DNA of 57,510 nt from the IMG/VR virus record IMGVR_UViG_3300035698_011381. The stretch is one strand, 5' to 3'. This DNA is from a virus. Shown here in pieces: positions 1 through 57,510 of this stretch. Numbering within the stretch: position 1 is the stretch's first letter; each line of letters starts with the position of its first letter. The notes beneath the pieces were generated by a model. The model saw only the letters and a list, made by a program, of their open reading frames with translations, did not search any database and had not been told where the DNA came from. Made by a program: the position numbers and the translations under genes.

Positions 1-127
1 GCAGGGGCTTGTTCGTGTCGATAAGAAATGGAGCAGACCAAGGAAATACGAGAACGGGCATAAACTCAAGCGAGATTCCCATAAGCTAGAACGAACCATT
101 GAGTTTGAGAACTACCCCAGAAATCTA
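1..127. repeat. 127-bp terminal overlap, identical to 57384..57510 (circular contig closure)
   Basis: Direct reading: gcaggggcttgttcgtgtcg...ccccagaaatcta occurs at both window ends. The repeat lies inside one continuous ORF. Confidence 0.95.
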
Positions 128-418
128 ATCAAGTTCACCAATTCAGATAATAGGGAGCGAGGTTTGCACCCAACCCAAAAGCCCGTTGCCCTAATGGAGT
201 ATCTAATCAAGACATACACCAACGATGGCGAGACAGTGCTGGACTTCACAATGGGAAGCGGTACAACGGGGGTTGCTTGTGCGAACCTGAACAGAGGCTT
301 CATCGGGATTGAAAAGGACTTGGACTATTTCGATATTGCACAAGAGCGAATCGAGAAGGCTCATAAGCAACTGGCGCAAGCTCAATGGGAGTTTGAAGCA
401 GTTAAATCGAACAGTTAG
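2..418 (+). CDS. DNA methyltransferase, 3' part of the gene starting at 56995
   Basis: Same frame through the overlap. HPTQKPVALMEYLI and the SAM motif FTMGSGTTG lie after DPPY, which is the beta-class motif order. Confidence 0.85.
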   Translation, partial: QGLVRVDKKWSRPRKYENGHKLKRDSHKLERTIEFENYPRNLIKFTNSDNRERGLHPTQKPVALMEYLIKTYTNDGETVLDFTMGSGTTGVACANLNRGFIGIEKDLDYFDIAQERIEKAHKQLAQAQWEFEAVKSNS

Positions 419-442
419 TTGTATGGATTCGTTCCGTCCAAC
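410..442. repeat. 33-bp stem-loop repeat, copy 1 (aacagttagttgtatggattcgttccgtccaac)
   Basis: 31/33 identical to 719..751. It contains the stop codon of the methyltransferase and can fold (gttg..caac outer stem, tgga/tccg inner stem). Confidence 0.8.
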
Positions 443-528
443 GATATAGCGTGAGTTTCGGTGCTCACAAACTAAACTAAAATACAGGGCGTTGTCACCG
501 TAAATTCTACGCTCTGGTTAGGTGTTTT

Positions 529-720
529 ATGAATAAACGAGAACTTGAAATGAGGACTAAGAACCTTCACTCAGACTACGAGATGAAGGAGGCTCTTCAC
601 TACGGCCTTGGCCTTTGGCCTGTGCATCGGGAAACGGGGGAGGTTTGCGACTGCAAAATGGAATGGAACGAAGATGGAACAACGCTGTCTTGCCCTGTGT
701 GTGGACTGGATGGCACCTAA
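529..720 (+). CDS. Small Cys-rich (zinc-ribbon-like) protein
   Basis: 63-aa ORF with CDC...CPVCG cysteine pairs. Confidence 0.5.
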   Translation: MNKRELEMRTKNLHSDYEMKEALHYGLGLWPVHRETGEVCDCKMEWNEDGTTLSCPVCGLDGT

Positions 721-751
721 CAGTTAGTTGTATGGATTCGCTCCGTCTAAC
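719..751. repeat. 33-bp stem-loop repeat, copy 2
   Basis: aacagttagttgtatggattcgctccgtctaac starts inside the stop codon of ORF 529..720. Confidence 0.8.
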
Positions 752-801
752 AGAAAAATCAAAATGAAATCCAACAGAGAAACCAATGAACGAAACTAAG
801 A

Positions 802-1110
802 ATGTCTTGGATTATTCCTGTCAACCGAAAACAAACCCTTGACGAGGTGCCCCAAAAAGGGCATTTTCCTTCCTCACCTAAAGGAGACCACCTTTCCATG
901 AGCGACCGTGCATCTGATTTACTACAGTACCTTCGAGACCACAAGGAGGAACTTAACCTAGCCGACATTTCCCGCAAATCGGGACTGGAGTCTTCCTACC
1001 TCAAACACGCGGTCGCTGGGCGGCGAACGATCTCCACCGTCGCCGAAGACCGAGTCCGCGCCGTGTTAAAAAGGATCGTGTCTAACTTCCCGGAAGCGGG
1101 TGCGAAATGA
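802..1110 (+). CDS. Hypothetical protein, possible helix-turn-helix DNA-binding protein
   Basis: LNLADISRKSGLESSYLKHAVAGRR resembles an HTH. The stop overlaps the next ATG (ATGA). An alternative start is at 898. Confidence 0.45.
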   Translation: MSWIIPVNRKQTLDEVPQKGHFPSSPKGDHLSMSDRASDLLQYLRDHKEELNLADISRKSGLESSYLKHAVAGRRTISTVAEDRVRAVLKRIVSNFPEAGAK

Positions 1111-3698
1111 GCAATTTAGATACCACCCGTATAGGAGTTCTTCCGAATAAATATTTCCTCGGTATCAAATCTCTGCACGGCCCGCATTTCGATAAGAAGG
1201 GAATGCCGTTCAGCCCTGTCGCGCAGGACGTGGTAAGTATCAGGGAGATGCTCGCCACCGAGCACCACGACGACGCGCACCTCACCTGTTACAACGTCGC
1301 CGGACAAGAGGCGTGGCCAACCATCCGCAAAGAGGCGAGGGTCTCCGTTGAGAAAGAAGCGGAACTCACCTTATCGTGTTTCGTTCTGGATTTAGACAAC
1401 GCCGACCATGAGAAATGGAACGACGAACTTTTCGATACAAATATCTCAGCGTTCTATTCCCTTGACGATAACCCCATCCTCGGGCAGTGGTCTGCCTTCT
1501 ATACGACGGGGAGCGGCGCAAGGGTCATCTACATCCCCGAGGAACCCGTGCCTGTTATGGACGCGGAACAGTACCTCGTCGGGCTGATTAAAGAATTTGA
1601 AAAAGCGGGAGTTGAAGCCGACCCATCTTGCAAGGATTGGACACGACGCTTCCGGTGCCCGCGAGTCATCCGCGACGGGAAGAGGACATCGGCAAGTCCC
1701 TACTTTATGGAGGACACCCGAGAGGGAGCGGTCTTGGATATGTCCCTCGTGGAGAAGAAGCCGACGCGCATCCTCCCCACCCTTAGAACCTACGACGCGT
1801 CCGGCTCAAGTCGTCTGGAAGTCGAGGAAATAGAAGCGTTCCTTCAGACATCCAAAAACGGGCGACAAGTCCAGAGTCAGTTTTACAAAGACGCCAAGAC
1901 AGCACTGAAAAACACGCAGGCCTATCACTGCCTGTTCAGCGAGGATATTCTCCTAGCAGAGGGCGGCAATCGTAACGACACGATTATGAATTACCTCGGG
2001 CAGTGCATCCCCATCCTTTTGCGCAAAGTCCCGTACACGTCACCCGAGCACGTTTACGCTCTTTTCTTCGGCCCCATTACAGCCTTGGAACAGGATCAGG
2101 ATTGGTTCTCCCACACATGGAACGCCATCATGGCCATCTGGCCTGTAGAGGTCGAAAAGATTAACGCCGAGCGGGTCGAGAAAGCCGAAAAAGAAACCGA
2201 GGCTTTGACGGACATCGAGGAGATGGCTCGGGGCATGAAGGACTGGTGCACCCATTCCGATCTGGACGCAGACGATCTGCGGGTGCCCTTTGTCCTCCGT
2301 CACCTTTTAGCCAGTTGTTCTAATTCCAATTTCTTTTTTGCCATGGGGCGCGACGGGTGCTATTCACCGTTCCCCCTCGGTCGTTCGGATCTCATCCCCC
2401 GCATCCGTACCACGTTCCTCAAGAACATAATCGAGACAACAGAGTATGGACAGAACGGCAAGCCACAGGACGTAGCGGCTGTGTGCATACAAAACGCGTA
2501 TTCAACTCCTATCAGAGCGATAGAGATGGTACCACAACTGGAGTGTGACGGTATGATAGACGACATGGACAAAGCAAACCCGGTACTTAAACTACCGATG
2601 TATAGACGTAGCTCAGCGATCCTACCTGAGTACAGCGAGGACGTGGATATTTGGCTCACGTTGTTCTTTGGCAACCACTACGACGAGGGGTGTAACTGGA
2701 TCGCTAACGCTCTCGCCTTTGAAGAGGGGCCGATTTGTGCCCTGTCCATTGCCGCGCCGCCGGGCATCGGTAAAAAGCTCCTCACTGAAGGCCTGTCAGA
2801 ATGTCTGGAAATGCCCTTGACAGCGACCGGTTCCGACATCATAGGAGATTTTAACGGCTCCCTCGGAAAGACACCCTTCCTTTGCGTGAACGAGTCATGG
2901 CCGAAAGCGAAAGTCTCCTCGGCACCGTTCGAGTTGTTCAAGATGCTGACGGCGGGCGACAAAACCACGATTAAAGAAAAGTTCAAACCCAACGTACAGG
3001 TCATCAACCCCATGCGAGTCATAATGACCGCCAACAACCACGACATGGTACGCACTCTCCTTTCCGGTAAAGAGATGAGCCCGGACGACAAGCGTGCGGT
3101 CGGTGAGCGTCTCTTACATTTTGACCTCGGGCCGGAAGCGGCGGCACACCTCGAAGAGTTAGGAGGCAACGCATTCACCGGAAAGAAAGGTGCTCGCTGG
3201 ATAGCGGGGATCGTAGAGCCTTCCAATTACATCGTAGCGAAACACTTCCTGTGGCTGTACGCACAGCGAGAGGTTGAAGAGGGCGGCTTCCGAGGAAGAT
3301 ACCTAGTCGCCGGTAACTGCGCAGGGGACAGTCAGTTCATGCAACAGCAGATCGTTACCCGAAATACCACGTCCATCGTCATCCTCGCCGCGCTGGGAAT
3401 CATCGAGTCGAAGAGTGCCCGACACCACTACATGATCGACGAGGGAACAGGAGCCCTATACGTCACCGTTCAGGCTATACGCGAAGAGCTTGAGATACTG
3501 GACAATCCCATGGAGTTCGGAACCATCGTGCAGGTCATGCGTAACATCGTTCTCGGTCAAGAACCTATCGTCGTCAATCATCTGGAATGGCACGAGCTGG
3601 ACTGTCAAACCCTGCTGACGTTCGCTCAGACACTCGGGAAAGACACCCCGAATTTGAGAGCGATAAGGTTGGTACAATTAAAAGCTGAAAATAATTGA
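1107..3698 (+). CDS. Bifunctional primase-polymerase / SF3 (D5/P4-like) replicative helicase
   Basis: The N-terminus has an AEP-like VLDLDNAD motif (DxD) and TTGSGARVIY. The C-terminal half has Walker A APPGIGKK, Walker B FLCVNES and motif C IMTANN. Confidence 0.8.
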   Translation: MSNLDTTRIGVLPNKYFLGIKSLHGPHFDKKGMPFSPVAQDVVSIREMLATEHHDDAHLTCYNVAGQEAWPTIRKEARVSVEKEAELTLSCFVLDLDNADHEKWNDELFDTNISAFYSLDDNPILGQWSAFYTTGSGARVIYIPEEPVPVMDAEQYLVGLIKEFEKAGVEADPSCKDWTRRFRCPRVIRDGKRTSASPYFMEDTREGAVLDMSLVEKKPTRILPTLRTYDASGSSRLEVEEIEAFLQTSKNGRQVQSQFYKDAKTALKNTQAYHCLFSEDILLAEGGNRNDTIMNYLGQCIPILLRKVPYTSPEHVYALFFGPITALEQDQDWFSHTWNAIMAIWPVEVEKINAERVEKAEKETEALTDIEEMARGMKDWCTHSDLDADDLRVPFVLRHLLASCSNSNFFFAMGRDGCYSPFPLGRSDLIPRIRTTFLKNIIETTEYGQNGKPQDVAAVCIQNAYSTPIRAIEMVPQLECDGMIDDMDKANPVLKLPMYRRSSAILPEYSEDVDIWLTLFFGNHYDEGCNWIANALAFEEGPICALSIAAPPGIGKKLLTEGLSECLEMPLTATGSDIIGDFNGSLGKTPFLCVNESWPKAKVSSAPFELFKMLTAGDKTTIKEKFKPNVQVINPMRVIMTANNHDMVRTLLSGKEMSPDDKRAVGERLLHFDLGPEAAAHLEELGGNAFTGKKGARWIAGIVEPSNYIVAKHFLWLYAQREVEEGGFRGRYLVAGNCAGDSQFMQQQIVTRNTTSIVILAALGIIESKSARHHYMIDEGTGALYVTVQAIREELEILDNPMEFGTIVQVMRNIVLGQEPIVVNHLEWHELDCQTLLTFAQTLGKDTPNLRAIRLVQLKAENN

Positions 3699-3744
3699 CA
3701 CAGCAAAAGATAAAGTAAATAGTACTCGAAAACAAAGGAGACGT

Positions 3745-3918
3745 ATGATTCTTTTAGATTATTTAGCGGTGTTCGTTTTACTGGCAATCGTGTCGAATTT
3801 CATCGGAGGGTTCGTACAGTGGTTAGGTCTTTGGGACGAGGTAAACAGCGGTGCGTGTACTTCCCTCGCACTGCTCAGCACGGTAATTCTATGGGCTGTT
3901 CGCCAGTTGTGGTTCTAA
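3745..3918 (+). CDS. Small membrane protein (57 aa, below the ORF-track cutoff)
   Basis: AAGGAG RBS 7 nt upstream. MILLDYLAVFVLLAIVSNFIGGFV... has two hydrophobic segments. Confidence 0.55.
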   Translation: MILLDYLAVFVLLAIVSNFIGGFVQWLGLWDEVNSGACTSLALLSTVILWAVRQLWF

Positions 3919-3919
3919 C

Positions 3920-5731
3920 ATGAGTAAACTACTAAACAGTTCAGCCAGTCAGATCGACACCGCAGATCCCGTGGAAAACGGTTGCTCTCGCAAGTGGTAC
4001 TTTCAGAAGGTTATGAAGCTACCGGAACTGCCCCGAGGGTCTTCTACCTTTGGTGACTGCATACACAGTGTTTGTGAAAGGTACCAAGAAGCAGATCGGC
4101 AGGGTCTCGACGCGGACGGGAACCTCGTAGATTTGTACCCCGAGAACTGGGAACATCCTTTCAATAGATTCTCGGGGAAACACTCTAAAGAGAGTGTATC
4201 AAAGGAGGAACAGGCTGTTATTAAGCTGTTGATAAGTAAAGCCATCTCCGAAGGCATCCTCCTCCGCGTAGAAGGAAGGGAGATCGAGAAGAAGCTCCGA
4301 TTTAAGGCCATGGACGGCGTGATGATTAACGGATTTATTGACCTCCTTGAGCCCGGCGCGATCCGTGACCACAAATCCACTAAGTCCATGAAGTGGGCGA
4401 AGTCCCTAAAGAAGCTGAAGAAAAACGTACAGCTCAATCTCTACGCCTATTGGTACTTCACAGAAGGGGGTTACGATAAGTCCCTCCCGCTCGCGCTGAG
4501 TCACCAGTATTTCTGCAAAGATCCGAATAAGCCGCACGTCGAGAAGCGCGAAGTGTCTGTTACATGGGAAGAGGTGAATCGGTTCTGGGAGGAGCGCATA
4601 GTCCCCGTATTGGAAACCATGCTCATCTACAAAGACGTGAAGAATTTCAAGGAGATCCCGCTACCTTGCAACGTGTCGGGAGCCTGTCGCCGGTTCGGCG
4701 GATGCGAGTTCACAAGGATCTGTACAGATTTGGAAACCCCCGCCGATTTCGCAAAGAGAATCAATCGAGAATTAACAGGAGTGAGTTCCACGGACTATAA
4801 AACCGTGGCCTCGGAATTGGGAACCCCCAAAAAAGGAGAGAAGAAAATGGCTAGTAAAATGATGGATAAAATTCGAGCAGAACAAGCCCTTAAACGGGGT
4901 GAGAACCCGCCGGAACCCGCCGCAGTTGAAGTTGTAGCGAAGCCCGTCGCCGCTAAGGCGGTAGCGAAGCCCAAGCCCGCCGTGAAACCCGAAGCGGCTG
5001 ATAAAATCCGCGCACCGTGGCACAAAGAAGGATGTAACGCCTGTAAGAGCAGTGACGTGCTCGGCTTCCGCGCTGACCGTTCCGGCCCGTGCAAGCTCTG
5101 TGCTGTGTTCTACAAGAAGAACACAGGGAAAACCCTTGAAGATGCCTTTACATGGGACATCGGCGAAGGGGACATCACGGTCATCGACAACGAAACCGGC
5201 GAAGAAGCCGTTACGGAAGTCGTTGCAGAAGACGCCACGGCTAAGGAAAAGATCGAGGACGCGCCTCCCGTCGAGGAGAAAGAAGCACCTCCGGTAGTGG
5301 ACAAGCCCGCAGTTGAAACACCCTCCGACGCCCCTGCTGTTTTGGCACCGACCGGCGAAGCAGTATTCGGCGACATCGAAAACCTCAACATCCGCGATAA
5401 GTTCACGCTTCTGATCGGGTGCGCTGTTGTCGAGTCGAAGGTCAAAGGCGGCGGCAAGTTCGGAACACCGTCCTGTCGCGTAACCGCTGAAGAGTTCATA
5501 ATTATCGTCAATACGGAGATGGCGAAAATCGTAGGGAGCACGGTCGAGTGGTTGGGAATGAATAAGTTCCAACAGCGCGACGCGGTGAGCATGTACGGTG
5601 AACCTATCTCGGAAGCCCTCGGCAGTGCTACCCTCGTGGTTGCCCGTCTGCCTAAAGCCTCCCTGCTGGAATCCGTCATCTTGGCGATCCGCCCATATGC
5701 TAAGGAAGTCATCCAAGCACTGGCTGACTAA
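3920..5731 (+). CDS. PD-(D/E)XK Cas4/RecB-like exonuclease fused to a low-complexity linker, a zinc ribbon and a C-terminal domain of unknown function
   Basis: N-terminal Cys (CSRKWYF), IDLLE...DHKSTKS (D..ExK-like), QLNLYAY, and a C-terminal CRRFGGCEFTRIC cluster typical of a Cas4 4Fe-4S site. These are followed by an AP/KP/E-rich linker and CNACK..CKLC. Confidence 0.75.
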   Translation: MSKLLNSSASQIDTADPVENGCSRKWYFQKVMKLPELPRGSSTFGDCIHSVCERYQEADRQGLDADGNLVDLYPENWEHPFNRFSGKHSKESVSKEEQAVIKLLISKAISEGILLRVEGREIEKKLRFKAMDGVMINGFIDLLEPGAIRDHKSTKSMKWAKSLKKLKKNVQLNLYAYWYFTEGGYDKSLPLALSHQYFCKDPNKPHVEKREVSVTWEEVNRFWEERIVPVLETMLIYKDVKNFKEIPLPCNVSGACRRFGGCEFTRICTDLETPADFAKRINRELTGVSSTDYKTVASELGTPKKGEKKMASKMMDKIRAEQALKRGENPPEPAAVEVVAKPVAAKAVAKPKPAVKPEAADKIRAPWHKEGCNACKSSDVLGFRADRSGPCKLCAVFYKKNTGKTLEDAFTWDIGEGDITVIDNETGEEAVTEVVAEDATAKEKIEDAPPVEEKEAPPVVDKPAVETPSDAPAVLAPTGEAVFGDIENLNIRDKFTLLIGCAVVESKVKGGGKFGTPSCRVTAEEFIIIVNTEMAKIVGSTVEWLGMNKFQQRDAVSMYGEPISEALGSATLVVARLPKASLLESVILAIRPYAKEVIQALAD

Positions 5732-5745
5732 GGACTGAGGAAAAA

Positions 5746-5776
5746 CCCCCGTTGCCCACGGGCGGGGGACTTTTTA
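5746..5776 (+). terminator. Rho-independent terminator
   Basis: The cccccg..cggggg hairpin is followed by ttttt, directly after the stop of 3920..5731. Confidence 0.7.
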
Positions 5777-5834
5777 AAACTTAGAAAGAAACGAAAATCG
5801 CCAGTTTTTTCAAAATTTGGAATAAGGAGATAGT

Positions 5835-6071
5835 ATGGAAGCCAATAAATATTTCGACGACGCAGAAACGTACGACTGGGAAAAGGGGGAGCTTCTCGAC
5901 GCAGTGAGCTTCTACGATAAAGAGCACAAAATAACGTGCACCGTCACCAAGGGAGGAACCGTTTACGACCTCGAAGCCGTGGGGCAATACAGTCTCGGGG
6001 AGCTCGTCGTAGTGACGGACATTACAATAACAGACGCTTGCCCTGCCGATCGCGAACCGGAGGACGCTTAA
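5835..6071 (+). CDS. Hypothetical protein
   Basis: AAGGAG RBS; 78-aa ORF in the operon orientation. Confidence 0.55.
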   Translation: MEANKYFDDAETYDWEKGELLDAVSFYDKEHKITCTVTKGGTVYDLEAVGQYSLGELVVVTDITITDACPADREPEDA

Positions 6072-6072
6072 A

Positions 6073-6447
6073 ATGCAAATCACAGCACTGTTTATAGCCG
6101 CGCTTATCGCGGTCGAGTCCAGCGGACGCGACCATGTGTCCGGCGACAACGGGCAGTCCCTTGGTTGTCTTCAGATTTCGCAGGGAGTTATCTGTGATGT
6201 GAATTCTTTCCGAGGCACGGCGTTCTTTCTCGAAGACCGTCTCGACCGCGAGAAAAGCATAGAAATCTGCCGTTACTATCTTGATATATGGGGCAGGCAA
6301 CTGGAACGGCGCGAAGGTCGAGAGTGCACGGACAAAGACCTCGCTTTAATCTGGAACATGGGGCCGTTCGGGTACCGCAAGGCGCACAGTAAAGCGGGGC
6401 GTGATTACTGGGATAAGGTCGTCGAGGCACTTGGGAGCGGAGAGTAA
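6073..6447 (+). CDS. Lytic transglycosylase (SLT domain)
   Basis: AVESSGRD (catalytic Glu-Ser) followed by SLGCLQIS, corresponding to the SLT E-S...GLMQI signature. Confidence 0.7.
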   Translation: MQITALFIAALIAVESSGRDHVSGDNGQSLGCLQISQGVICDVNSFRGTAFFLEDRLDREKSIEICRYYLDIWGRQLERREGRECTDKDLALIWNMGPFGYRKAHSKAGRDYWDKVVEALGSGE

Positions 6448-6448
6448 A

Positions 6449-6829
6449 ATGGAACCAGTTAGAAACCTGAATATAAGGTTCTCGTGCCCTGAAGACGTGG
6501 AAAACTTCTACACTTCGACGGGCATCTGTATCCCTAAATGCGTTAAGGGCACCGTGGCGGTGTTTGATCTTGGCGAGTTCACCGAGACCTCCAGAAAAGT
6601 AACAAAGCAAACAGGGCCTAGCCTCGTGGCGGAGTGGGAAGGGATGCCAGAATTCCACCAACCTAAGAGCATACCTTTCCTATGGATCATCCTGTCTGTA
6701 CCCCCTGAGTTTGATTCGGGTATTATGACGGAGTTGCTGGGCCAGAAGATCACAGACAGGACAAAAAGCGTGTGGCACCCGTACAAAGCACACCACAGAG
6801 TTGAGCGGAAGGTATGGATACATGAATAA
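6449..6829 (+). CDS. Hypothetical protein (W-x-GMPEF motif domain)
   Basis: ATG at 6449 just after the SLT stop. It contains EWEGMPEFHQP...SVWHPYK. From memory, a similar module precedes some phage DNA methylases; this is unverified. Confidence 0.4.
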   Translation: MEPVRNLNIRFSCPEDVENFYTSTGICIPKCVKGTVAVFDLGEFTETSRKVTKQTGPSLVAEWEGMPEFHQPKSIPFLWIILSVPPEFDSGIMTELLGQKITDRTKSVWHPYKAHHRVERKVWIHE

Positions 6830-7709
6830 CCCAAAACACCCTATTTATATTGTTTCCAAAGGCCGCTGGGATAGCAGGGTCACAAGCAGGGCTCTCGATA
6901 TAATGAACGTCCCTCATAAGCTGGTAGTAGAATCCGACGAGTACGCAGATTACGCAGAAGCCGTAGGGCCTGAGCGGGTGCTTGTCCTCCCAGAAAAATA
7001 CAAAGACGATTACGACACGTTCTGGGAAAGGGAGCCCGACAACAAGGTTGGTCCGGGGGCGGCGAGGAATTTCGTTTGGGATCACTCCACCGAACAGGGA
7101 CACTCACACCACTGGGTAATGGATGATAACCTAGAAGCCTTTTACAGGTTAAACCGTAACGTGAAGTACGAGAGCCGAACAGGGGCTATCTTCCGTGCGA
7201 TGGAAGATTTTGTAGAACGGTATTCTAACGTGGCAATCTCTGGGCCTAACTATGAAGCGTTTTGCAAGGCTGTAGACCCCGTACCTCCTCTGATTACTAA
7301 CACTAGAATTTACAGTTGTTTGCTGATCCGTAACGACATCCCTTACAGGTGGCGCGGGAGGTATAATGAGGACACGGACATTTGCTTACGAGCCCTCAAA
7401 GATGGGTGGTGTACTGTCCAATTCAATGCTTTCTTGCAGGGCAAAGTCACCACTCAACGAATGAAGGGAGGGAACACGGAGGAGTTCTACAGCGGAGAGG
7501 GGACAGTCCCTAAAAGTAAGATGCTGGAGGAGATGCACCCCGACGTGGCGAAGATGGTTCACAAGTTTAACCGCTGGCACCATCACGTAGATTACACGCC
7601 TTTCAAGGCGACTAAACTAACTAGAAAAGAGGGCGTTGTAGTCCCTTCAGGGGTAAATGAATACGGTATGAAATTAGTAATTGAAAAGGGTAGTAAGAAA
7701 TGTCGATAA
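6822..7709 (+). CDS. Putative GT-A-like glycosyltransferase
   Basis: ATG at 6822 overlaps the upstream stop. IYIVSKGRW is an N-terminal strand-loop, and the acidic motifs VMDDN and NEDTD resemble DxD-type nucleotide-sugar transferases. The assignment is tentative. Confidence 0.35.
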   Translation: MNNPKHPIYIVSKGRWDSRVTSRALDIMNVPHKLVVESDEYADYAEAVGPERVLVLPEKYKDDYDTFWEREPDNKVGPGAARNFVWDHSTEQGHSHHWVMDDNLEAFYRLNRNVKYESRTGAIFRAMEDFVERYSNVAISGPNYEAFCKAVDPVPPLITNTRIYSCLLIRNDIPYRWRGRYNEDTDICLRALKDGWCTVQFNAFLQGKVTTQRMKGGNTEEFYSGEGTVPKSKMLEEMHPDVAKMVHKFNRWHHHVDYTPFKATKLTRKEGVVVPSGVNEYGMKLVIEKGSKKCR

Positions 7710-9814
7710 CTTCCGATAAAATAGCCCGCATGAAGTCCCTCGCGCAGAGCGTAGGGGCTGTGTCCGTTGCCGCCGCGCCGTCGAAACGCCCGCCGTTGAA
7801 TTTCAATAAGATGAGATCCCGCGCCGTGGACACGATGAACGCGGAGATTATGCGCATCGTAAACGTCCCGGTACGGTACGAGCTGACCGAGGACGACCTC
7901 GAAGCCGTGTCAAAGCACTACTTTCAAGCCGAGGCCTTTATCAAGGGCGGTAGGCTCCTTCCTAAGCAGGCAGAATCGCTCATCGCGTTCAACGATACCG
8001 GCGGGGCGTTCCTACCGCTCGCGGTCGGAGGCGGGAAGACGCTTACCTCTTTGCTGATCGCCAACGACGCGTACCATGGCGGGATGGATAAGATTATGAT
8101 TATCGTGCCGCCGTCGCTCGCTACACAGCTCTGCGATACCGACATTAAACACTGGCGTCCGCGCACGATTTTCAATACCCCGATTCATCGCATCGCGGGG
8201 CTTTCAAAATCCAAGAGGAAATTACTCGCCAACTCCGGGCGCAGGGGTCTCTACATTTACACGTATTCCTTACTGTCACAGCCGGACGCGCACGAGATTC
8301 TGGATGCGATTTCCCCTGACCTGATTATTCTTGACGAGGCGCACTCTGTCTCCAAGAAATCCGCCCGCGCTCGCCGGTTCAATAAATACCTGAACGAGAA
8401 ACGCCCGAAGGTCGTCGCGCTCTCGGGAACCATGACACAGAAGATGCTTACGGATTACTTCGAGCTGGCGCGTGCCGCCCTCGGCGATAACAATTTCCTA
8501 CCGAACTCGCGCTCTCTTACAGAGGAGTGGTCGAAGATCATCGACAGTTCAGCGACGAGCCTTTCAGATTTCAGGAACGACACACTACCGAAAGCAGGGC
8601 CGCTTAAATACATTCTCAACTGGGCTCGTGAGAATTTCCCCGAGGAAACGTTCGACGGAGGGGTTAAAGGTTTCCGCAACGTGTTCCAGAAACGACTTAC
8701 CACGACCCCCGGTGTGGTCTGTTCGAGCGGGGACGATCTGCCTTATTCCCTCTATATCAAAAACGAGCCGATACCCCACCCCGAGAAGTACGAAGGATGG
8801 GATAAGTTACGGGAGCTCGTCCAGCAACTCGAACAGGAATGGCTCACGCCCAACGGCGACGAGATCGAGGAAGCCATGCACCTTTTCCGCTGGAAGTATT
8901 GGATAGAGGGCGCGGGATTCTACACGGAACAGTACTGGCCGGATATTGATTGGATGATGCGCCGTGAGAAATACGCGTCGGTCGCTGACGCTAAGGACAT
9001 CCTGAAACGGTCTCAGCAGTACCACTCCTGCCACCTCGGGTATCAGAGGAATCTACGGGCATGGATAACCGACCGCGCTCGGGCAGGGTTGGACACGCCC
9101 ATGCTCATCGGTAAAGATATGAGCATCCACGGCTATAAGAACGTCGGCTACGATCTGTTCTGTTCATGGCGCGAGTGGAAGGATTCCGATTTCGAGCGAC
9201 GTATCGACCGGAACAAGCGGGCGATAAGGGTCTGCGGCTTCAAGGTCGAGAAGGCCGTAGAGTGGGCGAAGAACCTTCCCAAGGGCGAAGGCGGGTTGAT
9301 CTGGTACGATAACGACGAGATGGGGGATTGGGTTTACGAGAGAGCAGTAGAGGAAGGGCTCGACCCATTATTGTGCAAAGCCGGAAAGGTATCGAACGTA
9401 CTCCTAAACCAGCCCGATAAGTGCCGAGGAAGGCTTATCATTTTAACGGTGAACGCGCACGGCACCGGCAAAAATCTCCAGTTCGACCACAACATGTTCT
9501 ACCTCCAGTGGCCGAGATCCGCGAAAACAGCAGAGCAGTCCCTAGGCCGACAGCACCGCATGGAGCAGGAGTACGACGAAGTAAACGTCACTACCTGTTT
9601 CACAACGGAGTTCGATAGGGTTCTGTTCGGCGCGACGTTAAACGATGCGGCTTACGTGCACCAATCACAGGGTAATGCACAGAAGATTATATACGCCACA
9701 CACACCCCCATGCCGGAAGTTGTCCCCTTTGAAATTCTCCAAGAATGGGGAGCCAAGCCCGGAGTTACTACCTCTGAAGCCCGTGATTTGTTAGAGGATC
9801 GTTTCGGGAATTGA
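7700..9814 (+). CDS. SNF2/Rad54-family SF2 helicase
   Basis: Motif I VGGGKTLTSL, motif II LIILDEAHSVSK, motif III ALSGTM, and C-terminal HGTGKNLQ and QSLGRQHR (motif VI). Confidence 0.8.
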   Translation: MSITSDKIARMKSLAQSVGAVSVAAAPSKRPPLNFNKMRSRAVDTMNAEIMRIVNVPVRYELTEDDLEAVSKHYFQAEAFIKGGRLLPKQAESLIAFNDTGGAFLPLAVGGGKTLTSLLIANDAYHGGMDKIMIIVPPSLATQLCDTDIKHWRPRTIFNTPIHRIAGLSKSKRKLLANSGRRGLYIYTYSLLSQPDAHEILDAISPDLIILDEAHSVSKKSARARRFNKYLNEKRPKVVALSGTMTQKMLTDYFELARAALGDNNFLPNSRSLTEEWSKIIDSSATSLSDFRNDTLPKAGPLKYILNWARENFPEETFDGGVKGFRNVFQKRLTTTPGVVCSSGDDLPYSLYIKNEPIPHPEKYEGWDKLRELVQQLEQEWLTPNGDEIEEAMHLFRWKYWIEGAGFYTEQYWPDIDWMMRREKYASVADAKDILKRSQQYHSCHLGYQRNLRAWITDRARAGLDTPMLIGKDMSIHGYKNVGYDLFCSWREWKDSDFERRIDRNKRAIRVCGFKVEKAVEWAKNLPKGEGGLIWYDNDEMGDWVYERAVEEGLDPLLCKAGKVSNVLLNQPDKCRGRLIILTVNAHGTGKNLQFDHNMFYLQWPRSAKTAEQSLGRQHRMEQEYDEVNVTTCFTTEFDRVLFGATLNDAAYVHQSQGNAQKIIYATHTPMPEVVPFEILQEWGAKPGVTTSEARDLLEDRFGN

Positions 9815-9927
9815 ACACACATTTATTAACACAATAAAAAATAAAATAAAAGATTGACGGAACGAGGAGCAGGCGTCACAGTGGCGTCCTTCTAAATGAG
9901 TAACCAAGCAACAGGAGGAGACAGAGT

Positions 9928-10563
9928 ATGATGAATCTGAACAGAGCAAAGACCATGTTCGGCGAGATGGGAAAAGTGGAAGTATCCACACGCCGCGAAG
10001 ACCTGAAGCCGGGAGAAGTTCAACTTTTCATTGGCTCGGTCAAGATGCTGGAAACACGGGAATTCAAACCCTACGTCCGCATCTCCGCAACAGTGCTGTG
10101 CTGTAAGCGAGACGGATCGGGACGCACCCCCGACGCAGAAAACTTCGAGGGGAATAGTAAAGGCGAGGAAGTATCCGTCTGTTTGTTCTCCGGCGATTAT
10201 TTCCAGAAGGAATTTAAATCCTTCATGCTCGCAGGGCTGGGAATGACCAAAGAAGACGCCGCTGGAATGGACGACGCGGAGTTCTTTGAAGCCAGTATGG
10301 CGATCTGCGGGATGAACGACAAAGGCGAGGACGTGGAAGCGGGAATCTTCGACGGCACGACCATCATCACCACTACCACGAAGGCGAACGTCGTTCCCGA
10401 CAAGACCGACCCTTCCAAACTGAAGACGTACCTGAACCACCGTTTTGTGGGCAAGGTCGAAGCGGCAGAAGTTGCCGAGTACCTCGACGACGAGGACATC
10501 AAAAAGTTCTTCGGTTCCGAGGAACAGTTCGGCAAGCTTGTCGAGCAGGGAGTCGCAGAGTAA
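9928..10563 (+). CDS. Hypothetical protein (possible ssDNA-binding protein with an acidic C-terminus)
   Basis: AGGAGG RBS; 211 aa; acidic tail YLDDEDIKKFF. The function is only guessed from position within the replication genes. Confidence 0.3.
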   Translation: MMNLNRAKTMFGEMGKVEVSTRREDLKPGEVQLFIGSVKMLETREFKPYVRISATVLCCKRDGSGRTPDAENFEGNSKGEEVSVCLFSGDYFQKEFKSFMLAGLGMTKEDAAGMDDAEFFEASMAICGMNDKGEDVEAGIFDGTTIITTTTKANVVPDKTDPSKLKTYLNHRFVGKVEAAEVAEYLDDEDIKKFFGSEEQFGKLVEQGVAE

Positions 10564-10578
10564 GGAATCACCGAGACC

Positions 10579-10604
10579 CCCTCCCTCCGGGGAGGGTTAT
10601 CTTT
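10579..10604 (+). terminator. Rho-independent terminator
   Basis: ccctccc-tccg-gggaggg hairpin followed by ttatcttt. Confidence 0.65.
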
Positions 10605-10627
10605 AACCAGCAAAGGAGACTGAAAAA

Positions 10628-10810
10628 ATGATAGTCGGATACCAACCAAGCTCAGAAGCGAGAAAAATCATTAAGTTGATTCGCACTAACCGCCGCCAGC
10701 GCAAAATGGCAAAGTCCATGAAATCGAACACTGCCGAAGACCGCGCCATAGCTATCTGTTCTCGCGGCTACTACAAAACTCTAAAGCTAATCGCACGAGC
10801 GATGGCGTAA
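10628..10810 (+). CDS. Small basic hypothetical protein
   Basis: AAAGGAGAC RBS; 60-aa ORF ending 10 nt before the tmRNA. Confidence 0.5.
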   Translation: MIVGYQPSSEARKIIKLIRTNRRQRKMAKSMKSNTAEDRAIAICSRGYYKTLKLIARAMA

Positions 10811-10819
10811 CAATTTAAC

Positions 10820-11202
10820 GGGGCTGACTGGTTTCGACTGGTTAGACAGAAAATAAAGTTCATGTCGTGGTTGGTCGGTGGGCCACGTAAAAAGCCGTCC
10901 AAAACATAAATGCTAAAACGAAAGTTCTAGGATTCATCGGCGGAGCTCCGGCTCTCGCAATCGCCGCTTAACTGAGGTGTGATGAACGGGTCGAAGAAGA
11001 TGCCAGAGGATCGACGACCTGAACTGCTAAGACTGGTGCCCGTAAGGGAGTCCGACCGTGGAGGGGCTAAAACCGACGGAAACCCGTTTTGCTGGTTTCG
11101 GATAAAACTAGTTGGTGGAGGTGGCACCAGTTGCCACCCTGAAAACATGTAAACCTTTATTGGAAGCTGATTAGGACGCGGGTTCGATTCCCGCCAGCTC
11201 CA
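10820..11202 (+). ncRNA. ssrA: tmRNA (transfer-messenger RNA), one-piece form; tag ORF 10912..10971
   Basis: The 5' end GGGGCTGACTGGTTTCGAC, the internal CGTAAAAAGCCG, and the 3' end GGACGCGGGTTCGATTCCCGCCAGCTCC closely parallel E. coli ssrA. The acceptor stem GGGGCTG/CAGCTCC has a G3:U pair. The T-arm is GCGGG-TTCGATT-CCCGC. The tag frame GCT AAA ACG...GCC GCT TAA gives AKTKVLGFIGGAPALAIAA. Confidence 0.9.
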
Positions 11203-11351
11203 AACCTTTTGGGGGTAGAAACAGGGGATGCGAGGGGCGGCACCGAGCAAGCTGTCCTGCCGCTTTGACAGAAGAAAAGGAAGATAAAAATGGATAAAAC
11301 AAACACCGTAAGGAACCTGTTAAAAATCCCCAAGCGTTTGGGGGTTACGAG

Positions 11352-11558
11352 ATGACAAGGACACGCCCCACCGACAACAGGAAGCCCTCACGGGACGGAA
11401 AGTTAAAAGGCTACTGCTCCCGATGCGGCATGATGGTGATGGTGGGCGAGGCGACCTGCCCGAAACCTCTCTGCGGCGGGAAAAAGGTCTCAAGTACCCC
11501 GCCACCTGAAAGTGGAATGCTCGCCCCGAAACAAAGCAACATAAGGAATTACATTTAA
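11352..11558 (+). CDS. Small zinc-ribbon protein
   Basis: CSRCG...CPKPLCGG cysteine pairs; 68 aa. Confidence 0.45.
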   Translation: MTRTRPTDNRKPSRDGKLKGYCSRCGMMVMVGEATCPKPLCGGKKVSSTPPPESGMLAPKQSNIRNYI

Positions 11559-11576
11559 CCAGAAGGAGACCCAGAA

Positions 11577-14354
11577 ATGAACAACATAATCGCTTTTGAC
11601 ACCGAGACTAAACTTATCGGAAAGACCCAAGTAGTTCCCGATTTTATCTGCGCACAGTTCGCTATCCTGACCGAAGAGGGTAAGCCGTTCTCTTGGATGC
11701 GCTCCCGACTCTGCCCGGACTACCAAGAACACATCCGTGACATGTTCACCGATCCCGATATGCACATCGTCACGCACAACGCCGCATTCGACCTGTCTGT
11801 CGTCGCCAAGGATATGCCTGAGCTGATCCCATTCATCTGGAAAGCCCTCGACGAAGAGCGTATCCACGATACGATGATCCGCGAGATGCTCTATAACCTC
11901 ACCGCGTCCGGCGACCTCGACACCATCGAACTGCACGGCGTAAAGACACGGGCCGAATACAGCCTCGCGGCTCTCGAAAAACGGTACCTCGGAATCGACC
12001 GGTCAGCAGAAAAAGAAGACGGCGACTCGATGCGTATGAACTACGAAGCTGTTATGGACATGCCCTTGGCGGAATGGCCTGACGAGTTCGTCAAATACGG
12101 TGAAGAAGATCCCGAGGGAACTCTCCTCGTGTTCCTCGAACAGGAAGTAGAGCGGCAGAAATTGATTGACCGCACCGGATACGATCCGTTCGTTACGGAA
12201 GGGTTCCGCGTACGGGTTCACTTCGCTTTGCAGACAATGACCACCCGAGGCAACAGAATGGACACGGAGCGCGTTCTGGAGGTCACGAAGGAGTTTGATA
12301 CACTTTACAACGACCCTGCCCTTGTACGGCCTCTCGTGCTGTCTACGTTCATTTCGGAATACGCCAAAGCCAGCGGCGAGAAGATCACAGCGGAATTCAT
12401 AGCCGAGTCGCTCGAAGCGTTCGAGGGTCTCGACAAGAAGGAGCAGAAAAAGTGGATCGGAAAAGGAATCGTAATTCCAGCCGTCCCACCGATGCCGTAC
12501 AAAAACGGTGCCAAGGAACATCTGGAAACGTGCTACGGACACAAAGAACACCCCGACTATTCCGGCAAGACCGTAAAGGACTGTGGATGCCCTCCGAAAG
12601 TAAAAGGCGGACAGCCGGAGAAGGGGTCGAACAATGCTCTCTGGGCGTACATCTGGAAAGCCGGTCTCGAAAACCCGTTGATGGAAGTGTGGGCGTCCGA
12701 CAGCCTAATCGCCAAACTCAAGGAAGAGGGATTGTTCGAGGACTTCATCGAACGCGGTCGGGTGATTAAACAGAACGAGGTTCCTGAACTCCTGTGCGGG
12801 CCGAACGGTTTACCAGAAGGGTGGCGCGTCTCGGTAGATAAGGAATGGCTCGCGTCGTTTGCGATCCTCGACCCGATGCTTGAACTGCTCGCGGAGCGTC
12901 GGAAATATGCGAAGATTATCACCTCCTACCTGCCCGGCCTTTATTGGGTCGAGGGAATGGAGAACTGCCCGTCGTTCCTCGAAGGGGAGATGAGTAAGCT
13001 CGCAGGTAAGACGCCCGCTGATGTCGTGCACTCCTGCTTCCGTCCGTTGAAGCGTACCGGACGCACCAGCTCCTACGCCAACAAACGCGGGAAAGGCAAG
13101 AACGAAAAATACACCTTCCCCTCCATGAACGGTCAGCAGGTAGACCCACGGATTCGGCAGTGTGTGATCCCTCGGGAAGGTTATAAGCTTTTCAGTATCG
13201 ACTTCTCGGCCATGGAGCTAGGGACGGCGGCACAAACCTGTCACTCCCTGTTCGGTTACTCCGTGCTCGGGGATCTGATTAACGAAGGCAAGGACGTTCA
13301 CTCCTACCTCGGGTGCCGCATTGCCAAGGAGCTCGACCATTGGTTCGGGAACATCGTTGCTGACTGCTCCTCCAACGATATGTACGACCTGTTCCTTGAG
13401 TTCAAAAAGGACGACGCGCCTTGCGACTCGGAACAATTCGCCGAGACCTTCAAGGAGACTGGAAAAGACGAGGCTCCTACCCTTGCTGACTTCTTCGCCT
13501 ACTATCGGAAATTCGCTAAGCCGACCGGCCTTGGGTATCCCGGCGGACTTGGCCCGAAAACCTTCGTGTCGTACGCCAAGGCCACGTACGGGGTTACAGT
13601 TGACCTCGATACGGCCTCGACCCTGCGGAACATTTGGAAATCGACCTTCCCCGAAATGGCGCAATATCTCGTTCACGTAGGCAAGCGGTGCTTCGACCCG
13701 AACCACGCGTCAGAAACCAAGGAAGACGCGGACGGTAAAAAGTACAAGAAACAATTTTACTGCTACGACACGCCGCTCGGGATGCACCGCGCGAAGACAG
13801 ATTTCTGTGCCTGTGCGAACGGCCAAGCTCTCCAGTCGATTTCGGCAGAGGGTGCGCTACTGGGCACCTGTGAAATTATGCGTGGCATCTCTGGAACAGA
13901 CGAGATCCTCAAGGACGATGCCGACGGTACCGCCAACGTGCGCCCGACGATCTTCATTCACGACGAGCTGTTCGGCGAGATCCGAGACGACGACCGCCTG
14001 ACGGAGCGTGTCGAGCGCATGCAAGCCATACTTAAAGAGTGTATGGAAATCATCACCCCCGACGTACGAGCGGGCACAGAGGCGTGCTTGATGAACCGCT
14101 GGAGCAAAGGAGCTTTCCCTTACTACGTGGACGGCGTTCTGAAACCGTACGAAGATATGATCGAAGGGGATGAACCGGAGGAAATCTACTATCTCGCGAA
14201 CACCAAGAGCTACTGCGCATGGGAGTCCCTGTTCGAGGGTGAGGTGTCCGGCACACTAATCAGGATAGATAAAGAACAGTTCGAGCGGATGGCCACGGGG
14301 CTGTCGTTTAACGGCGATAGGTATACCACGCGGCGGTTGAAGGAGGCTAAGTAA
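11577..14354 (+). CDS. Family A DNA polymerase with 3'-5' exonuclease domain
   Basis: Exo I IAFDTET, Exo II HNAAFD, pol motif A DFSAMEL, motif B RKFAKPTGLGYPGG, motif C IHDELFGE. Confidence 0.9.
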   Translation: MNNIIAFDTETKLIGKTQVVPDFICAQFAILTEEGKPFSWMRSRLCPDYQEHIRDMFTDPDMHIVTHNAAFDLSVVAKDMPELIPFIWKALDEERIHDTMIREMLYNLTASGDLDTIELHGVKTRAEYSLAALEKRYLGIDRSAEKEDGDSMRMNYEAVMDMPLAEWPDEFVKYGEEDPEGTLLVFLEQEVERQKLIDRTGYDPFVTEGFRVRVHFALQTMTTRGNRMDTERVLEVTKEFDTLYNDPALVRPLVLSTFISEYAKASGEKITAEFIAESLEAFEGLDKKEQKKWIGKGIVIPAVPPMPYKNGAKEHLETCYGHKEHPDYSGKTVKDCGCPPKVKGGQPEKGSNNALWAYIWKAGLENPLMEVWASDSLIAKLKEEGLFEDFIERGRVIKQNEVPELLCGPNGLPEGWRVSVDKEWLASFAILDPMLELLAERRKYAKIITSYLPGLYWVEGMENCPSFLEGEMSKLAGKTPADVVHSCFRPLKRTGRTSSYANKRGKGKNEKYTFPSMNGQQVDPRIRQCVIPREGYKLFSIDFSAMELGTAAQTCHSLFGYSVLGDLINEGKDVHSYLGCRIAKELDHWFGNIVADCSSNDMYDLFLEFKKDDAPCDSEQFAETFKETGKDEAPTLADFFAYYRKFAKPTGLGYPGGLGPKTFVSYAKATYGVTVDLDTASTLRNIWKSTFPEMAQYLVHVGKRCFDPNHASETKEDADGKKYKKQFYCYDTPLGMHRAKTDFCACANGQALQSISAEGALLGTCEIMRGISGTDEILKDDADGTANVRPTIFIHDELFGEIRDDDRLTERVERMQAILKECMEIITPDVRAGTEACLMNRWSKGAFPYYVDGVLKPYEDMIEGDEPEEIYYLANTKSYCAWESLFEGEVSGTLIRIDKEQFERMATGLSFNGDRYTTRRLKEAK

Positions 14355-14833
14355 TGGACAAGCGAGACAAAAGCATACTGTTCGTAGGCGGGGCGTGGGA
14401 CGGGAGATTCGTGAACATGGCGGAGTGTCCCCCGAGGGTTCTAGTGCCCGTGACGTGCGAAGGGAGTTACATGAAAGGCCTCATGTGCATCGACAAGCAA
14501 GAGGTTGACCGTCAAACATACTGCCGGATGTCCACACAGTTCCAAGACGCGAAAGGGGGTATGCAACGGGTCGAGCTGTACACCCTAGAGGGCACGTCAT
14601 CCTTAGACGCGTTCCTCGATCTGCTTTCTCACTACGGTAAGAAGACAACAAAAACGGAGGAGGCAATTAAGAGGCATCAGACAACCCAATACCGTATGTA
14701 CGCCGACGGAGATGTTGTGCACCAAGATGAGTTCGAGGAACGGAACAACAGTACCCCCTACTACGATGACTACGAAACCGTTGACGTGCCCGACGCCGTG
14801 ATTGAGCACATCGAAGAATCGGTCAAGGCGTGA
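14354..14833 (+). CDS. Hypothetical protein
   Basis: TAATG coupling to the polymerase stop; 159 aa. Confidence 0.55.
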   Translation: MDKRDKSILFVGGAWDGRFVNMAECPPRVLVPVTCEGSYMKGLMCIDKQEVDRQTYCRMSTQFQDAKGGMQRVELYTLEGTSSLDAFLDLLSHYGKKTTKTEEAIKRHQTTQYRMYADGDVVHQDEFEERNNSTPYYDDYETVDVPDAVIEHIEESVKA

Positions 14834-15054
14834 AGGAGTCAACGCGAATAGCGAGGAAAATGGTAGCCGCCGACCAAGACGACAGGGAGCGGAAGTGTCG
14901 CGGGAAAGTACAGCACCATTCACGTAAAGAAGCGAAGGGGGCTATGCGTCAACTGATAGAAAAGCACAGGTACGACAAAGCAGATTTCAGGGTGTACAGG
15001 TGTCCGTACTGCGGACAGTTCCACTTCGGGCACGTCCCTGCGCATAAGAGGTAA
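14830..15054 (+). CDS. Small zinc-ribbon protein
   Basis: YRCPYCGQFHFGH C-terminus. GTG start overlaps the upstream stop; an alternative ATG is at 14860. Confidence 0.5.
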   Translation: MKESTRIARKMVAADQDDRERKCRGKVQHHSRKEAKGAMRQLIEKHRYDKADFRVYRCPYCGQFHFGHVPAHKR

Positions 15055-15057
15055 ACC

Positions 15058-15243
15058 ATGGACAATAAAAGATACGTAGTACGCCTCGCGGAGGGTGCCT
15101 ACCTGAACGCGTCGGCACCCGAACACGGGAGCATTAAGGTACCCCGCACGAATGCCTTCGAGTACACAACTAAAAGCTGGGCACGGAAAGCCGCACGGAA
15201 ATTTATCGGAGCACGAATGGAGGAAGTCCCGTCACCACAGTAA
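15058..15243 (+). CDS. Hypothetical protein
   Basis: 61-aa ORF in the operon orientation. Confidence 0.4.
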   Translation: MDNKRYVVRLAEGAYLNASAPEHGSIKVPRTNAFEYTTKSWARKAARKFIGARMEEVPSPQ

Positions 15244-15257
15244 AAAATACAGAGAAA

Positions 15258-15368
15258 TACATAGGAAAACCCGCGACGATCCGTTACTTTGAGGATTGTG
15301 AAGACGAGGCCGGTAAGAAATCACTCAGATTTCCGGTGTATAAAGGTTTAAGAACGCGAGGAGAATAA
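15258..15368 (+). pseudogene. Possible vestigial C-terminus of an ATP-dependent DNA ligase (motif VI region)
   Basis: A start-less frame reads YIGKPATIRYFEDCEDEAGKKSLRFPVYKGLRTRGE*. This resembles the ligase OB-domain end (G..v.v.Y.e.t..g.LRfP.f...R.D). There is no ATG/GTG/TTG in frame back to the stop at 15171. Confidence 0.4.
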
Positions 15369-15610
15369 TGACAAGTAGACATGAAACAAGGGGACGCCCT
15401 CGCCGAAGAGAGTTTGAACTGTTCTGCGCGAAAGCCGCCGCCGTTCTGGACGGGGAACTCGACGAGGTGGACATCGGCACCCGTCTAAATAATCACGACA
15501 GCTTTCGGTACAGTGCCCCGTTCCGCGACCTCCGAGCGGCGTACCCCTCGTATAGGATTTCTCTGTTCAGCAACGGCATGAACCTTACACTGTCGGCGGT
15601 GAGGGTATGA
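15368..15610 (+). CDS. Hypothetical protein
   Basis: 80-aa ORF; TAATG junction with the upstream frame. Confidence 0.45.
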   Translation: MTSRHETRGRPRRREFELFCAKAAAVLDGELDEVDIGTRLNNHDSFRYSAPFRDLRAAYPSYRISLFSNGMNLTLSAVRV

Positions 15611-15774
15611 ACGAACTGTTAATACTAAAAGGATGGATCTCCGAACTCCCTGAAGACGACAAAGGGAAAGTCGAAGCCGCCGCCGTGGAACTCCGTGCGC
15701 TCCTCGAAAAGTATGGCGAGCTGGGCACGATGTCGCTCGCACTTGTTGCCTTGGAAGTTGGAGAAAAAGAATGA
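15607..15774 (+). CDS. Small hypothetical protein (55 aa, below the ORF-track cutoff)
   Basis: ATGA overlaps at both ends (15607 and 15771). MNELLILKGWISELPEDDKGKVEAAAVELRALLEKYG... Confidence 0.5.
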   Translation: MNELLILKGWISELPEDDKGKVEAAAVELRALLEKYGELGTMSLALVALEVGEKE

Positions 15775-16376
15775 GCTACCCACTCGTATCCATAGGCGTA
15801 GATCCCGACGTACACAACTGCGCTGTGGCTGTCGTTAAGCAGTACGAATGCGGAACTATAGGATTCGCCGTTCAGGTGATCCGTGAGAAGCGCGGGAAGT
15901 CCCGAGACGCATCTATCGCCATGCTCACCGATAACGTCGTCTTTGACACACTACGACTCACTGCCGTTGCGGATGTCCTAGCGGTCGAGGGTCAGGACGC
16001 ACGGTACACTGGAAGCACCTGCGCTCGTCCACAGGACATCGTAGCACTTGCGTTGGTATCAGGAGCCTGTTTAGCGACGATCCCTGCACGACTGAAGCTT
16101 TGCCCACTCCCTCGGGAATGGAAGGCCACGACACGGAAGGACATTAAGCAACGCCGTATTCTCGACCGTCTAGAAGTCCCGTACACCATGAAGGGTGGGA
16201 GCGTTCCCTACGAGCAAGCGTCCGAAGGGTCGAAGAAAAAATATTATCCCGTCCCTGACAATTTCGAGCAGTACGTTATAGGCGACGCGAAAGTAAACGC
16301 AGGCGACTGGGCGGATTTAACCGACGCACTGGGGCTGGCGGTCTGGGGACTTGAGAAACTTAGATATTCAACGTAA
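15771..16376 (+). CDS. RuvC-like Holliday junction resolvase
   Basis: SIGVDPDVHNCAVAVV (first catalytic Asp strand), VEGQ (Glu) and DLTDALGLAVW (C-terminal acidic pair) match the RuvC layout. Confidence 0.6.
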   Translation: MSYPLVSIGVDPDVHNCAVAVVKQYECGTIGFAVQVIREKRGKSRDASIAMLTDNVVFDTLRLTAVADVLAVEGQDARYTGSTCARPQDIVALALVSGACLATIPARLKLCPLPREWKATTRKDIKQRRILDRLEVPYTMKGGSVPYEQASEGSKKKYYPVPDNFEQYVIGDAKVNAGDWADLTDALGLAVWGLEKLRYST

Positions 16377-16986
16377 TCTTCTTCTTATACCCCACGAGCC
16401 CCGCGTCGCTTAACGACAGCCTTATGTGAGCGGGCACGGCGGTTTTTATGTCCCTGACCACCTGCTCCTTAAACCCCGCCATACCCCCACCCGGCGCGTT
16501 GGAAAAGAACGGGTAGACTTTCGTCCCTTTCAGGCGCGACGGGCCAGATACTTTCGCCACGACCATCGGAAGTTTAAGGCTCTGAATCTCACTACTTGTC
16601 AGCACACGTTTCCCGGTGGCCTTTTTGAACGCCTGTATTTTCTTGCGGTTCTCCCCCGCCCAGTAATCGAACTGAGCCTTTGTCATTTTCACCACTTGTG
16701 AGCGGCTTATAGGGGAATTGCCGTTAAACAATCGCGGGTCGTTTTTGGGGTTGCGAAACCACACCAATATCTTGGCTGTGTTCGGAGTAACAGGGCCTCG
16801 TCCGTTGTGAATGTAGGTCGCCCAGAATTGAGGCACGATTAACGCCCACGACGCGGGGCCTCTCGCATTCTGTTGTTTGTATATGCTCCTGCGCAACTGG
16901 TTACTAAGTATCTTCGGTCTCGCAAAAGCTAACGCCTTCGTAGCTGTGGCCTCCGCGAGCGTTGGCAGTAGTGCTTTGTAGGCCAC
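16360..16986 (-). CDS. Hypothetical protein (last gene of the late block)
   Basis: GTG start with an AAGGA RBS right after the portal stop; 208 aa. Confidence 0.5.
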   Translation of the reverse strand: MAYKALLPTLAEATATKALAFARPKILSNQLRRSIYKQQNARGPASWALIVPQFWATYIHNGRGPVTPNTAKILVWFRNPKNDPRLFNGNSPISRSQVVKMTKAQFDYWAGENRKKIQAFKKATGKRVLTSSEIQSLKLPMVVAKVSGPSRLKGTKVYPFFSNAPGGGMAGFKEQVVRDIKTAVPAHIRLSLSDAGLVGYKKKITLNI

Positions 16987-16988
16987 GG

Positions 16989-18362
16989 TTAGTCCTTAAC
17001 GCCGTCGTTAAGGTCACGGTCTACTTCCACGGCTTCTTCGTGCATTTTACCGAGAGTGTCGAGGCCGTCGAGATTGATCTGGGATGTGATCGAGCGCAGG
17101 CGGAAGTCGTTCTCTTCGAGTTTCAAGTCCCCGTTTTCGTCGTTGTTGCCGAGGGTCGAGGCCAAGACCTTCTGCACGATCTGCTGAGCTGGGCCGATGC
17201 GCAGGAGCTGGAAGCCTACCAACGAGCTTGAGAACTCGTTCGACGCGCCGAGCTTACCGGAGATCTGGATACCTGCGAGCAGAGGCGGTACTCCGTGAGC
17301 TGTAACAATGTTCAGAGCGAACGTTTCGTTATCCTTGGTAAACTGGTCTTCAGTTTTCATGTCGGCGGCGAGCTTGATGGCTTCCACTTTGGCGTCGGGA
17401 CTAGCGATATTCAGTGCCATGTTCTTGTAGTTGTTGCCCTCGCCGGACGTGCCGGTGACATTGTCGTTGATGGTTTTCCAATCGTCCTCGTCTACCTTCG
17501 CACCGGTGATAGAAAGAATGAAATCCATCACGCCGCGATTGTGATAAAAATCGGCCTTGTACTGCTTGGCCTTTTTCAGCAGGTCGATGTCGATTGCCGC
17601 CGCGAGCCAAGAAGGGTAGCCGTAATATTTAACGCGATTACTGGGCTCTTGGAAAACGATAACCTCGGATACGGTGTCCTCGGTGTGGGAGGTCGATCCT
17701 TTGTACGGGCCTTCTTCAAGGAGCCACTTTTTGTGTTCCGCTCCGTAACGACTGAAGTACTTCAATGCGCCGCCGGTTTCTTGGACTTGGAAATAGAGGT
17801 GACGCCCGTTCTGGACAAAGCGCACGGATGCCGCAGGAAGGTGGCCGATCCATGTGATGTCCCCCCCTGTGCGAACCACTTCCAAATAACCGGTGCCGGT
17901 GTCGAGGAAGTCTTCTACTGCCGTCAGTAACTCGGGAGAAAATCCGAAATGAGTACGAGGGTCGAGCGCGGTGTCCGCGTCCGATTTAACGTAGGGTGCT
18001 CCCGTGAGCAGGGAAGCGACCTCAGCGGCGTGCTCCTCGGTAGCATCTATCGCGCCGTCGTTGTTGATGTCCTTGTCAGACAGGAAACCAAGGCCTGCTA
18101 TACAGTTCTTCTTGGTGACGATACAGGTAGCGTGGTGGGGTGATTTGTCCTTGAGCGCGAGGGCGGCTTTAATGTTGAGCGGCGGCGGAAGAACCTTCTG
18201 ACCTTGGAGAACTTCCGCGTTCGACCCTGCAGGCTCCGTGGTGCCTTTACTCCCGGAGATCGTAGTCAGAGCGTACATCTCACTTCCGGCACCCTTAAAC
18301 AACGGAGCGGGCGGTCGGGAACATACATTCGATACATTGAAGTTTTTGTCTTTGTCGCTCAT
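16989..18362 (-). CDS. Portal protein (PBSX/P2 gpQ-like family)
   Basis: YYGYPSWLAAAIDIDLL, the size (~457 aa) and an acidic C-terminus. The ATG at 18362 is preferred over the TTG at 18389. Confidence 0.7.
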   Translation of the reverse strand: MSDKDKNFNVSNVCSRPPAPLFKGAGSEMYALTTISGSKGTTEPAGSNAEVLQGQKVLPPPLNIKAALALKDKSPHHATCIVTKKNCIAGLGFLSDKDINNDGAIDATEEHAAEVASLLTGAPYVKSDADTALDPRTHFGFSPELLTAVEDFLDTGTGYLEVVRTGGDITWIGHLPAASVRFVQNGRHLYFQVQETGGALKYFSRYGAEHKKWLLEEGPYKGSTSHTEDTVSEVIVFQEPSNRVKYYGYPSWLAAAIDIDLLKKAKQYKADFYHNRGVMDFILSITGAKVDEDDWKTINDNVTGTSGEGNNYKNMALNIASPDAKVEAIKLAADMKTEDQFTKDNETFALNIVTAHGVPPLLAGIQISGKLGASNEFSSSLVGFQLLRIGPAQQIVQKVLASTLGNNDENGDLKLEENDFRLRSITSQINLDGLDTLGKMHEEAVEVDRDLNDGVKD

Positions 18363-18500
18363 AATATAGTCCCTTATAAGTCGCCGCAATACGGATTAAA
18401 AGCAAGGAGCGAGACCGTCTCTCCCAGCAAGCAATCCGCGTAAACGGCATATTCAAAATCTAAAGCACAGAGTACACGCGGGTGCGGTTCCGGTCAAGGA

Positions 18501-21500
18501 TTAGGCAAAGACATCTGGGTAGGCATTCGTATCGAACACACCGCTGATGAGAGCTGTGGTCGATATAAGATTACTTCCAAAGTTGTCCCAATACGCGTTA
18601 ATCCTACTTCCGATGCCGAAATCCATCTGACTACTGGAAGTGAACGCTAAAGGATCTACACTGTACCAATAACCGACCCGTGTTCCCATCGTAGAGCCTG
18701 TTGCGAAACAGAACCAGACATTGGGGAATCTCTCGTAGCCGGGAGACCACAGGCCGTACTTGAACCCGTAAGGGTCTCCGTGGATGTCTGTGAAAGTGGC
18801 TTTACGCAACCAAGACCATCCCGTGGTTCTGTCAATGTAGTCCGGGTTGTTGCCTATTCCGACGAGGATGTAAGTCGTAGCATCTTTAAACGTTCTGAAA
18901 TACATCCCAGTCGTTCCGAGGCTATTAAGTAAGGCAACAACAGCTACAAGTATTCCCGCAGAAAACACGTCGCTGGATCTGGATGTCGTGTCCTCGAACG
19001 CTACGACTCGTAACTGTGCCTCTTCGGTCAGGGTTACCTGCCCGTTAGCCGGTACGAGTTCGGCCACAACGCCAGTAGGTACGAGTCCATCCGTCCGGTA
19101 ATATGCCGTGGTGCCTGCTGGTTTTGAGATGGTTACTGTTACGGTGGTCATGTACTCGTAATCCAAACCACTGACCAATTCCGTTCCCCCCACGAATACT
19201 TGAGGTGTGGGAACGGAGCCGTATATATTAACGTCGTAAAACTCTGCCGATCCGTCTCCCTTGATCCTCCACCCTGCGACTCCTTCTACGTAGTTCGCTG
19301 ATTGTAGGACGTTCTGGCTTCCCGCGAGCCACGTAAAGGATTCTGTCCCGACCGCTGTCCACCCTTCGAGCTGTGAGACGAAATCCCACGACTCCAGAAT
19401 AGCCGAGAACTCGTTTACGATACGCACGAATCCTATTGAAAAGTTCCCCGTGTCCTCGACGGATGCGGGGTATATTCTCAAGGCCTGAAGGTTCGTCACT
19501 CCCCATGCAGTGGCTGTCGTCATGTCTACGTCAACAGTAACGTAGTCGAGCTCGCTGTTTGTAGACACGAACGCTACGGATTTGCTGGCCGTCCACGTCG
19601 GGTCACCGGTCGTCTGGAACCAGACCGACCCCTCGAAATTAGCGGCATCCGATTCCCTCTTAATGAATATCCGAACGATGTCGTGAAGGGAGGTATCCAT
19701 ATCGAGGGCTGTAGGGGACTCCACGTAAACACCCGCGCCGCTTCCGGTAAACGCTCCGTACATAAGACCGTCCGCGCCGGTTCCCACGACAGCATCTCCA
19801 CGAACCTCAAGGTTGGCAAACGCGGCGTTGCCCGCTCCATCTACCTTGAAACCGGTGGACGAATCGAATCCATCGGATTTAATACTCGCGTCCCCTCCGT
19901 CCAGTGTTATTTCCGTGGCGTCCATCGTGCCAGTGGTAATCTTACCGGCTTCGAGGGTCGCTATCTTGGCCGACGTGATTACCGCGTCTCTGATCTGAGC
20001 ACTTAGCGTAACGAGCTCTCCCGTAGTAACCTTAGCCGCCGTGACAGAGTACGCCTGAAGTTTGGGCGTGGAAATCGCGTCGTCCTGAATCATCGTTTCC
20101 GTGATGGAGTTGGGGCCGGGGATCGCCTCCACTGTGTCGATTCCGTTTCCAAAAGCCTCGGTCGTCCACGCACTGGAGTTGCCGGACACGTCTCTCGACC
20201 GCACTTGAAAGTAGTAAGAATTTTCTGTGTCCACGGGGGCGGCGAAGAACACAGCTCCCGTGTTTCCGATAATCTCGGCTCCGGCCATTCCCGTCGCGTC
20301 GGCTCTTTGTATCTCGTAGTACGCAAGCTCGGTAACAACATCTGGGGGTGTCCACGATAGCCAGACCGTACTGAACATCTCGTCGTCCGAGCCGGAGCCT
20401 GTGGCGACTAAAGAAGCAGGGGGCCCTGTAAGCTGGCTCGTGGCGACGGCCACGGTCTTAACCAGAATCTCTTCCACATAGCTGTCGATGAAGGTAGTCG
20501 AGTCCTTGGCCCGTACAATAATATCGTACCCTACGTTGATGTCGAGAACTCCAAAAGTGATCGGCACGCTGAAATCGTAACCGGCTGTGTTTTCAATCGG
20601 CCCGCCCGCGACGACAGTTTCTTTTACAGTGCCTGTAGCCCTATAGGACACTGACCAGAACGACAAGTCGCCGTCTTGGTCTGCAATGTTCCCCGACACA
20701 ACGTAAGGGACTCCTGCATAGGGGGTCGGCTCAAGCGCGTCCAGCGTTATGGTCGGAGCGAAGAAACGATTCACAGGGAATAGGTAGGTTAAAGCAGGGT
20801 CTGGAACCGCCGCGATGTCCCTCGTGCCGAATACATTGAACGGGGTCGTTTTAAAGAACACGTCGTCTTGTGCCGCCGCCGCCGCAGGGAAGTCGGGGTG
20901 GCTGTAGATTTCAATGGAGGATCTGCGCACGAGCCACGCTTCCGCTCCCGAGCTAAATGACTTCTGCCCTGTAGAGAACCGTCCTCGAAGAACAGTCACG
21001 TCGTATTGGCCAGCGGTCACGAGGGACATACTGCTTACGGCCATAATCTCCGTAATGGCGAACCCGTTGGCGTCGTTGGCGATCTGGCCGCCAGAGATTT
21101 CGGCCACGATAAGCAGAAACTGGTCTGCTGACGCGCTTACGTCGCCGGGAGTGTGGTCGAAATTCTCAAGGTCGAGAGCGTTGGATAAGGCTGTGTTGAT
21201 TCTGGGGGTCACGCCTGCGTCCGTGAAAGCATCCTGCAACGTCGCGCGGACAGCAAAGGTTCTCTGGTTCCCTAGAGCAGGGAAAGATCCCGTAGCCTCA
21301 ACAGGGTCGTAAAGGACACCGTATCCCACTGTCATGTTATCTGCTCGCTGTGCCAGTACAGCTACTCCGTACTCTACTTCAGAAAGGGCAGGCGGCATCT
21401 CCATGGGGCGCACGTAAACAAAGGCTTCCGGCTCGGGGAACGTGTTGTTGTCCGTGGTCGGCGTAACTACCGCTGGTGAGTACGTTAGAGGGACGAGATT

Positions 21501-22844
21501 CGTCTCGGCCTTGAACGTTATTCCGATGGCTCCTGACTGGTTGGCTTGTTTCTCAAGTACTTTACAAACCTGAGTTGTTGCGGTCGCGTCGCTCGGCTCG
21601 ATGTCTATGTCGAGGCGGAAAAGGTCGCCCACGTTCAGTAGGTTGCCCACTACCCTGCGCAAAACGACTTCTCCTCCCAGTGACGGGCGGGATAAGGATT
21701 TCGACCACTCAGCCGCGTGGGCAAGTGCTTGCTCCCTGCGTGTTATCCACAGCCGTGCCAGTGTGCGGTTGGACGGCCCGCCGGTCAGGTCAACGAGGCT
21801 CAAGTCCTCGTACTTGTCGGACGATCTCTTGAAGGTTCTCTCCCTGTCCGAGAAATTAACGATGAAGCCTGTCGGGATGCCGCTCCAGCTCTCGGCATCG
21901 AAGTCGGGAGACTCCGTCATGTCGTCGAATCCTACAGCGGTGAGGGCGGCTACCTCCACATCCGTGAGCACAACACCGTGATCCCAATAACCTGCCTTAA
22001 TAGTGGCAGATTCGTCGTCCCACAGTAAAAAGGAATCAGAAACGTTCAGCATGTCCGCCAGCACGACCCGCAAGCTCACCTGCGTAGCGAGCAGAGGGGA
22101 CACATACATGAGGTCTTTGTTTAAGAATAAGGCGTTTGCTGTGGCCCTGAAAGAAGACTGGCCAAACACGGAAGCGGCCATTCCCAGTCCGTACCTTGTG
22201 TTCGTCATCAACTCTAAAGTGGAACACAGGGGGTTGGTCTGTCCGTCGTCCAGTGATCCTTCTAGGGACGCGATAAGGGGTTGCACCGCCGCTCGGCTTA
22301 CAACGATCTCGACATTGGGCGACGTTACTTTTTCCCGCCCGAACAGGATATCCCGAAACTCGATGAGAGACACCCCCCTGTAATCTGGGTGGTCGTCTCC
22401 TCGGTCGTTGTTCGCTTCCTTGAGCACAGAAGATGCGTCGAGTTCTTGGTCGTCCGTGCCCCAATAGAAATTAAAAGTACCGTAACCTGCAATAGTTCCG
22501 GTGTAGAAATCGGACGCGTCCCGAGCAACGTTGCCCTCCCAAACCTGTTCCCCGTCAAATGAAATAGAAACGAGGGTGTCCACGGCTCCCATGCACACAA
22601 TAGCGGCGACGCTTCCGTAGTAGTCGTAAATCCCTGTTTCAGCACTGCCCCCTTTTTTGCCGCTCCCGCCTTTTTTGCCGGAGTCGGCTTCCACTTCTAC
22701 AGTGCGCTGGTTGTAGGTGTTCGACACCCACCGAGCCCCGACCTTGCGTGTTCCTGCGATGTACGGAATAGGAATAGATTCTTGAGAGGTGCTGAAGTCC
22801 TCATCTTCTACCCCCGCGACTGTTGGTGTTGTTACTTCACTCAT
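18501..22844 (-). CDS. Host-specificity / central tail fibre protein (lambda J / GTA g15-like)
   Basis: About 1447 aa. The N-terminus reads IPIPYIAGTRKVGARW...YDYYGSVAAIVCMGAVDTL..FDGEQVW. It lies after the NlpC/P60 gene, and its ATG overlaps the upstream TGA (ATGA). Confidence 0.7.
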   Translation of the reverse strand: MSEVTTPTVAGVEDEDFSTSQESIPIPYIAGTRKVGARWVSNTYNQRTVEVEADSGKKGGSGKKGGSAETGIYDYYGSVAAIVCMGAVDTLVSISFDGEQVWEGNVARDASDFYTGTIAGYGTFNFYWGTDDQELDASSVLKEANNDRGDDHPDYRGVSLIEFRDILFGREKVTSPNVEIVVSRAAVQPLIASLEGSLDDGQTNPLCSTLELMTNTRYGLGMAASVFGQSSFRATANALFLNKDLMYVSPLLATQVSLRVVLADMLNVSDSFLLWDDESATIKAGYWDHGVVLTDVEVAALTAVGFDDMTESPDFDAESWSGIPTGFIVNFSDRERTFKRSSDKYEDLSLVDLTGGPSNRTLARLWITRREQALAHAAEWSKSLSRPSLGGEVVLRRVVGNLLNVGDLFRLDIDIEPSDATATTQVCKVLEKQANQSGAIGITFKAETNLVPLTYSPAVVTPTTDNNTFPEPEAFVYVRPMEMPPALSEVEYGVAVLAQRADNMTVGYGVLYDPVEATGSFPALGNQRTFAVRATLQDAFTDAGVTPRINTALSNALDLENFDHTPGDVSASADQFLLIVAEISGGQIANDANGFAITEIMAVSSMSLVTAGQYDVTVLRGRFSTGQKSFSSGAEAWLVRRSSIEIYSHPDFPAAAAAQDDVFFKTTPFNVFGTRDIAAVPDPALTYLFPVNRFFAPTITLDALEPTPYAGVPYVVSGNIADQDGDLSFWSVSYRATGTVKETVVAGGPIENTAGYDFSVPITFGVLDINVGYDIIVRAKDSTTFIDSYVEEILVKTVAVATSQLTGPPASLVATGSGSDDEMFSTVWLSWTPPDVVTELAYYEIQRADATGMAGAEIIGNTGAVFFAAPVDTENSYYFQVRSRDVSGNSSAWTTEAFGNGIDTVEAIPGPNSITETMIQDDAISTPKLQAYSVTAAKVTTGELVTLSAQIRDAVITSAKIATLEAGKITTGTMDATEITLDGGDASIKSDGFDSSTGFKVDGAGNAAFANLEVRGDAVVGTGADGLMYGAFTGSGAGVYVESPTALDMDTSLHDIVRIFIKRESDAANFEGSVWFQTTGDPTWTASKSVAFVSTNSELDYVTVDVDMTTATAWGVTNLQALRIYPASVEDTGNFSIGFVRIVNEFSAILESWDFVSQLEGWTAVGTESFTWLAGSQNVLQSANYVEGVAGWRIKGDGSAEFYDVNIYGSVPTPQVFVGGTELVSGLDYEYMTTVTVTISKPAGTTAYYRTDGLVPTGVVAELVPANGQVTLTEEAQLRVVAFEDTTSRSSDVFSAGILVAVVALLNSLGTTGMYFRTFKDATTYILVGIGNNPDYIDRTTGWSWLRKATFTDIHGDPYGFKYGLWSPGYERFPNVWFCFATGSTMGTRVGYWYSVDPLAFTSSSQMDFGIGSRINAYWDNFGSNLISTTALISGVFDTNAYPDVFA

Positions 22845-23296
22845 ACTTTCCATCTCCAAACTACGGCTAAACGGTCTTTGTACGTCGGGTCGGACATCAT
22901 CCCGTAGGTCGTCCCGAGCCCCTTCATGGAGTGGATAAACTTACCGTCGTTCAGAACCACTCCAAGGTGGTGTATGCAGGAGCCTATACGAAACCCGAGC
23001 AAGTCTCCAACTAAAATACTTTCTGCCGTCTTCAGGCGAGCCAGCCCGTCCACCCCTACTATGAACTGTTCGACCAGACTGTTTTTGTGTACCCCGCTCC
23101 ATCCCATATCAGCGGAGGGGGCACGCGCATCGAACGGGAGACCGCACCCAAGATAAACCTGTTCCGCGAGTGTGTGACAGGATACCCCGTGCCCTTTTAT
23201 TCTCGCGTTCGGCACGAAGGGAGTTCCCAACCAGTCTTTGGCGGAGGCTTCTAGGCGGGCGAGCCTGTCGGCAGTATTAAACCATGTAGGGGTCAT
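22841..23296 (-). CDS. NlpC/P60 cell-wall peptidase, tail-associated (lambda K / GTA g14-like)
   Basis: GVSCHTLAEQVY (catalytic Cys) plus IHHLGVVL...FIHS (His residues). Its position is conserved between the hub and J-like proteins. Confidence 0.7.
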   Translation of the reverse strand: MTPTWFNTADRLARLEASAKDWLGTPFVPNARIKGHGVSCHTLAEQVYLGCGLPFDARAPSADMGWSGVHKNSLVEQFIVGVDGLARLKTAESILVGDLLGFRIGSCIHHLGVVLNDGKFIHSMKGLGTTYGMMSDPTYKDRLAVVWRWKV

Positions 23297-25941
23297 TACT
23301 TCTTACCCCCTTCAGAGTGATCCTTATTGATCTTGGCTAGGGCTGGATTTCCGATTGGGCTAAAGGGGAACCCTCCGAACCGAGGGTAATTGTTGAACTT
23401 ACCTTCTTCGTTGGAGGGTGTGGCATATTCCAGACACGTCACTCTCCTGCCGTCACAACCCGCCCACAGGTTGATGTTGTCTGCAACACTCAAGGCTTCC
23501 TTCAGCGGGTGCCTGATCGTAAGGAGTGTGTTGCCTCCCTCGGCGACAGAATCCAAGATACTGCGACTCTGGAAATCGACAGCTACGCCGAGCTCTATCT
23601 TACCGCCCGCGAAGTAGTGCTCAAACTGTTCAACCGCTGGGCGGGGTTCTTCGGGTGTCGAGTTGGCGAAAGCGGGGGTCTGGATAAGTACCTTGTACCA
23701 ATCGTCGTCCGCCCCGCCTGCGTACGGGTACTCCACAACAGAAGCGTTCATTATCCAGTCGGCGGCTAGGAGCCCGCACGGCGGACTGAACACGAGATAG
23801 TTACAGGTGGGTTGCATGAGAACGTTCGGCACCATCCTGTCGAACAGTGCGCTGATGCCTGAGCAGGTTGCCTCGATAATCGGCCCGTCCGTGGTTGCTC
23901 GGGATACAGATCCTTTGAATATCGTAGTAGGCGAGTCTGTGATGGTGCCGGAAGCGTTCGGGGAGCATTCCTTGATCGTCAGGTATAAAATAGATTCCAG
24001 TTTCAGTGGGATGAAAAGGTTTAGCGGGTTATTTAGATTGACATTCTCGGGGGTCGTGTCGTCTACGAACGTGCGCGATGTCAATTTCACATCTGCCTTT
24101 TCCATGTTGACATTCTCACGAATATCAGAATGCTCAAACGGGCGAGACTGCCATGTCAGCGTCCCGTTGCCAATGTCCTGTTCGTGGCTCGTGTACCTCC
24201 ATGTATCGTAATTTGCAAGCTCGAATTCGTACAGGTATGCTACGTTGTCGGCGGCTCCCGAGTCCGTTTCGGCGTACTCCTTCGGCACCTCGATAAAGGG
24301 AGAACGTATAACGGCTACCGCGTCCGTTACGAACGAAATTTCAAACTCGTCGGAGCCGAACCGCGAGAGAAGCAAGGGCGACAGGCTCGTGTTAGACGGG
24401 GAGTGCTCCTCGGTCGGGGCGGTCGTCAGGGTGATGACGTTCGCCGCGTTGGAAGCGATCTCAAAACCCGTGGCAGAGGTGCCTTTAATCAGCGCGAGGT
24501 AATCGTCCTCCCCGAAACCGACCCCATTGTCCACGGAGAGTTCGGTCAGGTACACGAGGGACAGAGTTATCGTACCAGAGAACGTGCCTTTACCCCAGAA
24601 AACATTTGCGGCTGGGATTGTGTATGCGAGGGTTGGGGGCGGAGCCGATCCTATCGCTGTCGTCCAGCCCGCTTCGGGCGGTACAACAGCGGTAGATATA
24701 TTTACCCAAACCTCAAAGTGGGGCTGGTCAATAAGAGCCCACGCTTCTTGTCCGGCGTTATATTCAAGAACGATGTCGCCCTTCACATATCTCGGGCGCC
24801 CGCTTACAATCGATTCAAGGGAGTAGAGGCCGTCCGCATGGGTCAGAGTTTCACTAACCGTAATCGTATCGGGATAGTCCTGCTCCTTGAAATAGTTCTC
24901 CACGCTCTCGTTCCCGACATCCGCAACCACTGAAAAGATCTCGCCGTGGGTTGTGCTCTCCCACTTCGCCCAAGTGTCGGTAGGGTCGTGCCAGACCGTC
25001 TCCCCGTTAACTAACGGAAGCAGTGAGTCGTGCCATGTGACTGTCCCCTGAAGTCCTGCGGGAACAGCGTCCGTAGAGATCGTCTGAGGTACGGGAGTCA
25101 CAGGAGCCACTAAACGACAACCCGCCACAGCGAGAGGTAGCCAGAACCGTCCAACAGTCCCCTTTGCGTCGTAGAAGAACCGGAGCATCCGCTTAAAATC
25201 TGACCACCCGTCGCACAAGAAATCCTGCTCTGTTTTACGTGCTCCGTCTTGGTCGTAATACGTGTCGGAGGTCGTGCGCCCGATGCCTATCTCGTCCTTA
25301 ACGATTGTGTATTTCGCTTCTCCAGCTTCAAGCCCGCCCGCCCAGTTCGGGAGTAGGGGAAACATTTTCTGAGCCGATCCGTTGATAAGCGGCCCGTCCG
25401 TGAAGGTCTCTACGTCCACGGTAAGTGCGTACTCGATAGCAGAATTCTCGATAAAAGAAATGGAAACCGTGGAGACCTCATCGGTCTCATTATCAGGGGA
25501 GGGGGCACGGTCGAACCTCCCCAAAAGAACGGGGGCTTTTAAAGCGTCTGCGGAGGGGGTAAAGGTTCCGGGAGATGCTCCGTCGAGGTAAACCTCCCAT
25601 GTGTCCCATCCCTGCTCCCAAGCTACCCACAGACCCCCGCCTATTCCGTCTTTATCCGTTGAGGCATATCCCGATTGCGCAGGCCAGAAGGGAACCATCA
25701 CAGGGCTGTTGGCTAGTTCTTTTAAGGCGACTCGAAACTCCGAGGATTCCTCGCGAACAGTAAGTATCTCGAATCCCATCCTCGTGCGTAGAGATAGAGC
25801 GAGAGGTGTCCTGTCCTCCTTACCTGAAAGACCGGTCGTTGTGTCGCTCGGAACAGAAAAGGAACAGTCTACGGTCTCGTCCCAGTTGGGCGTGTAGTAA
25901 AGCAGAAATGCGTCGGCCCCTGCGAATGTAAATTTCTTCAT
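23296..25941 (-). CDS. Distal tail / hub protein, apparent fusion of GTA g12-like and g13 (BR0599)-like modules with an inserted domain
   Basis: The C-terminus WAGCDGRRVTCLEY...KFNNYPRFGGFPFSPIGNP matches the BR0599/lambda gpL-type Cys motif. The N-terminus resembles DUF2460-type proteins. The gene sits directly after the tape measure. Confidence 0.6.
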   Translation of the reverse strand: MKKFTFAGADAFLLYYTPNWDETVDCSFSVPSDTTTGLSGKEDRTPLALSLRTRMGFEILTVREESSEFRVALKELANSPVMVPFWPAQSGYASTDKDGIGGGLWVAWEQGWDTWEVYLDGASPGTFTPSADALKAPVLLGRFDRAPSPDNETDEVSTVSISFIENSAIEYALTVDVETFTDGPLINGSAQKMFPLLPNWAGGLEAGEAKYTIVKDEIGIGRTTSDTYYDQDGARKTEQDFLCDGWSDFKRMLRFFYDAKGTVGRFWLPLAVAGCRLVAPVTPVPQTISTDAVPAGLQGTVTWHDSLLPLVNGETVWHDPTDTWAKWESTTHGEIFSVVADVGNESVENYFKEQDYPDTITVSETLTHADGLYSLESIVSGRPRYVKGDIVLEYNAGQEAWALIDQPHFEVWVNISTAVVPPEAGWTTAIGSAPPPTLAYTIPAANVFWGKGTFSGTITLSLVYLTELSVDNGVGFGEDDYLALIKGTSATGFEIASNAANVITLTTAPTEEHSPSNTSLSPLLLSRFGSDEFEISFVTDAVAVIRSPFIEVPKEYAETDSGAADNVAYLYEFELANYDTWRYTSHEQDIGNGTLTWQSRPFEHSDIRENVNMEKADVKLTSRTFVDDTTPENVNLNNPLNLFIPLKLESILYLTIKECSPNASGTITDSPTTIFKGSVSRATTDGPIIEATCSGISALFDRMVPNVLMQPTCNYLVFSPPCGLLAADWIMNASVVEYPYAGGADDDWYKVLIQTPAFANSTPEEPRPAVEQFEHYFAGGKIELGVAVDFQSRSILDSVAEGGNTLLTIRHPLKEALSVADNINLWAGCDGRRVTCLEYATPSNEEGKFNNYPRFGGFPFSPIGNPALAKINKDHSEGGKK

Positions 25942-25956
25942 GGTCAGGTCTCCTTA

Positions 25957-28900
25957 TTAAGCGAAACGATGAGCGTTTTGTTTGAGTACTTTAAGGATGG
26001 CTGTTTCACCTTCCGTAGTCTCAGCCCAGCGGCTCATTGCTTTACGGTCGTCGAAGAATGCCACATTAACGGGACGGTCGGAAGAAGATTCGTCAGCAGA
26101 CCCTCTGCCCACTGCTCCGCCTGTCGCAAACCCTCTAACGGCAGATGCTGACCGTTTCATAGACGACCCCGCCTGTTGGAAGGAAGGAGGGTTCATGCCC
26201 GTGCGCCACCGCTCAAGAGCGTTGACACCTACCTGCTTAACCATGTCCCTCGTGATTACGAACTCGCCCGGCGTGAGCCAAGCGGGAACCGTATCGGACG
26301 CAGGAATGTTCGAGGGACGTGAGAACGGCGCACTCAAAGGAACCCCACCCCCGGCGAGGCCTTGGGGTACTTTTCCGCCTTTGTCGAAGGTTTTGGGTAC
26401 TAGTCCTCCTTTGTTGCCGAAAAATCCTGTTACAGCCGTGACAACCACCAGTGCCCATGTCGCTATGGTGCTCGCTATACTGGCGGCGGTGTTCGCCGCC
26501 CAGATAACAGCGTTTATCAGCATCCCGCTTATCAGAGACCAGACACTCGCGGTGTTTAAGTTAGTAGAAGCCGAATTCGCCACGAGGCCCGCTGTGTTGG
26601 TTGCCGTTGCCGCTGTCTCTGCTACTTTGGCTCCAGTATTGGCGGTTGCGGCGGCGGCGTTCGTGGACGTTGCTAGTGCGTCCGAAGTTGTGGCTGTGGT
26701 GTTCGCTACGTCTGCCGCCGTACTCAGGCCGAGAGCCGCAGTCATGGCTGTCATGGCCTTGCCGAGAATGCCTTCTTGTCCTGCTTCCGCGTTTCCGAAT
26801 ACAGACCCGACGCCCTTGCTTATAAGTCCTTGGGACTCTCCCCCCGAATCCCCGGCTATATCTGATGTGCCTAAGAGGGAACCGCCCACACCGCCGAACA
26901 GGTTCGATGCTGATTGTCCTATGACCGTCTCTGCCAGCGCACCTATAAGTTGTTCAGACACTTTCGTCGCAAAAGTCTCGGCAAGGTCGAGGAACACATC
27001 CCACAGGGCGTTTCTGAAAAACTCGCCGAGCTGGTCGGTATCTCCCGTTTCTAGGTACTCGCGGAAAGTGCTCCCGAAGGAGTTGGACACGCCCTCTAAA
27101 CCCTCTTTAATTAGGTCGGCAAATATGCGGGCACCTGTTTCAAGCTCCTCGTTAAATTCGAGAACCCCGAGCATCATTCCGTCTATTATGTTCTCAGAGG
27201 CCTCTAAAGATGCGCGGTCAACTTTCGCCTGTGCCTTGACACGCTTTGCCATCAACTTGTTTTTTTCGTTCTCGGTTCGGACGGCGTCCCTGTCCATCTG
27301 ATCCTGAAGCTGGACAACAGCGTCTACGGCCTCTTTTTCCGTTTTAGCATTCGCTTCCGCTACGGCTAGTTTGGATTCGAGGATACCTTTATCTAGGGCA
27401 AATCGTTGCTGGGCACCGGCGAACAGTGTCGCGCTCCCTGCGTTCTGGGCGGCTATGATGTCCTTTTCTAGCTTCACGCTTTCTGCTTGGAGAGCTTTTG
27501 TTCGGCTTGATGTGCCGGTGTTTAGCCCCCCTGCTTGCCCTGTAAACAGGGATGCTTTTACTATTTGCGCATCTATTTTTCTCAACGCTTTCCGCGCCTG
27601 TTCCACAGAAATTATTTCTGGAGCCTTCAAGGTATCTATCTCGGCTTGGAGCCCCTGTATTGAGCCTCCCGCGCCCCTTAACTCATCCGCAGTATCTTGC
27701 ACAGCCTGTTTCTGTGCTGTCAAAGAGTCAGCATTAGCTTGTGCGTCTCGTTCGTTGATCGCTAGTTGTTGGTCGAGCAATTTTATTTTCAATTGGGCGA
27801 GGATCACGTCAGCTCCGGCCTGACTGGTCTGCGCCAGCTTTGCCGCTGTCAATTTGTCTGCGGAGGCTACGGTGTCCTTGTCGAGTTGGTCTATCTTCTC
27901 TTTCGAGTCGAGGGTAGTAAGGGTTTGCTCAAGCGTCTTACTGAACAAGGCGTTCACTGAGGATGTTCTCTGGGCTATCTTGTCCTCTGCCACCGATATT
28001 CGCACGAGTGCCCGTGCCTCTTCGGCGAGAACCCCCGCCCGCTCAAGAGCTAAGTCGCCGACTTCGTCCCTGCCTCGTCTGGGGGGAGACTGTCCAACAA
28101 CTCGGATGCCTGTTAAAATCTCTTCGTTGCGTTTTCTGAGAAGGACGACCTCCTCTTTCGCATTTGCTATAGATATTTGCTCTTGTTTCGTGGCATCCAT
28201 GAGTGCCTTCACGCGGTCGTACTCTACTTCAACCAACTTCTTGGCGTCCCCTGTCACGGGGTCTAGGAAACGGATTTTTGCCGTCTCCTCCGCGATGGTT
28301 TTAATCTGCTTCGTTATATCCTTGAGAGTCTCGTTAGAATCTTCCCAACTACTGTCCGCGCCTTCGATAATGTTATTCAGGGAGTCGGCTTCTTTTGAAG
28401 TTTTCTTGAGCTCTTTGTTGGCTCTACCTATACTGTTTTCCCACAGCTTTGTTTTGGTTATAAGGAACGCCAGTGCGGCAGACAGGACTACGAGTAGCCC
28501 GCCCACTATCAATACCTGCGCGGATACCCCTGCCATTGCCACTGCCCACCCCTGAGTCTGGAGACGCACAACGAACGTGGCTACTGCGGCGGCTCTTTGC
28601 GTCCCTATTACGGTCAAGAGGGCGCGGTTGATTGCCGCTATTGCCATCCCTATTTTTTGAGTACTAAAAAGGATGCCTTTCGCGCCCCACAAAAAGGCCA
28701 GTGTTTTCGTTAGCTTCACCCATAAAACGAGCGTCGTCACGCCCGCGACGAGCCATTTAACGGTTATGGCTAGTGCCTTGGTAATCACGCCGTCGGGAGA
28801 CAAGACGCGTGCGATAGCTCGAACAGAGTCCGCGACGATCCTCAGAGGTGCTATCGCGTTGTTTGCACCTGTTACGAGTCCTTGAAACACGGCTGTTGCG

Positions 28901-30528
28901 AGGGGGGCAATTACTTTGAGTACGTCGCCGACAGTAGCCAGTACGTTTCGGACGAGCACGAGCACCTGCCCTGTGTCGGAGATTTCACGGAACGACAGGG
29001 TGATCCCCGCCAACGTCCCTGCAATCTCCTGTACGATTCCCAACGCTTCAGGGGCAAAGATGGGGGTTCCTTCTGCGTCTGTGGTCTTAATGGCCTGCGA
29101 CAGCGCGAGGACAGAGTCCTTGACTGCGTTGAACTGTTCGATGCCCCCCTGAGCGAGGAGTATCTGAACCGTGTCCTGTAGATTGGATTTAAGCACGTTC
29201 ATTGAAAGTGCGGCGGCGTCGGCACCGAGAGCGATCCCCCCGAATTTGGCGGTCAGGGTTTCGTACAGATTGCCCTGCTCCTTAGCGTTGCGGATAGCCT
29301 CGTTCGCTTCCTTGGCTCCCCCGAACAAAACTGCGATTCGAGTATTTTTGGCCGTGGCCGTTCCCTGAAGCAGTGAACGGATTTCTTCTGAAAGCTGGTT
29401 CAGCGGGACGCCGAGGGAGAGGGCTCCCTCCGTCAGTCGTTTGGAGACCTCGCGGATCTGGTCAAGGTCGAGACCTGCGGCTAAGCCGGGCCCGACTGCT
29501 ACTTGATAAGACTGTACGAGTGCTTGGAATGTGGCGATGGAGCCGAGCGCGTCTTTCTGGAGCTGTTTTACGATACCCCGTGACTCGCTCATCGCAACAT
29601 TAAACGCCGCCGCACCTGTCAATAATTTCCCCGTACCGTCTCGGATCTGCCCGATGGACGTGACGATGGACGCGATACCGATTTCAGCCGATTCGAGTTC
29701 CGCATTAAAGGACACCATCTGACCGACTGCCGCGCCAATCCCCTGCGCTAGTTTTCGAGCGAGTGTGAAAAGGGCGAGGATGCCGACGAGTCGGCGGAAA
29801 GTGAAAAGGAACTGACGGGCGGCGTGTTGCGCGTCCCACATATTCAGCCCGAGCTTTTTGGCCTGAGCCGCAGACACACCTACCTGCTCGGCGGCGGCGC
29901 GGTGGGTGATGTTCCCTTTTTCCACGAGCTGGTTTATCTGCGCTCTCTTTACGGCAAGGGCGTTGGATGCTTGTAGGTTCTTTTGGGTAGCCTGTGCGTT
30001 GGCGTCTTCAGCGGTTATCGGCTTCATAGTGTCGGCTATACGAGCCCGTTCTATCATGTCCGCTTTTAACGCTTTGGAATTTGCGAGGGCTTTCTTATCC
30101 GCCGACTGTGTCGCCTCTTTGTTACGCTGTTGGGCTGTTGCGGTCGTTTCTCTGTCAAAAGCCGCACGCCGCGCCTTGTCCGCTCTTGCTACAGCGGCTA
30201 TGTGGGCTCTTTCCGCCTTTTGTGCCCGCTGAGAAATCCTCGCGGCTTCCTTGTTCTGCTGAGTTACTTTTTTACGGGCTGTCAGTATCTTGTGCTGTAC
30301 TCGCAACTCGTCCTGAGACAGCTTCGTGATGCTCTCCTGCGCCTTCTTGTTCTGGGACGTAGTGTCTGTGGCTCTGGGGGCTTTTACGGCAGTGGTTTTT
30401 GCACTGCTTCCGAGTCCGTCGAGCGCGGCCTTGACCTCTTTGATCTTGGCAAGGGTGGCCTGAAGCTGAGCATCTACGTTCCCGCCCAAATTGACATTGT
30501 ACTGGAGACCTTCGATTTCTGCGCCCAT
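25957..30528 (-). CDS. Tape measure protein
   Basis: 1523 aa, Ala/Gln/Lys-rich and coiled-coil, with internal hydrophobic segments and Gly-rich stretches. It lies between the chaperone pair and the distal tail genes. Confidence 0.85.
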   Translation of the reverse strand: MGAEIEGLQYNVNLGGNVDAQLQATLAKIKEVKAALDGLGSSAKTTAVKAPRATDTTSQNKKAQESITKLSQDELRVQHKILTARKKVTQQNKEAARISQRAQKAERAHIAAVARADKARRAAFDRETTATAQQRNKEATQSADKKALANSKALKADMIERARIADTMKPITAEDANAQATQKNLQASNALAVKRAQINQLVEKGNITHRAAAEQVGVSAAQAKKLGLNMWDAQHAARQFLFTFRRLVGILALFTLARKLAQGIGAAVGQMVSFNAELESAEIGIASIVTSIGQIRDGTGKLLTGAAAFNVAMSESRGIVKQLQKDALGSIATFQALVQSYQVAVGPGLAAGLDLDQIREVSKRLTEGALSLGVPLNQLSEEIRSLLQGTATAKNTRIAVLFGGAKEANEAIRNAKEQGNLYETLTAKFGGIALGADAAALSMNVLKSNLQDTVQILLAQGGIEQFNAVKDSVLALSQAIKTTDAEGTPIFAPEALGIVQEIAGTLAGITLSFREISDTGQVLVLVRNVLATVGDVLKVIAPLATAVFQGLVTGANNAIAPLRIVADSVRAIARVLSPDGVITKALAITVKWLVAGVTTLVLWVKLTKTLAFLWGAKGILFSTQKIGMAIAAINRALLTVIGTQRAAAVATFVVRLQTQGWAVAMAGVSAQVLIVGGLLVVLSAALAFLITKTKLWENSIGRANKELKKTSKEADSLNNIIEGADSSWEDSNETLKDITKQIKTIAEETAKIRFLDPVTGDAKKLVEVEYDRVKALMDATKQEQISIANAKEEVVLLRKRNEEILTGIRVVGQSPPRRGRDEVGDLALERAGVLAEEARALVRISVAEDKIAQRTSSVNALFSKTLEQTLTTLDSKEKIDQLDKDTVASADKLTAAKLAQTSQAGADVILAQLKIKLLDQQLAINERDAQANADSLTAQKQAVQDTADELRGAGGSIQGLQAEIDTLKAPEIISVEQARKALRKIDAQIVKASLFTGQAGGLNTGTSSRTKALQAESVKLEKDIIAAQNAGSATLFAGAQQRFALDKGILESKLAVAEANAKTEKEAVDAVVQLQDQMDRDAVRTENEKNKLMAKRVKAQAKVDRASLEASENIIDGMMLGVLEFNEELETGARIFADLIKEGLEGVSNSFGSTFREYLETGDTDQLGEFFRNALWDVFLDLAETFATKVSEQLIGALAETVIGQSASNLFGGVGGSLLGTSDIAGDSGGESQGLISKGVGSVFGNAEAGQEGILGKAMTAMTAALGLSTAADVANTTATTSDALATSTNAAAATANTGAKVAETAATATNTAGLVANSASTNLNTASVWSLISGMLINAVIWAANTAASIASTIATWALVVVTAVTGFFGNKGGLVPKTFDKGGKVPQGLAGGGVPLSAPFSRPSNIPASDTVPAWLTPGEFVITRDMVKQVGVNALERWRTGMNPPSFQQAGSSMKRSASAVRGFATGGAVGRGSADESSSDRPVNVAFFDDRKAMSRWAETTEGETAILKVLKQNAHRFA

Positions 30529-30529
30529 C

Positions 30530-31428
30530 TTATTTTCTCCCGCTCTTGCCTATTTTCTTCCCTTGAAGGAGTGCCTTGTACCCCGACAATCTTGAACCTT
30601 CGTTGCTTTTGGCTTCAGGCAACCACACACTCAAATCCTCAGTGAACGCCTTGATAGACTGTTTCGTGCCGTTGCCTGCCTGATTGAACAGTGCTAACAG
30701 GTTCAAGTTGTCCGCCGCTTCCTTTTGCTTCAACGACCGATACACCTCCTGAAAGGTGCTCGGCGTCATGGTCTCTATACTCCCTTCGGAGAAGCCCATC
30801 GAAACGCAGTAAATTACCGCGTCAAAGAGGGCTGTCCAAACATCTTCCGAGACTACTCGGTCACTTTTTTCAGTGCGTCGGTTCCTACCGCTACGGCCTC
30901 TTTTATCTTTCCGAAGTTGCCGAGGAGGGATAAGGACTTTCCCAGCCCGGCGAAGCCCTCCTTAGATGCCTCAAACGCGCCGAAAAGGTACTGTGCAAAG
31001 GAGCCCGAATCCATGTTTTCTAGGAGGTCTGCGGCGTCCGCATCCGTGAAGGTGTCGGAGGCAGATTTAATGATAATCTCCACGAGGAGTTCCTGTGCGT
31101 CGTCCGCAAAAAGAGAGTCAACGAACCCTTCGACGCTGTCCGCTTTTTGCTTGGCTCGCAGGGATGCGAGGCTCGCTGAAATTTCCTTGGTTGTGCTTTG
31201 CGTCTGCGTGTACGCGTCGCCCTTTTCGTCTTTCTGATCGGACGGGCCGGTGTACGACTCTACGGTAACATCTTTAGACTCGTCCGCGAAGAGGGTCGCC
31301 AGAAAACCGGACGCTTTCTTGGACAGGTGTTTGAATTTGAAAACTGTTCCCATAGGAATGGCGTAGAAATTAACATCTTCACCGTGGATCGTCTTCGTTA
31401 CTTTACTCTTTTTACACAGGTTATTCAT
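30530..31428 (-). CDS. Tail assembly chaperone -1 frameshift product (gpGT analogue)
   Basis: ORF 30530..30799 is in the -1 frame relative to 30853..31428. The -1 frame is open from the A6 run (agt gac cga gta gtc tcg gaa...) into MGFSEGSIETM... Confidence 0.6.
30853..31428 (-). CDS. Tail assembly chaperone (lambda gpG analogue)
   Basis: AAGGAG RBS; acidic 191-aa protein between the tail tube and tape measure genes. It ends ...DALKKVTE* across an A6 run. Confidence 0.7.
   Translation of the reverse strand: MNNLCKKSKVTKTIHGEDVNFYAIPMGTVFKFKHLSKKASGFLATLFADESKDVTVESYTGPSDQKDEKGDAYTQTQSTTKEISASLASLRAKQKADSVEGFVDSLFADDAQELLVEIIIKSASDTFTDADAADLLENMDSGSFAQYLFGAFEASKEGFAGLGKSLSLLGNFGKIKEAVAVGTDALKKVTE
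30862..30873 (-). promoter_or_regulatory. Candidate -1 ribosomal slippery site CTG AAA AAA GTG
   Basis: An A6 run lies 4 codons before the gpG-like stop, and the -1 frame is open downstream. Confidence 0.55.
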
Positions 31429-31658
31429 GGTCTTCGGCTCCTTTTGGTTGGTCTCGTTGGTCTCTTTGTTTTCCTATTAAAAATGCTTGTATTTTCTTCG
31501 TGTTCCCCCTGACTTTAGCTCCCTCGGAGGCCTTCCTAAGTGCTTAAACTTTGTAGAGAACACTTTACCCTCGTCGGATACTGCATATGATAGGTATTTA
31601 GTTATGGTTTTCAATCTCATGCCCCAGACTGTACCCCTTGTGCTTGTTTGTAGTCTAC

Positions 31659-31690
31659 ACAAAAAAACCCCCATGAAGGGGGTTTTCTTG
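31659..31690 (-). terminator. Rho-independent terminator after the major tail gene (bidirectional hairpin)
   Basis: The minus strand reads aaaaccccc-ttcat-gggggttttttt. Confidence 0.75.
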
Positions 31691-31706
31691 TTTCTGTCAA
31701 TTCAGT

Positions 31707-32552
31707 TTACTGAGTGACAGGATAGTAAACGTCCGCGACGTTGGTGTACGCGTCGTTTTCTTCCACCGAAGCAGTCATCGGGAGCTGAGCGAACTCGTCC
31801 GAGATGAGGCTGTAGTCGCCGTCCGAGGACAGGGCGACTTGGTGGTAGTCGTAAACGACTTGCTTACCCGAGTCCGCTTCTTCGAGAACGAAGCGCAGGG
31901 CGACGTTCAGCTCAGTGTTGGACAAGATGGTCAGTTGATCGACCGTAGTGGCGGTGGCGTCGGCGGTCAGCGTGAACGTGAGACCGTCCACACCTGCGGC
32001 GATGATGGCATCCACAGCGGTGGAGCTCTTGATGAACACCTGTCCCGAGACTTCGTCCACGGTGTAGTCCGTAGTCGCGGTCAGCACTACCGGAGTATCG
32101 TTGGTGCTTTCAATAACCAGAGCGTTGGTCGCAGTGATGCCGAACGCAGGGCCGGTGGGCGTGCGGAGCATGTACCACGCGTTCGCTACGAGGTCGGCGG
32201 CGTCCACCAAAGGAGCGTCCACGACACCAGCAATAGCTGGGTTGGTGTATGCGGCGGTGTCGCCGGAGAAAAAGCGTGCGAGGTTGTTGAAATTGATGTC
32301 TTCCAACTGGAATCCGAGTTCCGTGGTAACCTGTACCACGACGGATTTGTCGAGCGTCTTCAGACCCGAGCGGGAACCGAAGTGATCGAGTTTTTCGGAC
32401 TCTACCGATGCCGTGAGTTCCGGGACATTGCCCAAGTCCTCAAACGATTTCGGGTGCCCTGTTGCGTCGAGCAGTGCCGCATATAGTTTTCCACGACCGA
32501 GTTGATAACTCTCGACAGAATGTTCGCCTGATGTGTCTATGCCTCGTCCCAT
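31707..32552 (-). CDS. Major tail (tube) protein
   Basis: AGGAGG RBS; 281 aa; directly upstream of the chaperone pair and followed by a strong terminator. The N-terminal YQLGRGKLYAAL... region is tube-like. Confidence 0.55.
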   Translation of the reverse strand: MGRGIDTSGEHSVESYQLGRGKLYAALLDATGHPKSFEDLGNVPELTASVESEKLDHFGSRSGLKTLDKSVVVQVTTELGFQLEDINFNNLARFFSGDTAAYTNPAIAGVVDAPLVDAADLVANAWYMLRTPTGPAFGITATNALVIESTNDTPVVLTATTDYTVDEVSGQVFIKSSTAVDAIIAAGVDGLTFTLTADATATTVDQLTILSNTELNVALRFVLEEADSGKQVVYDYHQVALSSDGDYSLISDEFAQLPMTASVEENDAYTNVADVYYPVTQ

Positions 32553-32555
32553 TTT

Positions 32556-33500
32556 CTACCTCCTTGTATTGACAGAAAAAGTAATTACCATCTCTGTGCC
32601 GTTATGCGGTTTTTGTCGAGGCGGCTGTACGACAGGGAAACCTGTCGAAACTGCCGTTACTCGTTCGTTATCTTTCACGAAAGATACCATTTTCAATTCG
32701 TTCTTCAAGAAGTAATCAACAGATACTTCATTTTTAAATTTTAAGCGTGCCTCGAAGATCCAGTTCTCCATAGACGCGTTGCTCGACCGCGCCCCTGCCT
32801 TCACGCTACGTGTCAGTGTGCCGGAAACTTCGTTCACTACGACGTGGGGGATGTCGAGGACGGCGGGGATGACTGCGGAGGACTCTACGATGGTGCCTGA
32901 GAACGTGCCAACTCCAACATATTGATCGGTTGGGATTGTGTATGCGAGCGATAATCCACCATCCCACCCGTCTTTTGGTGGAAGGTATTCTGACGACAAT
33001 ACAGAAAGACTTGGGCCCGCTGCTTGATGAAAAAAGGCTTTCCACTCGTCTCTGTATGTCCTTTGAAAACGCACTTCCTCCGTTGCGTTTTCGTACTGTG
33101 GTCGAGATAGACTGTCAAGGCCGGTATAAGACACAACACTGTCGCTAACCCCGTCCTTAATGAGCGTAATCGTATCGGGATAGTCCTGCACCTTGAAATA
33201 GTTCGTCGGACTCCCCCCTACGTCACCTTTAATCGTTATCTGCCAGTCCGTGCCGTCGTTCCAGTACGCATAGGCTTCAGATGCGTCATAATACACCTTC
33301 TCGCCGTTCTCAGTCGTCCCTGAGTCTTTCCACTCGATAGGCTCCTGAAGGCCTGCCGGAACTGCATCAGAGCTTGTTGTGGCGGGGACTGTTGTCGCCT
33401 CACTTTTCGTGGCGAGCTTGGTAACAGCGTCGTATGTCACGGTAGCGAATGTACCGGCGATACACAGTTGATAGAGTCTGTTTTGGATCTCAGTTCTCAT
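32556..33500 (-). CDS. Neck/tail protein carrying an inserted ~160-aa domain shared with the 881-aa hub protein
   Basis: The motifs DAVPAGLQ...YFKVQDYPDTIT...LAYTIP...GTFSGTI parallel those in 23296..25941. Confidence 0.5.
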   Translation of the reverse strand: MRTEIQNRLYQLCIAGTFATVTYDAVTKLATKSEATTVPATTSSDAVPAGLQEPIEWKDSGTTENGEKVYYDASEAYAYWNDGTDWQITIKGDVGGSPTNYFKVQDYPDTITLIKDGVSDSVVSYTGLDSLSRPQYENATEEVRFQRTYRDEWKAFFHQAAGPSLSVLSSEYLPPKDGWDGGLSLAYTIPTDQYVGVGTFSGTIVESSAVIPAVLDIPHVVVNEVSGTLTRSVKAGARSSNASMENWIFEARLKFKNEVSVDYFLKNELKMVSFVKDNERVTAVSTGFPVVQPPRQKPHNGTEMVITFSVNTRR

Positions 33501-34003
33501 TACGTTAACCCTATGTGGTTCTGGGATAGGAGGTAAGGAACTTCAGGGCCGTTTAAGGAGGACTTGAAAGATTTGTTGAGCTCGGAAACGTCCGTAGAGA
33601 TCGCCTGTAACGCCTCTTCCAGTTGAGCCTTGAGGGAGTTGATAAAAGTGTGTGCGCTTGATGCGTCTCGCGTCAGCGGCTCTTCGTTAAATGCGTCGCC
33701 GGTGGACGCGGCGTTGTCCATGAAAATAACGGGCAGTCTCTGGATGAGCAGTACGTATGTCCACAGAGCTTCGGCACTTGCCGCCGTGGAGCGGGTAGTC
33801 TCGTCGTCGGTGGTCGGGTTGTCGATAAGAGCGTACCCCTGTATTTCAAGGGCTCGCGTTTTGCCTAAGCGGGTGAAGAGCCCCAATCTAACGTCCCTGA
33901 CGGCCTGATAAATGGCCGCAAGGGTGTTGTCGTCGTCTGCCGGTTCGATCCTTACGATCTTTAGCAGGCTGTCCAACGTCTCGTTATAGAGGGGCTCGAC
34001 CAC
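33500..34003 (-). CDS. Head-tail connector (gp6-like)
   Basis: SLLKIVRIEPADDDNTLAAIYQAVRDVRLGLFTRLG resembles the gp6-type adaptor N-terminus; the position is downstream of the capsid gene. Confidence 0.45.
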   Translation of the reverse strand: MVEPLYNETLDSLLKIVRIEPADDDNTLAAIYQAVRDVRLGLFTRLGKTRALEIQGYALIDNPTTDDETTRSTAASAEALWTYVLLIQRLPVIFMDNAASTGDAFNEEPLTRDASSAHTFINSLKAQLEEALQAISTDVSELNKSFKSSLNGPEVPYLLSQNHIGLT

Positions 34004-34004
34004 T

Positions 34005-34508
34005 TTAGGACTCGCTAGTCAGTTTTGCGACAGCTTCCTCGATACTTTCAAAAGCGTCGGGGGCTGTCAGTTCGTTCTCAGCGCAGATGTCTGCGTGGAT
34101 AGCGTCCAACTCGTCAAGGTTCATGCCTTCGAGCTCGTCAGCAATCTTGTTAAAGATACCGGTGGGCTTGTTGGATGCTTTCGCTTCGGCTTCGCTAAAC
34201 GATGCCTGAACGTCCTTTAACGACCGTCCTTCGAGTTCCGCGTCAAACTTTTCCTTCGCGTCGGCTTTAAGTTCTGCGATCTGCTCTTTTGCCGATTTCT
34301 TGGCGACTACTTTCGGCGCGTCCGGCACATCGTTAGCTTCAACGTCAATACAGAATTCCTTGAGGTCGCCACGCTCCTCGAACACCTCGCGAGTATGGTT
34401 GTCGAGAATAGTCGCGTCGAACGGGGTGCCCGCTAAGATCAGCTTAGTGTTCCCTTTCACGGGGCGTAGGTTCATGGTGCACACGTATTTTTTTACTGCT
34501 TCAGTCAT
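34005..34508 (-). CDS. Hypothetical acidic protein
   Basis: 167-aa ORF after the capsid gene. Confidence 0.5.
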   Translation of the reverse strand: MTEAVKKYVCTMNLRPVKGNTKLILAGTPFDATILDNHTREVFEERGDLKEFCIDVEANDVPDAPKVVAKKSAKEQIAELKADAKEKFDAELEGRSLKDVQASFSEAEAKASNKPTGIFNKIADELEGMNLDELDAIHADICAENELTAPDAFESIEEAVAKLTSES

Positions 34509-34593
34509 CTTCTGTGTCTCCTTTTTTAGGTTAAAAAAGGGGGAGTTGTTTAAGCTCCCCCTTTTGATTTTGCTCTTTGCTTTTCGGCGGGGA

Positions 34594-35673
34594 TTACACG
34601 ACCGACATGGACACGTTCTCGTCAGCGCGGTAGAACCACGGCAGAGGACGGGTCTTCAGGATATTGATGAGAACACTCGGCTCTTCTTTTTCAATAACCC
34701 GTGCGAGTCGTTTGGTAACGTCCAGACCTTCGCGCATTGCCTTCAGGTCAGGAATACGACCGTAGAACATCGTGCGGTTGGACTGAGCGGTCTGCGTGAG
34801 CTGAACGAACTCGAAGTACCCGGCGCGGATGAACGTGGTCACAGTGCCTGTGCCGTCTGCTTTGTAGGAAGCGTTGTACTCCCAGAAGCGGACTCCACCG
34901 AGAACACCAATGAAGCGCATGCCGTTTTCGGCATACGTAGCGATCATGGAAGTGTTCGGGTTGAAGATCGAGGCATCCTTATCGAGGACAACGGTTTCGG
35001 CGGTGATGAGGTCGTCGAGCGCGTCTGCGGCAGTGCTGTCACCGATAGCGTCCGTAACAGAACCAACTTCGTTCGTGTTGCAGAGACGCTGGATGATTTT
35101 GATGTCGCCACGAGGATCGGGGCTTCCGCCGTTCCACAACCCGTTAGGAGCCGCGAAGGTATTTCCGGCAGGCTTACGCATGTCGATGGAGAAAGACGCT
35201 TTGCCTTCGATGGAATACGAGATGGAGCCGGTCAGTGCCTGAGCAACCATCCACTCTTCCCTCTTATTGCAAACCTTTTCAAGTTTTGCGAGGTCGTCAG
35301 CGATCTGTTGCATAGCGTTTTCGCCAGCGACATCGGTTCCTCCGTCGGAAAACACGATAGGGCTCCCAGCACGCCGCTCGAAAAGGAGCTGTTGTGCCGT
35401 AAGCGGACGCTTGACAGAGATCATCGGGGTCGCAAACGTGTACGACTGGCCGTTGTTCTGACTGACGTTTACGGCTTCGCCGTTAACTTCGATGAACGGA
35501 GCGAGTTCGTCTTCGCCCGTCAACTCGTCCACTTGGACGGTTTCGGTCATCAATGTGCGGTGCGTTGCATCTGGAAAGAGCATTGCGGTGAGTGCACGGC
35601 GGGGGCGTTCAGTCCGATTAACTAACCGGGTCAGTTCGCGTGTTTCAATGGCTTCTACGGGATCAGCGGGCAT
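34594..35673 (-). CDS. Major capsid protein (lambda gpE-like family)
   Basis: AGGAGG RBS; 359 aa. The layout parallels lambda gpE (e.g. EEWMVAQALTG, ...FYGRIPDLKAMREG..., C-terminal PLPWFYRADENVSMSVV), and a decoration-like gene precedes it. Confidence 0.75.
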   Translation of the reverse strand: MPADPVEAIETRELTRLVNRTERPRRALTAMLFPDATHRTLMTETVQVDELTGEDELAPFIEVNGEAVNVSQNNGQSYTFATPMISVKRPLTAQQLLFERRAGSPIVFSDGGTDVAGENAMQQIADDLAKLEKVCNKREEWMVAQALTGSISYSIEGKASFSIDMRKPAGNTFAAPNGLWNGGSPDPRGDIKIIQRLCNTNEVGSVTDAIGDSTAADALDDLITAETVVLDKDASIFNPNTSMIATYAENGMRFIGVLGGVRFWEYNASYKADGTGTVTTFIRAGYFEFVQLTQTAQSNRTMFYGRIPDLKAMREGLDVTKRLARVIEKEEPSVLINILKTRPLPWFYRADENVSMSVV

Positions 35674-35701
35674 GGTGTTTCCTCCTGTGTTTCTATTTTA
35701 G

Positions 35702-36355
35702 TTAGCGAACCTGAGTCAGGTTTTGTACGTTCAGGCCACGCGGAAGAAGGTCTTCACGACAAGCCGCTTTGAGTGCAGTCACGTCGCCAGCGGCAACTAC
35801 TGCTTCCAATTCGTCAAAATCGACGTTACCCTCGACCATGCAAACCTTCTGCACTTCGAGAGCGTCATCGAGGTCGATAGGCTCAGGCCACACGATACCT
35901 TTGATGTTGTGAGTACCGTACGAGGACGTGCCGTCAACAACAACGTTGCTCGCGGCTGTAACCGTGGGGATCACAGAAACTTGAGCGTCGCCATCCAGCG
36001 TTACAGTAAACACGTCGCTGGCTTCAGATACGGTTGCTTTGATGCCGATGGCGAGGAGTTTCGCGGCAACGATTGCCTCGGTATCCGCACTGACATCAAT
36101 ACTTGCGGTAGCGACTCCGTTAACAACGATAGTGCCGTCTACAGAGACAGTGACTACAGTCGGTGCGGGTGCCATCCATTTGGCGGCATCACCAGTGGTG
36201 CTGTTGAATCCTACAGGGTAGCAGGTTTCCACGGTTTCGTCTGCGGCTACTGCGCCGAACGTCCACGTTTTCTGCTGAGTCATTTCTACTTCCTTGTGGA
36301 CGGCGTATGCGTCGGCGGTCGGGGTTCCTGCGAGTGCGTCTACTTTTAAGGTCAT
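35702..36355 (-). CDS. Putative head decoration protein with a central insertion
   Basis: AAGGAG RBS; located between the protease and capsid genes, as gpD is in lambda. Confidence 0.45.
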   Translation of the reverse strand: MTLKVDALAGTPTADAYAVHKEVEMTQQKTWTFGAVAADETVETCYPVGFNSTTGDAAKWMAPAPTVVTVSVDGTIVVNGVATASIDVSADTEAIVAAKLLAIGIKATVSEASDVFTVTLDGDAQVSVIPTVTAASNVVVDGTSSYGTHNIKGIVWPEPIDLDDALEVQKVCMVEGNVDFDELEAVVAAGDVTALKAACREDLLPRGLNVQNLTQVR

Positions 36356-36393
36356 TGTTCTCTCCTTGTTTCTGGTTTTAGATTAGGCGACGG

Positions 36394-37554
36394 TTAGCGG
36401 CCTTGGGGCATCATGGCGTCCATTTTCTTCGAGGTGTCCGCCTTATTCAAGGCTTTGTCTTCCGTAGAAAGTTGGTCGGTCGGGGTGGTGGCATTGGAGC
36501 CTTTTACGCCGGAAACGTCAGCGGCGGGGGTGATAGCGTCGAGGTACGCCTGAACAGAGGCGGGGTCTTGCCAGTCAACGGCGGCTTCGAGCTTGGCAGA
36601 TGCCAGCTTTGCGGCGTGTGCCTTCACGTCGTCGGGGTTTTTAAGGTCGCCCACAAATTCGATGGGAGTTTCAGCGACTGCGGCTGGAACTTCTTCTTCT
36701 TCGGGCTTCACAACAGCAAGGACGGCTTCCGTCACGCTGGTTACGATCTCTGCTTTCATAGCGGCGATTTCTTCGGGTGTCATTACATCCTCCTGTTGGT
36801 TCTGTTTTGCTTTGAGATCTTCGTTAAGACCCACCACAGCGTTCTTAAAGTCAGTACGTTTGAGGAAATCCCGACATTTAGCAAGGAAATTTTTATCTTC
36901 TTCCTCGTTTTTTTGTTCGAGGAATGCCTTAGCCTTGTCGGGGAGCTCGGCCCCGAGGTGACTCATGTCCAATGTAGCGGCGATTTTAACTTCCTGCGCG
37001 AGCACTTCTACGTGGTTAAATTGTTCCGCCATTTCGTTGGCAGTGAGCCATGTTTCAGCGTCCATAATTTTCTGAATGTCGGCTTCGGTTCCTTTAAAGT
37101 GGCGCAGGTAGGAAGCGATCAGTGCCGACTGCATGGTATCGAGTGTGTCTGCATCCTTACGGAGTTCCTCGGCATTTCCTACGGTGTACATGAGGGGGTT
37201 ATGGATGAACCCGAGCGTGTTGGTCGGCATGTAAATCTTGTCGCCCGCCATGGCGATGACAGATGCGATGGATGCGGCCACGCCGTCCACGTAAACATGA
37301 ACTGGTGCTGGGTGCTGTACCAGATAATTGAAAATAGCGATGCCGTCGATGACTGAACCGCCCGGAGAGTTGATGTGCACTTCGAGAAGAGCTACGTCGC
37401 CGAGGTCTTGGAGCTGTGCCTGAAAATATCCGGCATCCCATGCGTCGCCATACCAATCCCAGCCGACTTCGCCGGAAATATCGAGTCGTCCAACTTTTTC
37501 GCCGTCGCGTTGGATGGTGAGAGCGTTTTTAATTTGTAAAATTTTAGCTGGCAT
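36394..37554 (-). CDS. Prohead protease (ClpP/S49 family) with a C-terminal scaffold-like region
   Basis: HINSPGGSVIDGIAIFNYL and VDGVAASIASVIAMAG (active-site Ser context). The C-terminal half is charged and coiled. Confidence 0.85.
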   Translation of the reverse strand: MPAKILQIKNALTIQRDGEKVGRLDISGEVGWDWYGDAWDAGYFQAQLQDLGDVALLEVHINSPGGSVIDGIAIFNYLVQHPAPVHVYVDGVAASIASVIAMAGDKIYMPTNTLGFIHNPLMYTVGNAEELRKDADTLDTMQSALIASYLRHFKGTEADIQKIMDAETWLTANEMAEQFNHVEVLAQEVKIAATLDMSHLGAELPDKAKAFLEQKNEEEDKNFLAKCRDFLKRTDFKNAVVGLNEDLKAKQNQQEDVMTPEEIAAMKAEIVTSVTEAVLAVVKPEEEEVPAAVAETPIEFVGDLKNPDDVKAHAAKLASAKLEAAVDWQDPASVQAYLDAITPAADVSGVKGSNATTPTDQLSTEDKALNKADTSKKMDAMMPQGR

Positions 37555-37600
37555 CTTTGTTCTCCTACTTGTCGGACGATGGCACTTTTTACGTGCCTCG

Positions 37601-38164
37601 TCAACGGTTTTGAGTCGGTATCGTTCTTAAAACAACACCGCCGTACTTCTGGTAATCTTGAATGGTGGCCATAACATCCTGCTTGATGCCTTGGTATTCG
37701 TCGCATACAATGAGTAGTTTTTCTGCGCAAATGCCTTGGAAACCTGCAACACTGCGAGCCGAGATAGTGGACAACCCCCACACATGCTTCTGTTCCCCAA
37801 ACAGCCCCGCTCCTGTTTTTCTCAGGGTATAAAAGGAACTTAATCGAGGGTCTGCTTTCTCTAAAATCTTTTTACACTCAGTTAACCAGATATGTATTGA
37901 TTGGTTTAGGGTTGGACACACTACTAGACACCTTCCTTGTGTGTTTTTAAGCAACCACCACAAAGAAGCCACCACAGTTGCTGTGGTTCTCCCTTCCCCC
38001 CTATCCCATTCAATGTCCGTGCTTTCGGGGCAACGTGTAAAAGAGTCCAAAAACTCTTTCTGTCTTTCTCTAGGAGAGAAATTAAGTGCCGTGCAAAAAG
38101 CACCTATATTTGGGGTTATTTTCGTCAGGTAATCATATATTTCTCTTTTAGGTTCTTTACCCAT
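37601..38164 (-). CDS. Stand-alone paralog of the large-terminase ATPase domain (no intein, no nuclease domain)
   Basis: AAGGAGAC RBS. It aligns by eye with the TerL exteins: DPRLSSFYTL vs DPRISSFFNF, HVWGLS vs DIWGCY, AGFQGI vs EAFQGI, LLIVCDEYQGI vs LLMLCEESSGI. The P-loop reads GEGRTT where TerL has GQGPGK-T. Confidence 0.7.
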   Translation of the reverse strand: MGKEPKREIYDYLTKITPNIGAFCTALNFSPRERQKEFLDSFTRCPESTDIEWDRGEGRTTATVVASLWWLLKNTQGRCLVVCPTLNQSIHIWLTECKKILEKADPRLSSFYTLRKTGAGLFGEQKHVWGLSTISARSVAGFQGICAEKLLIVCDEYQGIKQDVMATIQDYQKYGGVVLRTIPTQNR

Positions 38165-38200
38165 TTGATAGTCTCCTTTAGTTGCTTATTTTATGGTTCC

Positions 38201-40906
38201 CTACGCGGTTAGGACTCGTGTACTGGCGACTGCGTGTGGGTAGTGGCCTAAAACCACGCTGTCAGCCTCGTCTGGAGACATCCCGAGCTCCCCATCGGAC
38301 GAATCAGCGTTGCGTTTTTTATACTCGTCCTTGGTTTCGATCTTAATTTTGCCGTGTTTGGTCACGGAATACAGTCGGTTTGTAAGCTGTTGAAAGAGAC
38401 TTTTATTGTACTGTAGGAACATACGGTGGGCACGAACCTCTTTAGCAAACAAGCACCACGCTTCCGTGATTTTATTGTCGTATTTTTGCGACTCGTGCGC
38501 CGTGTTTTGGGAATAGAACTCGTGCATCTTCCTTCCCATGCGTCTTTGACTGCCGAGCATCCCTGCGGCCATCTCTCCCATGCCGGAAGTATCCACAACA
38601 AACGTACATTCGCTGTTACCCCATCCCAGATGTTCTTGCAGTACGACAGCCCTGTCTATGGTGGCGTTCGGGTCGGTGCGGCTGTAGGCTTCTAGCTTCA
38701 GCATGATATTTCCTGAGAATGTAGAGATTGAGTTTTTGTCTCCGCCGTATCGAGCCAAGTCGATGCCGATTTGTTTCCGAACCGGCCGCATCTTGACATT
38801 TACCGCCAGTGCCGCCGCTTTTGCCTCTGGTTTGGTGCACGCGAGGAGGTCGTTTTCGTTGATAAGCACTGACGGGTCGGTGTGCGGAAATTCCCCGAGC
38901 ACGCGGACGCGGTAAACATCGGAATCCATGCCGAATTCCTCGGCGATTTCTTCATTTCGACGCTTGGAAAACCAAGGGGTTTCCGGTGTCTCTTCCCCAT
39001 TCCAGTGTAGGCAGTGCCAAGGGTTGTCCAGTTGGGAATGGAAACAGTCGAAGAAGGAGCAAGTTCGTGTGTTCGGGTTTCCGATCTGGAGCCATAAGAA
39101 GGTACCTTCGGCGTTGGACATCGTTCCCTTGATCGTGTCCATGATTCCTCGTGCGATACCGGAGCTTTCTTCGCACAACATGAGCAGGTAGGGGTTATGG
39201 ATTCCCTGAAACGCTTCTGGCCGGTTAGCGGTGGCAAGGTAGCACCCCCAGATGTCTTTACGACTTCCCATAATGCCGTACCCTGTGCCGGTGAAGTTGA
39301 AAAAGGAACTGATACGCGGGTCGCCTGATTGTATGCGTCCCTGAGCCTCTGAGAGCCATACGTTTTTACACTGCCGCATTGTCGGGGCTGTGACGACCGC
39401 GAGGCTCTTCGGATACTTGAGATTCCACCACGGCACGACTATGGCGTCGGCGGCGGTATTATGGACAACCAGATTTCTAGCCACGAAATTTCCATACTCT
39501 GGCACCTCTAAATCGTAGACGGGCGTGTTTGTCCTGTCTTGTGTGTTACTGACAACCCGCACCCAGTAAATATCGTTCGATGCCCACTTAGCGTGTTTGC
39601 CATCGTATCCTGTAGCCGATACGAGTTCTTTGAATTTTTTCCTGCTCAATAGAGAGTAGTTGCGCCCTCTCCACCCTTTTTCCCGCAGACGTGTCTTGGG
39701 GATACCTAATTCTTCCGCTATCTCGGTCATCGCTTTGTCGTCATAGGGAACAACGTCGGTGTTTGTGTTTTCTGGCTTACTCCAGATGTTCGTCAGATAG
39801 TTTACGTGTCCTTTTTTTATTTTATCAAACGAGTGGAAACCTTTAAGTATCTCCACGTAAAAGAGCACCAGAGATTCCCTGCCTGAGATACTTAGACGCC
39901 AAGAGTCAAATGTTTTCGTTCCCAATTTAACTTTTTTATACCTTTTCCTGCTGTGGATACCCCAAAAAAGTAGTGCTGTTTGCACATCGTCTATCAGCCC
40001 TTCACTGGCTAGGCAGATGCCTGCTCCATCCTTCTCAAAGTACCCGTCGCACAGCCACAAAGTAGCCAGTATCTCAGCCGCCCTGTCCTGCCGGATACTC
40101 CAAAATCTATCCGGCAATCTTTTGTGTTTGGCTAACGATCTTTTTGACCACCGAGACAACACATCGTTTGACGCTTTGTGGTGCACCCTTATGTCCCGAG
40201 CTTTGGAGGGCGACGAACTGTTGAGGTATGTCATCTCTAAAGAATTACAGCAGTGTAGGAAATCATCCAAACTATCGGAAGGTTCTTGCGTGAAACGAAC
40301 TCCGTGCTTGGCTGTTGTTCCTCCGTCGCCAAGGATGTAGCCTACCCACCTTACTTCCTCGCTGGGTACTTCTTCAGTTCCTACCCATTGAAGGTTACGA
40401 GGCATGGCTACAAGGCATCCGTTAGTTATCTCAGACGCTTCTTGCCATCCCGAACTAGTATATACAGGGTGGTCGGTGCTGAGCCGTGTAGACTGCCCTG
40501 AATCTGTTCTAATTGTTGTGCATTTCTTGTATCCTGATGGGAAACACCTAGCACTTGCTGTGTGTGTTTTTTCTGTTGCCTCATCCATGCTCCAAACAAG
40601 AAGGTCTTCTCGCCCTATAAGGTCTCTGATTTTTTTAACTCCCTCGGACGTTAGTATTTCGGTATCTCCGTGAAGGCATTTCCCCGGCCCCTGCCCGGAG
40701 CGCACGGCAACGTTCGAGTACCCTTCTTGAACAGCGTCGAGGAGCTGTTTCTGTTGCCACGTCGGTTTAAAATCCAGATAGAAGCACCAAGCATAGATAT
40801 CCTCAGTAATTTCTTTGTAGAAGTCGTGTAGGAAGTGCTTAGACTTAGAGGGCCGAAGGCCGAACATTTCGCCTTCTGACTGTCGCTTGTTTTCTATCCC
40901 GAACAT
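38201..40906 (-). CDS. terL: Terminase large subunit, interrupted by an intein
   Basis: Walker A SGQGPGK/T is split by the intein. Walker B is LLMLCEES. The RNase-H-like nuclease motifs are IGIDLARYGGD and VVDTSGMG. The spliced product would be 494 aa. Confidence 0.85.
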   Translation of the reverse strand: MFGIENKRQSEGEMFGLRPSKSKHFLHDFYKEITEDIYAWCFYLDFKPTWQQKQLLDAVQEGYSNVAVRSGQGPGKCLHGDTEILTSEGVKKIRDLIGREDLLVWSMDEATEKTHTASARCFPSGYKKCTTIRTDSGQSTRLSTDHPVYTSSGWQEASEITNGCLVAMPRNLQWVGTEEVPSEEVRWVGYILGDGGTTAKHGVRFTQEPSDSLDDFLHCCNSLEMTYLNSSSPSKARDIRVHHKASNDVLSRWSKRSLAKHKRLPDRFWSIRQDRAAEILATLWLCDGYFEKDGAGICLASEGLIDDVQTALLFWGIHSRKRYKKVKLGTKTFDSWRLSISGRESLVLFYVEILKGFHSFDKIKKGHVNYLTNIWSKPENTNTDVVPYDDKAMTEIAEELGIPKTRLREKGWRGRNYSLLSRKKFKELVSATGYDGKHAKWASNDIYWVRVVSNTQDRTNTPVYDLEVPEYGNFVARNLVVHNTAADAIVVPWWNLKYPKSLAVVTAPTMRQCKNVWLSEAQGRIQSGDPRISSFFNFTGTGYGIMGSRKDIWGCYLATANRPEAFQGIHNPYLLMLCEESSGIARGIMDTIKGTMSNAEGTFLWLQIGNPNTRTCSFFDCFHSQLDNPWHCLHWNGEETPETPWFSKRRNEEIAEEFGMDSDVYRVRVLGEFPHTDPSVLINENDLLACTKPEAKAAALAVNVKMRPVRKQIGIDLARYGGDKNSISTFSGNIMLKLEAYSRTDPNATIDRAVVLQEHLGWGNSECTFVVDTSGMGEMAAGMLGSQRRMGRKMHEFYSQNTAHESQKYDNKITEAWCLFAKEVRAHRMFLQYNKSLFQQLTNRLYSVTKHGKIKIETKDEYKKRNADSSDGELGMSPDEADSVVLGHYPHAVASTRVLTA
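39458..40678 (-). mobile_element. Intein (407 aa) with a LAGLIDADG homing endonuclease, inserted in the TerL P-loop
   Basis: Starts CLHGDTEILT (block A). STDHPVY is block B. VGYILGDGG and LWLCDGYF are LAGLIDADG motifs. It ends VYDLEVPEYGNFVARNLVVHN, followed by +1 Thr. Confidence 0.85.
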
Positions 40907-40923
40907 GTGGTCTCCGTGCCTCT

Positions 40924-41196
40924 CTAGTGGTCGTTCAGTGCGCGTTGCGCGGACAGCTTGTTCAGTATCTCAATGGTGTCCATCAGCTCGTCTTGAAGCT
41001 CTTTAACGACGTACTCTTCGGCGAGTGTGATGTCACGGGGAGCTGTGTATATCTGTCCCTGCTTCAGTACTAGCCAGCCGCCCGGCGAGACGCGCTCTAC
41101 GAGCTTCACGCTTGAGCAGGAGACCAGCACGGTCATGCTGGCCAGAAGCACGATAATCTTCGATTTGTTTTTCCAATTCTTCGATCTCATCTTCAC
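40924..41196 (-). CDS. Lipoprotein, o-spanin-like
   Basis: Signal peptide plus lipobox IIVLLASMTVLVSC|SS. It starts inside ORF 41033..41296 in another frame. ATG at 41190 or GTG at 41196. Confidence 0.55.
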   Translation of the reverse strand: MKMRSKNWKNKSKIIVLLASMTVLVSCSSVKLVERVSPGGWLVLKQGQIYTAPRDITLAEEYVVKELQDELMDTIEILNKLSAQRALNDH

Positions 41197-41296
41197 ACCT
41201 CTCGTACTCGTCGAGAACGATCCGACGAGATTTTATTTGCAATATCGTGTTCCAAGCCTTTAGAGCTTCGTGTAGTACGAGAAAAAAAGCCTTCAT
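41033..41296 (-). CDS. Hypothetical charged coiled-coil protein overlapping the lipoprotein gene
   Basis: GGAGG RBS; 87 aa. There is no clear N-terminal TM segment, so calling it an i-spanin is weak. Confidence 0.35.
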   Translation of the reverse strand: MKAFFLVLHEALKAWNTILQIKSRRIVLDEYERCEDEIEELEKQIEDYRASGQHDRAGLLLKREARRARLAGRLASTEAGTDIHSSP

Positions 41297-41333
41297 TATC
41301 GCTCCTCCGGCTCGGGCACAATACGCGGTACGG

Positions 41334-41498
41334 TTATTTCGCCAGTAGTTTGTTCAACCACGCAAGGATCTTGGCGATGATCGCGTCATCCTTGGTGTTT
41401 TTTGTGAACCGTGCGATGACTGCAAGCGTGGTCATAAGTCCTGCCGCGCCAGAAGCTATTGCGATGTAGTTTTCTTGAATCCATGCGATTGCATTCAT
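41334..41498 (-). CDS. Small membrane protein, holin-like (54 aa, below the ORF-track cutoff)
   Basis: AAGGAG RBS. MNAIAWIQENYIAIASGAAGLMTTLAVIARFTKNTKDDAIIAKILAWLNKLLAK. Confidence 0.5.
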   Translation of the reverse strand: MNAIAWIQENYIAIASGAAGLMTTLAVIARFTKNTKDDAIIAKILAWLNKLLAK

Positions 41499-41571
41499 AA
41501 TGATCTCCTTTTCTATCCCGCTTTATTGCGGAAAATACAAAAACCGATTTGCTTTACGTGCTGGTAGCTAT

Positions 41572-41664
41572 TCATGCGAAGGCTTTCGCGACTAAATAAC
41601 CGATTGCTAGACCGAAGCACACAGCCGCAGATAATCTAATAAGCGAGAGGAGAAGATCCGCCAT
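41572..41664 (-). CDS. Possible 30-aa hydrophobic peptide
   Basis: MADLLLSLIRLSAAVCFGLAIGYLVAKAFA; weak RBS. Confidence 0.25.
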   Translation of the reverse strand: MADLLLSLIRLSAAVCFGLAIGYLVAKAFA

Positions 41665-41680
41665 TATCTGAGATACTGTT

Positions 41681-42121
41681 TTATGGATTCTCAATGGATT
41701 GCCGCCTCTCTGTTTCTAGGTCAACGAGTCGCCCTTCCATGCGGTCAACCCGCTCGACAAACCAAGGTTGCGGGGATTCCTTTGGGATGGCGGCAATGAT
41801 CTTGGCCAGTTCGGTGATTTTCTCGGTGAGCTTAATGCCATTCTGGACGGTGAACCGATTGGAAGCCGTCTCAGCCTTCCATATTTGCAGAGCACTCACA
41901 GAGTTGTCCATTTTCTCCTGCCGAGCCTGTAGAGCATTGATTGTTTCGGTGGTCGTTTGCTGAGTCACGGTCATGTTCCACAACAGGGCGAAGATCCACG
42001 CCGCACATCCTATGGCTAAAATCATTAAACCGTCGAGCAACCATCGCCCAACCAGTTTTGCTTTGTCACTTATCCGCCCGTTGCTTTGTGTTGTCATAAT
42101 ATTTCCATTTCTATGGCCCAC
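41681..42121 (-). CDS. Membrane-anchored coiled-coil protein
   Basis: TM segment WLLDGLMILAIGCAAWIFALLW followed by a coiled region. An alternative ATG is at 42097. Confidence 0.5.
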   Translation of the reverse strand: MGHRNGNIMTTQSNGRISDKAKLVGRWLLDGLMILAIGCAAWIFALLWNMTVTQQTTTETINALQARQEKMDNSVSALQIWKAETASNRFTVQNGIKLTEKITELAKIIAAIPKESPQPWFVERVDRMEGRLVDLETERRQSIENP

Positions 42122-42143
42122 TCGGGGCTAGGCTTTCGCCTGA

Positions 42144-42539
42144 TTAAATTTCTACTGCGGGTAATCGTAAATTGCGTTCGTCAAGGGTCAGCCACTTGTC
42201 CTCTGGGTAGCCGTGCTCCCCCATAAATCCATCCCAGTCTGCTAGGTCGGCAGGTGTGACCCCATGTTGCCTCCATGCAGGGGCGTACATAGCCGCTAGG
42301 AGGATGATCGTGGTCTCACCTAGGTCTGTGGTCATGTGGGGGAACGTGAACTCCCTAAGCGTCTTCTGCTCGGTTACAGCCTCATCGCCTTCTATGACCT
42401 CACCCGTAGGTTTGCTACCCCACTTTGCACCTTCTGGAATCAAGGTGTCCATCATGTTGGTCGGAATCTCACAAAAGGCGTAGTAACGCACGTAGCCCGT
42501 TGAGCCAACCACTTTGAATCGTTCGTATTCTTCAATCAT
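42144..42539 (-). CDS. Hypothetical protein
   Basis: TAATG coupling to the upstream stop; 131 aa. Confidence 0.5.
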   Translation of the reverse strand: MIEEYERFKVVGSTGYVRYYAFCEIPTNMMDTLIPEGAKWGSKPTGEVIEGDEAVTEQKTLREFTFPHMTTDLGETTIILLAAMYAPAWRQHGVTPADLADWDGFMGEHGYPEDKWLTLDERNLRLPAVEI

Positions 42540-43978
42540 TACAGGTCTCCAAATTCAAGGCTGTTGGTGTAGCACACGTCGCCAATCCAGCGGATCATCT
42601 TGTCATATGACGTGAGTGTCCACTCATAAGCAATGCTCCAAGTCAACGCGTCGATAAAGAAGCCGTCTTCGCATTTTAAAACCACGTTGTTGGTGAAGTT
42701 CGCATGATCCGCAAAGTCCTCAAACGACTTGGCATCATAGTTTGCTTCGTCAGCAGACCAGAACGGCGTTAGCAGGAACTCATCGTTCTCCGCTTTCTGT
42801 TTAATGCTGTGTGGCCCATTGTTGTGCAGGATGCCAGCAGGATTCGTGATGGGGTTGCCTGCGACATCTGTTAGCCCAGAGGCTAATGCGGGCAGGTAAT
42901 GCTCTGCTCCGCCCGTCAAAACGCCCGTTGCCCATGCGCTAGAGCTTGGAAGCGTCGAGCCGTAGAAGTTCTTTAAATCGTATGTCAGAACGCCGTCAAT
43001 GCTAATGGTCGCCACATAGCCATCTACAACCGTAATTACACCGTCTACTGCGTTATCTACCGTGGCTGTTCCGGTACTGGTCACAGCGTGCGTGGTCAGC
43101 AGATCGGTTACGGCTATTGATGTGTCGTCTACATCTAGCAGAACCTTACTCCCACCTTCCCCTGCGAAGGGGTGGCTTACGTCTTGGGTTCCTGACCATA
43201 CAGCGTCTAGATCTGCCGTGGCGATCGTTCCGTCGTTCCCGTTGTCGCTGATGTCGTAGGCTTTGTCGCCTGATTTTTCGGTGAGGGGTAGGTGAATAGA
43301 AGATGCGAACGAGCAGTCACCGTCCATACATGATGCAATTTCGGTCGGGGTCAACGCTTGTGGAATAGCACGAACACCGGCCATAGAACCAGCCCAATAA
43401 CGCCCAGACGGGGCACTAGCGGAAACGCCTAATATGAATTTAGTGAAGGCCGCTGACCCCAGAGTTCCCGTGGAGTTCTCTGACGTTGAAAGAACAGCGT
43501 CTTTGTATATGTAGGTTTTAGCTCCATCCCAAACGCAAGAAATGTGATGCCAGTTTGTGTCGGTGAAGAATCCGCTTTTCTGAGTAGTGCCATCCCCAAT
43601 TCCGTTATGCCTAAACAGTAAAGTCGTTCCACTATGTCTGATATAGCAATCCGTATTCCCTGCTTCTATAATCCACGCCTGCTCGCTTACTGCGGCGGGC
43701 TTTGCCCACACCATAATTGTAAAATTAGAGGTCGGTTTGCCCGATAACGCTCCGACGTTAACTTTGTCACCGCTCCCATCAAGCGTCAGGCACGGCGACT
43801 CCACATAGTCCCCATCAAGCCCGTTCTTGTCTACCGCCGTGCTGGGGGACAGGAAGCTGTAGAGCCATTGCAGGGGGGAGAGGGATAGGGGAGAGAAGAC
43901 TCCTGTCGTGTGCAGACCGGAGAATGCCGTAAGGAGTTTCCCGAAGGAGAGTCCCGAGTTAAATCCTAGACGGCCCAC
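42539..43978 (-). CDS. LamG/concanavalin-like lectin-domain protein (possible fibre or receptor-binding protein)
   Basis: FTIMVWAKP...NWHHISCVWDGAKTYIYKDAVL matches the Laminin-G_3 pattern. GTG start with a GGAGG RBS. Confidence 0.5.
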   Translation of the reverse strand: MGRLGFNSGLSFGKLLTAFSGLHTTGVFSPLSLSPLQWLYSFLSPSTAVDKNGLDGDYVESPCLTLDGSGDKVNVGALSGKPTSNFTIMVWAKPAAVSEQAWIIEAGNTDCYIRHSGTTLLFRHNGIGDGTTQKSGFFTDTNWHHISCVWDGAKTYIYKDAVLSTSENSTGTLGSAAFTKFILGVSASAPSGRYWAGSMAGVRAIPQALTPTEIASCMDGDCSFASSIHLPLTEKSGDKAYDISDNGNDGTIATADLDAVWSGTQDVSHPFAGEGGSKVLLDVDDTSIAVTDLLTTHAVTSTGTATVDNAVDGVITVVDGYVATISIDGVLTYDLKNFYGSTLPSSSAWATGVLTGGAEHYLPALASGLTDVAGNPITNPAGILHNNGPHSIKQKAENDEFLLTPFWSADEANYDAKSFEDFADHANFTNNVVLKCEDGFFIDALTWSIAYEWTLTSYDKMIRWIGDVCYTNSLEFGDL

Positions 43979-43979
43979 G

Positions 43980-44288
43980 TTAGCCTCCTTTTTGCTCGAC
44001 CATCACCTTGACAACCACGTCGGCTTCGGAAGCCAGCAGGTAGGTGTTGCTCACGTTGAAATCCTTATAGGAGATGGAAGCCGGTTCGGTGATGGGCGAG
44101 AGCGTGATCCCTGCCGTTTCGTCTTCACTCAGCACGTCCACCGTGCCTGTAGCCTCGGGGTCGATCTGAATGATGAGCCCTGCGCATCTGTCGTTGTCGT
44201 TTGGAAAAACGTGCGGAATATCCGCCGCTTCCATGAGAGTTTTAAGGTCTGTCGCCGCGATTCCGGCCTTTACGATAACAGTAAACAT
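43980..44288 (-). CDS. Hypothetical protein
   Basis: AAGGAG RBS; 102 aa. Confidence 0.5.
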   Translation of the reverse strand: MFTVIVKAGIAATDLKTLMEAADIPHVFPNDNDRCAGLIIQIDPEATGTVDVLSEDETAGITLSPITEPASISYKDFNVSNTYLLASEADVVVKVMVEQKGG

Positions 44289-44360
44289 GGGCTTCTCCTT
44301 GGTTCGGTTAATAGAAGGGTGTCAGATTGCCACTCCTCGCCCTGCTCGTCAACCCTTTTC

Positions 44361-45638
44361 CTACTCGTCCTCCTCCGCTTCGTACTTCGCACTGGAAATG
44401 GCCGCGTCTCTTAACGCCGCTAAACCCTCGTTTTCTTCGTTGGCGGTAAGCCCGAACAACTGCGCCTTGAGTTTCAGGGTAGCGAGTTCCGCGCGGGGGT
44501 CGTCGGCAAGGTCGCACTTCTCGGCGATGGCGTCGATCTGTTTGATGAGGATAGCCTTCTCGACTTCTGCCGATTCGTTGTAAAGTAGTGGGCCGATGCT
44601 CTTCGCGGTCTTCACGATGTCGAGAGCCTCGAACCGTGTGTATCCGAAATAGTCCTGCATGTACTGCTCGGTCGAGCGCACGGACATCTGCATGAGCTTA
44701 TCGTAAATCAGGAGCACGAGCTCCTCTTCGTACATGACGAGTTCATCCCGCGTCGGCCACGCCACTCGCGCAATGGTAGGGTTCAGTAGCCCCGCTAATC
44801 CGTACTCCCCGCTCCACGGCTCCTGCGGCGCACCGTGATGTATCCCCACCTGTTCCGATAACACTGTCATCGCTTCACAGTACAGTATCAGGGGCATGTC
44901 CTTGGCGACGGAGTACTCGTCGGGGACGGCACGCGACAGCCTCCACCCCCAGATCCCCTCGGGTGTTTGCACAGGATAAAGATGGTCGGGGATTGGAGGC
45001 GGGAGGGTGGTGACTCCTTTAAAACCACGGTACCCGTCGTTCGTGTTAAACGTGTATCGGTCGCGCCCTGTCTCTGTCTTCAGTAAAATGTTCCGCGCAC
45101 CTCGCATGCCTGTGAGAAATCCCGACTGCGCTAGTTTCTGGGGGAGTGCCCACTGGTTCACGCCCGTGTTCCCGACGTTGAGTCCCAGCACGTTCTGTAG
45201 CATCTCGTAGCCGGTTAGTATCCCCCTCACCCGCGCCATCTGCCGCAGTAGTCGGTACGCCACCCGTATTCTGTAACCCTTTGTGTCGGAGAGGGTAAGC
45301 GTTCCTGCGGCGAGGAGCTTTTCGAGTTTTTGTGCCTTGGTGTGCCTGCTGGCTTTGTTCAACAGTGCTTGGTGTTGGATCTCGCCGGGGGTCGCGGGGG
45401 GAAATATCCCTGTCGCTCGCTCGCGCCGTACAGTTGACGGGAGGGACTCGTCCGCCCTCGCGCCGGAGAGATGCGACGGGAAGTTACCGGACGCCGCTTC
45501 TTCGATTGTCAGCCCGTGGGCGTACCGCGCTTGCGCCACGGCTCGGGAATACAGGTCTTCAGGGTCGAGTAGAATACTCTCTTCCGCCGTGGCGAACGTC
45601 ACCGCACTCGGCTCTAGTTTTAATAGGTCGGTCGTCAT
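44361..45638 (-). CDS. Hypothetical protein, first gene of the late block
   Basis: 425-aa ORF with an acidic C-terminus and no motif that I recognise. Confidence 0.55.
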   Translation of the reverse strand: MTTDLLKLEPSAVTFATAEESILLDPEDLYSRAVAQARYAHGLTIEEAASGNFPSHLSGARADESLPSTVRRERATGIFPPATPGEIQHQALLNKASRHTKAQKLEKLLAAGTLTLSDTKGYRIRVAYRLLRQMARVRGILTGYEMLQNVLGLNVGNTGVNQWALPQKLAQSGFLTGMRGARNILLKTETGRDRYTFNTNDGYRGFKGVTTLPPPIPDHLYPVQTPEGIWGWRLSRAVPDEYSVAKDMPLILYCEAMTVLSEQVGIHHGAPQEPWSGEYGLAGLLNPTIARVAWPTRDELVMYEEELVLLIYDKLMQMSVRSTEQYMQDYFGYTRFEALDIVKTAKSIGPLLYNESAEVEKAILIKQIDAIAEKCDLADDPRAELATLKLKAQLFGLTANEENEGLAALRDAAISSAKYEAEEDE

Positions 45639-45828
45639 AGGTTCAAGGGGTCTCCCGTTTATTTTTCCGGTGCCACTGTTACACGTCGCCTCCCTTTTAG
45701 TAAAGGAAAAAGTTACCCACTACGCGTAGCGTCCCCGATATTTTTCGACTGTGAAGGGGGTCGTTCTATTTCCAGATAAGGGGGCATATTTAAAGTAGAC
45801 TGTTTTCGAGTGGTTCGTTTAAAAAATC

Positions 45829-45881
45829 CCCCCGTGAAATTTTGAGCCCGAGAAATTGCCCCCGTGAAATTTTGAGCCCGA
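45829..45881. repeat. Two 23-bp direct repeats cccccgtgaaattttgagcccga, spaced 30 bp start to start
   Basis: Read directly at 45829..45851 and 45859..45881. Confidence 0.9.
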
Positions 45882-45940
45882 ATAAAAATCGACCTTCGAG
45901 GTTTGCGGGGGGGAAGTGCACCCGCGCCCGGATGCTCCAC

Positions 45941-45980
45941 GTAGCCGCTATCTCTTACACGTAGCCGCTATCTCTTACAC
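45941..45980. repeat. 20-bp tandem repeat x2 (gtagccgctatctcttacac), followed by a GC-rich gcccgccccgcccgcccg tract
   Basis: Read directly. Confidence 0.9.
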
Positions 45981-46072
45981 GCCCGCCCCGCCCGCCCGAT
46001 TAAAACAGATTTGAAAACATAATATTGACACGTTACTCTTTATCTGTTACGCGTGCCCGCGTTCCTATAAGC

Positions 46073-46295
46073 GCGGGCCGGTATACGCGGGCCGGTATAG
46101 GATACAGGATACAGCGGGCCGGTATAGGATACAGGATACAGCGGGCCGGTATAGGATACAGGATACGCGGGCCGGTATACGCGGGCCGGTATACGCGGGC
46201 CGGTATAGGATACAGGATACAGCGGGCCGGTATACGCGGGCCGGTATAGGATACAGGATACAGCGGGCCGGTATAGGATACAGGATACGCGGGCC
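46073..46295. repeat. Iteron-like array: 10 full copies plus one partial copy of GCGGGCCGGTATA, separated by either C or GGATACAGGATAC(A)
   Basis: Core copies start at 46073, 46087, 46114, 46141, 46167, 46181, 46195, 46222, 46236 and 46263, with a partial copy at 46289. Confidence 0.95.
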
Positions 46296-46552
46296 CCGTG
46301 ATCGTACCTTTTACATTTTTAAAAACTAGGCCTGATTTGAAGATCACGAAAAAAGGCCGGGTTGCTCTTGTAAATTTAAAAAACACTACTTTTCGGGATA
46401 TAGGGGGGAAAATACGGTTTACGCTTGTATTTTTAAAAAAGGGCCCTTTTTTGAAGATCAATATAATGACCCCTTCACAATTCCAAATAACCACGTATTT
46501 TTAATTTTACACAATCTTAAAAGGTAACTAATATATATTTGAAAACTTTTAA

Positions 46553-46582
46553 TATATACCATATAACCCATAGTGGTATATA
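46553..46582. repeat. Inverted repeat tatatacca-N12-tggtatata in the AT-rich segment
   Basis: Perfect 9-bp arms. The related tatatataccata recurs near 46706. Confidence 0.8.
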
Positions 46583-46783
46583 TAAAACATATTTGAGTTA
46601 AATAGTTTTTCGCGCTCGATCGCCACAATTCCGGATACCCGGCACTTTTTAAATTTACAAGCCGATATTCCCTTTTATCTTTGTAAGTGTTTCATTTTAG
46701 CTTTTTATATATACCATAGGAATCAGCACTATCCGTCTATAGCGCTCTATTTTTAAAAAACAAAAGAAAATTGAAAAAGAGGG

Positions 46784-46811
46784 TTGACATATAGATGGGG
46801 CGTGCTAAATT
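46784..46811 (+). promoter_or_regulatory. Sigma70-like promoter candidate for the early block
   Basis: TTGACA, a 16-nt spacer containing TGc, then TAAATT (an extended -10-like element), about 50 nt upstream of the first RBS-supported early ATG. Confidence 0.45.
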
Positions 46812-46862
46812 GACATTATGAAAACAGCCCAAAACAGAAACCAACCAAAAGGAGTCAAGATT

Positions 46863-47087
46863 ATGCGAGAGTCAATAGAAATAGTTAAACTAGCGCCAAG
46901 CCGCTACGAAGTGCAGATAGTTAAAGATGACCCTAAATTTGATAAGAGCTACAGCATAGCGGGCGAATACAAAACCCTCTCTATTGCTATCAGTACCGCA
47001 AAGCGTATTGCAAAAAGAAATGGCGGAATGATAATAGGCAGGCCGTCCACAGCAAACGAAAAGAGAGCCGCAAAGAGGATTGCCTAA
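46863..47087 (+). CDS. Early hypothetical protein
   Basis: AAGGAG RBS before the ATG at 46863, in frame with track ORF 46818..47087. Confidence 0.55.
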   Translation: MRESIEIVKLAPSRYEVQIVKDDPKFDKSYSIAGEYKTLSIAISTAKRIAKRNGGMIIGRPSTANEKRAAKRIA

Positions 47088-47125
47088 CCATGTTCAAGAC
47101 AGAAACCAAACCAAAGGAGAACATC

Positions 47126-47296
47126 ATGACAATTAGAACGCTCAAAGCAATCAATAAGAAAACCGGAGAAACGAAATCATTCTGTGATTGTGATTGCAAC
47201 AGACTGATAAAGCGGCGGGATGAGTTCATATCCGACATGACAGATCGCGGGGAATACTGGACTTACGCCCCAGTCTCTATTGTATCGGGAATCTAA
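47126..47296 (+). CDS. Early hypothetical protein
   Basis: AAAGGAGA RBS before the internal ATG of track ORF 47090..47296. Confidence 0.5.
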   Translation: MTIRTLKAINKKTGETKSFCDCDCNRLIKRRDEFISDMTDRGEYWTYAPVSIVSGI

Positions 47297-47342
47297 AAAC
47301 CCGCCCACGCAAGGGGCAAAGTAAACGCATAAAGGGGAAAAG

Positions 47343-47435
47343 ATGAAACGTGAATCTGAACTCATAAACGAGCTAATAGTAATAATCGTATCGGCTGTAA
47401 TCGTAGCACTAATCATTGCTGTAAAAACAGCGTAA
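47343..47435 (+). CDS. 30-aa hydrophobic peptide
   Basis: AAAGGGGAAAAG leader. MKRESELINELIVIIVSAVIVALIIAVKTA. Confidence 0.4.
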   Translation: MKRESELINELIVIIVSAVIVALIIAVKTA

Positions 47436-47452
47436 AGAATAAAGGGGAAAAA

Positions 47453-47626
47453 ATGAAAGCACCTACAGAAGCACTTAATAAGAAAATAAACGAGCTTGCA
47501 ACTCTATGTAATAACATTAGCACCTACCTTTCCGGGTGCCATAGCGAAAACGAACAAACAGCCGCACTTATAAAGAGTATAGTCACTAGGCTTTGGGATG
47601 AATTAGACACTATCCCAGAAAAGTAA
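47453..47626 (+). CDS. Early hypothetical protein (57 aa)
   Basis: AAAGGGGAAAAA leader. MKAPTEALNKKINELATLCNN... Confidence 0.45.
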   Translation: MKAPTEALNKKINELATLCNNISTYLSGCHSENEQTAALIKSIVTRLWDELDTIPEK

Positions 47627-47649
47627 TTAAACGAAAAAAAGGGGAAAAG

Positions 47650-47802
47650 ATGACACTTGAAAAACAGATTATGAGAGAAGAATTAACCATGTTGAAAGAA
47701 GAACTAAAAGAAGCGGTTGCGCTATACCGCCGCGAGCCTAACGACTGGAATGGAGAGTCCGTTTCCGATTTACGCGAGGAAATCGCAAAGCTAGCACGCT
47801 AA
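47650..47802 (+). CDS. Early coiled-coil protein (50 aa)
   Basis: AAAGGGGAAAAG leader. MTLEKQIMREELTMLKEELKEAV... Confidence 0.45.
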   Translation: MTLEKQIMREELTMLKEELKEAVALYRREPNDWNGESVSDLREEIAKLAR

Positions 47803-47850
47803 CCGGTTCGCCCCACGCAAGGGGCAAAGTAAACGAAAAAAGGGGAAAAG

Positions 47851-48027
47851 ATGACACTTGAAAAACAGATTAGAAACGCATACGAGAAAGCCTATGGGGT
47901 CAAAACAGTTGACTATGAAGGCGAAATTTCCAAAGAAAAAAATACAATCGCCGTCGAAATTTGCGAAGATGGAACGGTTTTTGAACATGAGAAAGGTGGC
48001 GTTTCTTACGTTAAAATAATAATTTAA
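47851..48027 (+). CDS. Early hypothetical protein (58 aa)
   Basis: Same leader and the same first 7 codons (MTLEKQI) as 47650..47802. Confidence 0.45.
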   Translation: MTLEKQIRNAYEKAYGVKTVDYEGEISKEKNTIAVEICEDGTVFEHEKGGVSYVKIII

Positions 48028-48054
48028 AATGAGATTCAACTAAAAGGGGAAAAG

Positions 48055-48327
48055 ATGAAAGCCACGAAATTAAAGTACCTAACAGATAAAAACGGAAAAG
48101 AGCCTTTCTTTTCAGACTTGAAAGAAAAAGGGCGTATAGTAACAGAGCCACTTCATTGTCACACTGCCGGACTTATGCAAACTTCGACAGGATACGGTTC
48201 AAAACTAGCTACGCCCTACAAAATAAATGACTGTAACAGACTGAAAAGAATTTACGCCATTTGTTACAGCAACGCTTCCAGTTTATATATTTTCCGCAAA
48301 GACAAGCGCGTCTTTATCCATAGCTAA
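48055..48327 (+). CDS. Early hypothetical protein
   Basis: AAAGGGGAAAAG leader; MKATK start. Confidence 0.55.
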   Translation: MKATKLKYLTDKNGKEPFFSDLKEKGRIVTEPLHCHTAGLMQTSTGYGSKLATPYKINDCNRLKRIYAICYSNASSLYIFRKDKRVFIHS

Positions 48328-48357
48328 CAGCATAAAGAAAGAAGGGGAAAAGAAACC

Positions 48358-48606
48358 ATGAAAACGAAACTAGAAAAACAGGCCAAAGGGGAAAAGATGA
48401 CAAAGACAGAATCAAGAATATCAACAGGGAAAAATGATTATCTCTCTATCACCTTGCGGGGGAAGTTCGCGGCAGAATACAAATTCGACTTCATACTCTT
48501 GAAATGTTTTGTTTGCATTGGAGCAGATTTGTTTCCCTCAGCAATCCACGAATACACCGACAAGCAAGATATGTTTGCCGACATTGAAAAACTACGCAAC
48601 GCATAA
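48358..48606 (+). CDS. Early hypothetical protein
   Basis: GAAACC-ATG-AAA leader. An alternative start at 48396 also has a GGGGAAAAG leader. Confidence 0.5.
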   Translation: MKTKLEKQAKGEKMTKTESRISTGKNDYLSITLRGKFAAEYKFDFILLKCFVCIGADLFPSAIHEYTDKQDMFADIEKLRNA

Positions 48607-48616
48607 AGGGGAAAAG

Positions 48617-48793
48617 ATGAAAGCCACGAAAACGCGCTACAAGAAAATTGATCTATACGTTTACAATCCTGTTACAAAACAATTTGCATACTACGCATCC
48701 ACTACATGGCACGGGACACGCAAGAGCGCAAAAAGGATGCTAGTTGATAAACTAATGATTAAGCCGGAACACGTCAAAGCATCAGTGGCATAA
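48617..48793 (+). CDS. Early hypothetical protein (58 aa)
   Basis: AAAGGGGAAAAG leader; the MKATK start is identical to that at 48055. Confidence 0.5.
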   Translation: MKATKTRYKKIDLYVYNPVTKQFAYYASTTWHGTRKSAKRMLVDKLMIKPEHVKASVA

Positions 48794-48814
48794 ACCCGAA
48801 AAGGAAAAGAAACC

Positions 48815-48925
48815 ATGAAACCGAAAAAAAGAAACACGCCCGGCACGTACAAAACCCCTTCGATCTTCACCCTCTTAAAAGAGTATTTTAAAGAGTACCG
48901 CGCCCGGCACGCCCGAAACATTTAA
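48815..48925 (+). CDS. Possible 36-aa basic peptide
   Basis: AGGAAAAGAAACC-ATG leader; it terminates at the TAA inside the first 27-bp repeat unit. Confidence 0.3.
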   Translation: MKPKKRNTPGTYKTPSIFTLLKEYFKEYRARHARNI

Positions 48926-48976
48926 AACAGACTGAAACCCCGAAACATTTAAAACAGACTGAAACCCCGAAACCCC
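48915..48976. repeat. 27-bp tandem repeat x2.3 (gaaacatttaaaacagactgaaacccc)
   Basis: Units at 48915..48941 and 48942..48968, then a partial gaaacccc. Confidence 0.9.
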
Positions 48977-48994
48977 ATAGAAGGAAAAGAAACC

Positions 48995-49864
48995 ATGAAA
49001 ACGAAAAAAAGCAAAATAGAACAAGCTACAGTAGAAACATACTTGCCGATATTTCCCGGATTTTACGGTACACTATACGGCGCGGAGGATTCCGACGACG
49101 AAGAGCAGGCGATAAACGGCCTGTTAGAGCCCGCGGGATTTGCGCCCTCTCAAATAAACCCACTCTCAAAGGCTGTTTTCGACTTTGGAAGCGGCGCTGT
49201 AGAATTCGACTATTCCACATACTACCGCGATTATCTGGAAGAAATATCGGAAACCGTAGCGGCGGAATTGGAAGGTGTGCCGGGTTTCGTTTCTATGGAA
49301 CTACAAGGAATGAGGAGCCCGAAAGAATACAATTTTGCAAATGATTCCGGCGACGTTATTTTAAACCTATCAAATGAAAGGGCCTTTCGGGCGTGGATTT
49401 TAAAACAGTGCCGAATTGATCGTGCCGGGTTTGCGGAATACATACGGAAAAAATACACGTCTCGAAGCGGTTTTATGTCTTTTTATTCCAGTGACTCGAA
49501 AGACTGGATAAATGACATACGGGCCGGGCTCGACGAATTAGACGGGCACAAACTAGGCAGACTGTTAGACTATTATTTTTCCGAAATATCGGAGTTTGAC
49601 GACTGGGCACTTTACGAAACAGCAGAAAAGCCTTACTTGTCGGAATACATGAGTGGGCCGGTAGTCGATATTTTTGAGAAGGAAATGGGAAACCTACCGG
49701 AAAAGGTTTCCGGTATACTCGAAAGCATAAACGCGGGCCGGGAACAATTGAAAGCGTACGCGGAAAAGATGCCTTGTAACGCGGCAGCCCGCCAAGAGAC
49801 CGGGCTAATCAAAAACGAAACGAAACTTTATAAGGCGGCAGTCGAAACACTTATAGAAGCGTAA
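48995..49864 (+). CDS. Early hypothetical protein (289 aa)
   Basis: Cassette leader. It starts MKTKKSK...YLPIFPGFYGTLY and is acidic. Confidence 0.6.
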   Translation: MKTKKSKIEQATVETYLPIFPGFYGTLYGAEDSDDEEQAINGLLEPAGFAPSQINPLSKAVFDFGSGAVEFDYSTYYRDYLEEISETVAAELEGVPGFVSMELQGMRSPKEYNFANDSGDVILNLSNERAFRAWILKQCRIDRAGFAEYIRKKYTSRSGFMSFYSSDSKDWINDIRAGLDELDGHKLGRLLDYYFSEISEFDDWALYETAEKPYLSEYMSGPVVDIFEKEMGNLPEKVSGILESINAGREQLKAYAEKMPCNAAARQETGLIKNETKLYKAAVETLIEA

Positions 49865-49899
49865 AACAGACTCCAAACCCCGAAAAGGAAAAAGAAACC

Positions 49900-50244
49900 A
49901 TGAAAGCAACATTTAAGAAAATCGGAACAGACTACTTGCCCGCCATTAAGCACAAAAGCGGCAGACTTGAAACCCTTCACGGAGACGCGCTAGCTACTAC
50001 CGCAACGGCTACGAAGTACGCTCAGTTTGAAATAAACGAGCGTAGCCGGCGGCACGCTAAAGCAACCCCGGCACCCGTGGAAACGGCCCCGGCCCCGGCT
50101 TGGATAACTCCAAACCAATTCGCGGCACTATGCGACGAATACCTTATTCTTCCAGCCTTGGCACTCGAAAACGAGACTGTAAAAGGTGCCGTGCATCAAA
50201 AAGATTTAGACGCTTTGAAAGAAGCACTTGCAACTGAATTCTAA
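49900..50244 (+). CDS. Early hypothetical protein
   Basis: Cassette leader aacagactccaaaccccgaaaaggaaaaagaaacc-ATG; MKAT start. Confidence 0.55.
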   Translation: MKATFKKIGTDYLPAIKHKSGRLETLHGDALATTATATKYAQFEINERSRRHAKATPAPVETAPAPAWITPNQFAALCDEYLILPALALENETVKGAVHQKDLDALKEALATEF

Positions 50245-50277
50245 ACAGACTCCAAACCCCGAAAAGGAAAAGAAACC

Positions 50278-50526
50278 ATGAAAGCAACATGCCTAAATAT
50301 CACACGAGACCGCAACGGAAACAAAACCGTTTCTTTCAAGTCATGCACCGGAAAGCGCGGTTTTTCTATCCAGACTAGCGGCAACACGCCCGGCCTTAAC
50401 AGACTGCCAACCGGGGAAACTATCGCGGCACATTCCCGCGTCGAATTGTGGAAAGAATTTCTGGAATATGTCCGGGACTTTGGCACCGCCCGGCAGAAAA
50501 GTTTTTTCGAACTGACCGACATTTAA
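50278..50526 (+). CDS. Early hypothetical protein
   Basis: Same cassette leader; MKAT start. Confidence 0.55.
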   Translation: MKATCLNITRDRNGNKTVSFKSCTGKRGFSIQTSGNTPGLNRLPTGETIAAHSRVELWKEFLEYVRDFGTARQKSFFELTDI

Positions 50527-50576
50527 AAACACAAACCAATACGCGCCGGGCGTATCCCGGCAGAAAAGGAAACCAC

Positions 50577-50903
50577 ATGAGCCGCTCAATAAGCTACATA
50601 GTAACGTTTAACAATAACAAAACGAAAATGATAGCGGGACTGTTTAACCCGCACGGGGCGGAACACTTCACATCCCATTTTAACGGGGCGGAACAGACCG
50701 CCTTTGTAAAAAAGATCACAACTTTTGAGACTGGAAACTTGAAAAGCATAAAATCCCGCCGGTTAGGGTTCAATGCTTCATGCTGTGACTCTAAAAAACC
50801 GCATTTAGGCGGTATTGAACTTTTGGAATATAAATTTCCCGCGTTCCGTGGGACATTAGACAAAGTGTTTCAGGCTGTAAACGAGTTTCGGGGCAACTCA
50901 TGA
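50577..50903 (+). CDS. Early hypothetical protein
   Basis: The internal ATG of track ORF 50448..50903 is preceded by a GC hairpin and AAAAGGAAACC. Confidence 0.5.
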   Translation: MSRSISYIVTFNNNKTKMIAGLFNPHGAEHFTSHFNGAEQTAFVKKITTFETGNLKSIKSRRLGFNASCCDSKKPHLGGIELLEYKFPAFRGTLDKVFQAVNEFRGNS

Positions 50904-51100
50904 CTCTCTTACAGGCAACGGCCCGCGCCCGCGCCCTTGCGCCGTCTAACGGGTACGCGCTAGCAATACATATAGCCGCAAACGAAAGCGGCTACAGCAC
51001 GGGGAAAATAAGCGCGGAACTTCGTAAAGGCCGCAAGCGTAAAAAGTACGATTGCAAACCCGCGCCGGGCGTGCAGCAGTGGAAACCGTACGCGGATTAG
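50900..51100 (+). CDS. Early hypothetical protein
   Basis: ATGA coupling to the upstream stop. Confidence 0.5.
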   Translation: MTLLQATARARALAPSNGYALAIHIAANESGYSTGKISAELRKGRKRKKYDCKPAPGVQQWKPYAD

Positions 51101-51165
51101 ACTGAAACCCCGAAACATTTAAAACAGACTGAAACCCCGAAACATTTAAAACAGACTGAAACCCC
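51099..51165. repeat. 27-bp tandem repeat x2.5 (same unit as 48915..48976)
   Basis: A partial unit at 51099..51111, then full units at 51112..51138 and 51139..51165. Confidence 0.9.
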
Positions 51166-51182
51166 GAAAAGGAAAAGAAACC

Positions 51183-51356
51183 ATGAAACCGAAGCCACTT
51201 ACAAGCCGGGACTATAACGTAGCGTTTAAGATCTATATGGAAACCCTCAAAAAATTGAAACACAAAGACACGAGAGAAAACCGCGCGGCATTCGGCAAGG
51301 CATCCCGCGAATGTTCACGAGTTGCGGCCGTGTGCTTTGCGCCTATACCCTTTTAA
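51183..51356 (+). CDS. Early hypothetical protein (57 aa)
   Basis: Cassette leader. MKPKPLTSRDYNVAFKIYMETLKK... Confidence 0.45.
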   Translation: MKPKPLTSRDYNVAFKIYMETLKKLKHKDTRENRAAFGKASRECSRVAAVCFAPIPF

Positions 51357-51442
51357 AACAGACTAAAACCCCGAAACATTTAAAACAGACTGAACCCCCG
51401 AAACCCCGAAACATTTAAAACAGACTGAACCCCCGAAACCCC
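51351..51442. repeat. 35-bp tandem repeat x2 plus a partial unit (27-bp variant gaaacatttaaaacagactgaaccccc plus gaaacccc)
   Basis: Units at 51373..51407 and 51408..51442, preceded by a partial copy at 51351..51372. Confidence 0.9.
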
Positions 51443-51458
51443 GAAAGGAAACGAAACC

Positions 51459-54143
51459 ATGAAAACGAATACACCTATCAGCACACCCGCCGAAACACTC
51501 GACCTATCAGAAACCACGTACCCCGGCCAGCGTACCCGCCCCGCCGAAGATGTAGAAAATACCGAGATTCTTAAATGGGCAAGCGAAGCCGGGCCGCGAC
51601 AGACTGCCGACGTAAAAAAAGCCTTCGGTAAGGTACTCGGGGCCGGAAGCGGCACGCGGGTCCTGTCCTCGTGGCCCGACGGCTCAGAACATGAGAGCGT
51701 ACAGTATATCATGGGATGCCCGACCGACGAGGAACAGACACACAAAAACAAACAGACTGACGCGCTCAATGTTTTACACGCGGCGCACGGCGGGAAAATC
51801 ACGCGGGAAAATTGCCGCGCCCTCATAGCCGCCGCGCTAGAACTAATCCCAACCCTTAGAGACTGCCAACCGGTACGCGACGAGCGCAAGAGCATAGAGC
51901 AACACGCGACGGAAGCCGAAGAGCGGAAAGCCGCGCAGGAAAAGAGGGAAGAAAAACAGGCAGAAGAAAAAGCGAAAAAATGGGCGGAAGAGGAGACCGC
52001 CGCGCTTGATTACCCCTACCTTTCCCGCGTAGGGGGGAGCGGGGGCGGAAAAGATGCCGCTAAAAATATAAGACTGACCTTGAAAAAGGAGTTTCCCGGT
52101 ATTCGTTTCTCGGTAACTTCTGACTATTCTAGAGTTCAAATAAACTGGAACGACGGCCCGACCGCCGACCAAGTCGAAGCCTTCACAAATAACTTTAAAG
52201 AAGGACACTTTGACGGGATGACAGACAGTTACAACTACAACTCGACCGCGTTTAACGACGCTTTTGGGGGATGTCGATACATTTTCACGAGCCGAAACAC
52301 GCGGGAGCTTCTGCAGACTGTAAAAGCCGCACTTCCAGAAATGGGCAACCTCGACGACTGGGAAACGGAACAACATAAAAACCGGAAAGCGCGGGAGCTG
52401 ATTAGTAAAACAGACTTGACCGGAAAAGGTGCCTTTCTCGCAGTGATCGACCCCGAAGAGGGGACGGGGTGCCACGTTGTAGAGCTCGCGCTAAAGTTTG
52501 AAGAGACCACGGCACCCGCGACCGACGCCGCCCGTCAAACGCCCGCCACGGGGCCGGTGACTATCGAAGAGCACACACACACGAAAAAAGGCTTTCAGAT
52601 GTGGCTTGTGAGACTATCCGACCGCGTAGAGCGCGACGAGTTCCAAGCACTCAAAAGCACCGCGCAGGGGCTGGGGGGTTGGTACTCTCGCAAGTGGGGC
52701 ACGACCCCCGCAGGCTTCGCGTTTAAGACTCCCGAAGCCGCGCAGACTTTCGCGGACGGCATCGCGGGCACCGACCCCGAGCCGACGGGCACCGACGCGC
52801 CGCCGACAGACTCCAAAGCCGAAGCAATCCCAGCACCTTACAACGTCCAGAGTGCCGACTACACGCCCGAGGAGAAAGAAGTCAAAGCGAGAACCGTGGG
52901 ACAACTGCCGCACCCTCTACGCCTTCCGGCCCTCGCGGACATCGGGCGGGCTATCGGAACGGAAAAGGAAATAAAGTTCGGCTGGTGGCTGTCTATGAGT
53001 CTCGACCTCACACGGGGCGAAGAGGACGGGCACCCGCTCAAAGAGTACATGAGGACGACCGGCGACAATCTGCCGCTCTCGCTTCTCAACTGGAAGCCGG
53101 AGCCGGAGCCGGAGCCGGAACCCTACGGCACCGACCCGCACGAAACAACAGACTGCGACACGCCCCGCCCAAACTCAGCCGCTAACAGTGCCGAGAAGCT
53201 CCGCGCCATGGCCGACCGCCTGACTTCCCAGATCGAAGATAAAACCCGCGACATGACCCAGATCCCGACGCCCAAGCGCAATTTAGAATATAAGGCGCGG
53301 ATGATCGAAGGGCACCACCTCGAACGGGTACAGACTGCCGCGCGGGTTCTGGCCGACGGTCTCGAAGCGGGCACCCTCCCGCCTATCTTGCAGACCGTCC
53401 GAACGAAAAAGGACTTGCTCAAATACACGGAGACACGTTCCGACATGTCCGGGGGTTATTATTCCATTGTTGACACCGGCGAGTTTTCCGACACGTCACC
53501 GGCGGCGGTAGCGTTACTGACTCTCCTCAAAGAGGCCAGCGACCCCGAAGCGGAAGCGGCACGGAAAAAGGAGACTGAATTAAAGAATAAAATTCTGAAC
53601 CTCACGGGGCAGAAAATCCCCGGATTCTTCCCGACGCCGTGCGCCGTAGCGGAGAAAATGCTCGACGCCCTCGACATTCAAGAAGGGGAGACTGTTCTTG
53701 AGCCTTCCGCCGGTACCGGGAACCTAGCAGAACGAGCCCGAGACGCGGGAGGGGTCGTGACGTGTGTAGAAATACGCCCGAGCCTGTGCGAGATCCTAGA
53801 ACTAAAAGGGTTCATTACTTTCTGCGAAGATTTTACAAACCCCAACGGGGAAGATACTGGAATCTCTCGATTCGATAAAGCGATAATGAACCCGCCCTTT
53901 GAAAAGGGACAGGATGCCGACCACATCCGCGCCGCTTACCACTGCCTTAAAGACGGCGGACGGCTCGCGGCTATCGCTGGGGAAGGTATTTTCTTCCGCA
54001 CTGACTCGAAGGCTACCGCCTTCCGCGACTGGCTCGAAGAGGTAGGCGGCACGTCGGAACAACTCCCGGCGGGGTCGTTCCAAGGTACCGGCGAAGTATC
54101 CCAGACCGGTACAGATACGCGCCTCGTCATCATTACACGCTAA
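51459..54143 (+). CDS. Large polyvalent early protein with a C-terminal gamma-class N6-adenine DNA methyltransferase domain
   Basis: C-terminal motif I VLEPSAGTGNLA precedes motif IV IMNPPFEKG. The upstream modules include GIRFSVTSDYSRVQINWNDGPTADQVEAFTNNF and HTHTKKGFQMWLVRLSDRV...GGWYSRKWG, linked by EPEPEPEP. Confidence 0.75.
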   Translation: MKTNTPISTPAETLDLSETTYPGQRTRPAEDVENTEILKWASEAGPRQTADVKKAFGKVLGAGSGTRVLSSWPDGSEHESVQYIMGCPTDEEQTHKNKQTDALNVLHAAHGGKITRENCRALIAAALELIPTLRDCQPVRDERKSIEQHATEAEERKAAQEKREEKQAEEKAKKWAEEETAALDYPYLSRVGGSGGGKDAAKNIRLTLKKEFPGIRFSVTSDYSRVQINWNDGPTADQVEAFTNNFKEGHFDGMTDSYNYNSTAFNDAFGGCRYIFTSRNTRELLQTVKAALPEMGNLDDWETEQHKNRKARELISKTDLTGKGAFLAVIDPEEGTGCHVVELALKFEETTAPATDAARQTPATGPVTIEEHTHTKKGFQMWLVRLSDRVERDEFQALKSTAQGLGGWYSRKWGTTPAGFAFKTPEAAQTFADGIAGTDPEPTGTDAPPTDSKAEAIPAPYNVQSADYTPEEKEVKARTVGQLPHPLRLPALADIGRAIGTEKEIKFGWWLSMSLDLTRGEEDGHPLKEYMRTTGDNLPLSLLNWKPEPEPEPEPYGTDPHETTDCDTPRPNSAANSAEKLRAMADRLTSQIEDKTRDMTQIPTPKRNLEYKARMIEGHHLERVQTAARVLADGLEAGTLPPILQTVRTKKDLLKYTETRSDMSGGYYSIVDTGEFSDTSPAAVALLTLLKEASDPEAEAARKKETELKNKILNLTGQKIPGFFPTPCAVAEKMLDALDIQEGETVLEPSAGTGNLAERARDAGGVVTCVEIRPSLCEILELKGFITFCEDFTNPNGEDTGISRFDKAIMNPPFEKGQDADHIRAAYHCLKDGGRLAAIAGEGIFFRTDSKATAFRDWLEEVGGTSEQLPAGSFQGTGEVSQTGTDTRLVIITR

Positions 54144-54185
54144 CCCACTACCGCGCCGGGCGGACTCCCGGCAGAAAGCGGAACC

Positions 54186-54299
54186 ATGAAAGAAAAACTA
54201 ATTATGTTACTGCAAGTTGTAGCGGGCACGATAATCATAGCCGCGCTCGCGGGCTCTGTCGGCCCGATATATGACGCGGTGCAGGCGTTCATTAAATAA
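54186..54299 (+). CDS. 37-aa hydrophobic peptide
   Basis: GC hairpin plus a GGAACC-ATG-AAA leader. MKEKLIMLLQVVAGTIIIAALAGSVGPIYDAVQAFIK. Confidence 0.4.
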   Translation: MKEKLIMLLQVVAGTIIIAALAGSVGPIYDAVQAFIK

Positions 54300-54314
54300 A
54301 AGGAGACTGAAAAT

Positions 54315-54491
54315 ATGAACGTAAATTTAAAAGGGTTAGCGGCTGACGCGTGGTTCAACGAGATACCGCTTGACGATCCGTACGCCCCGTGCCCGTGCGG
54401 ATGCGGTAAGAAATGGAAGTTCATAAAGGCTGACTACGAAGAACACGAGGCCCGATTTATCAAGGCTTTTATCTTAAACGAAACCAAATAA
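54315..54491 (+). CDS. Small protein with a SEC-C-like metal-binding motif (58 aa)
   Basis: AAGGAGAC RBS; CPCGCGKKWKF. Confidence 0.5.
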   Translation: MNVNLKGLAADAWFNEIPLDDPYAPCPCGCGKKWKFIKADYEEHEARFIKAFILNETK

Positions 54492-54506
54492 AAGGAGACT
54501 GAAACC

Positions 54507-54665
54507 ATGGAAAAACCACCCGGAGTAATCATCGCACCCGTCCCCAAGGGGCACGCCCGAAGGAGACTGACCAGCTTTATAAGGCAGGCCGCGCTCCTCG
54601 GGCTACTCTTCGCCGTGGCGGGCACATTCGCCGCCGTCGCACTCAAAACGTTAATCAGTAAATAA
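54507..54665 (+). CDS. 52-aa membrane peptide
   Basis: AAGGAGAC RBS; LLGLLFAVAGTFAAVAL TM segment. Confidence 0.45.
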   Translation: MEKPPGVIIAPVPKGHARRRLTSFIRQAALLGLLFAVAGTFAAVALKTLISK

Positions 54666-54678
54666 GGAGACTGGAAAC

Positions 54679-55233
54679 ATGGAAAAAGTAACATTCAAAG
54701 AAGTACAAATCGGAGAAACCTACAGACTGCGTGCGGACGGCTGTTCCTACAAAAAGAACGGCCCCAACACGGGACTAATCCAAGGCAAGGCACGAGAAGA
54801 GGAGTACGGCGTCCGTCAATCGAAAGAGGTGTGCGTAAAGACACCAAGCGTCATCCACCTAAAGAAAACGAACTTCAGGCTTGTTTCCAACGGGGAAAAG
54901 TTCTGGACTCCGTTCGGCAATCACTTCAGACGATACACCAAGGGATCGCCCGACGAAGCACGCAACGACGCTACAGGCACGATCACACGTTTTGATGCCC
55001 ATAGAACAGTGCACGTTAGTCAGCTTCCTACAAAGGTCGTCGAGCTCCCCGCCCCGAAAAAGGTAAAGGAAAAGCCCGTCGTGACTGTGGCCTTTGAAGG
55101 CTTCCAGTTCCGGGAGGGCAAGGTAGGCGGCGAGACTATCGAAAACATCGAGACGTTGATTAAGACGCTCCAGAAAAAACGCCGACTGTACAAGCGGTTC
55201 GCCCTCCTGCACGGATGGATGCCCTACAAGTAA
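54679..55233 (+). CDS. Hypothetical protein
   Basis: AAGGAGAC RBS; 184 aa. Confidence 0.6.
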   Translation: MEKVTFKEVQIGETYRLRADGCSYKKNGPNTGLIQGKAREEEYGVRQSKEVCVKTPSVIHLKKTNFRLVSNGEKFWTPFGNHFRRYTKGSPDEARNDATGTITRFDAHRTVHVSQLPTKVVELPAPKKVKEKPVVTVAFEGFQFREGKVGGETIENIETLIKTLQKKRRLYKRFALLHGWMPYK

Positions 55234-55292
55234 ACGAATCAGAGGGAGAGGGGCGATCCCCTCCCTCGTAACCCTCCAAGGAGACACTGACC

Positions 55293-55445
55293 ATGAAAAA
55301 CTACCGACCCAACGACGACGAGCCCGCCCCGCACTTCGAGAAGATCAAAAGCCACAAGCACCAGCACGGGAAACACGAACGCCTGAACAAGGACACACGC
55401 GCCCGCAGACTCGAACGCATCCGAATTAAAGAGGACATACAATAA
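55293..55445 (+). CDS. 50-aa highly basic/His-rich peptide
   Basis: AAGGAGAC RBS. MKNYRPNDDEPAPHFEKIKSHKHQHGKHERLNK... Confidence 0.4.
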   Translation: MKNYRPNDDEPAPHFEKIKSHKHQHGKHERLNKDTRARRLERIRIKEDIQ

Positions 55446-55504
55446 GACCTTGACGTACAGAAAAATGTAAAGTAAAAGGGATAGGAAATTAGAGGAGACT
55501 GAAA

Positions 55505-55828
55505 ATGAAAAAGAAAACGTATTACGCGAACAACGGGGCCGTCGCGGAGGTAGAAACAACTGAAACAACGGAGACTGAAAAAGGGGAACCGATTAGCCAG
55601 AAAGTTTACGACGCCCTGCATGCCTTTTACAGGGTGGGCAACGCAGACCCTCGATACCTCTACCTCGGGTACTTAGAAGCCGAACAGTTAAGGGCGCACG
55701 TGGCGTTCGTACTACAGGAAGACGCCGCCTTCCTGAGCGGGGGGAAGTACGAGGGCATGGAAGTGATGTGCGTGAGCACCATCAGCCACTTGTCTATCGG
55801 CGGGGTAAAAGAGAAGGAGACTGCCTAA
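55505..55828 (+). CDS. Hypothetical protein
   Basis: GAGGAGAC RBS; 107 aa. Confidence 0.55.
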   Translation: MKKKTYYANNGAVAEVETTETTETEKGEPISQKVYDALHAFYRVGNADPRYLYLGYLEAEQLRAHVAFVLQEDAAFLSGGKYEGMEVMCVSTISHLSIGGVKEKETA

Positions 55829-56523
55829 TGAACAAGAAAAAAATACATGAATTATCGGAACGGCTGAAGGAGTTGAAGGAGAGCCACGCGTACTTAGAAT
55901 TTATGGCACCGTCTAAAGACATGTGCGTCGCCCTCTCTGCCCTTGAGAATAACATCATCACCACCACGAAGGAGCTGTATAAGGCTCAGGATGTGGACTA
56001 CTTCCCTACCGCTATCGAGGACGGCGGGGTCGTTATGTACTTATTGTTCCGTAAAGGGGGCTTAGAGCCCGTCGTCGCGCGACTCGACCCATCCGTCGCG
56101 GCAACCATCAAAGAGGCCAAAATCACGCTATTCGCGTCCTCTTCAGGGCGTTCGTGGTTCCTCGCCGCTAAGGAGACGGATGGAACGGTGTTCCGCGTAG
56201 CCCGTACGGTGAAAGGGATAACCGACCCCGACAAGATCGTACTTCCCAAAAACGAGGACGTGTTCGATTGCCGCCTTAAAAATCTCGAAGAAACCACACG
56301 CTCGGATGCGACTCGTAAGAGGGTAGACGAAAACGGCGATAGAGAGAACGGCATCCAGAAAGTCGGGGAGAAGTACCGCGTAAACGTGTACGTCCCCGAC
56401 CGGGGCTGTGCGGTGTACGGGGGGCTACACGGAGACATCAAGGACGCTCGGGAAGCTCGGGACGGTATTTTAGACAAGGAGAGAGCAGACCACCGACCAA
56501 AGAACAAAGGGAGAAACCAATGA
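55828..56523 (+). CDS. Putative DNA-binding protein with a C-terminal AP2-like domain
   Basis: TAATG coupling. GIQKVGEKYRVNVYVPDRGCAVYGGLHGDIKDAREARDGIL resembles the AP2 strand-strand-helix pattern. No HNH motif was seen. Confidence 0.4.
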   Translation: MNKKKIHELSERLKELKESHAYLEFMAPSKDMCVALSALENNIITTTKELYKAQDVDYFPTAIEDGGVVMYLLFRKGGLEPVVARLDPSVAATIKEAKITLFASSSGRSWFLAAKETDGTVFRVARTVKGITDPDKIVLPKNEDVFDCRLKNLEETTRSDATRKRVDENGDRENGIQKVGEKYRVNVYVPDRGCAVYGGLHGDIKDAREARDGILDKERADHRPKNKGRNQ

Positions 56524-56717
56524 GCGACAAAAAGACACCCAATAGCCTCGATGAACTGGTTAGCATGCCTGTTGTGAAAGTGAATCACGGCAAAGCATTC
56601 GGGAACAAAGATTGGTTCACCTATTACTGTGGATCGTGCAAAAAACAACTTGATTCAACTCACATGCGCAAACCTTGCTCTTGTGGCGTTGTTGCCGTGT
56701 GGAATGCTAACGTTTGA
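56520..56717 (+). CDS. Small zinc-ribbon protein
   Basis: ATGA coupling; YYCGSCKK...CSCG. Confidence 0.5.
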   Translation: MSDKKTPNSLDELVSMPVVKVNHGKAFGNKDWFTYYCGSCKKQLDSTHMRKPCSCGVVAVWNANV

Positions 56718-56741
56718 GTTGACTTTCCGAAGGAGGAAACT

Positions 56742-56927
56742 ATGAAAGAAAAAACGAGCGTTACTGAGGTAAAGTCCAATTCCTTGTTGGATTTGTGGAG
56801 TTGCCGAATCGAACAGTACCAAGTTAAAAGGAGAGATGCCTCTTCATCTTCTGTACAGCGTCAATACACAATCAGGATTCGTGAAATACAGAAGTGCATA
56901 TCGGAGCTGAACAAATACAACGCCTGA
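56742..56927 (+). CDS. Hypothetical protein
   Basis: GGAGG RBS; 61 aa. Confidence 0.5.
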   Translation: MKEKTSVTEVKSNSLLDLWSCRIEQYQVKRRDASSSSVQRQYTIRIREIQKCISELNKYNA

Positions 56928-56994
56928 AATGAGGGGCGGGTAATCCCGTACTCTCTATTTCTTTGTTCGATTCTTAATTACGGAGGAAATGAAA

Positions 56995-57510
56995 ATGAAA
57001 CTTATGCAAGGCGATTGCCTAGAACGAATGAAAGAAATTGAGAGTGGATCAGTTGACATGGTGCTAACCGACCCGCCCTACGGAACCACGGCCTGCAAAT
57101 GGGATTCTGTTATCCCGCTTGAGGCGATGTGGGAGCAGCTTAAGCGCGTTATCAAGCCGAACGGTGCTATAGTGATGACTGCGAGCCAGCCTTTTACGAC
57201 GACGCTAATCGCATCCAACATGAAGATGTTTAAGTATTGTTGGGTGTGGGAAAAAAGCAAGGGTTGCAACTTTACTCACGCCAAGAATATGCCTATTAAA
57301 TTCACAGAGGATGTCTGCGTGTTCTCGCCTGCGCCCATAGGGCATAAAGTTCAATTAAAAGAACGCAGAATGTCGTACAATCCGCAGGGGCTTGTTCGTG
57401 TCGATAAGAAATGGAGCAGACCAAGGAAATACGAGAACGGGCATAAACTCAAGCGAGATTCCCATAAGCTAGAACGAACCATTGAGTTTGAGAACTACCC
57501 CAGAAATCTA
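56995..57510 (+). CDS. DNA methyltransferase (beta-class N6A/N4C type), 5' part; continues at 2..418 across the circular junction
   Basis: GGAGG RBS 7 nt upstream of the ATG. Translation MKLMQGDCLERMKEIESGSVDMVLTDPPYG carries the DPPY catalytic motif. The frame is open to the window end and in phase with ORF 164..418. Confidence 0.85.
   Translation, partial: MKLMQGDCLERMKEIESGSVDMVLTDPPYGTTACKWDSVIPLEAMWEQLKRVIKPNGAIVMTASQPFTTTLIASNMKMFKYCWVWEKSKGCNFTHAKNMPIKFTEDVCVFSPAPIGHKVQLKERRMSYNPQGLVRVDKKWSRPRKYENGHKLKRDSHKLERTIEFENYPRNL
57384..57510. repeat. Second copy of the 127-bp terminal overlap
   Basis: Identical to 1..127. Confidence 0.95.

Follow-up and report, generated by a model that had tools for sequence, protein, structure and literature searches.

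A multi-domain phage protein with a compact, putative adenine-specific DNA methyltransferase domain: a candidate for self-protection made within the infected cell

Orphan methyltransferases that counteract restriction, and polyvalent proteins, belong to a known category. In polyvalent proteins several unrelated domains, LPD29 among them, are combined in one polypeptide, and the general view is that such proteins enter the host by injection (PMC5512222). The archetype of the methylase-SNF2 helicase dyad, DarB of phage P1, is a protein of the virion head for which an anti-restriction role has been proposed (Iyer et al. 2017, PMC5512222), and a TP motif before the core has been described for the EcoKI/TaqI-like methylases of polyvalent proteins (PMC5512222). 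Dyads of the DarB type have LPD36 on the N-terminal side of the methylase and an SNF2/SF2 helicase fused on its C-terminal side. Another example is gp60 of the Pseudomonas phage H66, an F116-like Hollowayvirus, which is a PLxRFG polyvalent virion protein of 3,787 aa. Orphan methyltransferases are also among the families most enriched in plasmid leading regions, where protection from restriction has been proposed (PMC11541004). For example, YdcA, a ‘putative adenine-specific DNA methylase’ of 187 aa, is encoded in the leading regions of F-type plasmids. Its gene has an antirestriction gene, ssb and psiA as neighbours, and the zone, in which anti-defence genes abound, is expressed on entry; no paper reporting an experimental study of YdcA was found in the literature. 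Furthermore, the orphan plasmid methylases M.EcoGIX and M.BceJIII are specific for single-stranded DNA, come into action soon after entry and work against restriction (PMC7736820).

The stretch of DNA analyzed here (the window) is the 57,510-nucleotide IMG/VR virus record IMGVR_UViG_3300035698_011381. It is a complete phage genome whose record ends in a 127-nt repeat, and no near-identical DNA was found in the phage collection. The gene of interest occupies 51459..54143 on the + strand and is open throughout, encoding 894 aa plus a stop codon, as a previous sequence-only reading had claimed. The protein combines an LPD29 domain and a methyltransferase with at least three more conserved modules. 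The same module order is found in nine full-length metagenomic homologues (720-805 aa) and is kept in one further homologue of 538 aa that has no methyltransferase. The sequence-only reading had described charged and EPEPEP linkers between the modules, and both a coiled charged linker and a PEPEPEPEP linker are present. It had also likened the whole to polyvalent proteins; this stands for the multi-module architecture with LPD29, but the protein has no DarB-type dyad, processing peptidase or MuF domain and is encoded outside the virion genes.

The N-terminal half begins with a conserved alpha/beta domain (residues 36-145; 51564..51893, + strand), in which homologue alignment highlights W40 and the motifs AGPRQ, GxITRxN and RPVxDER; it is modelled by AF2 with pLDDT of about 90, and has no match in Pfam, PDB or Foldseek searches. 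This is followed by a long charged helix in the AF2 model (residues 146-184; 51894..52010, + strand), rich in E, K and A and poorly conserved. The LPD29 domain itself (residues 198-280; 52050..52298, + strand) is matched by Pfam PF18847 at E=2e-23, with 83 bits against a cut-off of 27, and by PHROG 15549 at E=9e-18; a module that had been picked out earlier by its GIRFSVTSDY... sequence (52098..52232) falls inside this match. After a moderately conserved helix-plus-hairpin extension (residues 282-349; 52302..52505, + strand; AF2 secondary structure, pLDDT 50-85) comes a module with the pattern HxHTK...GGWYSRKWG...GGFAF (residues 365-436; 52551..52766, + strand) and a beta-beta-alpha-beta-beta-alpha arrangement. 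The sequence-only reading had singled out part of it (HTHTKKGF..., 52572..52754), and this module is real: it is highly conserved across 26 diverse copies, with H, K, GGWYS and P-G-F invariant. It has no match in Pfam or PDB, and in BFVD it matches segments within phage methylases at an rmsd of 1.2-3.2 Å. Searches with isolated segments and with the 26 diverse copies gave nothing consistent in Pfam, at E up to 10, for the N-terminal domain, the extension or the HxHTK module. For naming of the N-terminal modules, a PDB profile search gave 0 matches and the best Foldseek match to PDB had an E of 0.13.

Residues 36-437, which include the N-terminal domain, LPD29 and the HxHTK module, form a unit that is found in 4,266 representative clusters, many of them 400-430 aa long and spanning residues 35-437 end to end. 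Just 6 of the 84 LPD29-bearing ORFs of viral contigs carry this methyltransferase, and the other fusion partners of LPD29 units include MutS domain I, ligase OB, LPD30 and DUF3560. MutS domain I and ligase OB are DNA-directed domains; LPD30 and DUF3560 are of unknown function. The unit is thus an independent, widespread module that usually occurs without any methyltransferase and, because of this, its parts are not simply methyltransferase accessories. YdbA, the DUF3560 protein encoded next to YdcA, was considered as a homologue of the N-terminal half and rejected, as there is no similarity.

Between the HxHTK module and the C-terminal region, this protein carries a private insert of 108 aa flanked by Pro/Glu-rich linkers (residues 455-562; 52821..53144, + strand), at a site that holds 0-21 residues in 14 homologues. 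The insert is modelled by AF2 with pLDDT of about 30, and has no tblastn match in phages at E up to 1 and no Pfam match. In a forced MAFFT alignment, the insert looked like a second, degenerate copy of the HxHTK module, a reading that was rejected on a negative profile score. The PEPEPEPEP linker lies at 53097..53123. Directly upstream of the start codon are tandem repeats of 27/35 nt (51343..51442, + strand), the core of which, AAACAGACTGAAMCCCC, has 7 copies in the genome against 0.03 expected, confined to three intergenic sites. These repeats are absent from the related phages compared.

The C-terminal region begins with a helical module at the position of the HsdM N-terminal domain (residues 573-716; 53175..53606, + strand), with TPKR, ADxxEAGT and DTGEF motifs and AF2 pLDDT of 80-94; residues 574-718 have no Pfam match at E up to 10. 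The remainder (residues 717-894; 53607..54140, + strand) is identified by profile, sequence and fold matches as a compact catalytic domain of an N6-adenine DNA methyltransferase. Ahead of motif I is a TP motif, FFPTP (residues 723-727; 53625..53639, + strand), the counterpart of GEFYTP in alignments with HsdM chains, and a helix (728-738) follows it. Motif I, VLEPSAGTGNLA (SAM binding, residues 746-757; 53694..53729, + strand), is nearly invariant. It begins with VLEPSAGTG (residues 746-754) and precedes the catalytic motif IV, NPPF (residues 811-814; 53889..53900, + strand), both being conserved across the family and N811, P812, P813 and F814 occurring in at least 90% of sequences. This is the order that had been reported from the sequence, with positions (53692..53727 and 53888..53899) that were off by 1-2 nt. 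The domain is matched at E=1e-77 to 1e-48 by PHROG families that carry the annotation of DNA methyltransferase modules from giant phage proteins, and at E=4e-21 by the PADLOC profile mad2 (DNA methylase). A methyltransferase fold is detected, for which the best Foldseek matches are HsdM subunits and M.TaqI. The matches to 2okc, 7vs4, 7eew and 2y7c have E of about 1e-8 to 1e-9, and M.TaqI (1g38) superimposes with an rmsd of 3.9 Å over 205 columns. The HsdM alignments extend over ~400 columns, exceeding the ~180-residue catalytic core. The Pfam family N6_Mtase scores 15.1 bits with the whole protein and 20.8 with the isolated module, against a gathering score of 20.4, and RNA-methylase families score about level with it.

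In their textbook form, gamma-class methyltransferases are completed by a C-terminal target-recognition domain. Such a domain is absent here: NPPF is followed by 80 residues before the protein ends, and YdcA, at 187 aa, aligns over the full module. An earlier assignment to the gamma class is therefore upheld by the motif order, the TP motif and the HsdM/M.TaqI fold, but not by the overall form, which is that of a compact YdcA-like unit. No HsdS-like gene was found near the methyltransferase gene, and no SNF2/SF2 helicase is fused C-terminally, since the ORF stops right after the methyltransferase, as it does in all full-length homologues; the SNF2-like helicase of this phage is a separate gene (7700..9814). 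Taken together, the C-terminal ~180 residues are predicted from sequence to be a catalytically intact, EcoKI/TaqI-like N6-adenine DNA methyltransferase core, the substrate of which is probably DNA.

The gene sits ~5 kb into a rightward operon of small genes upstream of the replication genes, on the strand opposite to all virion genes. This location, among small ORFs in the stretch from a divergent control region to primase-helicase and PD-(D/E)XK genes, is kept in two related phages. In the promoter scan the best sigma-70-like candidate was at 46784-46811, and there is one weak, internal terminator-like site on the + strand before about 56.4 kb; the promoter and terminator scans were not enriched over shuffled sequences, and so give weak support for the operon reading. 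Gene order alone suggests that expression is early, before replication. The conserved operon position, the promoter and terminator layout, and the lack of any MuF, peptidase or portal-type domain in profile scans of the protein point towards a protein that is made in the infected cell rather than packaged.

A second methyltransferase, which had also been proposed from sequence, is encoded elsewhere in the genome. It is of the beta class with a DPPY motif, and its coordinates are corrected to 56989..57510 + 128..418 (+ strand, 270 aa), joined after removal of the 127-nt terminal repeat. It matches Pfam N6_N4_Mtase (E=4e-32) and, in PDB, DpnA (E=2e-20) and CcrM (E=6e-17), and the F-type leading region encodes a related beta-class enzyme (E=1e-13). 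Consistent with the suggestion that both methyltransferases lack a cognate nuclease, none was detected beside either of them in Pfam and PHROG scans of their neighbours, which covered the neighbouring and the larger ORFs and could be escaped by small, novel nucleases. The sole nuclease-family signals in the scan were a weak HNH-family match (E=2e-4) on 55828..56523, limited to C-terminal residues 137-226, and the exonuclease of the replication module (3920..5731); Pfam PDDEXK_1 is found in the protein that corresponds to this exonuclease in a related phage. Many 6-bp palindromes are strongly avoided genome-wide: for example, CTCGAG occurs 0 times against 28 expected, GTCGAC 0 against 20, CCGCGG 1 against 30 and TTCGAA 1 against 21. 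This avoidance indicates that restriction pressure on the phage is real. Several of the strongly avoided palindromes contain adenine and, therefore, any protection is not blanket.

We give a probability of about one half to the interpretation that the 894-aa protein is an intracellularly expressed, self-protective methylase. The modular fusion would be made inside the infected cell from the rightward pre-replication operon, and its methyltransferase would methylate adenines of the replicating phage DNA, so that progeny genomes may arrive in their next host with protection against some of its restriction systems. In this protective role, which we infer, the protein would act alongside the beta-class methyltransferase and the avoidance of restriction sites by the genome. 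The N-terminal unit may either bring the methyltransferase to its DNA substrate or have a second, separate activity in the invasion phase. The interpretation is weakened by the absence of a target-recognition domain, as the protein has no evident means of recognizing a DNA sequence. One tentative and rather unlikely possibility is that the unit of N-terminal domain, LPD29 and HxHTK module is a DNA-engaging, invasion-phase module that replaces the target-recognition domain and steers the bare core to DNA structure (ends, forks, and single-stranded or damaged DNA) rather than sequence. This is hinted at by the fusion of MutS domain I and ligase OB to LPD29 units elsewhere and, if true, steering by the LPD29 unit would give sequence-relaxed, structure-targeted protective methylation. 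No methylation data for this protein or any close relative were found in the literature.

Further points against the self-protective interpretation are that a methylase synthesized once infection has begun comes too late for the infecting genome, that homologous modules are found in the virion-packaged gp60 of H66, and that injection is the general view for polyvalent proteins. In a different proposal, the capsid would carry the protein and deliver it together with the DNA, like P1 DarB or H66 gp60, and the protein would methylate or coat the incoming genome and so protect it in cis. Its HxHTK module and methyltransferase do align in the same order to gp60, which is annotated as a virion protein verified by mass spectrometry, and according to Iyer et al. 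polyvalent proteins do their work as the DNA enters or immediately afterwards, and are as a rule packaged (PMC5512222). However, the gene lies on the strand opposite to all virion genes, ~5 kb into a replication-bound operon and at a conserved position, MuF, zincin peptidase, portal-associated and PLxRFG domains are all missing from the protein, and its similarity to DarB covers just 51 aa around motif I; we therefore regard packaging as improbable. Its place just upstream of the replication module would also suit a role in phage DNA metabolism, such as a mark for replication, packaging or the timing of transcription, or interference with host methyl-directed mismatch repair, and the fusion of LPD29 units to MutS domain I and ligase OB points to substrates of a DNA-repair type. 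Phage methylases with regulatory roles do exist, as with P1 Dam at pac sites. Against this, the settings closest to that of the catalytic module are concerned with anti-defence (the leading region of plasmids and the polyvalent proteins of virions), restriction selection on the phage is heavy, and no regulatory motif is linked to the methyltransferase, making such a role doubtful at best. Least probable of all is that the C-terminal domain methylates host or phage RNA or protein. Sub-threshold Pfam/NCBIfam matches to RrnaAD/KsgA, the MTS small domain and HemK-related families score level with N6_Mtase, the target-recognition domain is absent, and NPPF-type motifs are also found in m2G RNA methyltransferases (NPPF in RsmC), with NPPY in glutamine methyltransferases. 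Nevertheless, the G-x-F-x-TP element together with NPPF fits EcoKI/TaqI-like DNA adenine methylases, the best folds are HsdM subunits and M.TaqI, and the best profiles are those of DNA methylases (mad2 and the PHROG ‘DNA methyltransferase’ families).

The wider significance of the protein lies in how far its parts are shared. A compact adenine methyltransferase without a target-recognition domain is common to the F-type leading regions of thousands of plasmids, giant virion proteins and a phage pre-replication operon. This family appears to have no characterized member, and the methylome of one member would annotate all. The LPD29 unit is likewise common and usually independent of methylation, with a very conserved module of ~70 aa outside Pfam and PDB, and for these reasons its function is a tractable question.

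Among the systems compared, YdcA aligns along the entire catalytic module (33% identity, E=6e-20) and shares its compact build, with no target-recognition domain. It differs in being a stand-alone protein on a conjugative plasmid, and in having YdbA (DUF3560) rather than LPD29 as its neighbour or accessory, although DUF3560-methyltransferase fusions exist. HsdM and M.TaqI share the G-x-F-x-TP element and motif I at marginal sequence similarity (E=0.004-0.06), but HsdM depends on a specificity subunit, HsdS, and M.TaqI carries a recognition domain at its C-terminus, and here there is neither. DarB belongs to the same broad EcoKI/TaqI-like group, with a TP motif and NPP(Y/F); orthology was rejected, as the similarity is limited to the 51 aa around motif I (E=8e-4), and the 894-aa protein has no fused SNF2 helicase. 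Kinship of the C-terminal module with M.EcoGIX and M.BceJIII was also rejected, as those are beta-class DPPY enzymes and motif I precedes NPPF here; their class fits the second methyltransferase of this phage (56989..418) instead. Phage polyvalent proteins are typically encoded beside late or virion genes, often with a MuF domain or zincin peptidase, and neither applies to the 894-aa protein. In H66 gp60, the HxHTK/GGxYS module (residues 1515-1623, E=3e-11) is followed by the methyltransferase (43% identity, E=2e-40) in the same order and, as here, there is no helicase after the methyltransferase; LPD23 and LPD3 come next. However, gp60 is four times larger, Pfam finds no LPD29 in it, it is annotated as verified by mass spectrometry in virions, and its gene closes the late block, immediately upstream of those for lysis. 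The occurrence of this cassette in packaged and non-packaged settings thus provides a natural comparison between injected and newly synthesized counter-defence.

The polyvalent gene is an uninterrupted open reading frame on the plus strand (51459..54143), with a product of 894 aa, in a complete IMG/VR genome of 57.5 kb, from an uncultured phage, with a record that is closed by a 127-nt repeat. The sequence-only reading had described several modules ahead of a methyltransferase, and the GIRFSV... module, the HTHTKKGF... module and the PEPEPEPEP linker are each found as it quoted them. Motif I (VLEPSAGTGNLA, 53694..53729) precedes motif IV (NPPF, 53889..53900) in the order claimed, both lying 1-2 nt from the positions first assigned. 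From the N-terminus, the modules are an N-domain (residues 36-145), a long charged helix, LPD29 (198-280), a helix/hairpin extension directly after it, a ~70-aa module of the pattern HxHTK...GGWYSRKWG...GGFAF (the HxHTK module, 365-436), a linker, a helical module (573-716) and the C-terminal methyltransferase (717-894). Only LPD29 is confidently named by Pfam (E=2e-23). Nine metagenomic homologues that span the full length (720-805 aa) keep this order; one further homologue of 538 aa has no methyltransferase and is otherwise arranged in the same way. AlphaFold models are confident for every module (mean pLDDT 74-76; above 85-90 for the N-domain, LPD29, helical module and methyltransferase) except for a 108-aa insert (455-562; pLDDT ~30) flanked by Pro/Glu-rich linkers. 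This insert is present only in the window's copy, with 0-21 residues at its position in 14 aligned homologues, and a search of the phage collection returned nothing similar to it; its origin as a duplicate of the preceding HxHTK module was ruled out. The segment encoding LPD29 (52044-52304) has a G + C content of 46%, compared with 57-62% in the flanking parts of the gene and 52% in the genome, a difference possibly left behind by an exchange of modules.

A methyltransferase fold in the C-terminus is supported by structural comparison, in which the top matches are the HsdM subunits of StySJI, PacII, V. vulnificus and EcoKI, followed by M.TaqI, whose match is confined to the catalytic domain. 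HsdM subunits are also, weakly, the closest solved chains by sequence. Their fold alignments cover ~400 columns, exceeding the catalytic core of ~180 residues, and so probably extend into the modelled helical module. Pfam gave only sub-threshold scores in this region (RrnaAD, MTS, N6_Mtase); PHROG families comprising methyltransferase modules of giant phage proteins matched at E=1e-77 to 1e-48, and the PADLOC mad2 DNA methylase at E=4e-21. The proposed assignment to the gamma class of N6-adenine methyltransferases stands as far as motif I before NPPF and a G-x-F-x-TP element (FFPTP, residues 723-727) are concerned. All three are conserved in the family and were given by Iyer et al. 2017 (PMC5512222) as features of the EcoKI/TaqI-like adenine methylases found in polyvalent proteins. 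It does not extend to a target-recognition domain: since the protein ends only 80 residues past NPPF and the whole module aligns with the plasmid protein YdcA, the enzyme is, judged by its sequence, a bare catalytic core, unlike the textbook gamma class.

The N-terminal unit (residues 36-437) has a much wider distribution. A search with residues 1-440 against 1.84 billion representative proteins returned 4,266 clusters with E-values of 1e-3 or below, 1,417 of them at 1e-10 or below. Many of the proteins are 400-430 aa long and align to residues 35-437 from end to end, leaving no room for a methyltransferase. In a Pfam census of 57 relatives of the unit, LPD29 was present in 53, the methyltransferase in ~18, LPD30 (the partner noted by Iyer et al., PMC5512222) in seven, MutS domain I in four, DUF3560 in two and a ligase OB domain in one. 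Across 80 viral contigs, only six of 84 LPD29-bearing ORFs carry the methyltransferase of the fusion and an adjoining methyltransferase gene is rare, as counted with profiles derived from close relatives that may miss distant copies. One viral contig (L062, IMGVR_UViG_3300027834_000006) has five separate LPD29-matching ORFs (1757-10757) in a single 12.9-kb stretch, suggesting local expansion. The HxHTK module averages 54% column identity across 26 diverse copies, with invariant H, K, G, Y, S, P, G, F and A, and sits at the very end of the chain in roughly half of its carriers. It has no counterpart in Pfam or the PDB, and Foldseek recovered it within other phage methylases (rmsd 1.2-3.2 A); for the N-terminal half, Foldseek found no significant relative among solved structures (best E 0.13). 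Because the unit mostly occurs without a methyltransferase and often stands alone, it is an independent, biochemically uncharacterised module, and the methyltransferase fusion forms a small sub-lineage.

Virion genes occupy ~16.4-46.5 kb on the minus strand, including an intein-bearing large terminase, a tape measure and tail genes; the intein sits in an ORF of 901 aa (38201-40906, minus) and includes a LAGLIDADG homing endonuclease (in Pfam, Intein_splicing at E=5e-21 and LAGLIDADG_3 at E=3e-10). Beyond a divergent control region (~46-46.8 kb), ~25 small plus-strand ORFs lead to the polyvalent gene, further small ORFs and a second methyltransferase, and continue past the record ends to a DUF5906 primase-helicase, an exonuclease, a helicase and DNA polymerase. 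Two related phages place their counterpart gene alike. The best sigma-70-like promoter lies just ahead of the first plus-strand ORF and a single weak internal terminator-like site on that strand precedes ~56.4 kb, in scans showing no enrichment over shuffles. The divergent region also holds a dense array (46058-46300) of 13/14-nt and 27-nt units (GCGGGCCGGTATA, GGATACAGGATACA). Tandem 27-nt (and 35-nt) repeats with the core AAACAGACTGAAMCCCC (seven copies, 0.03 expected) occupy three intergenic plus-strand sites (48885-48999, 51082-51196, 51343-51465) directly upstream of the polyvalent gene and two other genes; the largest array abuts the polyvalent gene start, and none of the related phages retrieved has these repeats. 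In one related phage (L004), a small gene named 'Sequestin' by Pfam (13728-13937) shares the rightward operon of the LPD29-methyltransferase gene.

The second, beta-class methyltransferase proved real, with 270 aa once joined across the terminal repeat (56989..57510 + 128..418, plus), DPPY present, a Pfam N6_N4_Mtase match (E=4e-32) and DpnA and CcrM as closest solved relatives. Between the two methyltransferases, a 231-aa ORF (55828-56523, plus) weakly matches a PHROG HNH-endonuclease family (E=2e-4) over C-terminal residues 137-226 only, which by eye resemble a candidate AP2-type DNA-binding domain. Against maximal-order Markov expectation for the whole window, many 6-bp palindromes are almost missing (observed/expected: CTCGAG 0/27.9, CCGCGG 1/29.5, GCCGGC 1/23.1, GTCGAC 0/19.7, TTCGAA 1/20.6, GCGCGC 0/13.0, GACGTC 0/12.7), with moderate depletion of GGCC, CCGG and GATC (168/232 for GATC). 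Given this near-absence, restriction shapes the genome, and a phage under such pressure could be expected to keep two methyltransferases. Adenine is present in several of the avoided sites, which would argue against complete, sequence-independent adenine methylation.

The reading we favour, with a probability of about 0.5, is that the fusion protein is made inside the infected cell, where its core would methylate adenines of replicating phage DNA for self-protection, the N-terminal unit either targeting the core to DNA or acting separately. Were the protein instead packaged and injected, it could protect in cis as DarB does. Phage polyvalent genes typically adjoin late or virion genes (Iyer et al., PMC5512222), so the placement here is unusual; this gene order, and the fact that the protein has neither a MuF nor a peptidase domain, favour synthesis in the infected cell and make packaging unlikely. 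That the enzyme serves DNA metabolism or regulation, in place of defence evasion, seems slightly less probable still, and a substrate other than DNA is distinctly improbable. Part of the probability is assigned to none of these readings. A further, unlikely reading is that the LPD29 unit stands in for a recognition domain, directing the core to a DNA structure and not to a sequence.

Among known systems, more than 5,000 plasmid records match the methyltransferase module, most of them from conjugative Enterobacteriaceae plasmids. YdcA (187 aa; 33% identity, E=6e-20) aligns over the entire module. In an F-type plasmid its gene belongs to the leading region, where it follows the DUF3560 gene ydbA and has an antirestriction gene, ssb and psiA nearby; a literature search turned up no work on YdcA itself. 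Leading regions are strongly enriched in orphan methyltransferases, one of their most enriched families, for which protection against restriction has been proposed (PMC11541004). Two leading-region enzymes that have been characterised, M.EcoGIX and M.BceJIII, belong to the beta class, and thus to a different family from the fusion methyltransferase. The second methyltransferase shares conserved blocks with a beta-class enzyme of an F-type plasmid leading region (E=1e-13); therefore, both phage methyltransferases have leading-region counterparts. In Pseudomonas phage H66, gp60, a 3,787-aa PLxRFG protein annotated as verified in the virion by mass spectrometry, carries the HxHTK module (matched at E=3e-11) ahead of the methyltransferase (matched at 43% identity, E=2e-40), as in the fusion, followed by LPD23 and LPD3 and no helicase. 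P1 DarB, archetype of the methylase-helicase dyad, is similar over only 51 aa around motif I; DarB-type proteins fuse an SNF2/ResIII-type helicase to the methylase, whereas here the helicase is a separate gene of the replication module (7700-9814, plus). Phage orphan methyltransferases and polyvalent proteins are both established categories, to which this protein adds a member with an atypical genomic position and with a catalytic core and N-terminal unit that are both uncharacterised and widely shared.
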